Assembly (NCBI GenBank): GCA_049968235.1
Contig: JBMFRC010000009.1
Span: forward strand, 68,913-132,912
DNA: 64,000 nt
Origin: Candidatus Hydrogenedens sp.
GTDB lineage: Bacteria; Hydrogenedentota; Hydrogenedentia; Hydrogenedentales; Hydrogenedentaceae
Reading direction: 5' to 3'
The notes under the pieces are model-generated. The model did no database searches and was not told where the DNA came from. It saw nothing but the letters and a program-made list of their open reading frames with translations. The translations under genes and the position numbers were made by a program. Each line of letters starts with the position of its first letter. The first letter of the stretch is position 1. Shown here piece after piece: positions 1-64,000 of this stretch.

Positions 1-8
1 AATTTCTA

Positions 9-1697
9 TTGGAACCTTTGTGGACGGAAAAGGTGCGAACCGCACTTGTTGAAAATGGAACACTGCTATCAGCAAAAATTTTATGCAATAGTTTGAACAT
101 TCTTTCAGACGAAGGGAAAACCGCTATCCTTCTGGGGTTATATCAGATGGATAAAATTCCATGTATAGAAGAGGTAGTTTCACTTTTAGATAGTCCCATG
201 ATGTCTATAAAGGTTGCTTCCGCACGAGTAATTGCAAATACAGGATTACTGCTTTATGCACCTAAATTATTTGATGTATGCAAATCCACTCCGGAAACAG
301 AACCTTTATATCAGGAATTGTGGGACGCTTATATTCGTTTAGCAGAAAAATCCGCTTTGAATGGGGGAAACTGGGATTACACAATTTTTATGTATCGAAA
401 TGTTATTGAAAATTGCAAAATACCGGCAATTATAGAATCGGCTATTACAGGACTTGGGCGATATGGAGACGAAACCATTATACCTGATTTAGAAACGATT
501 CTCTTAAATTCGGATAAAGAAATGTTTCATCTGTCTGCATTTCACGCAATAAAAATGTTGAATATACCATCTACTGTCCAACCCGTATTAGAGTTATGCT
601 CTAAACTTACAAAAGAAAAACAATTATATTTGTTACCTTCCCTGGTTCAAATAAATGATGAAAGAGGGAAGACAATAGTTCAAAATTTGTTAGAAGAGTC
701 AGGGAGCAATGGTAAGAGGATGTTATTAAATGCATTTTACGAAAATCCATCTTTGCTATATATTAATTATGTTCCAACAATAATGGGAAATCTTGAGGAG
801 TCCGAAAAACAAAAATTGGTGGAATGTCTCTGGCGGGTTGTAGCCTCTTATCACGAAGTAGAGGATTCCGAAAAACAATTTATGGGAAAGGCGTATTTGT
901 ATCTATTTAAATTATGCCCTCCAGAAGAACGAGAAATAGTTATGGATAGGATAAAAAAGTTTCCTACCCCTGAAACTGTAGATGTATTACTTCCTGAATT
1001 GGGCAAAGAAGACCCCAAAAACTTACCTTTCCCCTTACTTTTTGAATTATATAACACACTAACCGATGATAATAAAGAAAAGCGAAACCAGATATATGAA
1101 ATATTGAGAGAACAGTTGGCGACCGTCCCTTTGGAAAAAATTATCAGTAGCATAAGTAATTCAAAAAATCTACCTCAGTTTTGTTCCTTAGCCGGTTTTG
1201 TTAGTAAATGGAACTTACTGGGACCATTTCCATGGAATACACAGGAACCATTTGTTGAAAATTATGGCTTTCCTCAAACGATTTCAATAGATACTCCCTA
1301 TAAATATAAAGACAAAGGGTATGACTGGAAAAAAGATGTTTCAGTAGAAGGTTGGGGATATGTAGGATTGATGGGTTTATGTTCACAATCTTCGATGGAC
1401 TGTGAGAATATATGTGCCTTTGCATACACAAAAATTGATGTTTCTGAAGATACTTCTGCCTTTGCCTGTATAGGTTCTGATGACGGTTTCCGTCTATGGA
1501 TAAATCAGGAAGAGATTGTAAATAAGCATGTGGACCGTGGTATGAAAGTAGATGAAGACAAAGCAGAGATTCATTTCAAGAAAGGAGAAAACACTATCTT
1601 GCTCCAAATAACCCAAATAAAAGGAGGATGGAATTTCTGTTTCAGGTTAACGGATGCTTCAGGAAAACCACTTATATTTAATATAAAACCTTTTTAG
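9..1697 (+). CDS. HEAT/ARM-repeat protein with a C-terminal PA14-like beta domain. 5' partial: the frame is open to the window edge.
   Basis: N-terminal half has helical-repeat (HEAT-like) composition. C-terminus carries a PA14-like motif (GSDDGFRLWINQEEIV...GGWNFCFRL). No stop upstream of position 9, so the gene probably starts outside the window. Confidence 0.55.
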   Translation: MEPLWTEKVRTALVENGTLLSAKILCNSLNILSDEGKTAILLGLYQMDKIPCIEEVVSLLDSPMMSIKVASARVIANTGLLLYAPKLFDVCKSTPETEPLYQELWDAYIRLAEKSALNGGNWDYTIFMYRNVIENCKIPAIIESAITGLGRYGDETIIPDLETILLNSDKEMFHLSAFHAIKMLNIPSTVQPVLELCSKLTKEKQLYLLPSLVQINDERGKTIVQNLLEESGSNGKRMLLNAFYENPSLLYINYVPTIMGNLEESEKQKLVECLWRVVASYHEVEDSEKQFMGKAYLYLFKLCPPEEREIVMDRIKKFPTPETVDVLLPELGKEDPKNLPFPLLFELYNTLTDDNKEKRNQIYEILREQLATVPLEKIISSISNSKNLPQFCSLAGFVSKWNLLGPFPWNTQEPFVENYGFPQTISIDTPYKYKDKGYDWKKDVSVEGWGYVGLMGLCSQSSMDCENICAFAYTKIDVSEDTSAFACIGSDDGFRLWINQEEIVNKHVDRGMKVDEDKAEIHFKKGENTILLQITQIKGGWNFCFRLTDASGKPLIFNIKPF

Positions 1698-1707
1698 GAG
1701 AAAAGAA

Positions 1708-2868
1708 ATGTTATATATAGCCCTATTCATTATGTCCAGTACGACTGTACTTGGTATGGATGCTGAAAATTATTTGTTCTTCCAACGAGAACGAATCGGG
1801 GAAGGAATCTATGAGTCTGCATCTATTTTTGATGTAAATAACAATGGCATTCTGGATATTTACTCGGGAGAATTCTGGTATGAAGGTCCCGATTTCAAAA
1901 AGGCACATCGCGTATGCGTTTTACAGCCAGTAGACGATTATTATGACGACTTTTCCAATTATCCGATGGATGTAAACGGTGATGGCTATATGGATGTTAT
2001 TACAGGTGGATGGTGGGGGAAAACTTTACGATGGCGTGAAAATCCTCAAGGAAAAGATAAATTATGGACCACGCATGATATAGCAGAAGTAGGTAATATA
2101 GAGCGAGCTATTTTTTGCGATTTGGATAAGGATGGTATTGCAGAAATTATTCCTGTTACAAAGCCTGTATATATATTTAAATTAAAAATTTCAGATGATG
2201 GGAAACCTGCGGGTGAATTTATTAAGTATGAAATAAAAACAGATGGAGCGGGAGGACATGGTGCAGGTTACGGAGATGTAGATGGTGATGGTAATATAGA
2301 CCTGTTGTACGCAGGAGGTTGGTTACAATCGCCATCGAATCCATTTGATATATCTTCATGGCAGTGGCACCCGGAGTGGAATTTCGGTTCTGCCAGTGTT
2401 CCTATTTTGACCTGTGATATTAATAAAGATGGAAAGAACGATATTTTGGTAGGTTCTGCACATGATTATGGTCTCTTCTGGTATGAACAAAAGTGTTCTT
2501 CTAATGGGAAAAGGATATGGGGAAAGCATGTTATTGATGAACATCGTTCTCAATATCATGATATTCAACTACATGATATTGATAATGATGGTGAATTGGA
2601 ATTAGTTACCGGGAAACGTTATCGTGCTCATGCCTTCCATGACCCCGGTTCCAAAGACCCCTTAGGTGTATATTACTTCAAGATAATAAATGGAGAATTT
2701 CGTCGTTATACCGTTGATTATGGACCTGCAGGAAAAGCAAGTGGTGTTGGTATTTATTTCTGGATTGACGATGTTGACAAAAATGGGTGGAAAGACATCC
2801 TTGCCCCCGGTAAAGAAGGCGTTTTCTTATTCCGTAATTTCGGACCGATAAAATCTGTTAAAAAATAA
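1708..2868 (+). CDS. FG-GAP/VCBS repeat beta-propeller protein, probably secreted.
   Basis: Repeated D-x-[DN]-x-D-G-x-x-D motifs (DVNGDGYMDVITGG, DLDKDGIAEII, DVDGDGNIDLLYAGG, DINKDGKNDILVGS, DIDNDGELELVTG). Hydrophobic N-terminus. Confidence 0.7.
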   Translation: MLYIALFIMSSTTVLGMDAENYLFFQRERIGEGIYESASIFDVNNNGILDIYSGEFWYEGPDFKKAHRVCVLQPVDDYYDDFSNYPMDVNGDGYMDVITGGWWGKTLRWRENPQGKDKLWTTHDIAEVGNIERAIFCDLDKDGIAEIIPVTKPVYIFKLKISDDGKPAGEFIKYEIKTDGAGGHGAGYGDVDGDGNIDLLYAGGWLQSPSNPFDISSWQWHPEWNFGSASVPILTCDINKDGKNDILVGSAHDYGLFWYEQKCSSNGKRIWGKHVIDEHRSQYHDIQLHDIDNDGELELVTGKRYRAHAFHDPGSKDPLGVYYFKIINGEFRRYTVDYGPAGKASGVGIYFWIDDVDKNGWKDILAPGKEGVFLFRNFGPIKSVKK

Positions 2869-2875
2869 TCACAGA

Positions 2876-3283
2876 ATGCGTAAACTCACGGAATCATTTT
2901 ATAGACATAAAAGATTTGTAAAATTTATACTGGCGGTGATTGTTGCAATTCATTTAGGTCTGCTGGAATCTGCATGGACTACTCCAACAGCACCGGGAGC
3001 CGTAAAAGCAGAATTGGGAAATTTTGCTATTGCAGTAATTATGGTGATTGTTTGTTTTCCATGGGTATGGTGGGCTTTCGGATTAAGTATGCTGGAAGAA
3101 TTTATTCAAGTGTGGATTGGCAATGAGGGCAGATGGGTTCCCAATTGGGATTGGCTATTTCATCATTGGTCAGCAGGCTATTTCGGTGTGAACCTCTATC
3201 CCGTCTTAACATTTCCTCTGGCGTCAATTCTTATAGAACGCGGTTATTGGATATTTATCAGATATTCAAAACATAAAGAATAA
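2876..3283 (+). CDS. Small integral membrane protein, hypothetical.
   Basis: 135 aa with about 3 hydrophobic helices. Starts 8 nt after the previous stop. No recognisable family. Confidence 0.4.
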   Translation: MRKLTESFYRHKRFVKFILAVIVAIHLGLLESAWTTPTAPGAVKAELGNFAIAVIMVIVCFPWVWWAFGLSMLEEFIQVWIGNEGRWVPNWDWLFHHWSAGYFGVNLYPVLTFPLASILIERGYWIFIRYSKHKE

Positions 3284-3453
3284 CTAGGATAAGTTACAAA
3301 AATGTTTGTTTCACAATTTCTTTGACTACTACAATGTAGATAATTAAACGCAAAAAATTATTTTCTATATCATATTAGATGTTGGCATAAATTTTGTTCA
3401 TAACTTTTCAGGTGTGAAGAAAATTAAATAACAAATAAAAAAGGAATGTATAA

Positions 3454-5019
3454 ATGATAAAAAAAATCCTTCTTACACTTTTTATAATTTCTTTTTTAAG
3501 TGTTTTGTCCTATGGAGAATTGGTTTCTGTTGAAATTGGAGGAAAACTTGAGATTTATGGTTTGTATTACCATGGTTTTATTGAACCGTCTGACCGGGAT
3601 AGGATTCCGTCATGGGCTTTATCAGGTAGGACCATAGGACCTGATGGAACATACTCCGCTTATAGGACAGGAAGCGATTCCACTGGAAGTTCGTATGTTG
3701 AACAGAGGACCCGTCTCCATACTCGTGCAATGATGACCGATAATGTTTCCGCTTTTATTGAATTAGATTCAATTGATTCATGGGGAGAAGATTTTCGTTC
3801 TCAAGACTATTTAACAGGAAGAGACAATAGAGGTAATACCATTGATGATATTGAATTATTTCAAGCATATATACAATGTAAAGATATAGGAACTGAGGGT
3901 TTGACACTTACTATAGGAAGGCAAGCCATTGACTTAGGTTCAGGTTGGCTGGTAGGTTCAGACCCGGGACCTAATCCATTTACAGGGCTAAGTTTTGACG
4001 CAATCAGATTACAATATGAACAGGAATCGTATATACTGGATGTTTTTTATGCAAAACTTCTTGAAAGTATGAATTCATTTAATCATAACGATGTCGATTT
4101 TGCGGGTATGTATTTTACCTGGAAGGAAATTATTGAAGGTAGTAGTATTGACCTTTATTATTTTCTGCTAAGGGATAATCGAAAGAATGAAGTGACCTAT
4201 GGAGACATTTTCCTGGAAACATTTGAGCGAATTTTGGACAGAGATAATCCATCCACCACTTATATTAATACAATAGGCGTGCGATTTTTTGGTGAATACA
4301 ACAGCTTTGATTATGAAGTAGAATTTGCATATCAATGGGGAGAAAGTTCTGCTTTTGGTAATTTGTATGTTCCGGTTGATGGAATTTATGGCGATAGTGG
4401 TGCGGATTGGGCATTACCTGCGGGTCATTTCGAAGTAGGATATACTATAGACGAGAAAAAATGGACACCCCGAGTTTATATAGGAGGATGTTATTATGGA
4501 GCAGAAGATAATCGTTCTTTCTCATTTGTAGATTGGTTAACGGGAATAGGTGTCGGAGAAGCCAGTCCTTCATTTAATCGCTTATTTACAGCAACCCGTG
4601 AAGATAATTTCATTGATTTATCCGGTATGACAAACTTCTGGCAATTGTATTCTGGGATATCTGTTGCACCTATCGAAAAAGTAGAAGTCGGGTTTGAAGT
4701 CGCTTATTTGCAAACAGTATCTGCTTTTGATAGACCTTATTCTTTTACAATTGGCAATGCAGAGTTTTATCCACTGAGTCCATTCTCATTTTTAACAAGA
4801 ACGAATAGTAAAGATATCGGCTGGCAAACACTCCTCAGTCTAACATATCAATATAGTGAAAACCTAAGTTTTGAAACCGGCTGGTCTCATTTCTTCATTG
4901 GCGATGGACTAGTAAAAGGAACCTTTCTGGATAATTACGCTACCTCCTTTGTTTCTACTGTTAATGATGACGATGCCGATTTCTTTTATTTATCAACAAC
5001 AATCGAGTTTAATACTTAA
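3454..5019 (+). CDS. Secreted protein, possibly an outer-membrane beta-barrel or porin-like protein.
   Basis: N-terminal signal peptide (MIKKILLTLFIISFLSVLSYG). Alternating amphipathic composition rich in G/Y/S/T/D/F. Aromatic-rich C-terminal region. Confidence 0.45.
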   Translation: MIKKILLTLFIISFLSVLSYGELVSVEIGGKLEIYGLYYHGFIEPSDRDRIPSWALSGRTIGPDGTYSAYRTGSDSTGSSYVEQRTRLHTRAMMTDNVSAFIELDSIDSWGEDFRSQDYLTGRDNRGNTIDDIELFQAYIQCKDIGTEGLTLTIGRQAIDLGSGWLVGSDPGPNPFTGLSFDAIRLQYEQESYILDVFYAKLLESMNSFNHNDVDFAGMYFTWKEIIEGSSIDLYYFLLRDNRKNEVTYGDIFLETFERILDRDNPSTTYINTIGVRFFGEYNSFDYEVEFAYQWGESSAFGNLYVPVDGIYGDSGADWALPAGHFEVGYTIDEKKWTPRVYIGGCYYGAEDNRSFSFVDWLTGIGVGEASPSFNRLFTATREDNFIDLSGMTNFWQLYSGISVAPIEKVEVGFEVAYLQTVSAFDRPYSFTIGNAEFYPLSPFSFLTRTNSKDIGWQTLLSLTYQYSENLSFETGWSHFFIGDGLVKGTFLDNYATSFVSTVNDDDADFFYLSTTIEFNT

Positions 5020-5618
5020 AACTTATCCTTAATAACAAATTCTTCATAGGGAAGTTGACCGGCACGAGGCCAGGCAGGTTTTATTGCTTTACCTACTGCG
5101 ATCATCATAGCAATAACATGGTCAGGTGGAAGATTAATTAATTTACCCACAGCATCAAAGTCAAAACCTACCATCGGACAGGAGTCATATCCCATTGCTT
5201 TTGCGGAAAGCATTAATGTTTGCCCCGCTATTCCACAGGAACGCATTGCCTCATCTCTTTGAACAAGTTCTCGCCCACGATAATATTGGTCTATGGCTGG
5301 GATAACAAATTTTTGTATATCTTCAGGTGCATTTCTCCAGTATCGTTCAGGTTGCTTTTCCCATGATTTCACATCTGCACACAGCACAACAAGCAGTGAA
5401 GCATCGGTTACCTGGGATTGATTCCATGCAACCTCGCGAATCTTCTTTCGTAATTCAGGGTTCTGCACCAATACAAAACGCCAATTCTGGATATTGAAGG
5501 AAGTCGGAGACAAAAGCACCAAAGACATCAACTTTTTTATCTCTTCTTCTGTCATTTTGTGATTTGGGTCAAAATGTTTTACTGCCCTTCGTTGTTCAAT
5601 GGCTTCAAAAACATTCAT
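5016..5618 (-). CDS. Nitroreductase-family NAD(P)H-dependent oxidoreductase.
   Basis: Classic nitroreductase N-terminus (AIEQRRAVKHFDPNHKMTEEEIKKLMSLVLLSPTSFNIQNWRFVLV). 200 aa. Confidence 0.8.
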   Translation of the reverse strand: MNVFEAIEQRRAVKHFDPNHKMTEEEIKKLMSLVLLSPTSFNIQNWRFVLVQNPELRKKIREVAWNQSQVTDASLLVVLCADVKSWEKQPERYWRNAPEDIQKFVIPAIDQYYRGRELVQRDEAMRSCGIAGQTLMLSAKAMGYDSCPMVGFDFDAVGKLINLPPDHVIAMMIAVGKAIKPAWPRAGQLPYEEFVIKDKF

Positions 5619-5707
5619 TATTTATATTCCTTTTTATACAGTTATAATTTTTGCATTGTTATGGTCTGGATTTATAACAAAATAAAAAATGTTTTTATTC
5701 AAAAAGG

Positions 5708-7396
5708 TCATTTCACAGTATTTTGAAAATAATCACAACATTTTTTGATTTTCTTTGTCATTAATGTTGAACGCTCATATCCGCCTCGATAAATATTTAA
5801 TGTCTGTTTTGCCAATTCCAGTGGATTACTTCCTTCCAGATTATCTCGTTCAAATTTCGTAACAAGGGTAATAGGTTTTAAATATGAATTTAATTCCCCA
5901 TAGATTCGTATTTGTTCGTCAATTTCGGATAATAATTTAACCTGTTCACGTGCTTTTATAATCTTGCTATCCGCTATAGTATTTTTTAATTGTTCTGTAA
6001 TATGAATTCCCTGTTTATATTTTCCCGCCAATTCCTCAAAAGAATTTCGAAATTCCTTGTTCCATACCGCAAGAGTTTTTGCATCGGGAGTATTATAAAA
6101 TTGGAAAAATTTGTGAAGATTATCCGATTCTGTTTGTTTATGGGGATTCACATTAAGATGTTCCAGCCACATTAACCGATAGGCAAAGCGTAGAAAATCT
6201 TTCTCATCAATTTCTCGACGAATAACGGGATAAAATTGCAGACAACCATCGGGAGCAAATTCCGAGATATGAACATTTACATTATCCATATCGGGTGTAA
6301 GTTCATGCTGAATTAATTGTTTCTTCTTACGCGTGGAGAAAAGCCAATCAATTGCTTTGAGGACCTGCTCAGGTTGTATCTTATCTAAAGGATGAACATC
6401 GGAAGACTTTGAAGAAATATCCATCTTAAAAGAACGTTCTCTCATTTCGATAGCACAATTTCCTACGCCATAGGGACCTGTTTCGCGAAAATGCACATAG
6501 CCAACAGACACAAGCATTACAGGACATTTTACTGCCGATGCAAGATGCATAGTGCCTGTATCATTGGTTACTAATAAATGGGAGCGTTTTAATAATCCTG
6601 CCAACTGTGGAATGGTCGTTTTACCAAAAAGCGGAATTGCCAGACCGGGAACTTCCTTTTGAAATCTTTGACCCAATTCCGCTTCTGATGGAATACCTAC
6701 AAGAAATATCCGTGCCCTGCACTTTTCATGTAACTTTTTCCCTAATTGTGCAAAATATTCCGCAGGCCAACGTTTATTCGTTTCACTGGCACCCAGTTGC
6801 ATACATACAACAAAATCTTCGGGTGTAATATGATACTCCGCAAAGAGATGGTCTGTAAATTCCATTGCATTAGAATTCACCTCAAAGGTGAGTTCTTTTA
6901 CAGGTTCGGGTATCGGTTCATAGAGTTTGAATATATCGCATAAGTTCAAATCATTATAATCCCGAGAAAGAACGCTGGTAAAGAAGTAAACCGTCCACGG
7001 TCCCCGTAATGTGAATTGCCAATCTTCGGATAAATGTGCCCCGATAACTTTAGGAATTTGTGCCAATTTTAATAACAAAGCGGAAGATGTGCTGTGAGTT
7101 ATGTTATAAGCAATATCAAAGTTCCGTTGTCGTAAATCAAGAATTAACTTTTCTACCTCTTTGTATGCATTTAAATATCGGTCTGAATCTCTCGCAATCA
7201 TATCGGAGAAAATGGGGTCTTCTTGATAAATAATATAATCATTTACATCCGTATTGGCTTTAATAACCTCTTCACTCATTGCCCGTATCATAACAGTAAT
7301 ATGGGCATCTGGATATTTAATACGAATCTGACGGAATAGGGGGGTGGTCTGAATTGTATCGCCAATCCTTGCAGTTTGCAAAACAAGTATTTTCAC
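5708..7396 (-). CDS. Glycosyltransferase family 9 (heptosyltransferase-like) with a C-terminal extension of about 200 aa.
   Basis: N-terminus MKILVLQTARIGDTIQTTPLFRQIRIKYPDAHITVMIR is typical of GT9 ADP-heptose transferases. Last gene of the fliW-csrA-glycosylation operon. Confidence 0.7.
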   Translation of the reverse strand: MKILVLQTARIGDTIQTTPLFRQIRIKYPDAHITVMIRAMSEEVIKANTDVNDYIIYQEDPIFSDMIARDSDRYLNAYKEVEKLILDLRQRNFDIAYNITHSTSSALLLKLAQIPKVIGAHLSEDWQFTLRGPWTVYFFTSVLSRDYNDLNLCDIFKLYEPIPEPVKELTFEVNSNAMEFTDHLFAEYHITPEDFVVCMQLGASETNKRWPAEYFAQLGKKLHEKCRARIFLVGIPSEAELGQRFQKEVPGLAIPLFGKTTIPQLAGLLKRSHLLVTNDTGTMHLASAVKCPVMLVSVGYVHFRETGPYGVGNCAIEMRERSFKMDISSKSSDVHPLDKIQPEQVLKAIDWLFSTRKKKQLIQHELTPDMDNVNVHISEFAPDGCLQFYPVIRREIDEKDFLRFAYRLMWLEHLNVNPHKQTESDNLHKFFQFYNTPDAKTLAVWNKEFRNSFEELAGKYKQGIHITEQLKNTIADSKIIKAREQVKLLSEIDEQIRIYGELNSYLKPITLVTKFERDNLEGSNPLELAKQTLNIYRGGYERSTLMTKKIKKCCDYFQNTVK

Positions 7397-7398
7397 AG

Positions 7399-9183
7399 TT
7401 ATTTCTCCCGTAGCAGATTTTCACCAAAAATACGAACTTCATTCAAATACCAGAATACCTGAACAGGTAATGGAACATTATCATCCAGAATAGGCAAATG
7501 TTTATTAATTTCCTCCTGTAAAAAGGGTATGTCCTGAGGTAGTTTTGCAAGCCATTGTCCCAGAGGGCTATCTTTTCCATATCGTTCGATGATTTCTCCT
7601 ACAGTTCTCTGTATACGCATTCCCTTCCTCATGATTTTTCCACCATAATATTCTTTAATATAATCCAACATTTGATTGGCACGGTGCTCATAAGTATGCT
7701 CTTTTAAAGCCCGTTTTTGTGCATTTTGGGCTATCTGCTTTCTTTCTTCTTCATGTTGCAAAAAATAGTCTATTTTATTCCGAAGTGTTTTTAAGTCTGT
7801 ATAGGTAGGGATTTCATTTTGAGTATCAAATAAATTTTCTAATCCCTTACAGGGGTCGCAAAGTTGAAATCCACCTGCTGATGCAATTTCAAATACGCGG
7901 GGATTGATAGCATCAGCCTCCGGGTCAACTCCTTCATGAATGACACTGGAATGAAGGTTTAGGTTAATCTTTGACCCAGCCACAATTTTCATATATTCTT
8001 CTGTATTAAACCCTTTATTCCCTTCTACCACATGAGGGAGCAATTCTAATTCATTCCAGTTTACTCCCCATATTTTTAAGTTGTAATCAGTTAGTCCTTT
8101 TAACATCTTAATACGATTATAATATCCTGCCCCTGCAAAGGATAAATCACACCTGTATTTTTTCTCTTCGTCTGGACTTAAAGAGACAGGTGCATGAAGT
8201 TCCGGATCACATGCGGTAAATATAGGGAAATGGCAATTACAACCAATAGCATCCAATTTGTTATCAAACTCTCCGGGTTGAATATGAAAAAATAAATTAT
8301 AAAAAGGTGCTATTTCTTTCCAGTAACTAAGGTGCCGCCAGTTCTCCACAAACCAGAATGCAGTTACAATTCCTCGTTCATTCAATCTTGAAACAAATAA
8401 GTTTGTAACGGGAGCCTGCGCCATAACAATACAAATCTCCGGCTGAAATTCTAATACTTGAGCCAGGCACCATTCAGAAAGAAACTTTGTATAGAAATCT
8501 TCAAGCGAATGAGCAATTCGGGTTGTTTTCAGAGTTTTGCCGATAGCATTAAAGACATTCCACGCTATTTCAGTATCTACAAGAAGTGTTTGATGACCCA
8601 ATTTCCGAAAAGCCTGATTTAAATATCGAGTAATAGGAAGAGAACCTCCATACATAGGACCTACAATGGCAATGTTGAAGTGTTGTCGGTTGAAGCATTC
8701 CCGGGATATTCGTTTAATTAACATTTCGCAAAATTCAGGATAAATCCGACTTACAACAGGATGGAAAAAAGGTTGAGGTATTTTATCAAGATAATCATTG
8801 AAGAAAGAATCATTAAAAAGGCAATCTAATGTATCAGGAATGGCAAGTAATAGGTCATCAGGTAATAGATTATTTTGAATGGCTGTAAATGCTACGTCTT
8901 TATCGGGTTCAATGACAATAATTTTATATTCTTTCTGAATGAGTTCCTGGATATGATAACCCAATCCCAGCCCAACAACAACTACAGGCCGCTTTTTATC
9001 CAGAGAAGAACCTTCTACTAATTTTTTGGCTTCCTCTATGGGATTGTATTGGCTGTGATAAAGAAGTCCTGTTATACGAATTGTTTTTATACCTTTGCGT
9101 TTTTCGACCAATTCAACGCGTTCACTCCTATAATTTTCAGGAATTTCTTTTCTCCATTCTGCAATAGATTTAAACATCTTCAT
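7399..9183 (-). CDS. Motility-associated-factor (Maf/DUF115, MptE-like) protein fused to a CgeB-like glycosyltransferase domain.
   Basis: N-terminal region (GLLYHSQYNPIEEAKKLVEG...VVVVGLGLGYH) resembles Maf flagellin-glycosylation proteins. C-terminal region (EEYMKIVAGSKINLNLHS...RVFEIASAGGFQL) resembles CgeB/DUF3880 GT-1-like domains. Confidence 0.65.
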   Translation of the reverse strand: MKMFKSIAEWRKEIPENYRSERVELVEKRKGIKTIRITGLLYHSQYNPIEEAKKLVEGSSLDKKRPVVVVGLGLGYHIQELIQKEYKIIVIEPDKDVAFTAIQNNLLPDDLLLAIPDTLDCLFNDSFFNDYLDKIPQPFFHPVVSRIYPEFCEMLIKRISRECFNRQHFNIAIVGPMYGGSLPITRYLNQAFRKLGHQTLLVDTEIAWNVFNAIGKTLKTTRIAHSLEDFYTKFLSEWCLAQVLEFQPEICIVMAQAPVTNLFVSRLNERGIVTAFWFVENWRHLSYWKEIAPFYNLFFHIQPGEFDNKLDAIGCNCHFPIFTACDPELHAPVSLSPDEEKKYRCDLSFAGAGYYNRIKMLKGLTDYNLKIWGVNWNELELLPHVVEGNKGFNTEEYMKIVAGSKINLNLHSSVIHEGVDPEADAINPRVFEIASAGGFQLCDPCKGLENLFDTQNEIPTYTDLKTLRNKIDYFLQHEEERKQIAQNAQKRALKEHTYEHRANQMLDYIKEYYGGKIMRKGMRIQRTVGEIIERYGKDSPLGQWLAKLPQDIPFLQEEINKHLPILDDNVPLPVQVFWYLNEVRIFGENLLREK

Positions 9184-9208
9184 AAGATATGCCTCTTACT
9201 TCAATCTT

Positions 9209-12200
9209 TCATAATGATTCCAATCGTTTTAATTCCTTTCCCAGTACATTATCACTCCCAAATAACGCTATATGCTCCTTTATCATATTTACTGCTTCCT
9301 TTACCCTGTGATGTTGAGATAGGAAAGTCGAATACTTCAGGATAAGTGAAACATCTCCGGGGTAGAAATCTATAAACGCTTTAATTGTTTGTTCCGCAGA
9401 TTCGATATAGCCTAATTGTTCGCATACATAAATATATAGGTCAAGAATCCCCGGATAATCATAACTGTTCGAAAAGGCATAATTTAAGTGTTTATAAGAT
9501 TCGTGCATATTCCCTGATTGTAAATATCCCTGTCCCATGGCAAGGTGCAGACGAATATTCTCAGGTTCTTCTTGGAATACTTTTCCCAATAATTCTAACG
9601 CTGTTTGCGTTTGATTCATTGCTAATAATAGCAGTCCATAATCTATATGTAATTCATTATTTTTTTCAATTTCTAATGCTTTCAGATAACATTCTTGTGC
9701 TTTTACAAGGTTACCCGTGTGAGCATACGCTTTCCCTTCAATACTGTATCGTTTCCATAGAGGCAAGTCGCTTTCTGTTTTTGCAAGTTCAAATAACAGG
9801 TCCGTTCTCCCTGCTTCCAATAATTTGCGAACCTGTTCATTGATTTCATTTATATCCGAAGGGAGTTTTTGTGCAATAACGATATATTGGAAGGTGCGGA
9901 ACACCTCATATTCTTCGTCGCTGATTTTATCAATACAAATTTTACCCATGTGTAAATTCCCATTTTCATCACGGGGTATTATGTCCTCAGATGCTATGGA
10001 AAGAGGTCCAATAGCATTAATCAGGAGACCTGTTTTACGAATAAATTCTTGTAAAGTATCTCTCGTGTAAAATTTCAAATGAGTTATATCCTGAATTCCG
10101 GAATCACGATAGTCCCACCTCCCAAGAGATAAACCAAAAATAACACCCCAATATTGGACATTAGGAATGCTGATGATAACATAACCATACGGTTTTAGAT
10201 AACGAATTAAATTTCGCAATGCTTTCTCGGGGTGTTCTGTATGTTCTAATACATCACAACAGGTAATTACATCAAAATAATCATTTTCAAATGGGAAATC
10301 ATCCTTCTCAATATTTCCAATAAAAACTTTATCTAAAACCTTTTTGGCAATTTCAGCAATGTCAGGTACAATTTCTATTCCTACCACTTCCTCCACACCC
10401 AATTCACGTTTCATTGCTAATCCAAAATTCCCTGTAGCACAGCCAATATCGAGAACCTTTTTTGTCCCATCGGGAATATATTTTAAGACCTCTCTTCTCT
10501 CAGAAGAGTAATAGTTTATAGGTTTAATTTCCAATCGTTTCGCTTTTGTTGTATCAATCTTGAAAATTTCCTCTACCTTCTTAATAATCTGTTGGCACCT
10601 ATGGTAATAAGTATGACTCTCTAATACCTTTTGTTGTCCCTGCCTTGCGATTTGCTCTCGTTCCTCTTTATGCTCCAGATAATACCGAATTTTTTCAATT
10701 AAGTCCTTTTCATTTTCATAAATAACAAGATCTTTACCATCCTCAAACAATTCCAGAATACTATCTGCAGGGTCTGTAACTAGTAAAGCACCTCCTGCCA
10801 TACCTTCAAATACTCTCATGTTTAAATCGTAATTAATTGCAGAATTCACAACAATTTTACTTCTTGAATACACTTCCCCCATTTCAAGAGGCCATTTTTT
10901 ACCAATATAATGATTTGGAAATATTTCGGCTACTTTCATTAATAACCTTCTTCTTTTATCTCCTTCATCAGGCGATAAACTACCTACATAAGAAACATCT
11001 ATGTCACGAGACAATTCTTTTTGGGGATATAGTTCAGGACAACATGCAAGAGGTAGCCAGAAGACATAACGGACACCCTGCTCCTTAAAAAGTTTGACAT
11101 GACTTTGTTGAGCCAGAAACACAATGTCAAAATGCTTTGCTATTTCCAACCGTGTTTGAAAGTCCAGGTGGGTATCAATAAGATACGCCACACGAGGAAT
11201 ATTGAGCATGTCTATCATAGGGTCAACTGTTTTAAGACCGGAATCAACATAGATATAAAAATCTGATGGATATCCTGATGGAATACCTGCTAAAAGATTC
11301 TCTATGCGTTTATCGCCAAAGGAGGTAGGAATCCTTTGCGGAGGATATGGTGGAGGATTTTGAAATCCCCACTTATATAACAAATCTTCAGGACATCGAA
11401 AACCCGATGTTATAACATCATGGTCTTTTTCAAAGGCAAATTCAAAATATCGGGCTGTTGTGTGGGGTGAAGTTATATAATCTAATATAATGCGATAGTG
11501 CTTTTTCGCTGTTGATGGTTTTGTTATCTGAATAGAAGTGGTTTCTTTTCCACTTTGTTTCAATATTATCTTCTGCCAATTATCAACAAATTGAGATATA
11601 GGAAATTTCTTTTGAACAGTTTCTCTACCTCGTGTTCCTATTTCCCTGGCTAAGTCCGGATTTCCTAAGAGGAGTTCCAGATATTTGCGTAGCTGTGCTG
11701 GGTCAAAAGAAGTAAAGCCATCTACTCCATTTGTAATAGGAGAAGAACGATTGTTTAGAGCAACCACTGGCATACCACAAGCCATTGCCTCTAATGTAGA
11801 AAGATTATATCCATCTTCAAATTCCTGACGGGTGATATGTAATAGACAGCGGTTCAAACGATATGCAGACAGCAATTCTTCAAAGTTTATAGATGGCTTT
11901 GAATTTTCAACCCCCGGATTTTCTCCCACAATAATATTGGGTAATCCCTTGCAGAGAGCCTCCTGTAATGGGAAATCAAACATCCAGTTCCGCACCTGCA
12001 TATAATTGCCTACTCGCAAAATTACTTCTTTACTCCCCGCATAGCCTCCATATTCTTCTATATCAATTCCGGGTAGAACCACATACCCCGGATAACCATA
12101 ATCATCTCTTTTAGAAGGGGAAATAAATACGAAAGTGAATCGTTCAGATAGGATATTTATGACCTTCTCAAAATTATTAACAACAAAAACATCGTTCTTT

Positions 12201-12514
12201 GGGAGTGTTGTTTTCAGATAGGTTTTTCTGTTATGACATACAAGAATTTTAGGGCAATTTGCTTCGCGAATATCCCAGGCATTTGTTTCATTATGTGCAA
12301 TAACAATATCATAATAGCCTTTAAAAACTCGTTCCCGCCACTCATTTTCAGGGACTTCATGTAAATTTTCAGGTATAGGTCGAAATTCCGTTTTCCACTT
12401 TCGAGCAAGCAGTCCCTCGCTATATAACCCCAAATCCATCTCAAACCCTGTTTTTGCCATCAAACACATGTAAGGCTCATGAAAATTAAAGGTTAAGATT
12501 TTAAGTTGTCCCAT
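9209..12514 (-). CDS. 1101-aa multidomain enzyme: GT4-type glycosyltransferase, CgeB-like domain, class I SAM-dependent methyltransferase, C-terminal TPR repeats.
   Basis: GT4 motif EAMACGMPVVA. CgeB-like NMRVFEGMAGGALLVTDP. Methyltransferase motif I VLDIGCATGNFG, with DVITCCDVLEH and YLKPYGYVIISIPN. TPR-like helical repeats in the last roughly 300 aa. Confidence 0.7.
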   Translation of the reverse strand: MGQLKILTFNFHEPYMCLMAKTGFEMDLGLYSEGLLARKWKTEFRPIPENLHEVPENEWRERVFKGYYDIVIAHNETNAWDIREANCPKILVCHNRKTYLKTTLPKNDVFVVNNFEKVINILSERFTFVFISPSKRDDYGYPGYVVLPGIDIEEYGGYAGSKEVILRVGNYMQVRNWMFDFPLQEALCKGLPNIIVGENPGVENSKPSINFEELLSAYRLNRCLLHITRQEFEDGYNLSTLEAMACGMPVVALNNRSSPITNGVDGFTSFDPAQLRKYLELLLGNPDLAREIGTRGRETVQKKFPISQFVDNWQKIILKQSGKETTSIQITKPSTAKKHYRIILDYITSPHTTARYFEFAFEKDHDVITSGFRCPEDLLYKWGFQNPPPYPPQRIPTSFGDKRIENLLAGIPSGYPSDFYIYVDSGLKTVDPMIDMLNIPRVAYLIDTHLDFQTRLEIAKHFDIVFLAQQSHVKLFKEQGVRYVFWLPLACCPELYPQKELSRDIDVSYVGSLSPDEGDKRRRLLMKVAEIFPNHYIGKKWPLEMGEVYSRSKIVVNSAINYDLNMRVFEGMAGGALLVTDPADSILELFEDGKDLVIYENEKDLIEKIRYYLEHKEEREQIARQGQQKVLESHTYYHRCQQIIKKVEEIFKIDTTKAKRLEIKPINYYSSERREVLKYIPDGTKKVLDIGCATGNFGLAMKRELGVEEVVGIEIVPDIAEIAKKVLDKVFIGNIEKDDFPFENDYFDVITCCDVLEHTEHPEKALRNLIRYLKPYGYVIISIPNVQYWGVIFGLSLGRWDYRDSGIQDITHLKFYTRDTLQEFIRKTGLLINAIGPLSIASEDIIPRDENGNLHMGKICIDKISDEEYEVFRTFQYIVIAQKLPSDINEINEQVRKLLEAGRTDLLFELAKTESDLPLWKRYSIEGKAYAHTGNLVKAQECYLKALEIEKNNELHIDYGLLLLAMNQTQTALELLGKVFQEEPENIRLHLAMGQGYLQSGNMHESYKHLNYAFSNSYDYPGILDLYIYVCEQLGYIESAEQTIKAFIDFYPGDVSLILKYSTFLSQHHRVKEAVNMIKEHIALFGSDNVLGKELKRLESL

Positions 12515-12553
12515 GTTTCCTTTCTATTCTTTTATCTATGAAAATTAAACATT

Positions 12554-13192
12554 TTAGGTTGTTTTAATAATATATTGGATTGCCAATTGTTTTAACTGAC
12601 CCACGATTTCAGGTTCTTTTTCTGCAAGAGGAGCTAATTCATATTCCAGCAAGTCCCCAAGACCAATACAATCGTTATTTTCGAGAGATTTATATGCTTC
12701 CTCAAGAACATGATTCAATTCGTCATGATGTTCTTTTATCTTCCTTATAATAGGATTCTCTTCCGTTACATGGGAACTCAATATATTGATTATAAGTGCC
12801 TCTCTTTTTTTAATTTCACTCCATATCTCCGAAAGTTTCTGAAAAGGGTCAAATCCTTCATCCGGATTTTCACTCTGAAATACCCGAGCAATTTCACAAC
12901 ATAAATCACTTAATTCCGGTGAATATAATTCCAAATCCGCAATACCTTCCTCCACCAATTGGTAAATTGGATAGGTATTAATTTCTAATGTCCGTATATT
13001 AGAGATATTCATTTCTTGAATAGATTCTAATGACCTACCGGGATATACTTCTTGCTCATTAACTCTTAACTTTACCATTGCCAGTTGTTGACTATTAAGA
13101 AAATTCATAATCTCGTTCAGAGCCGATTGAAGTGTATCCGGCGAATTGGAAAATTGAAATCCTTTTACTCCATCAATGAGCACTTCCATCAC
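12554..13192 (-). CDS. Hypothetical acidic helical protein, 212 aa, lying between csrA and the glycosylation genes.
   Basis: No recognisable family and not flagellin-like. Its start overlaps the 3' end of csrA by about 20 nt, implying translational coupling. Confidence 0.4.
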
Positions 13193-13424
13193 GGGGGTCT
13201 CCTTTGTTGGGTTGGAAAACGGGAATATCCTTCGGGGGTTCTACCCGTGCTGCCTCTTCATTTTCCGCTTTGATTGATAGATATACCTCTTTCCGATGAA
13301 CAGGAATAGAACGCGGTGCTTCTATCCCTATTTTGACCTGATTTTCCCGTAATTCAAGCACTTTGATTTCGATATTATCGCCAATCATTATGCTTTCATC
13401 TTCCTTACGCGTAAGCACAAGCAT
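13173..13424 (-). CDS. csrA: Carbon storage regulator CsrA.
   Basis: [47 protein letters not shown] is a canonical CsrA core. The start was moved to the internal ATG at 13422-13424, which sits behind an AGGAGG ribosome-binding site. The start codon lies 1 nt downstream of the fliW stop. Confidence 0.85.
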
Positions 13425-13425
13425 A

Positions 13426-13884
13426 TTAGACCTCCTGTCTATTAGTTGGTTGTTCATTTTGGGGTTGCGCAAGGAACCATTGAACAGGGTAATCCGTTCT
13501 GTCCAATACCATTTGCTTTGCTAACCTTGTTTTTGTATTTATTACAATGGGGGCTCTTAAATTTGTCCGGATTTTGGTCGGGTCTTCCGGAACCACAAGT
13601 AATGTATATATGGAAATCTCCTGAGGAGAATCGGCTTGTAATTCATGTAAATCCTGGGGAGTAAAAGAAACCTGATAATCTGGCAAAACCTGCAAAGGTT
13701 CTAACAAAAGAAAAGCCAATGCACCATCTTCTATAGACTGAAGCCACCAAAGAGGGCTATCTTTAGGTCCTGGCAATAACATAAACTTCTGACAATTCTG
13801 AAATCCTAAAATAGGTTTTACAAATAGAAGAATTTGATTCTCATCAATTTCTATCTCACCGAATCGTGTTGTTTGTAGTTTCAT
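13426..13884 (-). CDS. fliW: Flagellar assembly factor FliW.
   Basis: [21 protein letters not shown]...[13 protein letters not shown]...[19 protein letters not shown]...PDYQV...[30 protein letters not shown] matches the FliW/DUF180 family. The start was chosen at the MKLQ methionine. The upstream AT-rich extension of the ORF is probably untranslated. Confidence 0.8.
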
Positions 13885-14164
13885 ATAATTCTGTTCATTC
13901 CTTTTTGTTTTCAGTATGCAATATTTTATTTTACAATAACAACTCATTATTATAAAAATGTGTAATATCAAATAAACATTTGTAAAATATATCGATATAT
14001 AATATAATTTACACTTAAATGTTAACATCAAGGAAGTAGTGTGTTTGGAGAAGAAAACCAGATATTGATAAAGGAGATGTTAAGATGCGACATACTGAAA
14101 AAGTAAATGATTAAAAAGAATATAATGCGTTTAAAGAACTTATAAAAGAAAACTTATCAAGGCA

Positions 14165-14455
14165 GTGGATGATGAGGATTATGAACGGTTGAAGTTCATA
14201 TTCTCTATGTTAGAAATGCTTTTCCAGATAAAGGAAAGACTTAATATTTCAGAGAAAGAGAGCAATGAGTTTGATGAACAAGAATTAGAAGTGATAGAGA
14301 CGGAAACAGGCAAAGATGTTAAAAAGAACAGAAAGAAAAGAAGTAAACCCTCAGAGGATAAAAAGGATGAAATTCAAGAAACGAAAGAAGATATGGGTAA
14401 AGAAAATATAATTGAAGAAGAGGAAGATGTAATTAAAAAAGAAGCGGTAACATAG
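14165..14455 (+). CDS. Lys/Glu-rich low-complexity ORF, possibly the N-terminal part of the downstream Mrr_N-like gene.
   Basis: Highly charged K/E-rich sequence. Ends at TAG 14453-14455. The downstream ORF continues in the same frame. Confidence 0.35.
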   Translation: MDDEDYERLKFIFSMLEMLFQIKERLNISEKESNEFDEQELEVIETETGKDVKKNRKKRSKPSEDKKDEIQETKEDMGKENIIEEEEDVIKKEAVT

Positions 14456-14548
14456 GAAGAGGAGAAATCATCAAAGAAAAAGCAATCTCCACCAGAGAAA
14501 TTAGCTCGCGGTTTAAAAACACCTGAAAGAGCCTATGTCCTACCGGTA

Positions 14549-14956
14549 GTGGATTCCTTAATGGAATTTGGGGGAACTGCTCCTCGAAAAGAAGTTGTCA
14601 CAAGGGTATTTGAAAAAATGAAACATATCTTAAAAGATTATGATTTAGAACCCATGTCATACAATAAATATGTCCCTCGCTGGAAAGATACTTTACATTG
14701 GGTAAGATTACACTTACTTGAAAGGGGAATCCTTGAGAAAGGAACTGAAAAAGGTATTTGGACTTTAACAGAATATGGTAAAGCCTATTACGCTATGCAC
14801 AAAGATAGAACAGAAGAAAAGAAAGAGGTTGATATTCCTCCATACTCCGAAAAAAGTGAAGAAATGACTAGTGAAGGAACTTTTTCTGCTCCCGAAAAGC
14901 AGGAAGAAAATATAGAACATAACATTAGTGAACCAAGAGATATCTTAAATCAGTAG
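14549..14956 (+). CDS. Winged-helix protein with an Mrr N-terminal-like (Mrr_N) domain.
   Basis: VVDSLMEFGGTAPRKEVVTRVFEKMKHIL...YVPRWKDTLHWVRLHLLERGILEKGTEKGIWTLTEYGKAYY resembles the Mrr_N DNA-binding fold. The in-frame sequence upstream back to the TAG at 14453 (EEEKSSKKKQSPPEKLARGLKTPERAYVLP) also looks coding. Confidence 0.5.
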   Translation: MDSLMEFGGTAPRKEVVTRVFEKMKHILKDYDLEPMSYNKYVPRWKDTLHWVRLHLLERGILEKGTEKGIWTLTEYGKAYYAMHKDRTEEKKEVDIPPYSEKSEEMTSEGTFSAPEKQEENIEHNISEPRDILNQ

Positions 14957-15042
14957 ATAGAAATTATAGAATAAAAAATAAATCCCGATAATTTTACCTC
15001 TTTCCCAGAAATACAATCCTTTATTGACATGAAAGTATATCC

Positions 15043-15077
15043 ATAAAAAAGCCTCTCGTAAAAAGAGAGGCTTTTTT
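15043..15077. terminator. Bidirectional rho-independent terminator.
   Basis: Perfect hairpin GCCTCTC-gtaaaaa-GAGAGGC flanked by an A-run on one side and a T-run on the other. It terminates the + strand gene ending at 14956 and the - strand tRNA-Leu ending at 15079. Confidence 0.7.
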
Positions 15078-15078
15078 A

Positions 15079-15165
15079 TGGTGCCCGGGAGGAGAATTGA
15101 ACTCCTACCCCATTTCTGGGACCAGATCCTTAGTCTGGCGCGTCTGCCATTTCCGCCACCCGGGC
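15079..15165 (-). tRNA. Class II (long variable arm) tRNA, most likely tRNA-Leu. The anticodon loop reads CUAAGGA, so the anticodon appears to be AAG.
   Basis: Hand-folded: acceptor GCCCGGG/CCCGGGC, discriminator A and CCA are encoded. D-stem is 3 bp. Anticodon stem CCAGA/TCTGG. Long variable arm CCCAGAAATGGGG. T-arm AGGAG-TTCAATT-CTCCT. Confidence 0.7.
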
Positions 15166-15273
15166 GCATATATTTGAAAAGTGTTTAAATTCTATAACAA
15201 ACAGCAGAAAAATTTAAAGTTAAGGTTCCTTTTAATGTCAGACCTATCGTACTCGTTAGTTTCGTCAGATTTA

Positions 15274-15528
15274 TCAAAGCATAGGTTCATGTCTCCCTTT
15301 ACCAGGACCATTCGGATGACGAAGACAGAAATTCGTAGTCATGCCGGCAATAGAACCGAACTTCTTCCCACAATATTTGCAAATATATGTCTCTTTCTCC
15401 TCTCCCTCATAAGGTACATGTCTCCCCTTACCGGGACCATTCGGATATCTTATGCATGCGGAAGATGTTAAAGACTGGACACTGGTTGCTTGTTTCCCAC
15501 AATATTTACAACGATAAATAGTAGTCAT
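15274..15528 (-). CDS. Small tandemly duplicated zinc-ribbon-like protein, 84 aa.
   Basis: Two copies of Y-x-C-K-Y-C-G-K-x(11-13)-C-[IL]-R-[YH]-P-N-G-P-G-K-G-R-H-x-P. Weak GGGAAG ribosome-binding site upstream. Confidence 0.5.
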   Translation of the reverse strand: MTTIYRCKYCGKQATSVQSLTSSACIRYPNGPGKGRHVPYEGEEKETYICKYCGKKFGSIAGMTTNFCLRHPNGPGKGRHEPML

Positions 15529-15546
15529 AATTATCTTCCCTGTTAA

Positions 15547-16275
15547 TTAGAGTTTAATACCATGTTCTTTAGCAACGAGAATATTAGAACGGAGCAGTGC
15601 TTCGAAACTACCACAATCTGCCCACCAACCTTCTAAAACTTCATAAGTCATTGTTCCCCGTCGAATATACTCATTATTTACATCTGTTATTTCCAATTCA
15701 CCACGTGCACTGGGTTTCAATGTCTTACAAATGTTAAACACATCCGCATCATACATATATATTCCGATGACTGCATAATGGGTCGGTGGAACTTTAGGTT
15801 TTTCTATAATCTCTTTCACTTTTCCATTCTCTACTATAGCAACCCCAAATTCCTGGGGATTGGGGACTTCTTTTAAAAAAATCTTTGCACCGCAATCTTG
15901 TTTTTCAAAATCATCTACTGCATTCTTGATACTACCCTGCGTAAAGTTATCACCAAGGATAACTACCACTTTATCTCCACCAACAAATGGTTCTGCAAGT
16001 TTAAGAGCATGAGCAATTCCCCCCTCTGTTTTCTGATAAGTATAATGAAGTTGATGTAATCCAAAATCTTCACCATTCCCTAATAACCGAAGAAAATCTC
16101 CCGCATTATTCCCACCTGTAACTATCATAATATCTTTAATACCCGCATCTACAAGTGTTTGTATAGGATAAAAAATCATAGGTTTGTTATATACAGGCAA
16201 TAAGTGCTTATTAGTTACGCGAGTTAATGGTAATAATCTTGTTCCTAAACCTCCAGCCAGGACAACACCTTTCAT
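15547..16275 (-). CDS. Sugar-phosphate nucleotidyltransferase (RfbA/NTP-transferase family).
   Basis: MKGVVLAGGLGTRLLPLTRVTNKHLLPVYNKPMIFYPI is the G-x-G-T-R-L nucleotidyltransferase N-terminus. 242 aa. Confidence 0.8.
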   Translation of the reverse strand: MKGVVLAGGLGTRLLPLTRVTNKHLLPVYNKPMIFYPIQTLVDAGIKDIMIVTGGNNAGDFLRLLGNGEDFGLHQLHYTYQKTEGGIAHALKLAEPFVGGDKVVVILGDNFTQGSIKNAVDDFEKQDCGAKIFLKEVPNPQEFGVAIVENGKVKEIIEKPKVPPTHYAVIGIYMYDADVFNICKTLKPSARGELEITDVNNEYIRRGTMTYEVLEGWWADCGSFEALLRSNILVAKEHGIKL

Positions 16276-16410
16276 TTAATTTCTCCTTATATCTAATTTA
16301 CAAATTGCATTGTATTTGTCTTATCATTATACAATCTTTTATCTGTATTTAAAACTAATGGTATTATTTATCTCAATTTGATAAAAAAAGAATCAATAGG
16401 AGAATAGAAA

Positions 16411-17133
16411 ATGAAGATGCTAAAAATTATCTTAACTTCTGTAATAATTCTTTTTATACTGACTACTTTTCTTACTTGCACTACAAATGGCAGAGAAGAA
16501 ATTCAAAAGCGAATACCTGTTGGTAAATGTACACCTCCACCCCGTGGTGATGGTTGGATAAATTTATTCTCAGCAGAAAACCAATCTAAATGGGAAAATG
16601 TAACATCCGACAACAAAAAAACAGGATTTGAATTTATGCCTGACAATATATTACATATTTTTGGTTCTAAATCAGGAGGTTATATTGCATATATGGGTGA
16701 AGAAATAACCGATTTTGAGTTACATATTGAATTTCAATTAACACCAAAAGCGAACAGCGGTGTTTTTTTCCGTTCCGACCTAAAGGACCCTGTTCAGAAA
16801 GGATTTGAAATACAGGTTTTGGAGGATTATGGACAATCTCCTAACAAACAAGGTTCCGGTTCTTTATACGATGTAGCCACCCCTATGTTTAATATGTGCT
16901 TACCTCCCGGTGAATGGAATTCTTATGATATTACTTGCAAGGGGAGTCATCTCATCGTAATAATGAATGGTTGGAAAGTTATTGATGTTGATATTTCTCT
17001 TATGACAATGCCAATCGGAAAATTTGATACACCCTTAGCGCAACTACCTCAAAAGGGATATTTACAACTTCAGGACCATGGCGGTGAAGTATGGTATCGA
17101 AACGCTTATTATAAAAATATTGCAGGTAATTAA
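16411..17133 (+). CDS. Secreted DUF1080 (3-keto-disaccharide hydrolase-like, LamG-fold) protein.
   Basis: Signal peptide. The motif GYLQLQDHGGEVWYRN is characteristic of DUF1080. Confidence 0.75.
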   Translation: MKMLKIILTSVIILFILTTFLTCTTNGREEIQKRIPVGKCTPPPRGDGWINLFSAENQSKWENVTSDNKKTGFEFMPDNILHIFGSKSGGYIAYMGEEITDFELHIEFQLTPKANSGVFFRSDLKDPVQKGFEIQVLEDYGQSPNKQGSGSLYDVATPMFNMCLPPGEWNSYDITCKGSHLIVIMNGWKVIDVDISLMTMPIGKFDTPLAQLPQKGYLQLQDHGGEVWYRNAYYKNIAGN

Positions 17134-17147
17134 TACAGGAATTCGAG

Positions 17148-18383
17148 ATGTACTCTGGACAACAAAAATACTGGCTAACTCTATTTTTAATTCCGGGTAT
17201 TGGTTCTACTACTTTTATTAAATTAATTGCCCGTTTTAGTTCCCCTTCTGAAGTCCTTACTGCATCTGAAAAAGCCCTATCCGAAGTAGTCGGGAAAACT
17301 TTAGCCCATAGAATAGCCCACTATCGGGAAGTTGTTGATGTGGATACCGAATTAAAATTAATAGAAAGTCATAATGTAAAAATTATTACTTTAGATGACC
17401 CGGAATACCCCGTTTCATTAGCAGAAATTTATGAACCCCCTCTCGTTCTATATTGTAAGGGAAATCTACTCAGAAGAGACCAATATTCTATTTCCATTGT
17501 TGGGACGCGGAAATACAGCCCGTATGGGAGTAAAGCAACGCGATTTTTTGCGCAGGGATTGGTAAACGCAGGTTTTACTATTGTAAGCGGTCTTGCTTCC
17601 GGTATTGATACCATTGCCCATCAGACTGCGCTGGATAATGGGGGTAGAACCGTTGCCTTTTTAGGTTGTGGAATTGATGTGATATATCCTAAAGAAAACG
17701 CGGATTTATATGAGAGGATACAAAATCAAGGAGTAATAATATCTACTTTCCCTATGCGGACAAAACCCTTAGGAAATAATTTTCCAATACGCAATCGCTT
17801 TATTAGTGGATTTTCACTTGGAACAATCGTTACAGAAGCAACACAGAATAGTGGAGCATTGATTACCGCACAACATGCAGTTGAGCAAGGAAAAACCGTT
17901 TTCGCTGTTCCCGGTCCTATCGGTTCGTTAAATAGTCAGGGACCGCATGGATTAATTCGACAGGGAGCAAAACTGGCAGAAAAAATATCTGATATTCTTG
18001 AAGAAATTCCTCAATATGCCCGTGAAAACATTACTGATGACCTCCCGAATATGGATAAAAAAATAACTCAGCCTGCTCATGAAACTGGAACAGAAAAAAT
18101 CCAGTTCCCCTTGTCTATGGCAATAAAGCCTTCTGTGGAAACAACCCCTCCAGAACACGAGAGAGCAGAAAAGGTTCCACAACAAACCCATTTTAGCGAG
18201 GTTAGTTCACAAAGTCCACTAGAAGAGAAAATCCTATCTATTTTAAGTCCAGAGGGCTCGTATGTAGATGAGGTTGCCATCTCCTGTCAGATACCAATTT
18301 CCCAGGCACTTTCGACGCTGACCTTGATGGAAATGAAAGGTTGGGTTAAACAATTTTCTGGAAAAAGATTCGCGAAAGCATAA
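17148..18383 (+). CDS. dprA: DNA processing protein DprA (Smf).
   Basis: SIVGTRKYSPYGSKATRFFAQGLVNAGFTIVSGLASGIDTIAHQTALDNGGRTVAFLGCGIDVIYP is the DprA Rossmann core. C-terminal winged-helix-like extension. Confidence 0.85.
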   Translation: MYSGQQKYWLTLFLIPGIGSTTFIKLIARFSSPSEVLTASEKALSEVVGKTLAHRIAHYREVVDVDTELKLIESHNVKIITLDDPEYPVSLAEIYEPPLVLYCKGNLLRRDQYSISIVGTRKYSPYGSKATRFFAQGLVNAGFTIVSGLASGIDTIAHQTALDNGGRTVAFLGCGIDVIYPKENADLYERIQNQGVIISTFPMRTKPLGNNFPIRNRFISGFSLGTIVTEATQNSGALITAQHAVEQGKTVFAVPGPIGSLNSQGPHGLIRQGAKLAEKISDILEEIPQYARENITDDLPNMDKKITQPAHETGTEKIQFPLSMAIKPSVETTPPEHERAEKVPQQTHFSEVSSQSPLEEKILSILSPEGSYVDEVAISCQIPISQALSTLTLMEMKGWVKQFSGKRFAKA

Positions 18384-18396
18384 AAACGGAGTTGCT

Positions 18397-19131
18397 ATGA
18401 TAAAAACAGAAAATTTGACCAAAAAATTCGGCGAAAAAACTGCTGTTAATAAACTCAATATTGAAGTTCCCCGCGGAACTTTTTTTTGTTTTTTAGGACC
18501 CAACGGAGCAGGTAAAACGACAACAATTAAAATGTTGACAGGTCTAATGCGTCCCACTGGTGGCAGAGCGTTTATAGCAGGAATTGATATTCAGCAGGAC
18601 CCCGTAAAAGCTAAAAAATATATCGGATTTGTTCCCGACCATCCCTTCCTTTATGATAAATTAACAGGAAGAGAATTTCTAAAGTTTATTGCAGGCTTGT
18701 ATCAAATTTCAGAAAAAGAATTTAAAGAACGAACAGAAGAATTGGTCGGCTTATTTGGTTTAAATTCTGTCATAGACCAACTTATTGAAGATTACAGCCA
18801 TGGCATGCGACAAAAATTGTCATTTACCGCTTGCTTTTTACATAAACCCGAAATCGTTATCGTAGATGAACCCTGGGTAGGTCTTGACCCTAAAAATATA
18901 AGATTTGTAAAGGACTATCTCAAAGAAAAAACACGCAGAGAAGGAGTAACGGTCTTTATGTCTACACATACATTAAGTATTGCAGAAGAAATAGCAGATG
19001 TTATTGGCATTATCCATCAAGGAAAGTTATGTGCTTTTGGCTCTGTAAATGACATAAAGTCCCTTTCCAATACACCCGGGAATCTGGAAGATGTATTTTT
19101 AGAGTTAACCAGGGAAATGGATGAAGTATAA
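18397..19131 (+). CDS. ABC transporter ATP-binding protein.
   Basis: Walker A motif GPNGAGKTT, Walker B IVIVDEP, and a signature-like YSHGMRQKL. Confidence 0.85.
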   Translation: MIKTENLTKKFGEKTAVNKLNIEVPRGTFFCFLGPNGAGKTTTIKMLTGLMRPTGGRAFIAGIDIQQDPVKAKKYIGFVPDHPFLYDKLTGREFLKFIAGLYQISEKEFKERTEELVGLFGLNSVIDQLIEDYSHGMRQKLSFTACFLHKPEIVIVDEPWVGLDPKNIRFVKDYLKEKTRREGVTVFMSTHTLSIAEEIADVIGIIHQGKLCAFGSVNDIKSLSNTPGNLEDVFLELTREMDEV

Positions 19132-20830
19132 TAATATGAATCAAATTTCCGCTATCTTAGAAGCAAAACGGAATATCCTGAAACATCAAATATTAAGCAT
19201 TCGAAAAGAATCAAAACTAAAAGTTACGGTAATCACATTCTCCGCTATTGCTATCTGGTTAGGAATTTTCTTCGGACTCTATGAAGGTTTTAACTGGCTA
19301 TTAACATTCGGTTCACGAGCAGGGATAGAAGTAAACTTTGGTGAATTGCTCATGGCTCGGATGTTTATGATACTTATGAGTGCCGTTTTCCTGTTCCTTA
19401 TATTTTCAAATATTCTCATAGCATTTTTTACTTTATATAAAGCCAAAGAAATTCATTTTCTTGTTCAAACGCCTATTCCTTTTCAACGTTTATTCCTTGT
19501 TCGTTTTGTTGAATGTATTGCGTTTAGTTCGTGGTCCGTTGCCTTCTTGGGTGTTCCTCTTATCCTCGCTTATGGATTGAGTCTGAGAACCTCTATCTTT
19601 TTCTATGTTGCATCCATCATATTTTTTATACCATTTATTATCATACCGGCAAGTTGGGGTAATATTATCACTCAATTTTTAGTGCTTATTTCCCCGAAAA
19701 TAAAATTAAGAACGATGATTTTATTCGGTATTCTCGCAGTCATATTTCTATTCTGGTATCTAACCACGATGTTAAAAGGAACACGAATTAATGAAGATAC
19801 CATTCTACCTATATTTCTAAGTGCTACTTCCCGTGTTCAGTCTCCCATATTTCCACCTTATTGGTTTTCCGAAGGAGTGCTTAAATCCAAAGACGGATTA
19901 TTTTCTGAAGTATTATTCTGGTTTTTGCTCCTTATGTCCAATGCATTATTTTTTACCTTTTTATCTTCGCTCATTGCTCAATGGATATTTTATCCCGGTT
20001 TCTCAGGATTACAAGGTAGTGGACAAAGGAGAGTAAAACTTCCCAACAAAGGGATTTTAGGTCGGCTTGAATCTTTCTTAAATTTTATTCCTTACCCTTA
20101 CAAACCTTTAGTTGTAAAAGATATCCGAATGTTCTGGAGAGATGCCACTCAGTGGTCCCAGTTTATTATATTTTTCGGGATTATGGCGATTTATATTGCA
20201 AACCTGCGTAATACTACAAAATACTTTGAGCAGGAAATGTGGCGTAGTTTTGTCGCCTGTATGAACATAGCATCATTAAGCCTTATCCTCGCTACCTTAA
20301 CCAGCCGTTTCATTTTCCCGCTGATTAGTTTAGAGGGACATCGTTTCTGGATTATCGGTCTGGCTCCAATCACACTTCGACAGATACTCTGGCAAAAGTT
20401 TTGGCTCAGTGTAATGACTTCGGCACCCTTCACAGTGACCCTCGCTATTTTATCCGGATATATGCTTCAACTTGCTCCCCTCTATTATGCTATGACGATT
20501 TTTAGTATTCTCCTAATGAATTTTGGGCTTTCAGGTCTTGCAGTGGGATTAGGTGCTCTCTACCCTAGTTTTGAGGAAGATAACCCCGCAAGGATTGTAT
20601 CCGGATTGGGTGGGACATTGAACTTATTGTTAAGTATATTCTATATAGCTATAGTAGTTACAGCCCAAACAATAATTCTTCAATGGCGGGTGCTTGAACA
20701 GTTCACAAGCCCCGGTTATTTCTGGTTCGCATTGGTATTTGTAATAATTTTAATAGTAACATTAACAGGGATAACCATTGCTCTTCCTATGTCTTTAGGA
20801 TTAAAAAATTTGAAATCACTGGAGTACTGA
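19121..20830 (+). CDS. ABC transporter permease (multi-pass membrane protein).
   Basis: About 12 hydrophobic segments. Overlaps the upstream ATPase gene by 11 nt. Confidence 0.6.
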   Translation: MKYNNMNQISAILEAKRNILKHQILSIRKESKLKVTVITFSAIAIWLGIFFGLYEGFNWLLTFGSRAGIEVNFGELLMARMFMILMSAVFLFLIFSNILIAFFTLYKAKEIHFLVQTPIPFQRLFLVRFVECIAFSSWSVAFLGVPLILAYGLSLRTSIFFYVASIIFFIPFIIIPASWGNIITQFLVLISPKIKLRTMILFGILAVIFLFWYLTTMLKGTRINEDTILPIFLSATSRVQSPIFPPYWFSEGVLKSKDGLFSEVLFWFLLLMSNALFFTFLSSLIAQWIFYPGFSGLQGSGQRRVKLPNKGILGRLESFLNFIPYPYKPLVVKDIRMFWRDATQWSQFIIFFGIMAIYIANLRNTTKYFEQEMWRSFVACMNIASLSLILATLTSRFIFPLISLEGHRFWIIGLAPITLRQILWQKFWLSVMTSAPFTVTLAILSGYMLQLAPLYYAMTIFSILLMNFGLSGLAVGLGALYPSFEEDNPARIVSGLGGTLNLLLSIFYIAIVVTAQTIILQWRVLEQFTSPGYFWFALVFVIILIVTLTGITIALPMSLGLKNLKSLEY

Positions 20831-20833
20831 GAA

Positions 20834-21232
20834 ATGAAAACATTCACAATTGCTACTTCAAAGCAAACTCAATTTATACCTTTAGATTCATATATTCAAC
20901 AATTTGTTCATGAAACCGGTGTAAAAAATGGAATTGTTTGTGTTTATATCCCACATACCACGGCGGGAATTACTATCAATGAAAATGCAGACCCGGATGT
21001 ATTACACGATATCGAACAAATACTGGATAAACTTGTTCCCTGGTATGGAAATTACAGACATGTAGAAGGCAATTCCTCCGCTCATGTAAAAGCATCTATT
21101 ATGGGGTCATCTGTCCAGATAATTGTTCAGAATGAGAAATTAGTCTTAGGAACATGGCAATCTATCTTCTTTTGTGAATTTGATGGTCCTCGAACACGAA
21201 AATTTTTTGTCGAAATAATACCTGCCCCATAA
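20834..21232 (+). CDS. YjbQ/UPF0047 family protein (secondary thiamine-phosphate synthase-like).
   Basis: GIVCVYIPHTTAGITINENADPDVLHDIE...GNSSAHVKASIMGSSVQIIV matches the YjbQ family. Confidence 0.75.
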   Translation: MKTFTIATSKQTQFIPLDSYIQQFVHETGVKNGIVCVYIPHTTAGITINENADPDVLHDIEQILDKLVPWYGNYRHVEGNSSAHVKASIMGSSVQIIVQNEKLVLGTWQSIFFCEFDGPRTRKFFVEIIPAP

Positions 21233-21242
21233 GTCTTATTTT

Positions 21243-21452
21243 TTAAGAAAGATTTTTGGAGATTATTTGCTGATAGCAATCCTCACATATTGTATGTGTA
21301 AGAGAAGGAATCTGTGTCTGTGTTAGCAACCCATATTTATTAATAACTTGTTCTAATTCTTCCCACTCTGCATCCATTCTGATTCTTTTACACCATGAAC
21401 ACATTGAAATAAATTCAAAAGACCGCACCGCTTTGGGGTCATGGATATTCAT
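21243..21452 (-). CDS. Small Cys-rich protein with a C-x2-C...C-x2-C motif. Possibly the detached C-terminal module of the upstream PAS-like ORF.
   Basis: CSWCKRIRMDAEWEELEQ...HTICEDCYQQI is a zinc-binding-like tail. Confidence 0.4.
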   Translation of the reverse strand: MNIHDPKAVRSFEFISMCSWCKRIRMDAEWEELEQVINKYGLLTQTQIPSLTHTICEDCYQQIISKNLS

Positions 21453-21508
21453 ATAATTTTGTGGGACAATTTTTTTGCTTCAGAAATAAACTTTACAATA
21501 TTACCATT

Positions 21509-21790
21509 TTAGGGTTTTATTGTCATTTTTAAAAACCTTTTGCATGTAGGGGCATCACAACGAAAGTCAATAGGAATTACATTACCTTTTCGAGCCTGGT
21601 TAATAATATCTAAATATATCTGTTTTACAGTCATATTTTGAATAAAATCAAATAAATTTTTGCCCAAAATCTTCTTGGATATAATTTCCTCCCCAAAATT
21701 ATTTAAAGCGAAACGGTCCCATTCTTCATTGACAAAAATAATGTTTTTTTCTGTATCAATTTTATATTCAATTGGGTTCATGTTAGTCAT
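21509..21790 (-). CDS. Small PAS-like domain protein, 94 aa.
   Basis: NIIFVNEEWDRFALNNFGEEIISKKILGKNLFDFI has a PAS signature. The given ORF was trimmed to the MTNMNPIEY start because its upstream part overlaps two tRNA genes. Confidence 0.45.
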   Translation of the reverse strand: MTNMNPIEYKIDTEKNIIFVNEEWDRFALNNFGEEIISKKILGKNLFDFIQNMTVKQIYLDIINQARKGNVIPIDFRCDAPTCKRFLKMTIKP

Positions 21791-21895
21791 CCTTTTATGG
21801 GTGTATAATACCCGGTTTATATAAATATTCTCTATATTTGAATTATGCCACCTTTTCTTTGTAAAATTAAACCACCATGATAATGGTGGCGGCAT

Positions 21896-21970
21896 GGCGG
21901 CATGGCCAAGTGGTAAGGCAGAAGCCTGCAAAGCTTCCATTCCCCGGTTCGAATCCGGGTGCCGCCTCCA
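21896..21970 (+). tRNA. tRNA-Cys (GCA).
   Basis: Hand-folded: acceptor GGCGGCA/TGCCGCC, anticodon loop CTGCAAA, T-arm CCCGG-TTCGAAT-CCGGG, CCA encoded. Confidence 0.85.
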
Positions 21971-21983
21971 TCTATTTCGTCGT

Positions 21984-22067
21984 GGGCGAGTGGTGGAATA
22001 GGAATACACGACGGACTTAAAATCCGTTGGCCGTAAGGCCATGCGGGTTCGATTCCCGCCTCGCCCA
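21984..22067 (+). tRNA. tRNA-Leu (TAA), class II.
   Basis: Acceptor GGGCGAG/CTCGCCC, anticodon stem-loop ACGGA-CTTAAAA-TCCGT, long variable arm GGCCGTAAGGCC, T-arm GCGGG-TTCGATT-CCCGC. No CCA encoded. A T-rich tract follows. Confidence 0.85.
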
Positions 22068-22160
22068 CTTTTTTATTTTTACCTCTCTTTTTATATAATC
22101 TTTGACAGAGGGTTTTCCCAGCCTAACATATAAAAATTAAGTCCAAAAGGATATACCGAA

Positions 22161-23558
22161 ATGGCAGTATGTTTTTTTAATACTATGAACCGAAAATTAG
22201 AACCGTTTATCCCCTTAGAACCACCTAAAGTAAAACTTTATACATGTGGACCGACCGTTTATAATTTCGCTCATATTGGGAATTTTCGTGCGTACATCTT
22301 TGAGGATTTACTAAAACGTTATCTCAAATTTCGCGGCTATAATGTATTTCATGTTATGAATATTACGGATGTAGAAGATAAATTAATACGCACATGTCGC
22401 GAAACAGGAAAGTCCCTCAAAGAGATTACGGATTTTTACATTGAAGCCTTTTTTAAAGACCTTGATACCCTTCAAATTGAAAGGGCAGATATTTATCCGC
22501 GTGCTACGGAACATATACCGGAAATGGTAGCGATTATTAAAAAATTAAAAGAAAAGGGACATACCTACGAACATGAAGGAAGTATTTATTTCCGTCTGAG
22601 TACTTTTCCAGAATACGGAAAATTAAGTCATATGAACATCGAAGAGTTAAAAGTCGGTGCTAGTGGCAGGGTAGATAGCGATGAATATACTATGGAAGAT
22701 GCCCGTGATTTTGCACTCTGGAAAGCATGGGATGAAGAGGATGGCAATGTATTTTGGGAAACGGAACTTGGAAAAGGCAGGCCCGGCTGGCATATCGAGT
22801 GTTCTGCCATGAGTATGAAATATCTCGGAGAAAGTTTTGATATTCATTGTGGGGGTATAGATAATATGTTCCCCCATCACGAAAACGAAATAGCACAATC
22901 CGAATGTGCAACCGGGCAACCTTTTGTCAAATATTGGCTCCATTGTGCCCATCTGGTTGTTGATGGTAAAAAAATGTCAAAATCATTAGGGAACTTTTAT
23001 ACGCTACGAGACCTCCTGGAACGCGGTCTGGAACCTCTTGCTATTCGATGGGTACTCCTCGCTACACATTATCGCCAACCCAATAACTTTACCTTTGAAA
23101 CGGTGGAATCTGCTTCCAGCAGTATTCGGCGAATACGCGATTTCCGTTTGCGTCTCAAAGAAATTAAGGGAAGTGGGGACGAACTAATGGAAGAATGTTC
23201 CCAATGTGAGAAATTATTTATAGATGCACTGGATGATGACTTAAATATTTCATCTGCTCTTGGTGTTTTGTTCGATTTTATAAGAGATGTTAATAAAAAA
23301 ATAGATAACGGCGAAGTGGGGGAGAAGGGGGCTCATAACGCTATCAATCTTCTTAACAAGTTAAACCAGATAACAGGACTATTCAACCCAGATATGGAAG
23401 ATGAAATTCCAGCTGAAGTATTGGAAAAAGTTATGCAGAGGCAACAAGCACGGAGAGAAAAAAACTTCACTCTGGCTGATACAATCCGCAATCAATTACT
23501 TGAACAGGGTTGGGTTATTGAAGATACACCTCAAGGTCCACGCGTAAAACGAAAATAA
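22161..23558 (+). CDS. cysS: Cysteine--tRNA ligase.
   Basis: HIGN motif (FAHIGNFRAY) and KMSKS motif (KMSKSLGN). The N-terminus CGPTVYN is typical of CysS. Confidence 0.95.
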   Translation: MAVCFFNTMNRKLEPFIPLEPPKVKLYTCGPTVYNFAHIGNFRAYIFEDLLKRYLKFRGYNVFHVMNITDVEDKLIRTCRETGKSLKEITDFYIEAFFKDLDTLQIERADIYPRATEHIPEMVAIIKKLKEKGHTYEHEGSIYFRLSTFPEYGKLSHMNIEELKVGASGRVDSDEYTMEDARDFALWKAWDEEDGNVFWETELGKGRPGWHIECSAMSMKYLGESFDIHCGGIDNMFPHHENEIAQSECATGQPFVKYWLHCAHLVVDGKKMSKSLGNFYTLRDLLERGLEPLAIRWVLLATHYRQPNNFTFETVESASSSIRRIRDFRLRLKEIKGSGDELMEECSQCEKLFIDALDDDLNISSALGVLFDFIRDVNKKIDNGEVGEKGAHNAINLLNKLNQITGLFNPDMEDEIPAEVLEKVMQRQQARREKNFTLADTIRNQLLEQGWVIEDTPQGPRVKRK

Positions 23559-23643
23559 ATACAAGACAGGTTCATATACCTCTTAAAGATGGAACTTTGT
23601 TCATAGTAACAGTGTTTAATTTTATAAAAGGTAAATAAAAAGA

Positions 23644-24222
23644 ATGCGTTCCTTAGAGGATTGGGAATTGGTTGCATTAGCAAAACAAGGAAATCGTGAA
23701 GCGTTCCACAACCTTGTAGAACGATACAAATCCCCCATTTACACCCTTTGCCTCTATTTAACAAGAAATGTCCAGAATGCAGAAGACCTTGTGCAAGAAA
23801 CATTTATCCGTCTATATAAAAATTTGAACCATATAGAACCTAAGGCTCAATTTAAAACATTTATCCTGGGGATTGCGAGAAATCTTGCTCTGAACCAGAT
23901 TCGGAACGAAAAAAGAAAGAATAATTTTTTAGCACGGCTATTTAATAAAATAAATTCCAATTATGAGGAACAAGTAAATTATAAATCTGAAATGTGGCCT
24001 CCCGATGAAAAACAAGAATTTACCGCTGTTGTTCAGCAATGTATGTTAGAATTATCTACTGAACATCGAGAGATATTAATATTAAGAGAAACCCAGGGAC
24101 TTGACTATGAAAGTATTGCTAAAATTCTGGGTTGCCGGGTAGGAACGGTTCGCAGTCGTTTAGCAAGAGCAAGAGCACAACTCCGAAAGATAATACTTGA
24201 GAAAGGGATAACAATACAATGA
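23644..24222 (+). CDS. ECF-type RNA polymerase sigma-70 factor.
   Basis: Sigma-70 region 2 (EDLVQETFIRLYKNL) and region 4 (ILILRETQGLDYESIAKILGCRVGTVRSRLARAR). Confidence 0.85.
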   Translation: MRSLEDWELVALAKQGNREAFHNLVERYKSPIYTLCLYLTRNVQNAEDLVQETFIRLYKNLNHIEPKAQFKTFILGIARNLALNQIRNEKRKNNFLARLFNKINSNYEEQVNYKSEMWPPDEKQEFTAVVQQCMLELSTEHREILILRETQGLDYESIAKILGCRVGTVRSRLARARAQLRKIILEKGITIQ

Positions 24223-24815
24223 CACATTTAACAGATGAACAAATTTCAGAATTACTGGATGGTTTCCGTGTCCTCAATCAGAAACAACAAGAACATCTAC
24301 AATCCTGTCCTGAATGTATGAAAAAATTAAAAGAATGGCGAAGCATTTCCCAATGTGTTCAAAATCTACCCCTTCCACAAGTATCTGATGAATTTACATC
24401 TCGAATTAACTATAAAATAAATTCTATCCGGGAAGATACACCTAAAAGAGTTTTTCCATCAATCCAATGGAAATATACATTCCTTATCTCTTCTATTATG
24501 GCTATCCTACTTATTGTTTTTGGGAGTTTAATTATTAATTATAATAATTATGAAAATACAAACATATTAAATCATGGTAATGTTCAACCTGCTTCTGCCG
24601 TAGGTCCGATTGCTAGTAATAATGGTACATCCACGAATAACCTTGCTATAACAGAAGAAATTCCTGGTGAAGAAAATATATTAAATAGCATTAGCGAACA
24701 ATACATCAATTCAGAACCTTTTGATGAAGAATTACATAACATTACTATCTCAGAGTTGCTTTTGTCCCTCGCAGAAGAGACAGAAGAGTATAATATTTCA
24801 GATGTATCTCTTTAA
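24219..24815 (+). CDS. Putative anti-sigma factor (zinc-finger plus single transmembrane helix).
   Basis: Overlaps the sigma factor gene by 4 nt. N-terminal H/C-x2-C motif (HLQSCPECMKKL). Central hydrophobic helix (FLISSIMAILLIVFGSLII). Confidence 0.6.
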   Translation: MTHLTDEQISELLDGFRVLNQKQQEHLQSCPECMKKLKEWRSISQCVQNLPLPQVSDEFTSRINYKINSIREDTPKRVFPSIQWKYTFLISSIMAILLIVFGSLIINYNNYENTNILNHGNVQPASAVGPIASNNGTSTNNLAITEEIPGEENILNSISEQYINSEPFDEELHNITISELLLSLAEETEEYNISDVSL

Positions 24816-24833
24816 TGCGAACAAATATACATA

Positions 24834-25559
24834 TTGGAGAATGATTTTATGAAAAAATGTATAACAATAATCCTTTTTCTGATTGTGCTTTTATCCTATT
24901 CCAATATAGCAACAGCACAACCTCCTGACACAATGCGTCCTGATTTAGTAAACCCACCTCATCCGGAGGGCTTTCAGCAAGGTATACCTGCCCCACCTGG
25001 GGATAGGAATCCTCCACCACTACCAGGTCCTGGTATATATCCTGAACCCATAGGACCGCCTCCAGAAGGAGATTTACCTGCTCGGGAAATACTGGAACAA
25101 GTGCTTTTAGCAAAAGTAGCGAAGCAACTAAATCTCAATGATGAACAAACAGTTATACTCGTTCGGAGATTTTACGAGCAGAAAGAAGTCTTATCCGAAA
25201 AAATTCAGCAACGAAACAATTTAGCAAATGAATTACATAAACTAATCCGTGATAAAACGAAAGGGAATCCTAAAGAGTTAGAAGAAAAATTCTCCCGTCT
25301 CCTAAAAATGGATATGGAATTAGCAGAGTTAAGACAGAAATGGATTGATAATATTTCTATGGAATTACCTTTAGAGTCCAAAATCCAGTTATATCTACTT
25401 ATTTCCGATTTCGAGAACGAAGTACGTAAATTTCTCCGTAAAGCCTACGATTGGAAACAAAATAGATTTCCAGATAATAGAGGTGGTTTAATGCCTCCGG
25501 AACAACGTCGCAGTAGGTCTCAAAAACCCAACAATAATCCCGATACAGAAAGTCAATAA
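24834..25559 (+). CDS. Secreted proline-rich periplasmic protein with an LTxxQ-like (Spy/CpxP-type) motif.
   Basis: Signal peptide. Pro-rich segment (PPHPEGFQQGIPAPPGDRNPPPLPGPGIYPEPIGPPPEG). LNLNDEQ motif and helical charged repeats. Third gene of the sigma/anti-sigma cluster. Confidence 0.5.
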   Translation: MENDFMKKCITIILFLIVLLSYSNIATAQPPDTMRPDLVNPPHPEGFQQGIPAPPGDRNPPPLPGPGIYPEPIGPPPEGDLPAREILEQVLLAKVAKQLNLNDEQTVILVRRFYEQKEVLSEKIQQRNNLANELHKLIRDKTKGNPKELEEKFSRLLKMDMELAELRQKWIDNISMELPLESKIQLYLLISDFENEVRKFLRKAYDWKQNRFPDNRGGLMPPEQRRSRSQKPNNNPDTESQ

Positions 25560-25881
25560 CTATACACAGTTTTTTTACGATTAAAAGGTAGCATAATTTT
25601 AATGGTCTGAATTACAGAACTTAAGATTTACCTTCTAATTTATTCTTTAGTGTCGTAAACACAATCAACCTATAAACACTGGAAACTAAAAGAACGGCTA
25701 CTGTAATTCTTGTATCCAGAAGAAAAAAGTTTCCTACATTCATTTCTTTATTAAAATATTTTTTATATCCGAATTAATTATATAGACAATGATATACAGG
25801 GATATACAGGATAAAATCGGACCCGAAGTGGCATAAATAGTTTTTCTGGATTTCACTGAATATTAAGAAATTAGTAAATCT

Positions 25882-27351
25882 TTATCTACTATGTCGAAGG
25901 TCATCAAGACTGGAATCTTTGATAGCATTGTGATTACGAGGCGGAATATTGTAATCAAGAGGAGTCGGTGTCGGATAGTTGTTATCAAAACATGCAGTAC
26001 AAAAATGTCGTTTGTCACCAAAAGTTGCTTCGAGAATAGCAGGAATTGTTAGATACGCAAGAGAATCCACACCCAGGTACTTCCGAATCTTTTCCACATC
26101 TACTTGATTATCTTGCTTCGACATCTTATAAGCAACTAATCGTTCACGATTCGGCGTATCAATCCCGTAATAACAGGAATTTATAATTGGGGGAGATGCA
26201 ACCCGGTAATGGATTTCTTTTACCTTGCACCGTCGAAGCATTTTTATAATCTTACGGGAGGTTGTCCCACGAACGATACTATCATCTACCAGTACAATCC
26301 TTTTTCCTTTTACCGTATCCTTTGACGGATTTAGTTTTATCTTAACGCCAAAATCACGCATCTTTTGGTCGGGTTCGATAAATGTCCTACCCACATAGTG
26401 ATTGCGAATAAATCCCATATCAAAAGGCAAGCCTGATTCATGAGCATATCCTAATGCTGCTGGATTGGATGAATCAGGAACAGCCATCACAAAATCTGCT
26501 TCAATAGGTGCTATCCTTGCAAGGGCTCTACCTAACTCTTTCCGGACCAAATCAACACTTTTGCCGAAGATTACACTATCCGGTCGTGCCACATATATAT
26601 ATTCAAATATACATTGTTTCGGAATAACTTTGCGGAAAGGGAAAAAACTTGTTATTTGGTTATTGGCTATATGAACTACTTCCCCGGGTTCAACTTCACG
26701 AATCCATTTGGCTTCTACTAAATCCAGTGCACAGGTTTCACTGGCAAAAACATAAGACCTCCCCTTTTTCCCTATCCATAAAGGACGAAAACCGTAAGGG
26801 TCACGAACAGCAATTAATTCATTATGATTCATTACAAGGACACAAAATGCCCCTTTTACCTGTTTCAAAGCATCAATTACCGATTCAACAAAGGTCTTCT
26901 TACCAGAACGGGCAATTAAATGAATAATTACCTCTGTATCTGAAGAAGATTGGAAAATGGCTCCTTTTTGTTCCAGTTCATACCGTAAATATGCAGCATT
27001 TACCAGATTCCCGTTATGACAAACAGCAAGGGAGCCGTTTACATAATTTACTAAAAAAGGTTGAACATTTCGTAAATTACTGGAACCAAAAGTAGAATAT
27101 CGCACATGTCCAATACCAATATGTCCCTGAACACGTGCAAGTTTATGAGCAGGGAATACATCATTTACCAGCCCTACACCTCGATGAGCTGTTAATGTTG
27201 CTCCATCGGAACATACAATTCCCGCCCCTTCCTGTCCACGATGTTGTAGGGCATACAACCCTAAATATATCCAATTTGGGGCAGATTTATGATTATATAT
27301 ACCAAAGATACCACATTCTTCATGAAATTTATCTAATGTAAAGTTAAACAT
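25882..27351 (-). CDS. purF: Amidophosphoribosyltransferase.
   Basis: N-terminal CGIFGIY class-II glutamine amidotransferase nucleophile motif, plus a PRTase domain. Confidence 0.9.
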   Translation of the reverse strand: MFNFTLDKFHEECGIFGIYNHKSAPNWIYLGLYALQHRGQEGAGIVCSDGATLTAHRGVGLVNDVFPAHKLARVQGHIGIGHVRYSTFGSSNLRNVQPFLVNYVNGSLAVCHNGNLVNAAYLRYELEQKGAIFQSSSDTEVIIHLIARSGKKTFVESVIDALKQVKGAFCVLVMNHNELIAVRDPYGFRPLWIGKKGRSYVFASETCALDLVEAKWIREVEPGEVVHIANNQITSFFPFRKVIPKQCIFEYIYVARPDSVIFGKSVDLVRKELGRALARIAPIEADFVMAVPDSSNPAALGYAHESGLPFDMGFIRNHYVGRTFIEPDQKMRDFGVKIKLNPSKDTVKGKRIVLVDDSIVRGTTSRKIIKMLRRCKVKEIHYRVASPPIINSCYYGIDTPNRERLVAYKMSKQDNQVDVEKIRKYLGVDSLAYLTIPAILEATFGDKRHFCTACFDNNYPTPTPLDYNIPPRNHNAIKDSSLDDLRHSR

Positions 27352-27408
27352 ATTCCTTATAGTACTTCCTAACCAATTTTAGATTTTGATATTCAAAATT
27401 CTACAAAT

Positions 27409-28296
27409 TTATGGAAGATTTCTTCCTGTTAACCGTGTAAATGCTTCAAGATATTTTTCTCGTGTTTTCGCTACAATATCCGGTGGTAATGGTGGCGGAG
27501 GAGAATTTTTATCCCAGTTTACCGATTCTAAGTAATCACGAATAAACTGTTTATCAAAACTGGGCTGACTTTTTCCGGGTTCATACTGGTCTGCAGGCCA
27601 GAACCGTGATGAGTCCGGTGTCAATATCTCATCTGCCAGCACTAATTCACCATCCAGTAAACCAAATTCAAACTTGGTATCACATAAAATAATTCCCTTT
27701 GTTATAGCATATTCATTGGCTCGTTTGTATATTTCGATAGCGATATTTCCTGCTTTCTGATTCAGTTCTTCCCCGATAATTTTTCCTGCCTCTTCCGACG
27801 ATATATTTATATCATGTCCCACTTCTGCTTTTGTACTAGGAGTATAAATAGGTTCAGGTAATTTACTTCCTTCCACGAGACCCGATGGTAGTGAAATACC
27901 ACAAACAGTTCCCTTTTCCTTATACTCTTTCAGTCCACTTCCGGCTAAATATCCACGGACAATAAATTCAACTGGCAACATTTTACATTTACGCACATAC
28001 ATAGATCGGTCTTTGAACATCTCAGGATGATTACGAAATTCCACAGGGAAATCTTCCAATTGTGCCGATATCAAATGGTTGGGGATGATATCTTTCATCA
28101 TTTCAAACCAGAACAGGGACAACTGAGTTAATATTTTACCCTTATCGGGTATAGGTGTCGGATTTACCCAGTCAAATGCGGAGATTCTGTCTGTCGCGAC
28201 TAAAAGAAGTTTATCTCCTAAATCATAAATATCTCTTACTTTTCCTCTACGGGTGGGTTCTTTCCCGTTTAAATTTGTCTCCGATAATGAGTTCAT
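27409..28296 (-). CDS. purC: Phosphoribosylaminoimidazole-succinocarboxamide (SAICAR) synthase.
   Basis: GKVRDIYDLGDKLLLVATDRISAFD is the PurC signature. Confidence 0.9.
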   Translation of the reverse strand: MNSLSETNLNGKEPTRRGKVRDIYDLGDKLLLVATDRISAFDWVNPTPIPDKGKILTQLSLFWFEMMKDIIPNHLISAQLEDFPVEFRNHPEMFKDRSMYVRKCKMLPVEFIVRGYLAGSGLKEYKEKGTVCGISLPSGLVEGSKLPEPIYTPSTKAEVGHDINISSEEAGKIIGEELNQKAGNIAIEIYKRANEYAITKGIILCDTKFEFGLLDGELVLADEILTPDSSRFWPADQYEPGKSQPSFDKQFIRDYLESVNWDKNSPPPPLPPDIVAKTREKYLEAFTRLTGRNLP

Positions 28297-28325
28297 AAAT
28301 TTTTTCCTTTTTTGATTTTAATTTT

Positions 28326-29618
28326 TTATTTATTGAAAAAATTTTTTAAATAAGGTTTATTTATTTCCAGAAGTTCATTTAATAATTCCCTGCATTTTTT
28401 TGCATCCGGCATTAAGGGATGACTTAATAAGGCTTGAAAAGCAAGTTCACGGTCTCCCTTTACTGCAGAATGGACAGTTAAAGTTTCGTAAGCCTTAATA
28501 ATCTGCATCAAACCCCGAATCGAATGCTCCGGGTGCGATTGAGGAATAGAATGAGCACCATCTTTATCTATAATGGCAGGAATTTCAACAGATACATCAT
28601 CATCAAAAGTGGGAATGGCTCCATTATTTCTGCAACATACAATTTGCCGCGATTTTTTGTCATTTTCTATAGCATCGATTACCATTAGTGCCGCAGTTGA
28701 ATAGTGAGCACCACCTCTCTTACTCAATTCTTCCGGTTTCTCTTTCAATTCAGGATTGGAATATTTATCAAACAATTTTTTCTCAATCTCCAACACTTCT
28801 TCTCCCCGTGTCTTTTCTTTTTTCTTTAACTGATTCAAAACAGATTCTGTCGAATAGTAGTATTGAAGGTAGTAATTACAAAACATATTCAAACTTTTCA
28901 TTGCTTCCAACATATTATTACGGGTTGTTTCGTCCTCCCACTCTTCTTCTGCATGCTCCCAGAATTTCTGTAATACTTCTTGAGTAATATCAACTCCCTG
29001 TTTTTTAAATTTACGGACCCATGATAAATGGTTCAATCCAACATAATCCAACTCAATTTCTTCCGGCTCTCCTCCTATATACTTTACTATCTCCATTATC
29101 ATACCTATAGGCACATTGCATAGACCAATTGTCCGAATTTTGCTATATTTAATTACTGCTTCCGTATTAATCCCTGCTGGATTTGTAAAATTAATGAGGA
29201 AAGCATTCGGACATAATTGTTCCATTTTTTGAGCTATCTCTAAAATTACAGGAATAGTTCGTAAGGCGCAGGCAAATCCACCAATTCCTGTTGTCTCCTG
29301 TCCTATAATTCCATATTTCAGCCCCAATTTTTCATCATTTATCCGAGCCTGCATCTGACCAACCCGTATTTGCGTTAATACATAGCGTGCATCTTTTACT
29401 GCATCAGCAATATGTGTCGTCTTATATATCTTACAGGACGAACTATAACGCTGTGCCAATCTCTCCGAAAAAGAATGATTAATCTCCAATCTCTGTTCGT
29501 TTGTGTCCATCAACCAAATTTCATCAAATAAAAATTTGCCTTCTCTTGCAAATATTCCATCAATTAATTCCGGGGTATATGAACTACCACCACCAATTAC
29601 TGCAAATTTCATATCCAA
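28326..29618 (-). CDS. Glycoside hydrolase family 4 (NAD- and Mn-dependent 6-phospho-glucosidase or alpha-glucosidase type).
   Basis: N-terminus MKFAVIGGGSSYTPELIDGI is a GH4 Rossmann signature. 430 aa. Confidence 0.8.
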   Translation of the reverse strand: MDMKFAVIGGGSSYTPELIDGIFAREGKFLFDEIWLMDTNEQRLEINHSFSERLAQRYSSSCKIYKTTHIADAVKDARYVLTQIRVGQMQARINDEKLGLKYGIIGQETTGIGGFACALRTIPVILEIAQKMEQLCPNAFLINFTNPAGINTEAVIKYSKIRTIGLCNVPIGMIMEIVKYIGGEPEEIELDYVGLNHLSWVRKFKKQGVDITQEVLQKFWEHAEEEWEDETTRNNMLEAMKSLNMFCNYYLQYYYSTESVLNQLKKKEKTRGEEVLEIEKKLFDKYSNPELKEKPEELSKRGGAHYSTAALMVIDAIENDKKSRQIVCCRNNGAIPTFDDDVSVEIPAIIDKDGAHSIPQSHPEHSIRGLMQIIKAYETLTVHSAVKGDRELAFQALLSHPLMPDAKKCRELLNELLEINKPYLKNFFNK

Positions 29619-29760
29619 TACCTTTACTTCTTAATAATTAAAAATATTAATGCCCGATTATAACTATTGAGTAAATTTTAGAATATAATATCGAATATGA
29701 TGAGTTGGTTTAAAATATGACGCTCATAAAACAAATTGTATTATAAAAAGATAAAATTAG

Positions 29761-30699
29761 ATGACAGAACAGGAATTTATTTTCAATCTACAATGGGACA
29801 CATCCGATATTATCAGTATCCTTTTATTAAGTTTCCTGTTTTTTTGGGGTGTGTTCCTGTTATATCAAAAATGGATAAAAAACTACGATTATCCTCTCTG
29901 GCTAGACCTGCTATCCCTTATTATCATGTTTCTCGTCCTTGCGATTGAACTACTTCAATTCAAAGACTGGCTTCAAAATTACCCTCTCCTTTATGTCCTT
30001 TCAGCATTGGGACTGTTTATCACTGCATCTGCTCTCTACTCTCAGAGTTTTATTTCACTACTTACATTAATATTCTTAAGCATTATCCACCCCGGAGAAG
30101 AATCCTCACCTGATGTCCCTCGTTTTGGACCTGCAGAAATATTAGAACGACAAAACGATTGGAAAGGTGCGTTAAATGAATATTTCGTCCTTGCCCGGAT
30201 TTATCCCCACCATCCATCTGTTCATCTGCGGATTGCAAATGCCTATATAAAAATGAAACAACCTGAGGAAGCATTACACTGGCTAAAAAAATCATTACAA
30301 TACCTTAAAAAAGAAGAGGATACCTATCTAATTATAGCCCGATATTGTGATATTGCACACGATATAGGCGATATACCATCGGCAAAAGAGATGATAGACT
30401 ATTTTTTGAATCAATATCCAGAATCCACGCATTCGCAGTCAATTTTAGAAAGAAAAAAACGAATGAAGGTAGATAGTCCAAAAGAAAAATCAATATTACT
30501 GGTCTCAATGGAAGATGTTCTACTGAATAGTAATGATATACAAGAAGATGAAAATGAGAAAAAAGGAAAGAAATTAATTTTAGAAAAAATTAATGAAGAC
30601 CCCATTACAGGTAACTCTGCAGAACCAGAACAGTTGAACAACAATGACGAAAATAAAGAGGATAAAAAATCAACAATATCCCGCCTGGAACCCATGTAA
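29761..30699 (+). CDS. Membrane-anchored TPR-like protein with an acidic low-complexity tail.
   Basis: Three N-terminal transmembrane helices, then TPR-like helices (ALNEYFVLARIY...ANAYIKMKQPEEALHWLKKS), then a D/E/K/N-rich tail. Confidence 0.45.
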   Translation: MTEQEFIFNLQWDTSDIISILLLSFLFFWGVFLLYQKWIKNYDYPLWLDLLSLIIMFLVLAIELLQFKDWLQNYPLLYVLSALGLFITASALYSQSFISLLTLIFLSIIHPGEESSPDVPRFGPAEILERQNDWKGALNEYFVLARIYPHHPSVHLRIANAYIKMKQPEEALHWLKKSLQYLKKEEDTYLIIARYCDIAHDIGDIPSAKEMIDYFLNQYPESTHSQSILERKKRMKVDSPKEKSILLVSMEDVLLNSNDIQEDENEKKGKKLILEKINEDPITGNSAEPEQLNNNDENKEDKKSTISRLEPM

Positions 30700-30713
30700 T
30701 ATTTTATTGTATT

Positions 30714-31178
30714 CTAATTATCATTCCCCGTCATTGTTGATATATCTTTTTCGGGGACAGTTGCTATTGTGAGACCGGAATACCCTAATTGTAAAGCAAG
30801 GTCAAATACCTTAACCGTGATACGGAAAGGAACCTCTGCATCAGATTCTAAAATAAGTGTGGCAGAAGGATTCTTCTCCTTTATTTCTTTAAGCCTTTTT
30901 TCTAACTCTTCTATTGTTATATGTGTGGGACTTCCACTTTCTTTTTCTGCAATAAAAATATTCCCTTTGCTATCAATAATAACCCTATATATATTTATAT
31001 CTTTTATTTCATCCGTTGTTTTACTCTCCGGCAGTTGCAACGAAAGCCCTAAATGAGGATTAAATGTCGTTGTAATAACTAAAAAAATAAGCAATAGAAA
31101 CATCACATCAATTAGTGATGTAATATTTAAGAAAGGGAAGTCATTTTTGACAGGTTTTCCAAAAGGACCTTCACGCAT
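30714..31178 (-). CDS. exbD: Biopolymer transport protein ExbD/TolR.
   Basis: Single transmembrane helix (DVMFLLLIFLVITTTF) followed by a periplasmic domain. 154 aa. Confidence 0.75.
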   Translation of the reverse strand: MREGPFGKPVKNDFPFLNITSLIDVMFLLLIFLVITTTFNPHLGLSLQLPESKTTDEIKDINIYRVIIDSKGNIFIAEKESGSPTHITIEELEKRLKEIKEKNPSATLILESDAEVPFRITVKVFDLALQLGYSGLTIATVPEKDISTMTGNDN

Positions 31179-31354
31179 AAAAAATTATCTCGCACTTCAA
31201 GAATTCCCAATATAACACCGTTTTATAGATAGAATCAAAAATTTAGTAAAGAATACAGATTAAAATTAAAAAATTTGGCAAAAATTTAATTTTTCTGGTA
31301 AACTTATAACGAAAGAGTGATGGAGGTAAGAAGTTTGACGTGAACGAGGTGTAA

Positions 31355-32305
31355 ATGAAGAACATTAGAGTTTGTGTCGCAGACGATAATAAGGATGAAG
31401 TCCTTATATTATGCGAAAGTCTAAAATTACATAACTATGAAGCAATCCCTGCTTTTTGTGGAATGGAAGTGATTGATTTATGTAAGAGCAAGAATGTAGA
31501 TTTGTTGTTATTAGACATAGGACTTCCCGATATAGATGGTATTGAAGTATGCAGAAGATTAAAAGCAGACTCTGATACCCATGATATTCCTGTAATTTTT
31601 GTAACAGCCAGAGGTTCCTCGCAAGATGTTGCTTTAGGGCATGATTTAGGTGCGGTTGATTATATCGCAAAACCTTATAATCTACCCATGGTCCTCGTTG
31701 TAGTGGAAATGGCTTTACGAACCCTGCATACCTCCGCTTATGTGGATAGCCCGGTCGAGTTCTGGGATGACCCTATCTATACAGACCCGTTAACAGGGCT
31801 GAGAAATTATCGTTATTTAATGGAACGATTGGAAGAGGAAATTGTCCGAACAGACCGACACAAAACACCTCTCAGTTGTATCGTTATGGATTTTGCCGAC
31901 TACAATATTGACGAAGAAGAAACTACAGAACGAACAGAATTGATAGAAAGCGAATCATTCCTGCAAGATGTTGCCTTAGCATTAAAACAAAATTCCCGTA
32001 GTTGCGATATTTTGACAAGGTTCGAAGCATCAAAATTTGTCATTGTGCTCCCCAATCAAAATCTTGAAAGAGCAATAAAATACGTACAAAAAATATCACG
32101 AGAAGTTGAAAAAAACTTTTTAGAAGATGAAAAAACAGTTTCTTTACAATCAAAATTTGGGATTGTAAGTTGTAAAGATAAATGTATCCCCTCCGGAGAA
32201 GAACTTTTAGGTATTGCTATGAAAAATCTATTAAGAGCTTTTACCCGCCCCGGAATTAACATCGTAGGAAAAGACCTCACAGAGAAAAAAGAAGTTTTTC
32301 TCTAA
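31355..32305 (+). CDS. Response regulator: receiver domain fused to a degenerate GGDEF-like domain.
   Basis: REC motifs (VADDNKDEV, LLLLDIGLPDIDG, K-P). C-terminal DPLTGLRNYRYL start of a GGDEF fold, but the GG(D/E)EF site is replaced by RFEASKF. Confidence 0.7.
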   Translation: MKNIRVCVADDNKDEVLILCESLKLHNYEAIPAFCGMEVIDLCKSKNVDLLLLDIGLPDIDGIEVCRRLKADSDTHDIPVIFVTARGSSQDVALGHDLGAVDYIAKPYNLPMVLVVVEMALRTLHTSAYVDSPVEFWDDPIYTDPLTGLRNYRYLMERLEEEIVRTDRHKTPLSCIVMDFADYNIDEEETTERTELIESESFLQDVALALKQNSRSCDILTRFEASKFVIVLPNQNLERAIKYVQKISREVEKNFLEDEKTVSLQSKFGIVSCKDKCIPSGEELLGIAMKNLLRAFTRPGINIVGKDLTEKKEVFL

Positions 32306-32468
32306 TTCTCACCCCAAATTATTTTGTTAGTTATCAAACAGTTCGTTATCTTACATTTGGTAATTCTGTAACTCATTGATATAATTCTACTTAATGATTT
32401 AATAAAATAAAACCTATTAAAACCAATAAAAGTCTAATAAGCGAAGTAAAAACTTTTTAAGTCAAACA

Positions 32469-33326
32469 TTGAGGTGGATTTTTATGTTAAGAAAAAAATA
32501 TTTCATTTCCATTCTTATCGTTGTTATTTTACTTAGTTTTATCCTCCCTTTATCTGCATTTGCAAAGACTCCAAGGATTTTAATGGTAGGTGATAGTTGG
32601 GCATGGTTTATGTATTTGAACCGTTCCCTGCGCGATGCTCTGGAAGATATGGGATTAGGTGAGTATGAAGAAATCGGTATTTTTACTACTGTGCCCGGGA
32701 GTAAAGCCTACCAATGGGTAAATTCAAAATGGTTAGAACAAGTAAAAAAAGAATTAGATAATTATCCTACAATTGACATTATTCATTTAAGTATTGGTGG
32801 TAATGATTTTCTAAATAACTGGAGGATTGATATGCCACCTGAAGCCAAAGAAGCATTATTCCAACAGGTTGTCCGTGATACAGAAACGGTCATTCGTGCT
32901 TTACTGGATATGAAACCCAATCTTCATGTGGCTCTTATTGAATATGATTTTATCAATAAAGGTAAAGGAAAAGCCCGTTGTCAGGAATTAAATATGGCAG
33001 GAGTGGAATTATCTCGCAGGCGAATGGAAATGTGTAAAAATATAGATAGATGCAGATATATTCAAACATATGGATTAATGCAATATAAATTTGGAGTAGC
33101 AAATGATATTCCCCCCCAAACAGTACCTCTTCCAGGACAATATCCTGATTACAAACCTTTTCCCGGTGGAAATCCTGATTATTGTAATGATGCAAAAGCC
33201 ATGATGGATAATGTTCATCTAAGTAGTGAGGGATATTATCATTTGGCAAGATATTGCATCGAAGTAATTTATAAAGAATGGCTTACGAATACAAATACTC
33301 AGTTGACTATTAGCAAAAAACAATAA
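32469..33326 (+). CDS. Secreted SGNH/GDSL-family hydrolase.
   Basis: Signal peptide. Block I MVGDSWAW and block III HLSIGGNDF. Confidence 0.7.
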   Translation: MRWIFMLRKKYFISILIVVILLSFILPLSAFAKTPRILMVGDSWAWFMYLNRSLRDALEDMGLGEYEEIGIFTTVPGSKAYQWVNSKWLEQVKKELDNYPTIDIIHLSIGGNDFLNNWRIDMPPEAKEALFQQVVRDTETVIRALLDMKPNLHVALIEYDFINKGKGKARCQELNMAGVELSRRRMEMCKNIDRCRYIQTYGLMQYKFGVANDIPPQTVPLPGQYPDYKPFPGGNPDYCNDAKAMMDNVHLSSEGYYHLARYCIEVIYKEWLTNTNTQLTISKKQ

Positions 33327-33338
33327 CAAAAAGTGCAA

Positions 33339-34106
33339 TTATTTTGAGAAAGGTCCTGGATTGTAATTATCCTCTCCGTTTACATCCAGATGATAACTTC
33401 CGCCCGGAAAATTAAAAAATTGGATTATGCGGAGTAATTCATTTAATCGTATTTTCCAGTCTTGAGGATTATAATCAGACTTATGAGATGAACAATTTTT
33501 ATTTCCTTCAAAAGGAGCATACCCATCTTCTGTTCCCGATTCACAATGATACTCCCGTGCATTGTACAATTGAACTACACGGAGAACTTCTGAAAGGCTG
33601 ATACTCCAATCTTTGTTCGTATCGGCACTATGATAGTCATTATTATTCTTTACGGTTATTTTCCCTGCATTGACGGATACATTCTGAGTGAGTGCTTTAT
33701 TATCTGCTCCTTCTGCACTTACTCCTGTTATCTGAATTTCTAAATTATCGGCTAATCGGGTTGTGCTTTGTGCGACTAAATTTCCTAACAAGCCATTGGG
33801 AATAGGTTGTGTACCTCCATAAATAATAATGTTTATCTGAGAACCTGTTACCGAATACATTAATTTTTTCTCTGCACCTAAAGTTGAAGAGGGTTCTACT
33901 TCCAGCGGGAAAATATTGGATATATTGCAATTCCATTGTATTATCAATGTGCTTATATTTGAATTATTGCCATTCCAATTCAAAGATAACTGGAATACTC
34001 CAGGAGTGGCTGTCTCAACATCAGAGATGGTTAAAACTCCATCTGCAAAAATACTGAAAGATATAATTACACATGTTGAGAAAATAAAAATAAAATTCCG
34101 CACCAT
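33339..34106 (-). CDS. Secreted hypothetical protein with an internal duplicated motif of about 40 aa.
   Basis: Signal peptide. Two copies of D-x-N-x-DW-x-I-x-L-x-E-[VL]-LR-[VI]-[VI]-Q-x-[YF]-N...YH near the C-terminus. Confidence 0.45.
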   Translation of the reverse strand: MVRNFIFIFSTCVIISFSIFADGVLTISDVETATPGVFQLSLNWNGNNSNISTLIIQWNCNISNIFPLEVEPSSTLGAEKKLMYSVTGSQINIIIYGGTQPIPNGLLGNLVAQSTTRLADNLEIQITGVSAEGADNKALTQNVSVNAGKITVKNNNDYHSADTNKDWSISLSEVLRVVQLYNAREYHCESGTEDGYAPFEGNKNCSSHKSDYNPQDWKIRLNELLRIIQFFNFPGGSYHLDVNGEDNYNPGPFSK

Positions 34107-34195
34107 AACATTTTCCTTTACCTATATTTTTTTTATAAGATAATAATACCTTAAAATTTCTTAATAAAATCAAATAAATAACTCAAAATTTAATA

Positions 34196-34960
34196 ATGCG
34201 TGAACGACTGGATGTCCTTTTACAAAAACGAATGAATCTAACACGAGCACAGGCTCAATCTCTTATTCGTTCAGGAAAAGTATTTGATAAAAACGGTACA
34301 TGCCTTGATAAACCCGGAACAAAACTTCCCGAAAATATTGAGTTAAAAGTGATACAGGATAATCGTTTTGTAAGTCGTGGAGGAATTAAATTAGAACATG
34401 CATTAAATCATTTCAGGATAGATGTTCAGTCGGTCATCGCTATAGATATAGGTGCTTCTACAGGAGGATTTACGGATTGCTTATTACAATACGGTGCAAA
34501 AAAAGTCTATGCTATTGATGTGGGATACGGTCAACTGGCATGGGCAATAAGAAATAATTCTCGTGTCATTGTCATGGAACGATGCAATATTCGATACTTA
34601 GACCCTGCTCAATTATCGGAAAAACCCAATTTTTTTACTGTAGACTGTTCCTTTATCTCTCTAAAATTAATTTTACCTAAAATAGTAGAACTTGTAGATA
34701 ATCAATCCTGTGGGGTAATATTAATCAAACCTCAGTTTGAAGCAGGACGCGAACATGTAGAAAAAGGCGGAGTTGTTAAAGATAATATGATTATTAAAAA
34801 AACGATTCATGAAGTATTAAACGAAGCAGAAAAACTTGGATTTGAAATTCAGGGAGTAGTTCCGTCTCCTATTAAAGGTCCTGCTGGTAATCAGGAATAT
34901 CTGGCATATCTGACTTTAACAAAAAAGACAGAAGCACAGGATGGAAGTAATTCATGTTAG
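34196..34960 (+). CDS. tlyA: TlyA-family rRNA (cytidine-2'-O)-methyltransferase (hemolysin A-like).
   Basis: S4-like N-terminus (RLDVLLQKRMNLTRAQAQSLIRSGKV) plus an FtsJ-like methyltransferase domain (VIAIDIGASTGGFTDCLL). Confidence 0.85.
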   Translation: MRERLDVLLQKRMNLTRAQAQSLIRSGKVFDKNGTCLDKPGTKLPENIELKVIQDNRFVSRGGIKLEHALNHFRIDVQSVIAIDIGASTGGFTDCLLQYGAKKVYAIDVGYGQLAWAIRNNSRVIVMERCNIRYLDPAQLSEKPNFFTVDCSFISLKLILPKIVELVDNQSCGVILIKPQFEAGREHVEKGGVVKDNMIIKKTIHEVLNEAEKLGFEIQGVVPSPIKGPAGNQEYLAYLTLTKKTEAQDGSNSC

Positions 34961-36642
34961 AAACCTTGTATATCAAAGATTTTGCACTTATTGATGAACT
35001 CGAAATTACTTTTTCATCAGGATTGAATATCCTGTCAGGGGAAACGGGTGCGGGCAAATCTATTATTGTTGAATCCCTACAAATGGCGTTAGGGGAGAGG
35101 GCATCCACAGAATTTATCAGAACAGGTGCCGAAAAAGCACGAGTAGATGCCGTATTTCATATCTCTAATGTGTCCCAATCTATACAACAGATACTGAATG
35201 AATATGAAATTGAATTAGATGATGACAGAATTATCCTTTCCCGTCTTATATCTTCCGATGGGAGAAGCAAAGCATGGGTTTCGGGAAGACCTGTGCCTGT
35301 CAGTGTCCTCTTAAATCTGGGCAATCAACTTGTAGATTTTCATGGACAACACGAACATCAATCTGTATTAAAATCCTCATGTCAGTTGGAATTATTAGAT
35401 ACCTTTGCAGATGCTATTACTCTTTGTGAAGATGTGCGGAAGAAGTTTCATGCTATTAAGGAGATAGAGGAAGAAATAACATCCCTTGAGGAGATGGTTC
35501 AACGACAGAACCGCGAGTTAGATTTATTAAAACATGAATTAAACGAGATTGAACAGGTAGCCCCATCTATTGGGGAGGATGAAAGCCTACGAAATCAACT
35601 ATCTTATGCTATGAATCTTGATAATATCAGGAAGAATGCAAAAGAAATCTCCGAATTACTTTCCGGTTCAGAATTTAGTGTGATTGTTTTTTTACATCGT
35701 ATACAATCTATGTTGGGTGAACTACAAAAACATGATACAACCTTTGAACCATTTTTTAATCGCCTTGAAGAAATTCAATGCGAACTGCAAGAACTATCCC
35801 GAGAATGTGAACGATGCTGTAGTCTGGTAGAAATTAGTGAAGAAGAAATTGAACGGTTAAATCAAAGACTTAACCAGATAAACCGATTGAAACATAAATA
35901 CGGGAATACAATTGAGGAAGTATTGGAATATGCACAAAAAGCACGTTCCGTCCTGGATAAGGTTGTAAACAGTGAACAGCAGTTAGAAGAATTAAATAAA
36001 CAAAAAAATAAACTCTACAAAGAAATCATGCAATCCGCAGAAGAATTATCCGAACGAAGGCAGAAAGCAGGAGAAACACTTTCCTCACAGGTAACACAAT
36101 CACTTAAAGATTTAGCAATGAAAGATGCTACTTTCCATGTAGCAATAGAAAGATGTCCATTATATTCAAACGGTATAGATAAAGTTGATTTTTTACTAAC
36201 TTCCAATATTGGCGAAATCGAAAAACCCTTACGACAAATTGCCTCCGGTGGTGAAATGTCTCGAATTATGCTCGCATTAAAAACAGAACTGGCTCGTGCT
36301 GACCAGATTCCTACCTTAATATTTGATGAAATTGATGCAGGCGTAGGCGGTATGGTCGCACGAAAAGTAGCCGAAAAGTTGGCAGAATTAGCCCGGCATC
36401 ATCAGGTTCTTGTTATAACGCATATCCCACAGATTGCCATTTTCGGGGTTTCCCATTTCCAGATATGGAAAGAAAATGTAGATAACCGAACTGTAGTCCG
36501 TATTAAACATCTAAAAGGGGAAGAAAGAATTAAAGAAATTGCCCGCATGCTCGACGGCTCTGTTTCTGAAATTAGTTTGAAACATGCCAATGAATTATTA
36601 AAAGAAGTAAAACAGCAGAAAGGAGTAAAAACGAATGGATAA
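34954..36642 (+). CDS. recN: DNA repair protein RecN.
   Basis: N-terminus MLETLYIKDFALIDELEITFSSGLNILSGETGAGKSIIVESL. Long coiled coil. C-terminal signature and Walker B region (LIFDEIDAGVGG). Confidence 0.9.
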   Translation: MLETLYIKDFALIDELEITFSSGLNILSGETGAGKSIIVESLQMALGERASTEFIRTGAEKARVDAVFHISNVSQSIQQILNEYEIELDDDRIILSRLISSDGRSKAWVSGRPVPVSVLLNLGNQLVDFHGQHEHQSVLKSSCQLELLDTFADAITLCEDVRKKFHAIKEIEEEITSLEEMVQRQNRELDLLKHELNEIEQVAPSIGEDESLRNQLSYAMNLDNIRKNAKEISELLSGSEFSVIVFLHRIQSMLGELQKHDTTFEPFFNRLEEIQCELQELSRECERCCSLVEISEEEIERLNQRLNQINRLKHKYGNTIEEVLEYAQKARSVLDKVVNSEQQLEELNKQKNKLYKEIMQSAEELSERRQKAGETLSSQVTQSLKDLAMKDATFHVAIERCPLYSNGIDKVDFLLTSNIGEIEKPLRQIASGGEMSRIMLALKTELARADQIPTLIFDEIDAGVGGMVARKVAEKLAELARHHQVLVITHIPQIAIFGVSHFQIWKENVDNRTVVRIKHLKGEERIKEIARMLDGSVSEISLKHANELLKEVKQQKGVKTNG

Positions 36643-37213
36643 ACCCAAAATTAAAATCGGTGTTATGGGCTCTGCTGGTGGAGAAATTTTACCAGAAGTA
36701 GCACAAAAATGCAGAATTTTAGGAGAAACAATTGCAGAATTGGGCTGTGTAATATTAACAGGAGGCTGTCCTGGTTTACCTCACGAAGCAGTCAAAGGAT
36801 GTAAGTCCAGAGGCGGTTTAACAGTCGGAGTTTCTCCCGCATTAAGCGAGTATGAACATGTCCATGTCTACGGAAGTCCTCTCGACCATATTGACATTAT
36901 GATATACACAGGCTCGGGCCTGATGGGTCGTGAAGTAATAGGTGTACGCAGTTGCGATATTATCATTATAGTAGGAGGTCGTTCCGGCACATTAGGCGAA
37001 TTTTCCATTGCTTACGATGAAGGAAGACCTATCGGTGTCCTGATGGGTACAGGAGGTATTGCGGACCATGTCGATGATATTCTCCCTGTTATCGAGAAAA
37101 AAACAGGTTCAAATATTGTTTTTGACAGGGACCCAAAACGGCTTGTTGAGCGTTGTGTAGAATGGTTTAAAGCACATCCACCGGTTATAAGAAACAGGGA
37201 GTCCGCCTCATGA
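36635..37213 (+). CDS. TIGR00725/LOG-like (SLOG) family protein.
   Basis: KIGVMGSAGGE N-terminus and an IIVGGRSGTLGEF motif (PGGxGTxxE-like). Confidence 0.65.
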   Translation: MDKPKIKIGVMGSAGGEILPEVAQKCRILGETIAELGCVILTGGCPGLPHEAVKGCKSRGGLTVGVSPALSEYEHVHVYGSPLDHIDIMIYTGSGLMGREVIGVRSCDIIIIVGGRSGTLGEFSIAYDEGRPIGVLMGTGGIADHVDDILPVIEKKTGSNIVFDRDPKRLVERCVEWFKAHPPVIRNRESAS

Positions 37214-38589
37214 AAATTACATCCTATGGTGCTGCACAAGAAGTAACAGGAAGTAAACACCTCTTAGAAATAAATGGCAATAAAATTTTACTGGATTGTG
37301 GACTTTTTCAGGGAAGACGAACCGAAGCTGACCAAAAAAACCGTCAGAATTCTCTCGACATACAGAAGATTAATAGCATCATACTTAGCCATGCACACAT
37401 AGACCATAGCGGTCTATTACCATTGTTCGGTAAAAAAGGATATAGAGGACCCATCTACGCAACACCTGCTACACGAGATTTATGTTCCATTATGTTAATG
37501 GATAGTGCCCATATTCAACAGAAAGATGCCCAATGGCTGTCCAAAAAGCACCTGACCTTTATACCACCTCTTTACACTTCAGATGATGTCCATGAAATTA
37601 TGAAACGTTTTATATCTATTCCTTATGAAATGCGGATACAGGTCGGAAATGATGTCTTCCTGACATTCCACGACGCAGGACATGTATTAGGTTCCGCAAT
37701 GGTCGAATTAGAATATCGAGAAACGTCGAAGTGGAAACGGTTCATCTTTTCAGGAGATATTGGTCGAAAAAATATGCCCATACTTGCAGACCCATGGGAA
37801 CCCCCTCTTTGTGATACCCTGATTATGGAATCCACCTATGGTGACCGTGACCATGGTAATGTAGAACAGATGGATGCTAAATTAGAAGAGATAATAAAAG
37901 AGGCAGTTGCACAGGATGGCAAAATTATTGTCCCCAGTTTCGCATTAGAACGAACACAAGAATTTATTTACGCTCTACACCGATTGGAAACACAAAACCG
38001 AATTCCCGATATTCCTGTGTATGTAGATAGTCCTCTCACTGTGGACATTACAGAAGTATTTCGATTGCATATGGAATCCTTTGACGAGGAATTTAAAAAA
38101 CAACTACGCGAAGCAGGCAATCCCTTTGACCTGAAACGAATCCGATATGTTCGTTCCCAGACCGAGTCTATGGAATTAAATAGTTTAAAAGGTCCTGCTA
38201 TTATTATCTCTGCATCCGGAATGTGTGAATATGGTAGAATTTTGCACCATCTCCGAAACAATATCTCAGACCCACGCAATACCATTCTTATCATTGGTTT
38301 CCAGGCTGAATATACATTGGGTCGCAAGATTGTTGAAAAACAAAAACAGGTAAAAATTTTAGGTGTTATGTTGGAGTTAAAAGCACGCGTTCGAGTTATG
38401 AACGAATTTAGTGCACACGCAGGTAGGGCTGAACTCATTGATTTTGGTGCCAGATACGCAAATACAGATACAAAAGTTTTTCTGGTACATGGCGAAACAA
38501 AAGCAATGCAGGCTCTATACTCAGCACTTGAAGAAAAAGGAGTTAAAAATCTATCCATTCTTAAATTCTGCGAAACCGTAGAAATCTAA
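37210..38589 (+). CDS. MBL-fold metallo-hydrolase with a beta-CASP/RNA-specificity domain (RNase J / CPSF-like).
   Basis: HAHIDHSG metal-binding motif. Beta-CASP region (IVPSFALERTQEFI). 459 aa. Confidence 0.8.
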   Translation: MKITSYGAAQEVTGSKHLLEINGNKILLDCGLFQGRRTEADQKNRQNSLDIQKINSIILSHAHIDHSGLLPLFGKKGYRGPIYATPATRDLCSIMLMDSAHIQQKDAQWLSKKHLTFIPPLYTSDDVHEIMKRFISIPYEMRIQVGNDVFLTFHDAGHVLGSAMVELEYRETSKWKRFIFSGDIGRKNMPILADPWEPPLCDTLIMESTYGDRDHGNVEQMDAKLEEIIKEAVAQDGKIIVPSFALERTQEFIYALHRLETQNRIPDIPVYVDSPLTVDITEVFRLHMESFDEEFKKQLREAGNPFDLKRIRYVRSQTESMELNSLKGPAIIISASGMCEYGRILHHLRNNISDPRNTILIIGFQAEYTLGRKIVEKQKQVKILGVMLELKARVRVMNEFSAHAGRAELIDFGARYANTDTKVFLVHGETKAMQALYSALEEKGVKNLSILKFCETVEI

Positions 38590-38735
38590 AGTATCACCAA
38601 ATGTTCAATTACTTTATAATCATATTTTATCCTAATGTAGGGCGGAATATTTTTCGCATTTTAAATGTAGTGTTATTTATAATTATAATTATGTGTATAA
38701 ATTTATATAGAATAATCTAATATAAGGGTTTTGTT

Positions 38736-39167
38736 ATGAAAAAAATCTTTTTATTAATGGTATTGGTTCTCGGTCTTGTGTCTCTTTCCGGTTGTAATCC
38801 AGACACTCGTTTGAATGGTGTTTGGGAAGGTTCACAGTGGGAAAATGGTAAAGAGATGGAAAATAGTCAAATTACAATTGAATTTAAAAGTGGTTCTTTG
38901 AAAATTTCGCAGAATGTAGGTGCTATTAGTTTCAATTATCAGGGCTCGTATGCAACATATATCGAAAAGTTCCCTAATCAAATATTTTTTACAATTAATA
39001 TAGACAATAATATAGCTATTATACGCAAAGGTATTTATCGTTTTAATCTTCCCATGTTTGGTAAAACACTCTATCTATCTGTAACACAATCCGATGAAGA
39101 GAACTATCCTCCCAAAGAGAGATTAAATCCCGATGTAGGACCTGTGTATGTACTGAAAAAGAAGTAA
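38736..39167 (+). CDS. Putative lipoprotein, hypothetical.
   Basis: Signal peptide with a lipobox-like LSGC. Confidence 0.45.
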   Translation: MKKIFLLMVLVLGLVSLSGCNPDTRLNGVWEGSQWENGKEMENSQITIEFKSGSLKISQNVGAISFNYQGSYATYIEKFPNQIFFTINIDNNIAIIRKGIYRFNLPMFGKTLYLSVTQSDEENYPPKERLNPDVGPVYVLKKK

Positions 39168-39177
39168 GGAACTCATC

Positions 39178-40329
39178 TTAAAAAGAAGCCAGGGGATTAA
39201 TAGGCTTTTTATGTGTTTTATGTTCAATAAAACAACATCCGGGACAGGTTGCCCAAAGATGATTTTTACATGCCTGTCGGAATTGACGCATAACCGGATT
39301 ATTCCATAATTCTTTTAAGGATGCGTTTTTGATATTTCCAATTTTACATATCCAGCAAGGATATACATCGCCTGTTCGTCCAATGAATAAAGTATTCCAT
39401 GCATTTCTACATTCAAAATCATTTAAATCAATTCCTATTGTATAGTAGTCAATAATCGAAGAAATAGGCATTCGAGGAAGACGCAGTTGTATCCCTAATT
39501 TTGTCGCTTCTGTAATCGTTTCTGTTAACGATATTGTCAATTTATCTCTATCAATTTTGGGATACTGAATATGTTCCGCTTTATATACCGAAGGGTCTAC
39601 ATCCCCCAAACCGGGAAGGTCAAGAGATCTACTTTCTGTTACTAAATTCAGGACATCTGCCCCTAATTCCTTTATCAAAGCAGGCATTTGAGGTAAAATC
39701 TCCACATTATCCTGCTGAATAACGGTTGTTATATGTATCAATGGACACTGTTTTTTCGCCTTCTCACGATATTCTCGTAAAAATTTAATCCCTGTGATAG
39801 TTCGTTCAAAAGCCCCTTTCATCTTACGGATATTATCATGTTTTTCTCCGGGTGCTTCAATAGATGTCCCTGCAAAATTAAGTCCTTTCCCTCCCAACCT
39901 TCTGGGTGCTAATTCTACCAGTTCTTCTGCTCTTTCCTCCGTAATCATTGTCCCATTTGAAATAAAATGTGTTCTTGCTCTTCTACTTGCATAGGAGAAC
40001 AATTCCATAAAATCCTTGCGTACAAAAGGTTCTCCACCGGTAAATGTAATCAAACTCCATGAATGTATTTGTGAAATTACATTTTTCCATTCTTCTGTAG
40101 TTAACTCTCCTTCCATTTGCTGTTTAATAGGGACATTTTCCAGCCAATCAATATATTGGCACATTTTACAACGAAGGTTGCAACGACGGGTAAGTTCGAT
40201 ATAGTAATGCCATGCAGGAAATGAATAACCGCTTTTAAAATAATTATATGGAATAGAACTATAAAAGCGTTGAAGTATATCGTAAAGTGAGGCAATACCC
40301 CAGCGTAATACTGAATTTTTACATTCCAT
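39178..40329 (-). CDS. Radical SAM enzyme with a C-terminal SPASM-like Cys cluster.
   Basis: CNLRCKMCQY is the C-x3-C-x2-C radical SAM motif. The C-terminus has C-x2-C...C-x2-CC. Confidence 0.75.
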   Translation of the reverse strand: MECKNSVLRWGIASLYDILQRFYSSIPYNYFKSGYSFPAWHYYIELTRRCNLRCKMCQYIDWLENVPIKQQMEGELTTEEWKNVISQIHSWSLITFTGGEPFVRKDFMELFSYASRRARTHFISNGTMITEERAEELVELAPRRLGGKGLNFAGTSIEAPGEKHDNIRKMKGAFERTITGIKFLREYREKAKKQCPLIHITTVIQQDNVEILPQMPALIKELGADVLNLVTESRSLDLPGLGDVDPSVYKAEHIQYPKIDRDKLTISLTETITEATKLGIQLRLPRMPISSIIDYYTIGIDLNDFECRNAWNTLFIGRTGDVYPCWICKIGNIKNASLKELWNNPVMRQFRQACKNHLWATCPGCCFIEHKTHKKPINPLASF

Positions 40330-40405
40330 AGTATTTCTCTTTTTTTTCTATTGTAACAAAGTATCCACAGACATTATTTCAATTGTCTATTGTAAACAAA
40401 TAGAA

Positions 40406-41191
40406 TTACTCAAATGAAAATATTTTCTTTGCATTTTGGTTTGTGGAATGAATTATATCCGTTATACGAACCTTTTTTATCTCTGCTATTTTTTCTGCTG
40501 TATAAAGTAAAAATTCTGGAACACATCTTTTCCCTCGAACAGGTTGTGGTGCAAGATATGGAGCATCTGTTTCGATAAGTAAAAATTCCAGGGGTACCCG
40601 TTCCACACAATTTTGTAATTCAATGGCTTTGGGGTATGTTATGTTTCCTGCAAAAGATATATAACAATTTAGTTGCAGAAATGGTTCCACCATATCCATA
40701 TCACCTCCGTAACAATGCAGAATTATAGAAGGGACATTTTTATAATAATCGCATAGAATTTCGTAAGTATCCTTTTCTGCATTTCTGCTGTGTATTACTA
40801 TCGGAAGGTTATGCTGATGTGCAAATTCAATTTGCTGAACGAATGCTTTTTTTTGAATATCCTTTGGTACTTTACAATGATAATAATCCAGTCCTATTTC
40901 ACCAATAGCACGAATATACCCAGTATGTAAAAATGAACTTAGTGTTTCTAAATTCCCTTCAATAACTTTTTCTGAATAATACGGATGATAACCTACTGCA
41001 TATCTTATTTTAGGGTGTTTTATTAAAGATAATGAAGAAATATTAAAAGGTTCCTCAATAATAATAACTAAACCCTCTAACATTTCAAGAGAAGCAGTAA
41101 TTATCTTCTCTCTGTCCTCATTAAATTTTTCATCAAATAGATGACAATGACTATCTATGGGTTTTATTTGTATGTTATTCTGAACTGGCAT
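40406..41191 (-). CDS. tatD: TatD-family metal-dependent hydrolase.
   Basis: IDSHCHL N-terminal motif. TIM-barrel hydrolase length of 261 aa. Confidence 0.8.
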   Translation of the reverse strand: MPVQNNIQIKPIDSHCHLFDEKFNEDREKIITASLEMLEGLVIIIEEPFNISSLSLIKHPKIRYAVGYHPYYSEKVIEGNLETLSSFLHTGYIRAIGEIGLDYYHCKVPKDIQKKAFVQQIEFAHQHNLPIVIHSRNAEKDTYEILCDYYKNVPSIILHCYGGDMDMVEPFLQLNCYISFAGNITYPKAIELQNCVERVPLEFLLIETDAPYLAPQPVRGKRCVPEFLLYTAEKIAEIKKVRITDIIHSTNQNAKKIFSFE

Positions 41192-41209
41192 GGATAGTAA
41201 AAATATCTG

Positions 41210-41971
41210 TTAGGAATCTTTATTGGTGGGGTCAAGGGGTTCATCTTCAAGTTCTTTTAACAACTTTATTTCTTCCTGGTCTAATTCTTCATCAATATCT
41301 GCCTCATCATCCCTGAAATATTTCAAAGGAGGATACATTTCATTTTCGTAGGATAAGCAACAGAGAAGGCGACCACATTGCCCACTAATTTTTGTTGGAT
41401 TTAAGGATAGATTCTGCCTCTTTGCCATTCGCATAGAAATAGGTATAAATTGTTCAAGCCACTGAGCACAACAAAGTTTTAATCCACAATTACCAATTCC
41501 CCCGACCAATTTGGCTTGGTCGCGAATTTGTATATGTCTCAATTCAATTCGTGTGCGAAATTCCTGCGCAAGGTCTTTGACTAATTCACGAAAGTCAACC
41601 CGTCGGTCTGCTGTAAAATAAAAAGTAAGGCGATGTTTATCAAAAGTATATTCCGCATCAGCCAGACGCATAGGCAAATTGTGCTTGTTAACATACTTCT
41701 GACAGGTTACCAATGCTTTTTTTTCTTCTTGCACGATTTCTTTTAATGTTTTATGGTCATTATTATGCGCCCGACGAATCACCTTAAAAGCACTATGACG
41801 TTCTATTTCCACAGAACACGGTTCCGGAGGAAGAACACAGATGCCCCATTCCTGCCCACGGTCAGTTTGCACAATACAGGGGTCATCTCTTTTAATAATA
41901 ATCTGTTCACTGCAAAGTACCTGTAATACTCGTCTCGGTTTTCTCATGCGTATTCTGGCTATATTTTGCAT
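41210..41971 (-). CDS. PSP1 C-terminal domain protein (RicT/YaaT-like).
   Basis: LVGGIGNCGLKLCCAQWL...GQCGRLLCCLSYE is the PSP1 Cys motif. Sits next to holB, as often seen. Confidence 0.75.
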   Translation of the reverse strand: MQNIARIRMRKPRRVLQVLCSEQIIIKRDDPCIVQTDRGQEWGICVLPPEPCSVEIERHSAFKVIRRAHNNDHKTLKEIVQEEKKALVTCQKYVNKHNLPMRLADAEYTFDKHRLTFYFTADRRVDFRELVKDLAQEFRTRIELRHIQIRDQAKLVGGIGNCGLKLCCAQWLEQFIPISMRMAKRQNLSLNPTKISGQCGRLLCCLSYENEMYPPLKYFRDDEADIDEELDQEEIKLLKELEDEPLDPTNKDS

Positions 41972-41985
41972 ATATAACTACCTCT

Positions 41986-43116
41986 TCAAATTTTCGGTGA
42001 TAAAGCAAAAAACAAATCTCGAACAACTTTTTCACGGCTTATGTTCCGTAACAAATAAGAACGAACTTTTCCCACAAAGTTTAGTCCTGCCTCTGCGTGC
42101 TGTTGATTCCATGACTTAAATTCTGAAATCATTTCAGGAAAATATAGCATATCAGAATTCTGAGTGTTAATATAAACCAGCACGTCACGCAAAAAACAAG
42201 TTATCAAATACAAACAAGATTCAAACTCATTAGCAACCTGTGCCTCTATTTCCGCATTTATTAATTGCTGTAGTGCATTTTGTTCGGCAGGGGTTAACTC
42301 TTTCTTATCTATATTTTCCGTTTTACTTGCCTCCTTTTCAATTTTCTTCCGTATCCCTGTAAGAAACTGTTCAAATTCTACGGTAAGTAGTAAAGGGTCC
42401 CTACCTTGTGCTAACTGCCGGAACAATTCCATTATTAAAGTCCGTTTATCGGAATCCAATATTTCTATGCTTTTAGATATCTGCCCTTGAGATAACATAG
42501 CAACAAGATAAGCAGTTTTTTCCGGAATTTCCTTGATTTGGTTTATAATTTTTGTGACGGTTTCCAGTCTCAGCCTTTGAAAACGAATGGGCTGGCACCG
42601 GGAGCGAATGGTTGGAAGTATTAACCCCGGATTCGAACTGAGTAGAATAAAAGTTGTTTCAGAAACAGGTTCTTCAAGTGTCTTTAAAAAGTGATTTTGA
42701 GCCGGTATCCCTATTCTCTCCGCATCTTCAAAAATAATAAATCGTCGACTACTCTCATAGGCTCTATACAGGGCTATCTTATTAACCTCTTCTATTGTAT
42801 CTACACTAATAAGTCTTGTTTTCCCCATTGGTCGGATTATCATTACATCCGGATGAATGTCTCTTTCAATACGAGAACAAATAGAACAGTCTCCACACCC
42901 TTTTACTTCTGTATTTTGACATAAAACTGATTGAGCAAACGCCTTTGCAGTAACTTTCTTCCCAACTCCATCAGGTCCCCAGAAGAGATATGCATGAGAA
43001 ATGCGATTGTTTTGGATAGAATTAGTTAAGATACGAATAGCAGTATTCTGGTCTTTTATTTTTTGAAAAACCGGAGGTATGCGTTTCTCAATATGATTAC
43101 TTATTATTTCTGGCAT
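41986..43116 (-). CDS. holB: DNA polymerase III subunit delta prime.
   Basis: AYLFWGPDGVGKKVTAKAFAQSVLCQN...CGDCSICSRIERDIHPDVMII gives the AAA+ P-loop plus zinc module. Confidence 0.85.
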   Translation of the reverse strand: MPEIISNHIEKRIPPVFQKIKDQNTAIRILTNSIQNNRISHAYLFWGPDGVGKKVTAKAFAQSVLCQNTEVKGCGDCSICSRIERDIHPDVMIIRPMGKTRLISVDTIEEVNKIALYRAYESSRRFIIFEDAERIGIPAQNHFLKTLEEPVSETTFILLSSNPGLILPTIRSRCQPIRFQRLRLETVTKIINQIKEIPEKTAYLVAMLSQGQISKSIEILDSDKRTLIMELFRQLAQGRDPLLLTVEFEQFLTGIRKKIEKEASKTENIDKKELTPAEQNALQQLINAEIEAQVANEFESCLYLITCFLRDVLVYINTQNSDMLYFPEMISEFKSWNQQHAEAGLNFVGKVRSYLLRNISREKVVRDLFFALSPKI

Positions 43117-43736
43117 AGTTCCCTTAAATCGTTTTGTATGATTAAAGCAATTGCATCTTCAGATTGCATCGCATCAATTATCATAACCCTCTGAGGATTC
43201 TCCTGTGCAATCCGAAGAAAACAATCACGGATTCTTTGGTGAAATTCCATATTTTCTGTTTCTAAACGGTCTAAGGTATTTCCGCGTTTACTTATCCGTT
43301 GTATTCCTACCTCAACAGGTAAATCAAATAAATAAGTTCTTGTAGGATAAATTCCTAATGTAGCAATCTTATGTATTTGATGTATAAGTTCAAAATCTAA
43401 ACCTCGTCCTCCACCTTGATACGCCGTCGTTGAGTCAATATACCTATCGCATATTACAGTAATTCCTTGTTCTAAAGCAGGCAGAATAACCTCTCGCAGA
43501 TGTTGAGTTCTATCCGCAGAAAATAATAACAGTTCCGCAATGGGATGCAATGGAATAGGATTATCATTTTTTTCGAGAAGAATTCGCCGAATATATTCAC
43601 CTGCTTGTGTAGCCCCCGGTTCGTAAGTTCGCAAAACAGGATACCTTAATGATTTAAGATATTCTTCTGCTCTCTTTGCTTGCGTTGTTTTACCACAACC
43701 TTCAATACCTTCAAATGTAATGAAATGTGCCATCAT
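43104..43736 (-). CDS. tmk: Thymidylate kinase.
   Basis: FITFEGIEGCGKTTQ P-loop. Overlaps holB and tyrA, giving an operon arrangement. Confidence 0.9.
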   Translation of the reverse strand: MMAHFITFEGIEGCGKTTQAKRAEEYLKSLRYPVLRTYEPGATQAGEYIRRILLEKNDNPIPLHPIAELLLFSADRTQHLREVILPALEQGITVICDRYIDSTTAYQGGGRGLDFELIHQIHKIATLGIYPTRTYLFDLPVEVGIQRISKRGNTLDRLETENMEFHQRIRDCFLRIAQENPQRVMIIDAMQSEDAIALIIQNDLRELCQK

Positions 43737-44608
43737 TTGTTAAATAACCGTTGTCGTGAGTCGTTCCCTTGTTTAAAGAAATCCATTATCCGGTCAACCT
43801 CATTGTTTTGGAGAGATAACTTGAACTCTTCTAATTTTTTTTGAATCCCTTCAATGCCTGAAAGGATATTTTTTTGATTAGTTAAAATTATATCTTTCCA
43901 TATTTCGGGTCGGCTCTCTGCAATCCGTGTAGTATCTCGAAAACCACCACCGATAAAATGATTAGGAGATTTCGTTTCCTCCGTAACTTGAGCCAATGCA
44001 GATGCTATAACATGCGGAAGATGACTTGTATATGCCATAAAAAAGTCATGTTCCTCCATATCCACTTCGATAACCTTTGTCCCCAAAGTATTCCAAAAAT
44101 CCCATACGGTTTTTTTTACTTCTGTTCGGGCATTGGTCCCCTTTTCTAAAAGACAAATCGTATTATCATAGAAATCTGCTCTTGCATACTCCGGTCCATA
44201 TTTTTCTGAGCCCGCAAGGGGATGACTACCTATAAATGGACTATTCTTATGCCAGATGGATTGTGCACACTTACATATATCTACTTTTGTGCTACATACA
44301 TCTGTTATTATAGCCTTTTCAGAAGAAATATATTGGCCAATGGACTGGAGAATCTTTATGGCTGATTGGACAGGGGTACAAAGGATGATAAAATCTGCAT
44401 TACTAATAGAAGGAAATAATTCTGTAGAGAAATTATCAATAGCCCCTTTTTGTAATGCTTTTTCTAAAGTAGAAATATTCCGCCCTATACCCATTACTTC
44501 ATCAGCTAATTTTTTATTACGGATTGCCATCCCTAACGAGGCACCCAAAAGTCCTACTCCAATAATGGCAACTTTCCCGAAATGTAACTCCACTATTTGT
44601 TTCTCCAA
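43733..44608 (-). CDS. tyrA: Prephenate dehydrogenase.
   Basis: VAIIGVGLLGASLGMAI Rossmann motif plus a prephenate dehydrogenase C-terminal domain. Confidence 0.8.
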   Translation of the reverse strand: MEKQIVELHFGKVAIIGVGLLGASLGMAIRNKKLADEVMGIGRNISTLEKALQKGAIDNFSTELFPSISNADFIILCTPVQSAIKILQSIGQYISSEKAIITDVCSTKVDICKCAQSIWHKNSPFIGSHPLAGSEKYGPEYARADFYDNTICLLEKGTNARTEVKKTVWDFWNTLGTKVIEVDMEEHDFFMAYTSHLPHVIASALAQVTEETKSPNHFIGGGFRDTTRIAESRPEIWKDIILTNQKNILSGIEGIQKKLEEFKLSLQNNEVDRIMDFFKQGNDSRQRLFNK

Positions 44609-44611
44609 TTA

Positions 44612-45337
44612 TTAGGAACCAAGTATCTGTTTCGCTTCTTTTATCGAAAACTTCTTTAAGTATAACGCTCTGCCAACAATAATCTCATCTACGCCGAAGG
44701 GCTGTAATAATTTTGCTTTCTGTATATCTTCCAGAGAGGATACACCTCCCGACATGGTAACGGGAATATGAACGGACTGGGCTATTTGTTGTGTAACTAT
44801 AAAATTGGGGCCTTTCATCATACCATCCGAAAGAATATCTGTATATATTATACGAATAGCACCATACTCTTGTGCCTTTTGTGCAATTTCTATTGCAGAG
44901 AGGTTCGTTTCTTCTATCCAACCTTCAAGAGCGATTTTCCCATTTTTGGCATCAATGGCTACAACTATTTTGTCTTTCCATTTTAAAGTGGCTATTTGTA
45001 ATAAATCGGGATTTTTAACCATCCCTGTCCCAATAATTACCCGTGAAGCACCTGCAGAAATAATTTTCTCTATTGTATCTACCGTCCGTATCCCCCCACC
45101 TACCTCATATGGAATCCCATTTTCCCCTAATTTTTCAAGAAAAGGTAAAATTTCACATCTCCCCGATTTAGCTCCATCTAAATCAACAATGTGAAGTATC
45201 CCTTCTTGAAGTTCGTTCCACCAGATTTTTGCTTGTTCGAGAGGGTCATCAGAAAAAACAGTTTCCTTCCCATAATCCCCTTGAACCAGATTGACACACT
45301 TTCCCCCTCGTATATCAACTGCAGGCACGATACGCAT
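44612..45337 (-). CDS. hisA: HisA/PriA-type ProFAR isomerase.
   Basis: MRIVPAVDIRGGKCVNLVQGDY and a (beta/alpha)8 HisA signature. 241 aa. Confidence 0.85.
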   Translation of the reverse strand: MRIVPAVDIRGGKCVNLVQGDYGKETVFSDDPLEQAKIWWNELQEGILHIVDLDGAKSGRCEILPFLEKLGENGIPYEVGGGIRTVDTIEKIISAGASRVIIGTGMVKNPDLLQIATLKWKDKIVVAIDAKNGKIALEGWIEETNLSAIEIAQKAQEYGAIRIIYTDILSDGMMKGPNFIVTQQIAQSVHIPVTMSGGVSSLEDIQKAKLLQPFGVDEIIVGRALYLKKFSIKEAKQILGS

Positions 45338-45354
45338 TTAATATTTGCCTGTTT

Positions 45355-45780
45355 TTAGGATGAAGTATCTACTTCAGAAATATCAACTGGTTCAGAATCT
45401 TTTTCATCTTGAGGAATGGATTCGCCTGCAATCGCAGATTTTGCAATCTCAACCAATTTGGCGAAGGCTTCCTCATCTTTTACCGCAAGGTCTGCCAGCA
45501 TTTTACGGTCTGCATTCATTCCCGCCTTATGTAGACCAAATACAAGACGGTTATAACTCATACCATAATTGCGTGCCGCCGCATTAATTCGGGCTATCCA
45601 CAAAGCACGAATTTCTCTTTTCTTGGATTTGCGGTCACGATAGGCATATTGTCCGGCATGGTCAACCGCTTGTTTGGCTGTTTTGAAAAGGCGATGATGG
45701 CTTCCACGATATCCTTCGGCTTGTTTTAATACTTTGCGTCTGCGGTCACGGGAAGCAGGATTGTTTGTTGCTCGTGGCAT
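45355..45780 (-). CDS. rplT: 50S ribosomal protein L20, with an acidic C-terminal extension of about 20 aa.
   Basis: MPRATNNPASRDRRRKVLKQAEGYRG is the L20 N-terminus. Confidence 0.9.
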   Translation of the reverse strand: MPRATNNPASRDRRRKVLKQAEGYRGSHHRLFKTAKQAVDHAGQYAYRDRKSKKREIRALWIARINAAARNYGMSYNRLVFGLHKAGMNADRKMLADLAVKDEEAFAKLVEIAKSAIAGESIPQDEKDSEPVDISEVDTSS

Positions 45781-45882
45781 TGCTCTTTCTCCTATTTTGT
45801 AAAATGTTATGTTTATGTTCCGGAGGCATCTTCCGGATACATGAACACGAATTTATTAATTAAAACAAAAAAAATCCCTCTT

Positions 45883-46080
45883 TTATGCGTAAGGAAGCAT
45901 CACTTTTACATTTTTTGCTTCTACAGATGAGACCAGTGTAGTCTTTCTCAGGTGTCTCTTCTTCTTTGCTGATTTGGTCGTTTTTAAATGCCTATTATAG
46001 GCTTTCTTTCTCAAAACCTTCCCGTTTTTAGTAACCTTAAATCTTTTTGATGCACTCTTATTCGTTTTTAATTTTGTCAT
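45883..46080 (-). CDS. rpmI: 50S ribosomal protein L35.
   Basis: MTKLKTNKSASKRFKVTKNGKV. Confidence 0.9.
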   Translation of the reverse strand: MTKLKTNKSASKRFKVTKNGKVLRKKAYNRHLKTTKSAKKKRHLRKTTLVSSVEAKNVKVMLPYA

Positions 46081-46159
46081 GGATTAACTCCTTTTTATTT
46101 AAACGTATTACAATTAATACATTTCTGGATAAAGAAGTTCCTTTTAGATTTGTCGTCGT

Positions 46160-46696
46160 TTAATTTGATTTGCCCGGACTGAGAGTAATAGTTAACGACC
46201 TATCCTCAGGACGACAATGTTCGAGCGAGTATGTTTCTGAGCAAAGGTCCTTTGTAGATTCAATAATATTCTTTAGAACTTCGTAGGCAAATTCGGGGTG
46301 TTCATATTCACGACCTCGAAATACCACTGAGACCTTCACCTTATTTCCTTCTTCAAGGAACTCTCGTATATGTTTTAGTTTATATTCGAAATCATGTTTA
46401 TCAATTTTCGGTCTTAGTTTTATTTCCTTCAGCACAATTACATGCTGTTTCCTTTTTGCTTCGCGGGCTCTTCTTTTCTGTTCATAACGGTATTTACCAT
46501 AATCCATTATTCTACATACTGGCGGGGTAGCATTGGGTGCTACTTCTACGAGGTCCAGTTCACGCATTTCGGCTTCCCTCAGAGCATCTCTTTTGCTCAT
46601 GATACCTAACTGAACCCCTTTATCATCAATTACTCTTACCTGCGGAGCCCTGATTTCTTCATTCACCCGCACCGTGTCTTCAGACGGCTTTGCTAT
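46160..46696 (-). CDS. infC: Translation initiation factor IF-3, probably starting at a non-canonical AUA codon.
   Basis: VNEEIRAPQVRVIDDKGVQLGI is the IF3 core. The ORF track starts at GTG 46670-46672. A strong AAGGAG ribosome-binding site lies 7 nt upstream of an in-frame ATA at 46694-46696 (IAKPSEDT...), consistent with the unusual start codons known for infC autoregulation. Confidence 0.8.
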   Translation of the reverse strand: MAKPSEDTVRVNEEIRAPQVRVIDDKGVQLGIMSKRDALREAEMRELDLVEVAPNATPPVCRIMDYGKYRYEQKRRAREAKRKQHVIVLKEIKLRPKIDKHDFEYKLKHIREFLEEGNKVKVSVVFRGREYEHPEFAYEVLKNIIESTKDLCSETYSLEHCRPEDRSLTITLSPGKSN

Positions 46697-46874
46697 CGTT
46701 GTTCTCCTTAATTTATAGTTTTATTTGCCTCAACTTTTGATAAAATTATACTTTAACAGTATACATTTTATCAAATTGAAATTGATACTTTGTAATAAGA
46801 CCGACCAGTCAGACCTGTAACTTGTTTATCCCGGCTGACTTGTCCAACACAAAAACAAAGAAAAGGAGGCCATT

Positions 46875-47975
46875 ATGAAAATATGTGTTTTAGGTGGATG
46901 TGGGGATATGGCAAAAGTCGCCCTCGAATTACTTGCAAAAGAAACAGATGCTACTTCCGTTACCATTGCTGACATCAACATAGAAAAAGCGAAGCAAATT
47001 GCGGAGAATCTCGGAAGCAAGTTCTCCGCAAAATTTGTTAATGCAAAAGACAAATCCTCTATTATAGATGCAGTGAAAGAACATGATGCCACATTGGGAT
47101 TTATTGGTCCTTTTTACCTATTTGAAAAAGATATTATTCAAGCATGTCTCGATGCTAAAGTTCCCTATGTTAGTATTTGCGACGATTATGATGCGTATCT
47201 TTCTGCAATAACCCTGGATAACATTGCAAAAGAGAAAGGCATTACAGTTATTGCCGGATTAGGAAATTCCCCGGGAATAACCAATCTTTTAGCGAAAAAA
47301 GGCTATCTTTCTATGGACAAACCTGAACGCATTGAAATCAACTGGGCGGGCGGTTCTGATGAAGATATTGGACCAGCAAATGTAAAGCATGTATTGCATA
47401 TCTTCAGTGGATATACACTACAATGGCGAGATGGAAAAGAAGTAAGAATTAAAACGGGCACAGAACGGAAAGTAGTGGACTTCCCTGAACCTATGGGAAA
47501 ATTACCGGTCTATATCACGGGACATGCAGAGTCTGTTTCTGTTCCACGCAATTTACCCGGCTTAAAATATGTTTCACTTCACGGAGGAATTCACCCACCT
47601 TATATTGCCCGATTAGCCACATTTTTAGGTAAACTCGGATTAACAAATACTCCTCAAAAACGAGAAAAACTCACAAAAATTTTACTGCCTCTTGTTAATA
47701 TGGGTATTTTCTCTAAAGGCGGTATTGACCAGTCTGTATTTCGCATCGATGTTTACGGTGAAAAAGAGGGAAAAACTGCACACCATTATTATTCAGGAGT
47801 AGGGCATATCGCTGATATAACAAGCATCCCTGCCGTTGAAGGAGCCCTTATGATAGCCAGAGGAGAACTAAATAAACCCGGCGTTCATTCCGCTGAATCA
47901 GCTATTGATGATGTAGATGATTTCTTAAATCGTCTTCAGAATCGTGGCGTAAAACTCTTCTATCACGAAGAATAA
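46875..47975 (+). CDS. Saccharopine dehydrogenase-family NAD(P)-binding oxidoreductase.
   Basis: MKICVLGGCGDMAKVALELL Rossmann N-terminus. AAGGAGG ribosome-binding site upstream. Confidence 0.75.
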   Translation: MKICVLGGCGDMAKVALELLAKETDATSVTIADINIEKAKQIAENLGSKFSAKFVNAKDKSSIIDAVKEHDATLGFIGPFYLFEKDIIQACLDAKVPYVSICDDYDAYLSAITLDNIAKEKGITVIAGLGNSPGITNLLAKKGYLSMDKPERIEINWAGGSDEDIGPANVKHVLHIFSGYTLQWRDGKEVRIKTGTERKVVDFPEPMGKLPVYITGHAESVSVPRNLPGLKYVSLHGGIHPPYIARLATFLGKLGLTNTPQKREKLTKILLPLVNMGIFSKGGIDQSVFRIDVYGEKEGKTAHHYYSGVGHIADITSIPAVEGALMIARGELNKPGVHSAESAIDDVDDFLNRLQNRGVKLFYHEE

Positions 47976-48052
47976 CATTAAAATTTATCTATTCAATGGG
48001 TCAAACATATCCAACCTGTCCAACCCATCGAATGTGCTTTATCCGATATTCT

Positions 48053-48736
48053 CTACCTTTCCAATTTTTTATGGGAGAACCACCAATCGAAACATTCATA
48101 ACCACCTTCTTTTGCTTTAGATAAACGTTCTTTGGCACTATGGGTATCCGTTGGTGGTGGTATAATCACGCGGTCCTTAATCAATTCATTGTTAGGCCAA
48201 TTTTCAGGCATGGCAACCTTATACTTGTCCGCAATTTGTAACGCCTCTACAATTCGGACAACTTCGTCAATATTTCTACCTACCTCTTGCGGATAATAAA
48301 TAATCAACCGTATCCTGGCTTTGTCATCCACAACAAATACTGCACGAACTGTATTCGTACCTTTTCCCGGATGGACCAATCCAAGAGTATTAGCAATGGC
48401 TCCATTATCTGCAATAATAGGAAATTGAATATCAATTCCTAACTTCTCCCGTATCCATTCTTCCCACTTTATATGTGAGAACACCTGGTCCATACTTAGA
48501 CCTATCAATTCGCAATTTAACGTCTTAAACTTATCATACCGTTTTTGAAATGCAACAAACTCTGTGGTGCATACAGGCGTAAAATCCGCTGGGTGGCTGA
48601 ACAGAACAAACCACTTTCCTGCAAATGCCTTTGGCAATTCCATTTTCCCATGTGTTGTCATTACATTCATCGCAGGGAACTCATCTCCTAATAATGGAAT
48701 CCCTTGTTTTGTCCCTTCAGAACTATTCATAGACAC
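48053..48736 (-). CDS. 1-Cys peroxiredoxin (Prx6-like).
   Basis: FTPVCTTEF peroxidatic-Cys motif. 227 aa. Confidence 0.85.
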
Positions 48737-48786
48737 TCTCCTTTCCTGAAAATAAAGTTAAATGTTACATAACACAATGAAAAATT

Positions 48787-49555
48787 ATATGAGACCTCTG
48801 AATAAGTCATTCGAGTTAGCTAGTATGTATAAAGATATTATATACGAGAGGGGGTGAAAAAAAAATGAAACGAGATAAGAGAGAAAAGTGCTATAAATAT
48901 AGCAGAAGTATTTTGGGTTAAATAACAAAGCAAGGGAAAAATAAAAATGAAGGAAAATCAACGTAGTATGGTAAAAAAGATAGAGCAAACAAGTTTTATA
49001 GATTACGAGATGTTCCATCAGAAACCGCCTCGTCGTAGATGTTCTTTGAGGCAGATGCAAGAAGTAATACTATGGAAGGAACTTGGGTAGAGGGCGTATA
49101 GGGAGGAGTATATAAGGTGAACAGGGGAGAACGAAGACTTACGTCCTTACTATTTTATGCATTATTGAGCAGTGCGTGATAATGTCTATGTGCTTTTGTG
49201 GCTATTACATCCAAATCTTTACCTTTTCTTTTCTCAGTATTTTCTTTGGTTGATTATATTTTTTCCCCACTACCAAAGAACACGGAGGTGCATGGAGGAT
49301 ACGGTGGGGTACAGTGAGACATAGGGAGAGGAGTATATCATTTCTTCTGAATGACTAAATATATTTGAAATGGATGTATGATTAGAGGTATGCATAGATA
49401 CAAAAAGATAGAAAACGGACAGAAAAAACAAAATAAATTGATAAAAGTAGAAATACAGACTTTTGTATTTTAATTTCTCATCGGGATTTTATCTCGTAAA
49501 AATATATATAATTTATACCATTACCTCTTACACCACTTTTTCAGAGGTCTCATAT
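48787..49555. mobile_element. 769-bp non-coding element bounded by a perfect 16-bp inverted repeat (ATATGAGACCTCTGAA). MITE-like, or a candidate invertible segment.
   Basis: Left end 48787-48802 is the reverse complement of right end 49540-49555. No credible ORF inside. Internal imperfect repeats (AGGGAG(G/AG)GAGTATAT twice). The right repeat overlaps the last codons of the methyltransferase gene. Confidence 0.45.
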
Positions 49556-50503
49556 CTTTTTTTGGTCCCTCAATGTATTCCGTTCCCAGAATACTCCATC
49601 CACATAGCCTTGAATTGTTCTATCAGAGTTGGCTAATTCTAATCGTTTTTCTGCTAAACAGCAATAAGTTTCGTCGATTTCTACCCCGCAATATTGCCTT
49701 CCTAATTTTTTAGCCACAACACATGTAGTCCCTACACCCGAAAACGGGTCAAATATAAAATCACCTTCTTTTGAACTGGCAAGGATAATTTTCGCTACGA
49801 GTTTCTCCGGTTTTTGTGTTGGATGGTCTGTATTCTCAGGCATAGACCAGAACGGCACAGTTATATCTGTCCATAAATTAGAAGGATATGTAAGCCGATA
49901 ATTGCCATCGGTTTCTACTTTCCAATCTTTAGGGTTACCTGTTTCATCACGATAAGGTGCAATTACTTTCCGTTTCAGCATTACCGCTTTGCTATTAAAA
50001 TAAAATTTATTTGAGACCGTTCCAAACCATATATCTTCCGAACAATTTTTCCAGTTATTCTTCGCACCTCTACCTTTTTCCCGTTCCCATGTAATTCGAT
50101 TTCGCACCTTAAAATATTTTGACATAACTCGATAAATAGCGGAGGAAGATTTCCAATCTCCACAGATATAAATAGAACCTGTCTGCTTTAATATCTTTCT
50201 CAACGGTTTTAACCAGGAATCCATCCATATTTCATACTCTTCCGAAGACATTTCACGAAATTTATTCGAATTAAAGTCTTTATGCAAATTATAAGGGGGG
50301 TCTATAAATAACAAATCAACAAATGATTCAGGTAAAAAGTCAATAACTTCAAACAAATCTTGATGAAGAATTTTGTTGGTTATCTTCTCAACCGATACAG
50401 GATGGTTAATTCGTAAAATCTGTTTCGTATAAATCGATACTTCTTGTTTTGAGAGGGTTGTTGTCCTATTCCGTCCTGCTTTAAGATGTTTATCTACTGA
50501 CAT
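49550..50503 (-). CDS. Beta-class DNA (N6-adenine or N4-cytosine) methyltransferase, apparently orphan.
   Basis: Motif IV DPPY (LLFIDPPYNL) comes before motif I (IFDPFSGVGTT). No restriction endonuclease gene is adjacent. Confidence 0.8.
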   Translation of the reverse strand: MSVDKHLKAGRNRTTTLSKQEVSIYTKQILRINHPVSVEKITNKILHQDLFEVIDFLPESFVDLLFIDPPYNLHKDFNSNKFREMSSEEYEIWMDSWLKPLRKILKQTGSIYICGDWKSSSAIYRVMSKYFKVRNRITWEREKGRGAKNNWKNCSEDIWFGTVSNKFYFNSKAVMLKRKVIAPYRDETGNPKDWKVETDGNYRLTYPSNLWTDITVPFWSMPENTDHPTQKPEKLVAKIILASSKEGDFIFDPFSGVGTTCVVAKKLGRQYCGVEIDETYCCLAEKRLELANSDRTIQGYVDGVFWERNTLRDQKKI

Positions 50504-50556
50504 ACCTACTTTTTTGTAGTCGTATTATATACGAGCAAATCCTTTTTAATAAATAA

Positions 50557-50915
50557 TGGTGGAGGCGGCGGGAATCGAACCCGCGTCCGAAGATGTTTCA
50601 GTGCGGACCTACTACATGCTTAGCCCATCCTTTATAGATTCGCCATTGCGGAGCGCCTCAGGGCGGGCTCACCACAACCGCTATGCGGGATAGTTACTGC
50701 CTTTCAGGCACCGCAAATCCCAAAAGGACAGACCTGCTGGTTGACGCCCCAGTCCGTTAGCAGGCAATCACGGGTGGGACGCGCTGCGCGTATTAGGCAG
50801 CGAGGGCCAATTCTTGATTGGCAGTTGTTTGCGACCGGCTTTTAACGAGGCCAACCGGTCAACCTCGGCATGCATTCCACACCTCAACCATCCCCGTCGA
50901 AACCTTTTCGCCCCC
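50557..50915 (-). ncRNA. ssrA: tmRNA (SsrA).
   Basis: On the - strand the 5' end is GGGGGCGAAAAGGTTTCGACGGGG. The 3' tRNA-like end is GGACGCGGGTTCGATTCCCGCCGCCTCCACCA. The internal tag reading frame ends ...GCC AAT CAA GAA TTG GCC CTC GCT GCC TAA (ANQELALAA-stop). Confidence 0.9.
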
Positions 50916-51079
50916 AGCAACATCCTATTATTCAATTGTTGTATTATATTATACGATATTTGATATCTAAAAATTTACAATAAAGATAAATTTTTTCAAT
51001 AATATATTATTCTATTACTTATGTTGTCCCTATCTTTCTGGCTAAGATAAAATTAGACATGTCGAGAGGAAGTGAAGTA

Positions 51080-52719
51080 ATGAAAAATTTCTTCTCAAAA
51101 AAATCCTGCAAATCAATCTACTACCCTTTTGGATTCATTTTTTCTATCGTGCTAATTAATACGATTGCAAATAGTGAAGGAAATCAACCAACATCTTTAT
51201 CTACAACAATAGACCCCATTACTCGTTATATTCACATTTCATATACAGTCCCTGCAGGTACACCCGGAGAAAAACAATCTTATGCTCATGATCTCCTATG
51301 GACAGACAACACATAGTCCTGAAACAAACCCATTACTACACAGGTTATACCGAAAGTAGAATTGATTATATTAAGTTAGTCCCCTTATCCACAGAACAGG
51401 TACAAATGTTAGAAAGCCAATTTGGAACACCCGACAAAATCGTTGCAGGCTATTTTGAACCTTACTCATGGGCATTCTTCGAGGATATACAGGAAAGCCT
51501 GCAACATCGAGAACCTATTTCCACATATAAGGAAGCACGAGTTAATATCGTAGACATCCAGGTGGGTCGCTTCGGCATGAAAGTCGTTTATGAATCACGC
51601 TTAACCGACCAATTTCTTTACAACACTATCGGCGACCCTATCGGCGGTGTTATCCCCCATACAAGTAATGTCGGAAAAATGCAACAAATGACCAACACAT
51701 TACAAACCGAACTCCAATATGCCCACGAATTAGGCTTAACCGCACACGCCAACTTCGGAGCGACCTACTGCTATCCCGACACACCATTACAAAGTGATTT
51801 TTCAAAACAACACCCCGATTGGATGACGGACGGATTATTGAGATATGACATACCCGAAGTTCGTCAATATATCTTATCCTTACTAAAAGAGACGCTTGAA
51901 ATTGGTGCAGATGGCATCTCCATAGATTTTTGTAGGTATCCCGGTGGTATTGACAAACCTGAAACTTGCAATCAATTCCTGCGAGAACTCAAAGCACTAC
52001 GCGAAGAATTTGCAAAAAAACGTGATAAATCCATACCCTTATTACTCCGTTTCCCGGCGGAAGGTGTAAGTCTCTGGAAAAATTTCGACTACAACACATG
52101 GATTCATGAAGGATTAGTTGATTACCTCTGCCCAAGCAACATCTAGGGCAGACATATGCACTTCGACATCACCCCATACAGCAACGCCGTTCGTGGCTCA
52201 ACATGCAAACTACTCCCCGTCATTGATGGATTAAGTTGGGGACTCGAAATACCCGCCCTATTCCTATGGCGTATCCATCAACTCTACCAGGCAGGCACCG
52301 ACGGCATTTATGTATACCAATCCGACGCACGCATCTGCACCAATAAACGACCAGAAGACAGACGCTGTATACGACTCATTTCCAGTAGCGAAGCAGTTCA
52401 TAACTGGTGGCAACGATACAACAAACAAAATCAACAATTTAGCAAACGCATCTGGATACAACCCTCCGAAGACGGAGACCTCGAATACCATAACTGGGAA
52501 CGCTGTCGAATCTGGGTAGAAGGAATTACCCCTAACGAGGTCCAAATCCTCCTCGATGGACAACTCACCAATACTTATACTCAACCTCCCTAAATACTTG
52601 GCGGAGAAGATTACACCTACGATAACCTTATCACCCCCGGCACACACACCCTCACCATCCACGCCAAAACACAAGACACCACTCTATCCCAAACTTTCAC
52701 CATCTCCGGCACAAAATAA
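51080..52719 (+). pseudogene. Disrupted GHL10/DUF4015-like glycoside-hydrolase-like gene (frameshift plus two in-frame stops).
   Basis: Signal-peptide ORF in frame 2 (MKNFFSKK...) runs into the frame-1 ORF near 51290-51300. Frame 1 then continues through TAG 52144-52146 and TAA 52591-52593 to TAA 52717. The motif GADGISIDFCRYPGG resembles GHL10 DGIHLDYIRYP. The C-terminus has an Ig-like beta segment (YTYDNLITPGTHTLTIHAKTQDTTLSQTFTISG). Confidence 0.55.
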
Positions 52720-52792
52720 TAAGAACATTTATATTTCCGAACATCTTTCTCCCTTTTAAGAGATGAAACATTTTTTGTTCCTAAATTTTGTT

Positions 52793-53056
52793 TTATAAGG
52801 ATAGAATTACACTATTAGAATCTACCCCATATTTATTGAAATATTGGTTTATATCCTTATAATGTTTTATTCGGTGAGGGTCCAAATAATACAATTCCCA
52901 ATGGCTAAGACTATTTATTATATAGTCCATGATTCTTTCATATTCTCTTTCATTCCGAATCACGTGTTCGTAATAATTCCTTTGCCATGACTTCCTGTTT
53001 TCGTTTTCCAATCCAAAATTCTTATCCCCACATATATAGCCATTTGTTGTCATCAT
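52793..53056 (-). mobile_element. C-terminal fragment of an IS200/IS605-family Y1 (REP-associated, RAYT-like) transposase. Probably a remnant.
   Basis: WQRNYYEHVIRNEREYERIMDYIINSL parallels the RAYT/TnpA(IS200) C-terminus (FWEHAIRN..DY...DYI..NP). The HUH-containing N-terminal half is missing. Confidence 0.5.
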
Positions 53057-53155
53057 CTTAAATCACTGTAATACTTTTGACAGTAATACCTACGATGATA
53101 CTTGTATTGGCAAATCCATGTGTTCACTTTAAATATTAATAACATCTACAGAATT

Positions 53156-54475
53156 TCAAAACTCGAATTTCAGTACCCAGGCGTGTTGGCATGGGATTTG
53201 GGCAGGGGAGACGCAAGGTGTAGTTATAACTATTTGCCCGTATTGGTCTTCCGCATTTACCGGAATGTCTGTGCCGAGTAAGGTTACTTTGGGCACGGTC
53301 TGGAACTCAGCTGGTTTGGGGATGGTCCATGTCTCGGGGGGCCATTTCAACGCTATGGCATATATTGCATTCCCTTTGCGTGTGAAACGGAAATTCTCCA
53401 TCTTCGGTGCATCTTTCCATACATCCGTTCCGTAGATAGCATCACCGTTAACTTCTAACCATTTGCCCATCTCCAACAACCGTTCCTGCATTATCTCCGG
53501 TATGCGTCCATCTGCGGATGGACCTATGTCCAATAGTAGGTTACCACCCCGTGAGACATTATCTATGAGCAGGTGAAGCAATTCCGCGGTGCTACGGTAA
53601 TTTTCCGCCGTCTCATTTCGGTTATAACCAAATGACCGACCCATACCCTGGCACTCTTCAAACAGTCCCTTTTCCATCAACGGACCCTCGGGGATATGTC
53701 CATACTCAGGTGTTGCAAAACCTCCATGTATATTACGACAATCTTTGCCCCAGCGGTCATTTACAACGATATCCTTTGGTGCGGGCGATTCATTAAACAG
53801 CCAAGCTAAAAACTCCGTGCTCCGCCAGACAGAACTCGGATGGTCCCACTCCCCATCAGACCAGAACACATCCGGTTGATAGCGAATAATTAAGTCTTTC
53901 ATCTGCGGTAACATATGTTCCTCTACATAGCGATGTACATCCTGTTTATACAGCGGGTTGAACCATTCATATAATGAGTAGTAAAACCCGGCTTTAAGTC
54001 CAGCATTCTTTACTGCACTGATAAGGTCGCCTGCGAGGTCTCGATGCGGTCCGATGTCCATTGCGTTCCAATTCCAACTTTGCATACTGGGCCACATACA
54101 AAAGCCATCGTGATGTTTGGATGTCAAAACGACATATTTCGCACCCGACCTTTTAAATATATCTGCCCATTGGTTCGGGTCATATAATTCTGCTTTGAAC
54201 ATTGGTGCAAAGTCCTGATATTGGAATTTTTCACCATATTTCTCAACATGGAATTTCCATGTGGCACCCTCTTTATTTTGCATGTGATTCCAATACCATT
54301 CCGAATAAGTTTCCTTGGGTGCCCATGACGGGACGGAATATACCCCCCAGTGAATAAAAATACCAAATTTGGCATCTTCAAACCATTGCGGATTAGGTCG
54401 CTGGTCCAATGATTCCCATGTGGGCTCATAAGCAGTGGCAATAGCGGTCGCAATAACAAAGGATGTTAATAACAT
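53156..54475 (-). CDS. Alpha-L-fucosidase (GH29), secreted.
   Basis: FGIFIHWGVYSVPSW and HHDGFCMWPS are GH29 motifs. N-terminal signal-like segment. Confidence 0.85.
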   Translation of the reverse strand: MLLTSFVIATAIATAYEPTWESLDQRPNPQWFEDAKFGIFIHWGVYSVPSWAPKETYSEWYWNHMQNKEGATWKFHVEKYGEKFQYQDFAPMFKAELYDPNQWADIFKRSGAKYVVLTSKHHDGFCMWPSMQSWNWNAMDIGPHRDLAGDLISAVKNAGLKAGFYYSLYEWFNPLYKQDVHRYVEEHMLPQMKDLIIRYQPDVFWSDGEWDHPSSVWRSTEFLAWLFNESPAPKDIVVNDRWGKDCRNIHGGFATPEYGHIPEGPLMEKGLFEECQGMGRSFGYNRNETAENYRSTAELLHLLIDNVSRGGNLLLDIGPSADGRIPEIMQERLLEMGKWLEVNGDAIYGTDVWKDAPKMENFRFTRKGNAIYAIALKWPPETWTIPKPAEFQTVPKVTLLGTDIPVNAEDQYGQIVITTPCVSPAQIPCQHAWVLKFEF

Positions 54476-54500
54476 AAGATATGCTCCTATCGTTTAAAAT

Positions 54501-56867
54501 TTATTTTACTTTTAATTCTGTTATAACAATGCTATATGGTGGAATTTCCATTTCAGGGAAGGCTTTCTTATTGATTTTTTCTTCCTTCAGCCAGACGCCA
54601 GGTTCAGTATCAGGCAGGTTAATGGACATTGGGTCTTTGCCCGTGAGTATCCATGCGGTTTTCGGTGGTGTCACCTCCTTGCCTGCTACACCTACATGGA
54701 TATTAATTGCCCTATCCATGGGGTTTACCACAGAGAGAGTTAATATCCCCTCTTGCCCATCTTTCCAGGCAGAGAAAACATCAATTGGTACCATAGATAC
54801 CCCTGCCTGATTGCTATCGGATAGCGGTTTTACCTCGACAGCTACAGGCACAGAACCGAAATGCTGACGGTACAGCATCAGGGTAAGCCCTGTCGTATCA
54901 AAGAAAGCAGTTGTTTTGGTAGTTTTAATGGCAGATATTACATTTACAGTCTGGGCATAATTTGCCATCGTTATTACATCACTATTGCGGAAAAATTCAT
55001 GCAGACCAATAGCCACGCCTAAGGCATCTTTCAGGTGGTAAACACAACCTAACTCACCATAGACATGGTCGCCATACCAATAGTTCCATTCGTCCATTGC
55101 AATGGGCACAAATTTCTCCTTTAAAGCAGGTATCGTTTCCAAATAACCTTTATGATTTTTAACTTTGGCTTTTATTCTCTCGGCTAACTGGTAAACATGT
55201 TCAAGCACATCCTTTTTTTCTCCACAATAAAAGTGTTCACTTATAAAATCCATATTATTTGCACAATTTTCCAGCATTTTCTGGCTCCAGATACCCATAT
55301 TTTCGCCTACACCCACTAACTTAATATTCGGGTCAACTGCTTTCATTGCTTGCGCAAATTCATTATGCCTCTTAACATAGTCATCCACAGGGATATGTCC
55401 CAATTGCCACTCGCCATACATTTCATTGCCAACGCCCCAGTAGGTAATTTTGTATGGTTCGGGGTTGCCATTATCGGCACGCCATTTGCCCATAGGAGTA
55501 TCAACTGAGCCATTAGCATATTCGACCATATCACGTGCTAACTGCACATCGCCCAGACCTGTATTAACCACCGCCAACGGTTCTGTTCCTATTTCTCTAC
55601 AGAATTGGATAAATTCGTCTATACCAAAATCATTGGTATCAATACCTCCCCAGGCTGGGTTCTTGCGTGTTGGACGTTTATCCGGGTCTCCAATGCCGTC
55701 TTTCCAGTTATAACCACTGACGAAATTGCCACCAGGCCAGCGATAAATGGGCGAATTAAGTTGTCTAAGCAAGGTTAATGTATCCGCTCTCATCCCTTTG
55801 ATATTATCTCCAGGCATAAGTGAGACCGCACCAATGAATAGGTTACCCTGCCCTGTAGCAAGAATAGCAAATTGAGCAGGTTTGCCATCTTTATCCACTT
55901 TCAATCGGAATGTATATTTCTGATAATCCTGTGAAATATTTTGGATAATAGCGGGTTCGCCCAATAAAGTGTCGCCAGAACGAAGGACAATTTTAACTAT
56001 AACATCCGTATGCGTCGATTTTAGCACAATCCTACCCACATATTCCTTACCTGCAACCACTTCTAATCCATCCTGCACCAGCCCCCGTTCATGCCTCTGA
56101 TTTAGCAGTATAACAGGCGAATACCAACTCGTATATGGATGAATCTGATCAATAAAGAGCATCATGTCCGATGGGAACAATTTCCATGGGGAATCGTTGG
56201 TGTTGATGAGGTAGAAGAACTTGCGGTCTTCCAGCGTTTCTGCCCAGATACCACCATAAATACAGCGACCTAAATGTTCGATAAATTGACCGTAGATAAA
56301 TGGATGTATCGGAGTGCCTTTCTTTGAGGGGTCGATAGAAATGTTCATATCACCTATCACCATATCTGATATTTTTTCTAATTTTATATCATCAAATATG
56401 GCGGAACCTTTCGCCAAACCCCAACCCCCAAAAAGGCAATTCACCATAATTCGTGTTTGTGAACCGACAAAAAAGGTAGATTCAACATATTTCCAATCAT
56501 TCGTTCCGGATAATGCTTCTGTGCGAGCACCATCAATTCCATGAACATTGAGTAATGCACCCACACCATTTTCTAATTGAATGTTATCTGTTTTAATCCA
56601 GCCGGAGAGTTTGTATTGGGCAAATGGGTCAACATCAATTTCATTGAACCAGGATAAATCACCACCTTCGGTGGAAGAAATCTGGACTGCATTGCCACTT
56701 TTCCCCGGTACGGGATATTGGAATTCACCTTTACCCTGCCAGACCCTTGTCTGCCAGTTATCAGGGGCAGTTGAGCCCTGTTCGAAGGCTTCTTCAAACA
56801 TGATTTGAGCAAAAACAAAAGGGGTTAAAAGGATAAACATTACGAATATGACTGAGTTTGGTTTCAT
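54501..56867 (-). CDS. Secreted GH51 alpha-L-arabinofuranosidase with an N-terminal carbohydrate-binding (galactose-binding-like) module.
   Basis: Signal peptide. YWGVGNEMYGEWQLGH carries the GH51 acid/base Glu. IAMDEWNYW carries the GH51 nucleophile Glu. An N-terminal beta-sandwich region of about 170 aa. Confidence 0.8.
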   Translation of the reverse strand: MKPNSVIFVMFILLTPFVFAQIMFEEAFEQGSTAPDNWQTRVWQGKGEFQYPVPGKSGNAVQISSTEGGDLSWFNEIDVDPFAQYKLSGWIKTDNIQLENGVGALLNVHGIDGARTEALSGTNDWKYVESTFFVGSQTRIMVNCLFGGWGLAKGSAIFDDIKLEKISDMVIGDMNISIDPSKKGTPIHPFIYGQFIEHLGRCIYGGIWAETLEDRKFFYLINTNDSPWKLFPSDMMLFIDQIHPYTSWYSPVILLNQRHERGLVQDGLEVVAGKEYVGRIVLKSTHTDVIVKIVLRSGDTLLGEPAIIQNISQDYQKYTFRLKVDKDGKPAQFAILATGQGNLFIGAVSLMPGDNIKGMRADTLTLLRQLNSPIYRWPGGNFVSGYNWKDGIGDPDKRPTRKNPAWGGIDTNDFGIDEFIQFCREIGTEPLAVVNTGLGDVQLARDMVEYANGSVDTPMGKWRADNGNPEPYKITYWGVGNEMYGEWQLGHIPVDDYVKRHNEFAQAMKAVDPNIKLVGVGENMGIWSQKMLENCANNMDFISEHFYCGEKKDVLEHVYQLAERIKAKVKNHKGYLETIPALKEKFVPIAMDEWNYWYGDHVYGELGCVYHLKDALGVAIGLHEFFRNSDVITMANYAQTVNVISAIKTTKTTAFFDTTGLTLMLYRQHFGSVPVAVEVKPLSDSNQAGVSMVPIDVFSAWKDGQEGILTLSVVNPMDRAINIHVGVAGKEVTPPKTAWILTGKDPMSINLPDTEPGVWLKEEKINKKAFPEMEIPPYSIVITELKVK

Positions 56868-56946
56868 ATTTGTTTCTCCATGTTTGGATTTAATAATTGT
56901 TATGGCAAAAAAGGAAAGATAAATGCAAATAAAGTTGGGGGAGAAT

Positions 56947-56974
56947 CGGACGGGTCGGACGGGTCAGACGGGGT
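56947..56974. repeat. 9-bp tandem repeat array A, (CGGACGGGT)x3 in GTCRGACRR register, just 5' of tRNA-Pro.
   Basis: The same family is seen in arrays at 57113-57168, 57544-57598 and 57786-57822. Confidence 0.7.
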
Positions 56975-57024
56975 GATGGTGAAATTGCTATTTTTGAGGT
57001 AGAATAGATATAATAGTGTTGTTT

Positions 57025-57102
57025 CGGGGCGTAGCGCAGTCCGGCTAGCGCACTTGGTTTGGGTCCAAGGGGTCGCCGGTTCAAATCCGGCCGCCCCGAC
57101 CA
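57025..57102 (+). tRNA. tRNA-Pro (TGG).
   Basis: Acceptor CGGGGCG/CGCCCCG, anticodon stem-loop CTTGG-TTTGGGT-CCAAG, T-arm GCCGG-TTCAAAT-CCGGC, discriminator A, CCA encoded. Confidence 0.85.
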
Positions 57103-57112
57103 TGAAGTTAAA

Positions 57113-57168
57113 GGGTCAGACAAGTCAGACGGGTCGGACAGGTCAGACAAGTCGGACAAGTCGGACGA
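57113..57168. repeat. 9-bp tandem repeat array B, (GTCRGACRR)x6, immediately 3' of tRNA-Pro.
   Basis: Reads GTCAGACAA GTCAGACGG GTCGGACAG GTCAGACAA GTCGGACAA GTCGGACGA. Confidence 0.75.
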
Positions 57169-57195
57169 AAAAACACAAAATAGAAAGGAAGGGTT

Positions 57196-57786
57196 ATGTC
57201 TGATGGGAGGTTAATTCCTCCACATGGGGGCTATCGGAGATTGCGGAGTTTTCAAGTAGCACAGGAGATATATGACGCGACGGTATTGTTTTGTTAGCGG
57301 TTTATTGATAAGAAGTCAAGAACATATGACCAGATGATTCAGGCGAGCAGGAGTGGGGTTCAAAATATTGCAGAAGGGAGTGTGGCGTCTGCGACATCAA
57401 AGAAGATGGAGATTAAGTTGACAGGTGTGGCAAAGGCAAGTTTGGAGGAGTTGTTGCGGGATTATGAGGATTATTTGAGACAACATGGTTTGAAACAATG
57501 GGGTAAGGATTCGCCGGAGGCAGGAAGGATAAGGGAGATGTATAAGTCGGACAGGTTGGACAAGTTAGACGAGGTGGACCCGTCAGACAAGTCGGATATT
57601 TATGGGATAAGGACAGCGTCGGCAGAGGTTGCGGGGAATACGGTGATTTGTTTGATTCATCAGGCGACATATTTGTTGAGGAAGCAGTTAGAACGTTTGG
57701 AACGGGAGTTTTTGGAGAAGGGTGGTTTTACGGAGCGGATGTATTGGGAACGAAAACGTTGGCGAGAGAGAGAGAAGAAAGAGTAG
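57196..57786 (+). CDS. Four-helix-bundle protein (TIGR02436-like, the 23S rRNA IVS-protein family) with a C-terminal suffix domain. The frame is interrupted by one in-frame TAG at 57295-57297.
   Basis: N-terminal helix MSDGRLIPPHGGYRRLRSFQVAQEIYDATVLFC, then TAG, then RFIDKKSRTYDQMIQASRSGVQNIAEGSVASATSKKMEIKLTGVAKASLEEL. All in one frame and matching the family consensus (...QIRRAAVSIPANIAEGS...). Repeat array C lies inside the coding sequence (KSDRLDKLDEVDPSDKSD). Confidence 0.6.
57544..57598. repeat. 9-bp tandem repeat array C (degenerate, x6), inside the four-helix-bundle coding sequence.
   Basis: Reads GTCGGACAG GTTGGACAA GTTAGACGA GGTGGACCC GTCAGACAA GTCGGATAT. Confidence 0.6.
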
Positions 57787-57822
57787 AGTCGGACGGGTCG
57801 GACGGGTCGGACAAGTCGGACA
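57786..57822. repeat. 9-bp tandem repeat array D, (GTCGGACRR)x4, immediately after the four-helix-bundle stop.
   Basis: Reads GTCGGACGG GTCGGACGG GTCGGACAA GTCGGACA. Confidence 0.75.
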
Positions 57823-57958
57823 TTTAAAACAGATAAAAATGAAAAAAAATAAACGAATCAAATTGAAGGCTATACCTCCCGTTAATTTGCCAGGATAATC
57901 CTTCCTATTTTACTATTTGAGTATTCTAATTTTATGAAATTAATAGAAAGGGATTGTC

Positions 57959-60900
57959 ATGGAAAGAAACATTTGTCATTTCATTACGAATCATGAACAA
58001 AAAAGTCTTCGGGAACGTATAAGAGAACTTATTACTATCAGCAAAGAACTTAAAATTTTAGTGGGTTTCTTCTATTTTTCCGGGATAACAGAGTTGTATG
58101 AAAGTTTACAAAAAAATCCTAACATTGTGATTAAAGTGCTTATAGGTATGGATGTCGATAAATTAATTAATAAGTTGATTGAATATGCCAATCCAGACAC
58201 CTCATTAACTGATAAAGATAGAATTGACTATTTTTTTAAATCATTAAAAACGGCTCTTACTTCCGAAGATATGGACCGTCCCGAGCCCTACCGACAGATT
58301 TCTTATTTCCTGAAACTCATCCAGGAAAATCGTATTATCATCCGAAAAACAAGAAAACCCAATCATTCAAAACTTTATATCTTCAAAATATCAGAAGGGC
58401 AGGATTTAATTCGCGATACGCTATTCATCACGGGAAGTAGCAATTTGACACACGCAGGTCTATCGGGACAGGGCGAGTTCAATGTTGAAATAAGTGATTA
58501 TGGAACAAAAGAAGCGGAAGCGTTTTTTGACGATTTATGGGATGATGCAGTGAAAATCACAGAAACAGAGGAAACAAAAAAGAAACTAATCCAGATTATC
58601 AATACGGAAACAATGTTTGCATCGATAAAACCTTTTGAGGCTTATACCCTGGTCCTGAAATCCTACCTTGATGCAAATAGTATGAAAGAGGTTAGTTTAG
58701 AGTCCCTTAAAGAAACTATGGAGAAAAAAGGATATGTGCCTTATAAATATCAGATGGACGCTGTTCAATTAGCTTTATCTATTATCAATGCTTATGACGG
58801 CGTTATTATTGCCGACGTGGTCGGTTTGGGCAAAACGATTATTGCCTGTGCCGTAGCCCGACTTTTAAGAAAACGCGGAATTGTCATCTCTCCACCGGGG
58901 ATTATGGGCGATGAGTTGAGGCAATATGGTTGGCGTAAGTATATCGAAGAATTTGGTCTCTATGACTGGGAGGTTTTTTCCAGCGGGAAACTTGATACCA
59001 TATTGAAAACAGTTCGTAGATGTGAAGATATTGAGGTGATTATCATTGATGAAGCACATAAATACCGCAATCAGGATACAGAAAGTTACGAACTGTTAAA
59101 AAATATATGTCTGCATAAAAAAGTTATCCTTTTAACTGCAACTCCGTTCAGTAATTCTCCCAGTGATGTATTTTCATTACTAAAATTATTTACTGTTCCG
59201 GGCAAATCAAAGTTATCCCTGACTGATAATTTAGATTTTCTGTTTAATGAATACAAAAATACTTTTAATCAATTATCACATATACAAAAATACCATGATT
59301 CGCAAGATGCAGAGAAAAAACAAAAAGCACAGACCTATTATAATAAGTTATTCGGTTCAGATAATATTGATTTAACAACGGTAAAAAAGCGGACAAAATA
59401 CCTTGCCAATACAATTCGCTCAATTATCCAGCCTGTGCTTATACGGCGAAATCGGATTGACCTACAAAATGACCCGGATTACCAAAACGAGATTAAGGAT
59501 TTATCCAGATTAGAAAATCCGAAAGAGTTGTTCTATGAGTTAAGCCCGGACCAATCGCTGTTTTACGATAAAGTTATTAGCACTTACTTTGGTGAAAACG
59601 GTGCATTTTCAGGTGCTATTTATCGCCCGTATTATTACGAAGAAAAATCCGATTTGGAAGATATCGATGAGGATATAGAAACCAATGGTAAGGATGGGAA
59701 AAAAGTGGAGGAACAGAGAGAACAACTAAGCCAGAAAAACTTATATGATTTTATGAGACGATTATTAGTGAAACGATTTGAGAGTTCTTTCGGTGCGTTC
59801 CAACAAAGCGTTAAAAATTTTATTGAGATTCATAAAAAGATACTTCAATTCATTGAAAAAACAAACAAATATATCCTCAATCGCAAGTTATTGGAACATA
59901 TTTATGAAATGGACCCGGATGAAATTGACGAGGAATTAGAACGATTTAAAGAAGAAATTGCAAAATTAGATAAACCCGACTCACATATCCATAAGGTTTA
60001 TGATTTGAAGGACTTCCACTTCAAGGATGAGTTTATTAAAAATATTAATGATGATATTCAATTGTTTGAAGGAATTCTCAAAGAGATTGAAGACCTTCAT
60101 TTGATACAGAAAGACCCGAAATCGAAATCTTTAGCAGAAGAAATCCCAAAAATTATCCAGAATAAAGAAGAAAATGAATCCAAACGAAAGATAGTTATCT
60201 TTACTGAGTATATAGATACAGCCCGCCATTTAGAAGAACAGATGAAGCACTTATTACCCGAAAACTTGAAAAATCGTATTTTAACAGTCATAGGAAAGCC
60301 GTCCGATGACCGTTATGAGACGCTATTAAAAAATTTCGATGCCAGTTATGAAAAGAACCAACAGGAAGATACCTATGACATTCTTATAACAACAGACCGA
60401 CTTTCCGAAGGATTTAATCTGAATCGTGCTGGCGCAGTTATTAATTATGATATTCCGTGGAACCCGACACGGGTCATACAGCGTGTAGGACGAATAAATC
60501 GAATCAGTAAAAAGGTCTACAATACTTTATATATCTACAATTTCTTCCCAACAGAAACAGGTGCTGATGTTGTCAAAAGTCGTGAAATAGCCCAGCATAA
60601 GATGTTCCTCATTCATAATACAATTGGTGAAGATGCCCGTATTTTTGAGCCCGATGAGGAACCTACTGCTTCGCGATTATACACCAAAGTTATGACTCTT
60701 CCGGATGAACTCGAGCCAGAAAGTTTATATACGACCATAAAGAAGAAATATTACGAGATAAAAAAGAACTATCCGGAAGTCATTCGAACCATAGAGAAAT
60801 ACCCTTCACGTGTAAAAACGGCAAAGAAATACCACACCTACAACCTCGTTGTATTTTTAAGAAAAGGCAGAAGTATATTTGTAAAATATACCGATGGAAC

Positions 60901-61357
60901 ACCTGGCACAACCGCTGAAAAACCGCTTGAAGATGCATTGAATTATATCCAGTGTGAATATGAAGAACAACCCCTTCACATTTCAGACAAATTCTGGAAT
61001 AATTATATATCTCTCATTGAAGTAGCAACTACGGATTTTTCAAGAGGAAGGAAAATTTGGACTGAGGCAATGACCAATATTAAAACAATATTGCAACAAT
61101 TACCCGCAGAATTGGATGACTATAAAAGTTTCCTTAACATATTATCAGAAGATATTTCATACTATCGGACATTGTCCGATTATACCATCCGACGAATTCG
61201 AAATCTGAAACTGGATAAGGAAAAACAATTTAAAGAATTTAAAGAGGTCATTGATAAACTGCGAAACGATTTAGGAGATGATTACCTTACTAAAATTAAA
61301 AATGACCTAATATCTATTAAACCAGAAGTTATTATTGCGATGGAGAATCAACCTTAG
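57959..61357 (+). CDS. Fusion of a PLD-family (HKD) nuclease domain with an SNF2/SF2 helicase, 1132 aa.
   Basis: HKD motif NHSKLYIF...FITGSSNLTHAG near the N-terminus. Helicase motif I ADVVGLGKT, motif II IIIDEAHKYRN, motif III LLTATPFSN, motif V-VI ILITTDRLSEGFNLNRAGAVINYDIPWNPTRVIQRVGRINR. Confidence 0.8.
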   Translation: MERNICHFITNHEQKSLRERIRELITISKELKILVGFFYFSGITELYESLQKNPNIVIKVLIGMDVDKLINKLIEYANPDTSLTDKDRIDYFFKSLKTALTSEDMDRPEPYRQISYFLKLIQENRIIIRKTRKPNHSKLYIFKISEGQDLIRDTLFITGSSNLTHAGLSGQGEFNVEISDYGTKEAEAFFDDLWDDAVKITETEETKKKLIQIINTETMFASIKPFEAYTLVLKSYLDANSMKEVSLESLKETMEKKGYVPYKYQMDAVQLALSIINAYDGVIIADVVGLGKTIIACAVARLLRKRGIVISPPGIMGDELRQYGWRKYIEEFGLYDWEVFSSGKLDTILKTVRRCEDIEVIIIDEAHKYRNQDTESYELLKNICLHKKVILLTATPFSNSPSDVFSLLKLFTVPGKSKLSLTDNLDFLFNEYKNTFNQLSHIQKYHDSQDAEKKQKAQTYYNKLFGSDNIDLTTVKKRTKYLANTIRSIIQPVLIRRNRIDLQNDPDYQNEIKDLSRLENPKELFYELSPDQSLFYDKVISTYFGENGAFSGAIYRPYYYEEKSDLEDIDEDIETNGKDGKKVEEQREQLSQKNLYDFMRRLLVKRFESSFGAFQQSVKNFIEIHKKILQFIEKTNKYILNRKLLEHIYEMDPDEIDEELERFKEEIAKLDKPDSHIHKVYDLKDFHFKDEFIKNINDDIQLFEGILKEIEDLHLIQKDPKSKSLAEEIPKIIQNKEENESKRKIVIFTEYIDTARHLEEQMKHLLPENLKNRILTVIGKPSDDRYETLLKNFDASYEKNQQEDTYDILITTDRLSEGFNLNRAGAVINYDIPWNPTRVIQRVGRINRISKKVYNTLYIYNFFPTETGADVVKSREIAQHKMFLIHNTIGEDARIFEPDEEPTASRLYTKVMTLPDELEPESLYTTIKKKYYEIKKNYPEVIRTIEKYPSRVKTAKKYHTYNLVVFLRKGRSIFVKYTDGTPGTTAEKPLEDALNYIQCEYEEQPLHISDKFWNNYISLIEVATTDFSRGRKIWTEAMTNIKTILQQLPAELDDYKSFLNILSEDISYYRTLSDYTIRRIRNLKLDKEKQFKEFKEVIDKLRNDLGDDYLTKIKNDLISIKPEVIIAMENQP

Positions 61358-61380
61358 ACAATTATATAAAGGGGATAAAA

Positions 61381-64000
61381 ATGAACCTGTCTGCCAAAAG
61401 ACATTTAGAGAACTTTATCGGAGCAACAAATTATGATGGGTTACAAAAATCGCTTATATGCTTTTTACAAGAAAAGACGGAACACTTTTCAGAGATGCCT
61501 GAGGACTATTCATTTCATTTTCGGGATGATAATTTTAATGAAGTCCAAAAAGTTGGTGAATTATCTCTAACACCGTCGTATGCTGAAGAAGGAGATAGTA
61601 CAGAAAAATTTATCGTGGTTACACTCCATACCACAGGGGGACTAACAGAGCGGAGTAGTAAAAAGCGTCAGTTCGACAAAGGGAAACAAATATTAAAAAC
61701 TTTGTATCAGACAGGCAATTTTGACCTCATCGGCGGTTTTTTCATTTTTTATGATGACGATTTTAATTATCGTTGGAGTTTGATTTATCAAGAACCGGCG
61801 GGCAGAAGATTACAATATAACCCCTACAAACGATATACCTATTTCGTATCACGAAATTTGACAAATAAAACCTTCATTCAGCAGTTATGTGCGGATGAAT
61901 CCTTTGACAGGTTAAATGACATCAAATCCGCATTCTCCGTAGAAAAGGTTACCCGAGAGTTTTATAACAAGGTGGCACAATGGTATTTCTGGGTGCTATC
62001 TGATGAAAAGATTAAATATCCCCCATCCGTTCCTAACCAAAACAACGGAAGAGAGTTGTTTTTAATCCGTCTCTTATCTCGATTGATTTTTATCTGGTTC
62101 ATGAAAGAGAAAAAACTTATTCCGGGAAAATTGTTCGATAGACAGGAATTAAGAAGCTATCTGCATGATATTGAAGATGACGGAACTGCTTATTACAATG
62201 CCATCCTCCAGAATTTATTCTTCGCTACACTGAACACACCTCAGGACAGACGACAATTCCGCAATGATAAACAATATCAAGGCAAGAATAACGATTACAT
62301 GAACCATAATAAATACAGGTATAAGGAACTATTCAAAAATGAAACGGATATAGAAGAGCTCTTCCAACCGATACCGTTCCTGAACGGCGGTCTATTTGAG
62401 TGTCTGGATAAAAGTAGAAAAGACCCAAAGAACCCGACAGAAGGAGAACTACGGCTGGATGGCTTCTCTTCATCGCATCAAAAACATCCTAATATTAGAA
62501 ATATCTTCTTTTTCGGTGAGGAACAAACGGTCGATATTAGTAAATATTTTGGGGACAATTCATATAAATCCGCAAAGGTTTACGGAATTATTGAAATATT
62601 AAAGGATTACAATTTCACGATTGATGAAAATGTTCCCGGTGATGAAGAAGTTGCCCTTGACCCGGAACTACTCGGAAAAATATTTGAAAATCTGCTTGCC
62701 AGTTATAACGAAGAGACATCGACCACCGCCAGAAAAGCCTCCGGCAGTTATTACACACCCCGCGAGATTGTAGAATTCATGTGTCGTGCTTCTCTGGTGG
62801 AATACCTGAAATTATGCCTGATTAAAAAGGGCTCTGCGGTTGATGTTAACGAGAAATCGCTGGATGAAAAACTTCATCAATTATTAGACCCTCATCAGGA
62901 AGAACTGCCCGTTTTTTCCGAAACGGAAAAGGATACACTCATCCATGCCATTAACAATCTTAAAGTATTGGACCCTGCGGTAGGTTCGGGAGCCTTTTTG
63001 ATGGGAATGTTACAACAACTTGTCCATATCCTATCTAAACTTGACCCACATAATGAGATGTGGAAACAACAGCAGATAGAGGGGGTAAAAAAATCTGTTT
63101 CCGACCCACAACTCCGGAATGAGTTAATCAACAAAATTGAAGAACAATTTCAAAAGAATGAACTGGACTACGGTAGGAAATTATATCTCATCCAGAACTG
63201 CCTGTTTGGTGTGGATATTCAACCTATTGCCATACAACTGGCAAAACTCCGCTTCTTTATCGCACTACTGGTGGATGAAAAGGTTGATAAAACACAGAAA
63301 AACAGCGGGATAGAACCTCTGCCTAATCTTGAAACAAAACTCGTCCCCGCAGATACTCTTCGTTCCTTAAACATAAAAACCGAAGACCTGTCTTCACCCG
63401 AAATACAGGAAGAAGAAAGGAAATTATTCGAGTTAAGAAAAAAATATTTTAGCGAATCAGACCAGAGAAAGAAAGAAACGATAAAAGAGGAGGATAAGAA
63501 AACGCGAAATAGAATAGAAGAATTACTTAAACAGGATTCTTTATATAATGATAAATTAGAAACTATCCTTGCATGGGACCCCTATGATGCCCATATTTCT
63601 GCGGACTGGTTCGACCCTGAATGGATGTTCGGCATCGACACAGGTTTCGACATCGTTATCGCTAATCCGCCGTATATCCAACTGCAAAAAGAGGGAGGGA
63701 AACTCGCTAAATTATACGAAAAACAAAACTACCAGACCTTTGCCCGCACGGGCGATATTTATGCCCTTTTTTACGAAAAAGGAATTCAAATACTGAGAGA
63801 TGGAGGACATCTTTGCTTCATTACCTCAAATAAATGGATGCGTGCGGGCTATGGTGAAAAATTGCGGAGTTTTTTTACACAATACAACCCATTGCTTCTT
63901 ATCGATTTGGGACCTGGTGTGTTTGAAAATGCTACTGTCGATACCAATATATTGCTGATACAAAAAAAGCAAACTCCAGCAAAACACCTCAAAGCCGTAA
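61381..64000 (+). CDS. Large gamma-class N6-adenine DNA methyltransferase (Eco57I/PglX/DrmMI/type IIG-like). 3' partial at the window edge.
   Basis: GSYYTPREIVEFM, motif I VLDPAVGSGAFL and motif IV IANPPYIQ, with motif I before motif IV. Long N-terminal region of about 400 aa, as in PglX-like enzymes. No stop before the window ends. Confidence 0.8.
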   Translation, partial: MNLSAKRHLENFIGATNYDGLQKSLICFLQEKTEHFSEMPEDYSFHFRDDNFNEVQKVGELSLTPSYAEEGDSTEKFIVVTLHTTGGLTERSSKKRQFDKGKQILKTLYQTGNFDLIGGFFIFYDDDFNYRWSLIYQEPAGRRLQYNPYKRYTYFVSRNLTNKTFIQQLCADESFDRLNDIKSAFSVEKVTREFYNKVAQWYFWVLSDEKIKYPPSVPNQNNGRELFLIRLLSRLIFIWFMKEKKLIPGKLFDRQELRSYLHDIEDDGTAYYNAILQNLFFATLNTPQDRRQFRNDKQYQGKNNDYMNHNKYRYKELFKNETDIEELFQPIPFLNGGLFECLDKSRKDPKNPTEGELRLDGFSSSHQKHPNIRNIFFFGEEQTVDISKYFGDNSYKSAKVYGIIEILKDYNFTIDENVPGDEEVALDPELLGKIFENLLASYNEETSTTARKASGSYYTPREIVEFMCRASLVEYLKLCLIKKGSAVDVNEKSLDEKLHQLLDPHQEELPVFSETEKDTLIHAINNLKVLDPAVGSGAFLMGMLQQLVHILSKLDPHNEMWKQQQIEGVKKSVSDPQLRNELINKIEEQFQKNELDYGRKLYLIQNCLFGVDIQPIAIQLAKLRFFIALLVDEKVDKTQKNSGIEPLPNLETKLVPADTLRSLNIKTEDLSSPEIQEEERKLFELRKKYFSESDQRKKETIKEEDKKTRNRIEELLKQDSLYNDKLETILAWDPYDAHISADWFDPEWMFGIDTGFDIVIANPPYIQLQKEGGKLAKLYEKQNYQTFARTGDIYALFYEKGIQILRDGGHLCFITSNKWMRAGYGEKLRSFFTQYNPLLLIDLGPGVFENATVDTNILLIQKKQTPAKHLKAV

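What the first reader, a model, noticed from the sequence alone, without database searches (positions are those of the whole stretch)
57959..64000. PLD-nuclease/SNF2-helicase fusion gene followed by a giant N6-adenine methyltransferase: a candidate unclassified defence module beside tRNA-Pro
Both genes are on the same strand, 23 nt apart. The first (1132 aa) fuses an HKD phospholipase-D-type nuclease domain to a complete SNF2-family helicase core. The second (more than 870 aa, truncated by the window) is a gamma-class adenine methyltransferase with the long N-terminal region typical of BREX PglX, DISARM DrmMI and type IIG/ISP enzymes. Nuclease, translocase and methyltransferase are the functional triad of type ISP, BREX and DISARM systems. 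Here the nuclease is PLD-type rather than Mrr-type. It is fused to the SNF2 translocase and split from the methyltransferase. This resembles a DrmC-DrmD fusion followed by DrmMI (class 1 DISARM order), or a two-gene split type ISP with a swapped nuclease. The locus starts right after tRNA-Pro and a four-helix-bundle gene, a typical island insertion context. The remaining genes (DrmA/DrmB-like, PglZ-like, or none) lie beyond the window.
Basis: partly seen in the sequence, partly recalled or inferred. Interest (0 to 1): 0.8.

Follow-up and report, generated by a model that had tools for sequence, protein, structure and literature searches.

The report
PLD–SNF2 nuclease plus methyltransferase gene pair
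Two adjacent genes, one encoding a DNA-cutting domain fused to a DNA-tracking motor and the other a large DNA adenine methylase, form a widespread, self-contained restriction-modification-like module that has been seen in passing before but has no name and no experimental test; it is not a piece of DISARM or BREX.

Summary
Gene A (57959-61357, 1132 aa) has an N-terminal PLD/HKD nuclease domain above Pfam's cut-off, fused to a complete SNF2 ATPase. Gene B starts 23 nt later. It is an Eco57I-family gamma-class N6-adenine methyltransferase, cut at residue 873 by the end of the contig itself.

The DISARM/BREX reading does not hold. Every one of 26 related loci with at least 6 kb on both sides of A carries a B homologue. 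No third gene is conserved: no DrmA/DrmB, PglZ, BrxC, DUF499 or DUF3780 turned up. Four look-ups started from B each found A. The pairing reaches archaeal and cyanobacterial plasmids. B's N-terminal domain has a restriction-endonuclease-like topology but no conserved catalytic triad.

Best reading: a two-subunit ATP-dependent restriction-modification system. B recognises and methylates sites. A, probably dimerised through its PLD domain like SauUSI, translocates and cuts unmodified DNA.

The pair was noted in passing in Bacteroides ovatus in 2023, and PADLOC holds an 'HKD+Snf2' model. It remains unnamed and uncharacterised, and annotation tools would call B 'Type IIG' and ignore A. The tRNA-island idea is not supported.

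Verdict: new variant of a known kind, moderate interest.

The parts
57959..61357 (+). Gene A: PLD(HKD) nuclease fused to an SNF2 ATPase, 1132 aa. Proposed restriction/translocase subunit.
   Evidence: ORF. Pfam PLDc_2, SNF2-rel_dom and Helicase_C all above cut-off. PADLOC 'C3a139 HKD+Snf2' matches residues 95-900. 100% identical to NCBI MGC8738620.1 'helicase-related protein', Candidatus Hydrogenedens sp..
57959..58558 (+). A residues 1-200: single-HKD PLD-family nuclease domain. H136 is at 58364-58366 and K138 at 58370-58372.
   Evidence: Pfam PLDc_2 at 98-194 and RE_NgoFVII at 122-202. Invariant K130, T131, H136, K138, G159, N162, E173 and N175 in 17-25 homologues. phmmer with this domain finds 322 clusters at 50% identity with E<=1e-10; the full-length ones are all about 1050-1220 aa.
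58736..60598 (+). A residues 260-880: SNF2 ATPase core, made of lobe 1, a helical insertion at about 531-735, and lobe 2. Walker A is at 58823-58837, the DEAH box at 59048-59059 and motif VI at 60479-60502.
60599..61354 (+). A residues 881-1132: conserved C-terminal alpha/beta plus helical domain of unknown role. Inferred to be an interface with B or with DNA.
   Evidence: No Pfam or PADLOC hit. Conserved to the last residues (I1125, A1127, E1129 and N1130 invariant). Modelled with pLDDT mostly 80-90.
61358..61380 (+). 23-nt spacer between A and B carrying an AAAGGGG ribosome-binding-like stretch.
   Evidence: Sequence. No terminator-like site lies between the genes. In 37 adjacent A->B pairs elsewhere the median spacing is -4 nt, and 31 of 37 are at most 30 nt.
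61381..64000 (+). Gene B (5' part, 873 codons, cut by the contig end): Eco57I-family gamma-class N6-adenine DNA methyltransferase. Proposed modification and specificity subunit.
   Evidence: Translation. Pfam Eco57I and N6_Mtase. PADLOC REase_MTase_IIG at 302 bits. A partial from a sister MAG, P0241 (1053 aa), continues into sequence (LTKDAWFIGS...) that matches the conserved C-terminal consensus of the full-length homologues. Those full-length homologues of about 1020-1330 aa carry Pfam TaqI_C. P0241 itself gave no TaqI_C hit.
61381..61860 (+). B residues 1-160: alpha/beta domain with restriction-endonuclease-like topology and no conserved catalytic triad. Probably not an active nuclease.
   Evidence: AF2 secondary structure a-bbb-a-bbb. 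Foldseek aligns about 920 columns with the type IIL enzyme DrdV and the type IIB enzyme BsaXI. The only residues conserved at 95% or more are G59, R131, S133 and R151, with no conserved D...(D/E)xK. No match to the N-terminal 200 positions of the PADLOC IIG profile.
62731..63999 (+). B residues 451-873: methyltransferase catalytic domain. Motif X (GSYYTP) is at 62743-62760, motif I (DPAVGSGAF) at 62971-62997 and motif IV (NPPY) at 63664-63675.
   Evidence: Invariant columns in 33-44 homologues. The Foldseek top hits, PglX/BrxX (8c45, 9ewz) and CamA, cover this core.

Best explanation
Genes A and B together are a self-contained, two-subunit, ATP-dependent restriction-modification-like defence system.

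B is the modification and specificity subunit. It is a gamma-class N6-adenine methyltransferase built like type IIG/IIL enzymes and PglX. Its full-length relatives carry a TaqI-like C-terminal target-recognition domain. Its N-terminal restriction-endonuclease-like domain has lost the catalytic residues.

A is the restriction subunit. Its single HKD half-site means that two PLD domains must pair to form one active site, as in Nuc, BfiI and SauUSI. Its SNF2 core is a double-stranded-DNA translocase.

Proposed cycle (inferred): B methylates one adenine in a short, probably asymmetric motif on host DNA. When B meets an unmethylated site on incoming DNA, it licenses the ATPase of an A dimer. A then tracks along the duplex and cuts away from the site.

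Shown here: the domain content, the intact catalytic motifs, the strict and reciprocal A-B co-occurrence with overlapping or near-overlapping genes, the absence of any other conserved partner, and the absence of a conserved nuclease triad in B.

Inferred: the defence role, the physical A-B complex, the division of labour and the order of events.
For: 1. Domains and motifs of A and B are intact, and the folds agree.
2. Co-occurrence from A's side: 65 of 82 related loci carry B, and all 17 exceptions are contigs truncated next to A. Among loci with at least 6 kb on both sides, 26 of 26 carry B.
3. Co-occurrence from B's side: 4 of 4 look-ups started from B homologues found a PLD-SNF2 gene beside them.
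4. Even 25-27%-identical relatives on a Microcystis plasmid and on the 14.9-kb archaeal plasmid pMETOK01 pair a PLD-SNF2 protein with an Eco57I-type methyltransferase.
5. Spacing points to co-translation: the median A->B spacing is -4 nt, and 31 of 37 pairs are at most 30 nt apart.
6. No third gene is conserved. The nearest full-length pair, L086, sits between a Na/H exchanger gene and opposite-strand prophage genes.
7. Genes wedged between A and B in some loci are AlbA_2/HATPase_c_4, DUF1016/YhcG, Fic and Abi_2. DUF1016 and Fic-type genes also sit beside type I R-M genes (PMC9881135 Table 1 and discussion; otherwise my own knowledge).
8. Some relatives carry an invertible specificity cassette with a serine invertase (L043, L052). 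A long-read-confirmed programmed inversion in such a methyltransferase, with an upstream PLD+SNF gene, is reported for Bacteroides ovatus (PMC9881135).
9. Mechanistic precedent: SauUSI, a PLD-SF2 fusion, is a stable dimer held by its nuclease domains. Target recognition switches on its ATPase, and it translocates and shreds DNA (PMC7913695).
10. Second precedent: CglI/NgoAVII combine a PLD nuclease subunit with a separate SF2 motor (PMC5861437).
11. A Prevotella intermedia 'Type IIG' gene of B's size, with an upstream SNF2/RAD54 helicase gene, gave m6A at GGYGAB when expressed in E. coli (PMC5608340). Its homology to B was not verified by sequence.
Against: - No member of the family has been tested for phage or plasmid restriction, for nuclease activity, or for A-B binding.
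- B is incomplete in this assembly and in two sister assemblies. Its specificity domain, and whatever follows it in this organism, cannot be seen.
- B's N-terminal domain keeps a nuclease-like fold. A non-canonical active site cannot be excluded from sequence alone.
- The PLD domain has no significant sequence match to any solved PLD nuclease (best E=0.38). The AF2 model is least confident at the active-site loop, residues 161-175.
- SNF2 plus PglX-like methyltransferase pairs in DISARM class 1, BREX-3 and ARMADA work together with further proteins. A purely two-protein mechanism is therefore an assumption.
Confidence: 0.62

Rival explanations
1. B is a complete, stand-alone type IIG/IIL restriction-modification enzyme that uses its own N-terminal nuclease. 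A is a separate or accessory enzyme: a SauUSI-like modification-dependent (type IV) nuclease, or a booster of B.
For: - PADLOC's best matches for B are REase_MTase_IIG profiles, at 302 and 271 bits.
- Foldseek aligns about 920 columns of B with DrdV (type IIL) and BsaXI.
- B's first 160 residues have an alpha-beta-beta-beta-alpha-beta topology.
- Similar genes are named Type IIG, for example Pin17FIII (PMC5608340).
- PMC9881135 describes such methyltransferases as homologues of Cj0031 of C. jejuni. That Cj0031 is a type IIG enzyme is my own knowledge.
- PLD-helicase fusions do act alone as type IV enzymes, as SauUSI does.
Against: - No acidic or lysine residue is conserved in B residues 1-160 across 33-44 homologues. 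This genome's own protein has H where many relatives have K.
- That region does not align to the nuclease part of the IIG profile.
- A and B co-occur in 26 of 26 loci from A's side and 4 of 4 from B's side, mostly with overlapping stop and start codons. Two independent systems would not do that.
- A has no recognisable modified-base reader domain.
Confidence: 0.15
2. The two genes are the visible start of a larger known system whose remaining genes lie beyond the contig end: class 1 DISARM (DrmD-DrmMI-DrmABC), ARMADA (SNF2 + PglX-like methyltransferase + YprA helicase) or a DUF499-centred BREX-related/Hma system.
For: - The contig ends inside B, so the downstream genes are unknown.
- An SNF2 helicase next to a PglX-like methyltransferase is the shared pair of DISARM class 1, BREX-3 and ARMADA (bioRxiv 10.1101/2025.09.15.676423).
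- HKD-SNF2 helicases are the effectors of 'Type-2 BR' systems (PMC12839542).
- A's best PADLOC and NCBIfam names are DrmD.
Against: - No YprA/DrmA, DUF1998, DUF499, DUF3780, PglZ or BrxC gene is conserved next to any of 82 relatives.
- The nearest complete pair is flanked by unrelated genes.
- The DrmD match covers only the ATPase C-lobe region and scores 137 bits against a cut-off of 610.
- Methyltransferases of the BR systems carry DUF1156 and are PglXI-like. B is Eco57I/TaqI_C-type.
- A already carries the nuclease that those systems supply in trans.
Confidence: 0.07
3. The pair is mainly an epigenetic or non-degradative device. B would be a phase-variable methyltransferase that resets gene expression (a phasevarion), or the pair would exclude phage in a BREX-like way without cleavage. 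A would act as a DNA remodeller, and its PLD domain would be structural or act on something other than DNA.
For: - Invertible specificity cassettes with invertase genes occur in relatives and in B. ovatus.
- PMC9881135 states that Cj0031 phase-varies through a polyG tract. That its switching alters gene expression is my own knowledge.
- B's closest solved structures by Foldseek are PglX/BrxX. My own knowledge: BREX is not known to act by simple cleavage.
- In class 1 DISARM the PLD protein DrmC is dispensable for protection (10.1101/2021.12.28.474362).
Against: - The HKD catalytic residues of A are invariant across phyla. That argues for a working phosphodiesterase.
- The two genes stay coupled even on small plasmids.
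- Phase-variable specificity is equally typical of true restriction systems.
Confidence: 0.08

Closest known systems
Type ISP restriction-modification enzymes (LlaGI, LlaBIII)
   Same: Both hold the same three activities: a nuclease, an ATP-driven dsDNA translocase, and a gamma-class adenine methyltransferase with its own target-recognition domain. Both are expected to use an asymmetric site with one-strand methylation and to cut away from the site (own knowledge; the methylation logic is discussed).
   Different: Type ISP enzymes are a single polypeptide with an Mrr/PD-(D/E)xK nuclease and a type-I-like SF2 motor. Here there are two genes, a PLD nuclease and an SNF2 motor. No sequence match to a type ISP structure was found.
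Class 1 DISARM (DrmD + DrmMI + DrmA/DrmB/DrmC)
   Same: An SNF2 helicase gene directly precedes a large N6-adenine methyltransferase gene, and a PLD nuclease is part of the system. A's best PADLOC and NCBIfam names are DrmD.
   Different: The defining DrmA/DrmB core is absent from all relatives. The PLD is fused to the SNF2 protein. Its similarity to DrmC is marginal (E=0.006). Scores for DrmD and DrmMI are far below family level.
ARMADA (ArmA SNF2 + ArmB PglX-like methyltransferase + YprA-like helicase-nuclease) and BREX type 3 (BrxHII + PglXI)
   Same: Both use the same two-gene core idea, an SNF2/RapA-like ATPase next to a PglX-like methyltransferase. A aligns along RapA over about 1100-1200 columns.
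   Different: Those systems need a YprA helicase carrying the nuclease, or PglZ/BrxC. Here the nuclease is built into the SNF2 protein and no further partner is conserved.
Type-2 'BREX-related' (BR) / Hma-like systems (HKD-SNF2 helicase + DUF1156 N6-methyltransferase + DUF499 ATPase + DUF3780)
   Same: The effector architecture matches: an N-terminal HKD nuclease on an SNF2 helicase, paired with an N6-adenine methyltransferase. Both are proposed to act like restriction-modification systems (PMC12839542).
   Different: No DUF499 ATPase and no DUF3780 gene occurs in the relatives. B is Eco57I/TaqI_C-type, not DUF1156/PglXI-type. The PADLOC HmaA match is partial, 83 bits over residues 591-867 only.
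Type IIG/IIL enzymes (Eco57I, MmeI, DrdV, Cj0031)
   Same: B shares their overall layout of an N-terminal alpha/beta domain, a helical spacer with the NGGLF motif, a gamma-class methyltransferase and a C-terminal specificity domain. B also shares their Pfam families Eco57I, MmeI_Mtase and TaqI_C.
   Different: B has no conserved PD-(D/E)xK residues. B is always accompanied by a separate ATP-dependent nuclease-motor, which type IIG enzymes do not need.
SauUSI (type IV) and CglI/NgoAVII
   Same: All couple a PLD-family nuclease to an SF2 ATP-driven translocase. SauUSI is fused and dimerises through its PLD domains. CglI has separate R and H subunits.

Membership tests
Class 1 DISARM | Core genes drmA (helicase) and drmB (DUF1998) in the locus. 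PADLOC requires DrmA, DrmB, DrmC, DrmD and DrmMI. | tested here: not met
   The window and contig end inside B, so this genome cannot be read. In 82 related loci, 26 of them with full flanks, no such gene is conserved. No DUF1998 hit was among the conserved families in 38 scanned neighbours.
Class 1 DISARM | The SNF2 protein is a DrmD equivalog and the methyltransferase is a DrmMI. | tested here: not met
   NCBIfam DISARM_DrmD scores 137 bits against a cut-off of 610, over residues 586-877 only. PADLOC DrmMI scores 70 bits against 302 bits for the IIG profile.
BREX (types 1-6) | PglZ phosphatase and BrxC/PglY ATPase genes next to PglX. | tested here: not met
   Neither appeared among the neighbours of relatives. 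NCBIfam PglX models score 79, 58 and 47 bits against cut-offs of 500, 900 and 400.
DUF499-centred BREX-related (BR type 2) / Hma | DUF499 AAA+ ATPase, DUF3780 protein and a DUF1156-type N6-methyltransferase alongside the HKD-SNF2 helicase. | tested here: not met
   No DUF499, DUF3780 or DUF1156 hit in B, in 38 neighbours, or in the distant plasmid relatives.
ARMADA | A YprA-like (DUF1998-containing) helicase encoded with the SNF2 and PglX-like pair. | tested here: not met
   No conserved third helicase gene in relatives. Downstream DNA of this genome is unavailable.
Type ISP restriction-modification | Nuclease, motor, methyltransferase and recognition domain in one polypeptide, with an Mrr-type nuclease. 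| tested here: not met
   There are two ORFs separated by a stop codon and 23 nt, and the nuclease is PLD-type.
Type IIG/IIL restriction-modification | An active endonuclease domain in the same chain as the methyltransferase. | tested here: not met
   The fold topology is present. No D...(D/E)xK triad is conserved in 33-44 homologues, and the region does not align to the nuclease part of the IIG profile. Absence of activity itself is not testable here.
Type IIG/IIL restriction-modification | A gamma-class N6-adenine methyltransferase of the Eco57I/MmeI type with a C-terminal specificity domain. | tested here: met
   Pfam Eco57I scores 128 bits. Motifs X, I and IV are in gamma order. Full-length homologues carry TaqI_C. 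The sister-MAG partial P0241 extends into sequence matching their conserved C-terminal consensus, but did not itself score TaqI_C.
PLD/HKD nuclease superfamily | HxK...GSxN motif with the accompanying acidic residue, and a profile score above the curated cut-off. | tested here: met
   PLDc_2 scores 32.8 bits against 27, and RE_NgoFVII 29.6 against 23.8. H136, K138, G159, N162, E173 and N175 are invariant. Catalysis is not testable here.
SNF2 family ATPases | A two-lobe SF2 core with SNF2-specific motifs and helical insertions. | tested here: met
Restriction-modification systems in general | Methylation protects host DNA, and the nuclease cuts unmethylated DNA. | not testable with these tools
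   This needs methylome data and restriction assays. The only indirect support is m6A at GGYGAB from a probably related Prevotella gene, whose homology was not verified.

The most novel reading that the evidence does not exclude
The PLD-SNF2 plus Eco57I-type methyltransferase pair is a distinct, still unnamed class of ATP-dependent restriction-modification system, found in hundreds of bacterial and archaeal species. In it, the cis nuclease of a type IIG/IIL-like enzyme has decayed and been replaced by a trans-acting subunit, a PLD nuclease riding an SNF2 dsDNA translocase. It would be the minimal free-standing form of the 'SNF2 + PglX-like methyltransferase' pair that DISARM class 1, BREX-3 and ARMADA build on. 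That would make it the simplest system in which to learn how such a methyltransferase tells an SNF2 motor that DNA is foreign.
Probability: 0.5. Interest if true: 0.6.

Novelty: new variant of a known kind. Interest (0 to 1): 0.45.

Why it matters
1. Hidden by current annotation. From the profile hits here, pipelines would label B 'Type IIG' (PADLOC REase_MTase_IIG). NCBI names A 'helicase-related protein'. A widespread two-component system is therefore hidden and probably miscounted as single-protein type IIG enzymes.

2. A simple model for harder systems. How a PglX-like methyltransferase communicates with an SNF2 ATPase is unresolved for BREX-3, class 1 DISARM and ARMADA. A two-protein version with a built-in nuclease read-out would be the easiest to reconstitute.

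3. A third nuclease-motor combination. PLD nuclease plus SNF2 motor would add to the PD-(D/E)xK plus HsdR-like motors of types I, III and ISP. If it shreds DNA as SauUSI does, it could be a strong barrier to gene transfer in gut Bacteroidales, where relatives occur and switch specificity by inversion.

4. Limit of the claim. The finding is not a new principle. It stays within the logic of restriction-modification.

Tried and rejected
- **Downstream DNA of this genome.** Exact look-ups of A found no record. The cluster look-up showed that the contig ends at B residue 873, and that two sister MAGs break inside B as well, at 892 and 1053 aa. The downstream context cannot be obtained.
- **DISARM, BREX, BR type 2/Hma and ARMADA membership.** All rejected on neighbourhood and profile scores.
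- **tRNA-linked genomic island.** Rejected. Composition is not deviant. A related genome has the flanking block inverted, with the tRNA distal. The compositionally odd stretch is 50-58 kb, not the A-B genes.
- **Four-helix-bundle gene as part of the module.** Rejected. It is absent from L001 and all other relatives, and it carries an in-frame stop codon.
- **Sequence link of the PLD domain to solved nucleases.** Nothing significant was found; the best was Zucchini at E=0.38.
- **Sequence link to Prevotella intermedia Pin17FIII.** The genome is not in the searchable collections, so this remains a literature lead.
- **Phage carriage.** Only three weak partial hits in 50,697 phage records.
- **Literature searches.** Combining Eco57I with SNF2 and HKD or PLD found no paper.
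- **Promoter and terminator scan.** Nothing beyond chance.
- **ORF-picker artefact.** My greedy ORF picker missed A in L044 because of an overlap with B. Translation showed A to be intact there.

Full report
**What is in the window**

The ORF at 57959-61357 (+) encodes 1132 aa. Pfam places a PLD-like domain at residues 98-194 (PLDc_2, 32.8 bits, curated cut-off 27; RE_NgoFVII PLD domain, 29.6 against 23.8). It also finds an SNF2-related domain and Helicase_C.

In an alignment of 25 full-length homologues at 50-68% identity, the following are invariant:
- the HKD residues H136 and K138, with G159-S-S-N162, E173 and N175
- the ATPase motifs Walker A (G289-L-G-K292), DEAH (364-367), TATP (393-396) and QRxGRINR (841-848)

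Twenty-three nucleotides after A's stop codon, an ATG at 61381 opens a frame that runs to the last base of the window, 873 codons. It is an Eco57I-family N6-adenine methyltransferase (Pfam Eco57I 128 bits, N6_Mtase 59 bits). Its motifs are in gamma-class order: GSYYTP at 455-460, DPAVGSGAF at 531-539 and NPPY at 762-765.

One correction matters. The window end is the end of the 132,912-bp contig of a Candidatus Hydrogenedens MAG, and NCBI lists B as an 873-aa partial. Two sister assemblies also break inside B, at 892 and 1053 aa. The longest partial, P0241, runs into sequence (LTKDAWFIGS...) that matches the conserved C-terminal consensus of the full-length homologues, which carry Pfam TaqI_C. 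P0241 itself did not score TaqI_C.

**Is the pair part of something bigger?**

Downstream DNA of this genome does not exist in the assembly, so I used relatives. Further loci came from exact-protein look-ups.

ORF calling and all-against-all clustering gave one clear result. The only gene family that travels with A is an Eco57I-type methyltransferase of about 1020-1330 aa, present in 65 of 82 loci. All 17 loci without it are contigs truncated next to A. Among loci with at least 6 kb on both sides, 26 of 26 have it.

The usual order is A then B on one strand. The median spacing is -4 nt, and 31 of 37 adjacent pairs are at most 30 nt apart. Sometimes B lies upstream with one to a few genes in between.

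The link holds in the other direction too. Four look-ups that started from B homologues each found a PLD-SNF2 gene beside B. Three of those had divergent N-termini.

The nearest complete pair is L086, with A 55% and B 60% identical to the window's genes. It sits between a Na/H exchanger gene and opposite-strand prophage genes. Relatives at only 25-27% identity keep the pairing, on a Microcystis plasmid and on the 14.9-kb Methanothermococcus okinawensis plasmid.

A Pfam scan covered 38 neighbours, including all 15 large ones. It found no DUF1998, PglZ, DUF499 or DUF3780. What recurs between or beside A and B is AlbA_2/HATPase_c_4, DUF1016/YhcG, Fic and Abi_2. DUF1016 and Fic-type genes are also reported beside type I R-M genes (PMC9881135).

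**Comparison with named systems**

- PADLOC's top name for A is DrmD, but the match covers only the C-lobe region. The only near-full-length match is a model labelled 'C3a139, HKD+Snf2'.
- NCBIfam DrmD scores 137 bits against a cut-off of 610. The PglX models score 47-79 bits against cut-offs of 400-900.
- DISARM is defined by DrmA, DrmB and DrmC, and PADLOC requires all five class 1 genes.
- The 2026 'Type-2 BREX-related' systems do use an HKD-SNF2 helicase. They are built around a DUF499 ATPase, a DUF3780 protein and a DUF1156/PglXI-like methyltransferase, and none of these is present here.
- ARMADA, class 1 DISARM and BREX-3 share an SNF2/RapA-like helicase next to a PglX-like methyltransferase. 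The present pair looks like that same core with the nuclease moved onto the SNF2 protein and nothing else added.
- B scores best against PADLOC's type IIG profiles, at 302 bits. Its model (pLDDT 82.7) aligns over about 920 columns with the type IIL enzyme DrdV and with BsaXI. Its methyltransferase core is closest to PglX/BrxX and CamA.

**Does B carry its own nuclease?**

Residues 1-160 fold as alpha-beta-beta-beta-alpha-beta-beta-beta, a topology like that of restriction endonucleases. Across 33-44 homologues the residues in this stretch conserved at 95% or more are G59, R131, S133 and R151. No acidic-acidic-lysine triad is kept, and this genome's protein has H83 where many relatives have lysine. 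The region also fails to align with the first 200 positions of the type IIG profile, although the rest of B does align.

I conclude, by inference, that B's own nuclease is defunct or was never one, and that A supplies the cutting activity.

**Mechanism**

The shown and inferred steps are kept apart.

Shown:
- The catalytic motifs of a PLD phosphodiesterase, an SNF2 ATPase and an adenine methyltransferase are intact.
- A and B are strictly and reciprocally linked, with overlapping or near-overlapping genes.
- No other partner is conserved.

From established knowledge:
- A single HKD motif forms an active site only as a dimer (Nuc, BfiI).
- SNF2 enzymes track along duplex DNA without unwinding it.
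- SauUSI, a PLD-SF2 fusion, is a stable dimer held by its nuclease domains. Target recognition switches on its ATPase, and it translocates and shreds DNA (PMC7913695).
- CglI and NgoAVII pair a PLD nuclease with a separate SF2 motor (PMC5861437).

Inferred:
- B methylates host sites.
- B bound at an unmethylated site licenses an A dimer.
- The A dimer translocates and cleaves at a distance from the site.

Confidence differs by claim. That the pair is a self-contained module, about 0.9. That it acts as a restriction-modification-like defence, about 0.6-0.65. The detailed order of events, about 0.4.

**Prior sightings**

[quoted passage not shown] The inversion in the methyltransferase gene was confirmed by long reads (PMC9881135).
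- I see the same device in relatives L043 and L052. Each has inverted repeats of 76 nt, or of 37 and 29 nt, inside the 3' part of B, plus a reversed B fragment and a resolvase-type invertase gene.
- A 2017 Prevotella intermedia study describes a 1117-aa 'Type IIG' gene with an upstream SNF2/RAD54 helicase and a reversed 305-aa fragment. The gene gave m6A at GGYGAB in E. coli (PMC5608340). I could not check its homology, because the genome is not in the searchable collections.
- I found no paper that names, defines or tests the pair as a system.

**Context claims**

The island idea is not supported.
- GC content is 0.351 for A and 0.389 for B, against 0.374 for the window. The tetranucleotide distance of 58-64 kb is unremarkable (z=0.78). 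The stretch 50-58 kb is the odd one, with z up to 3.5.
- A related genome, L001, has the same pair next to the same glycosidase and fucosidase genes. There the block from tRNA-Pro through the glycosidase to the fucosidase is inverted relative to A-B, so the tRNA is distal and there is no four-helix-bundle gene.
- The flanking proteins are 86-93% identical between the two genomes. A is 68% identical and the N-terminal part of B is 53%. This fits fast divergence or allele replacement at a fixed locus.

**Verdict**

The locus is a real, intact (as far as it can be read), widespread two-gene module. It is best read as a two-subunit ATP-dependent restriction-modification system with a PLD-SNF2 restriction subunit. 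It is a new variant of a known kind rather than a new principle, and it has been glimpsed before, so I rate its interest as moderate, 0.45. Its main value is as an unnamed system now hidden under 'Type IIG' labels, and as the simplest available model for how SNF2 motors and PglX-like methyltransferases work together.

Noticed in passing
window 56945-56972, 57113-57167, 57546-57597, 57788-57821: Tandem 9-nt repeats of the form (RR)GTCRGAC occur only here in the 64 kb: 12 pattern matches against 0 expected. They bracket tRNA-Pro and the four-helix-bundle gene. One set lies inside that gene, where it encodes SD(K/R)LD-like repeats. No Rfam family matches them.
   Followed up: partly
window 57197-57786 (+): The four-helix-bundle gene (TIGR02436 N-terminal part plus TIGR04258 suffix domain) is one reading frame of about 196 codons, interrupted by an in-frame TAG at 57295-57297. 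It is a pseudogene, a sequencing error or a read-through.
   Followed up: partly
window 53158-57103 versus L001 5715-9672: The block tRNA-Pro / 788-aa glycoside hydrolase / 439-aa alpha-L-fucosidase is inverted relative to the A-B pair between this genome and a related one, at 80% nucleotide identity. One inversion end-point lies just upstream of gene A.
   Followed up: partly
window about 50000-58000: This stretch has the most deviant composition in the window. It holds the tmRNA at 50557-50915, the fucosidase, the glycoside hydrolase, tRNA-Pro and the four-helix-bundle gene. GC is 0.40-0.46 against 0.374 for the window, and the tetranucleotide z reaches 3.5. The A-B genes next to it are ordinary.
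   Followed up: no
window 64000 (contig end); P0121, P0241, P0242; L001 and L002 ends: Assemblies repeatedly break inside gene B. Three Hydrogenedens MAGs stop at residues 873, 892 and 1053, and two Logan contigs of a relative both stop at residue 490. This may reflect strain-level variation or an invertible specificity cassette, but it cannot be tested without longer reads.
   Followed up: partly
L043 6660-8582; L052 7226-8788; resolvase genes also at L031 163-750 and L073 7292-7891: Some relatives carry inverted repeats inside the 3' part of B (76 nt at 89% in L043; 37 and 29 nt in L052). With them come a reversed partial copy of B's specificity region and a serine invertase gene (Resolvase + HTH_7). 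Together these look like a specificity-switching cassette.
   Followed up: yes
P0177 residues 511-615; P0185 residues 774-832; P0219 residues 984-1061: A few B homologues have extra domains inserted in mid-protein: a DUF559 (Vsr-like endonuclease fold) domain, or an IS200-type Y1 transposase-like segment. Their significance is unknown.
   Followed up: partly
L087 4658-6292; L039, L040, L046, L014, L009 (cluster 2); L005, L068, L040, L036 (cluster 6); L088 6507-6881; L090 6418-7885: Unrelated defence-type genes are often wedged between or beside A and B. These include AlbA_2/HATPase_c_4 proteins, DUF1016/YhcG nucleases and a small DUF559 protein. On the Microcystis plasmid, a nucleotidyltransferase and a SLATT-domain gene sit there.
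   Followed up: partly
L084 (Allomeiothermus silvanus plasmid pMESIL02) 4849-8179: In this locus a 787-aa 'DNA methyltransferase' and an adjacent 327-aa hypothetical protein lie upstream of the A homologue. I guess, from the sizes and annotation only, that this is a B-type methyltransferase split into two ORFs; their sequences were not compared with B. A further DNA adenine methylase gene lies nearby.
   Followed up: no
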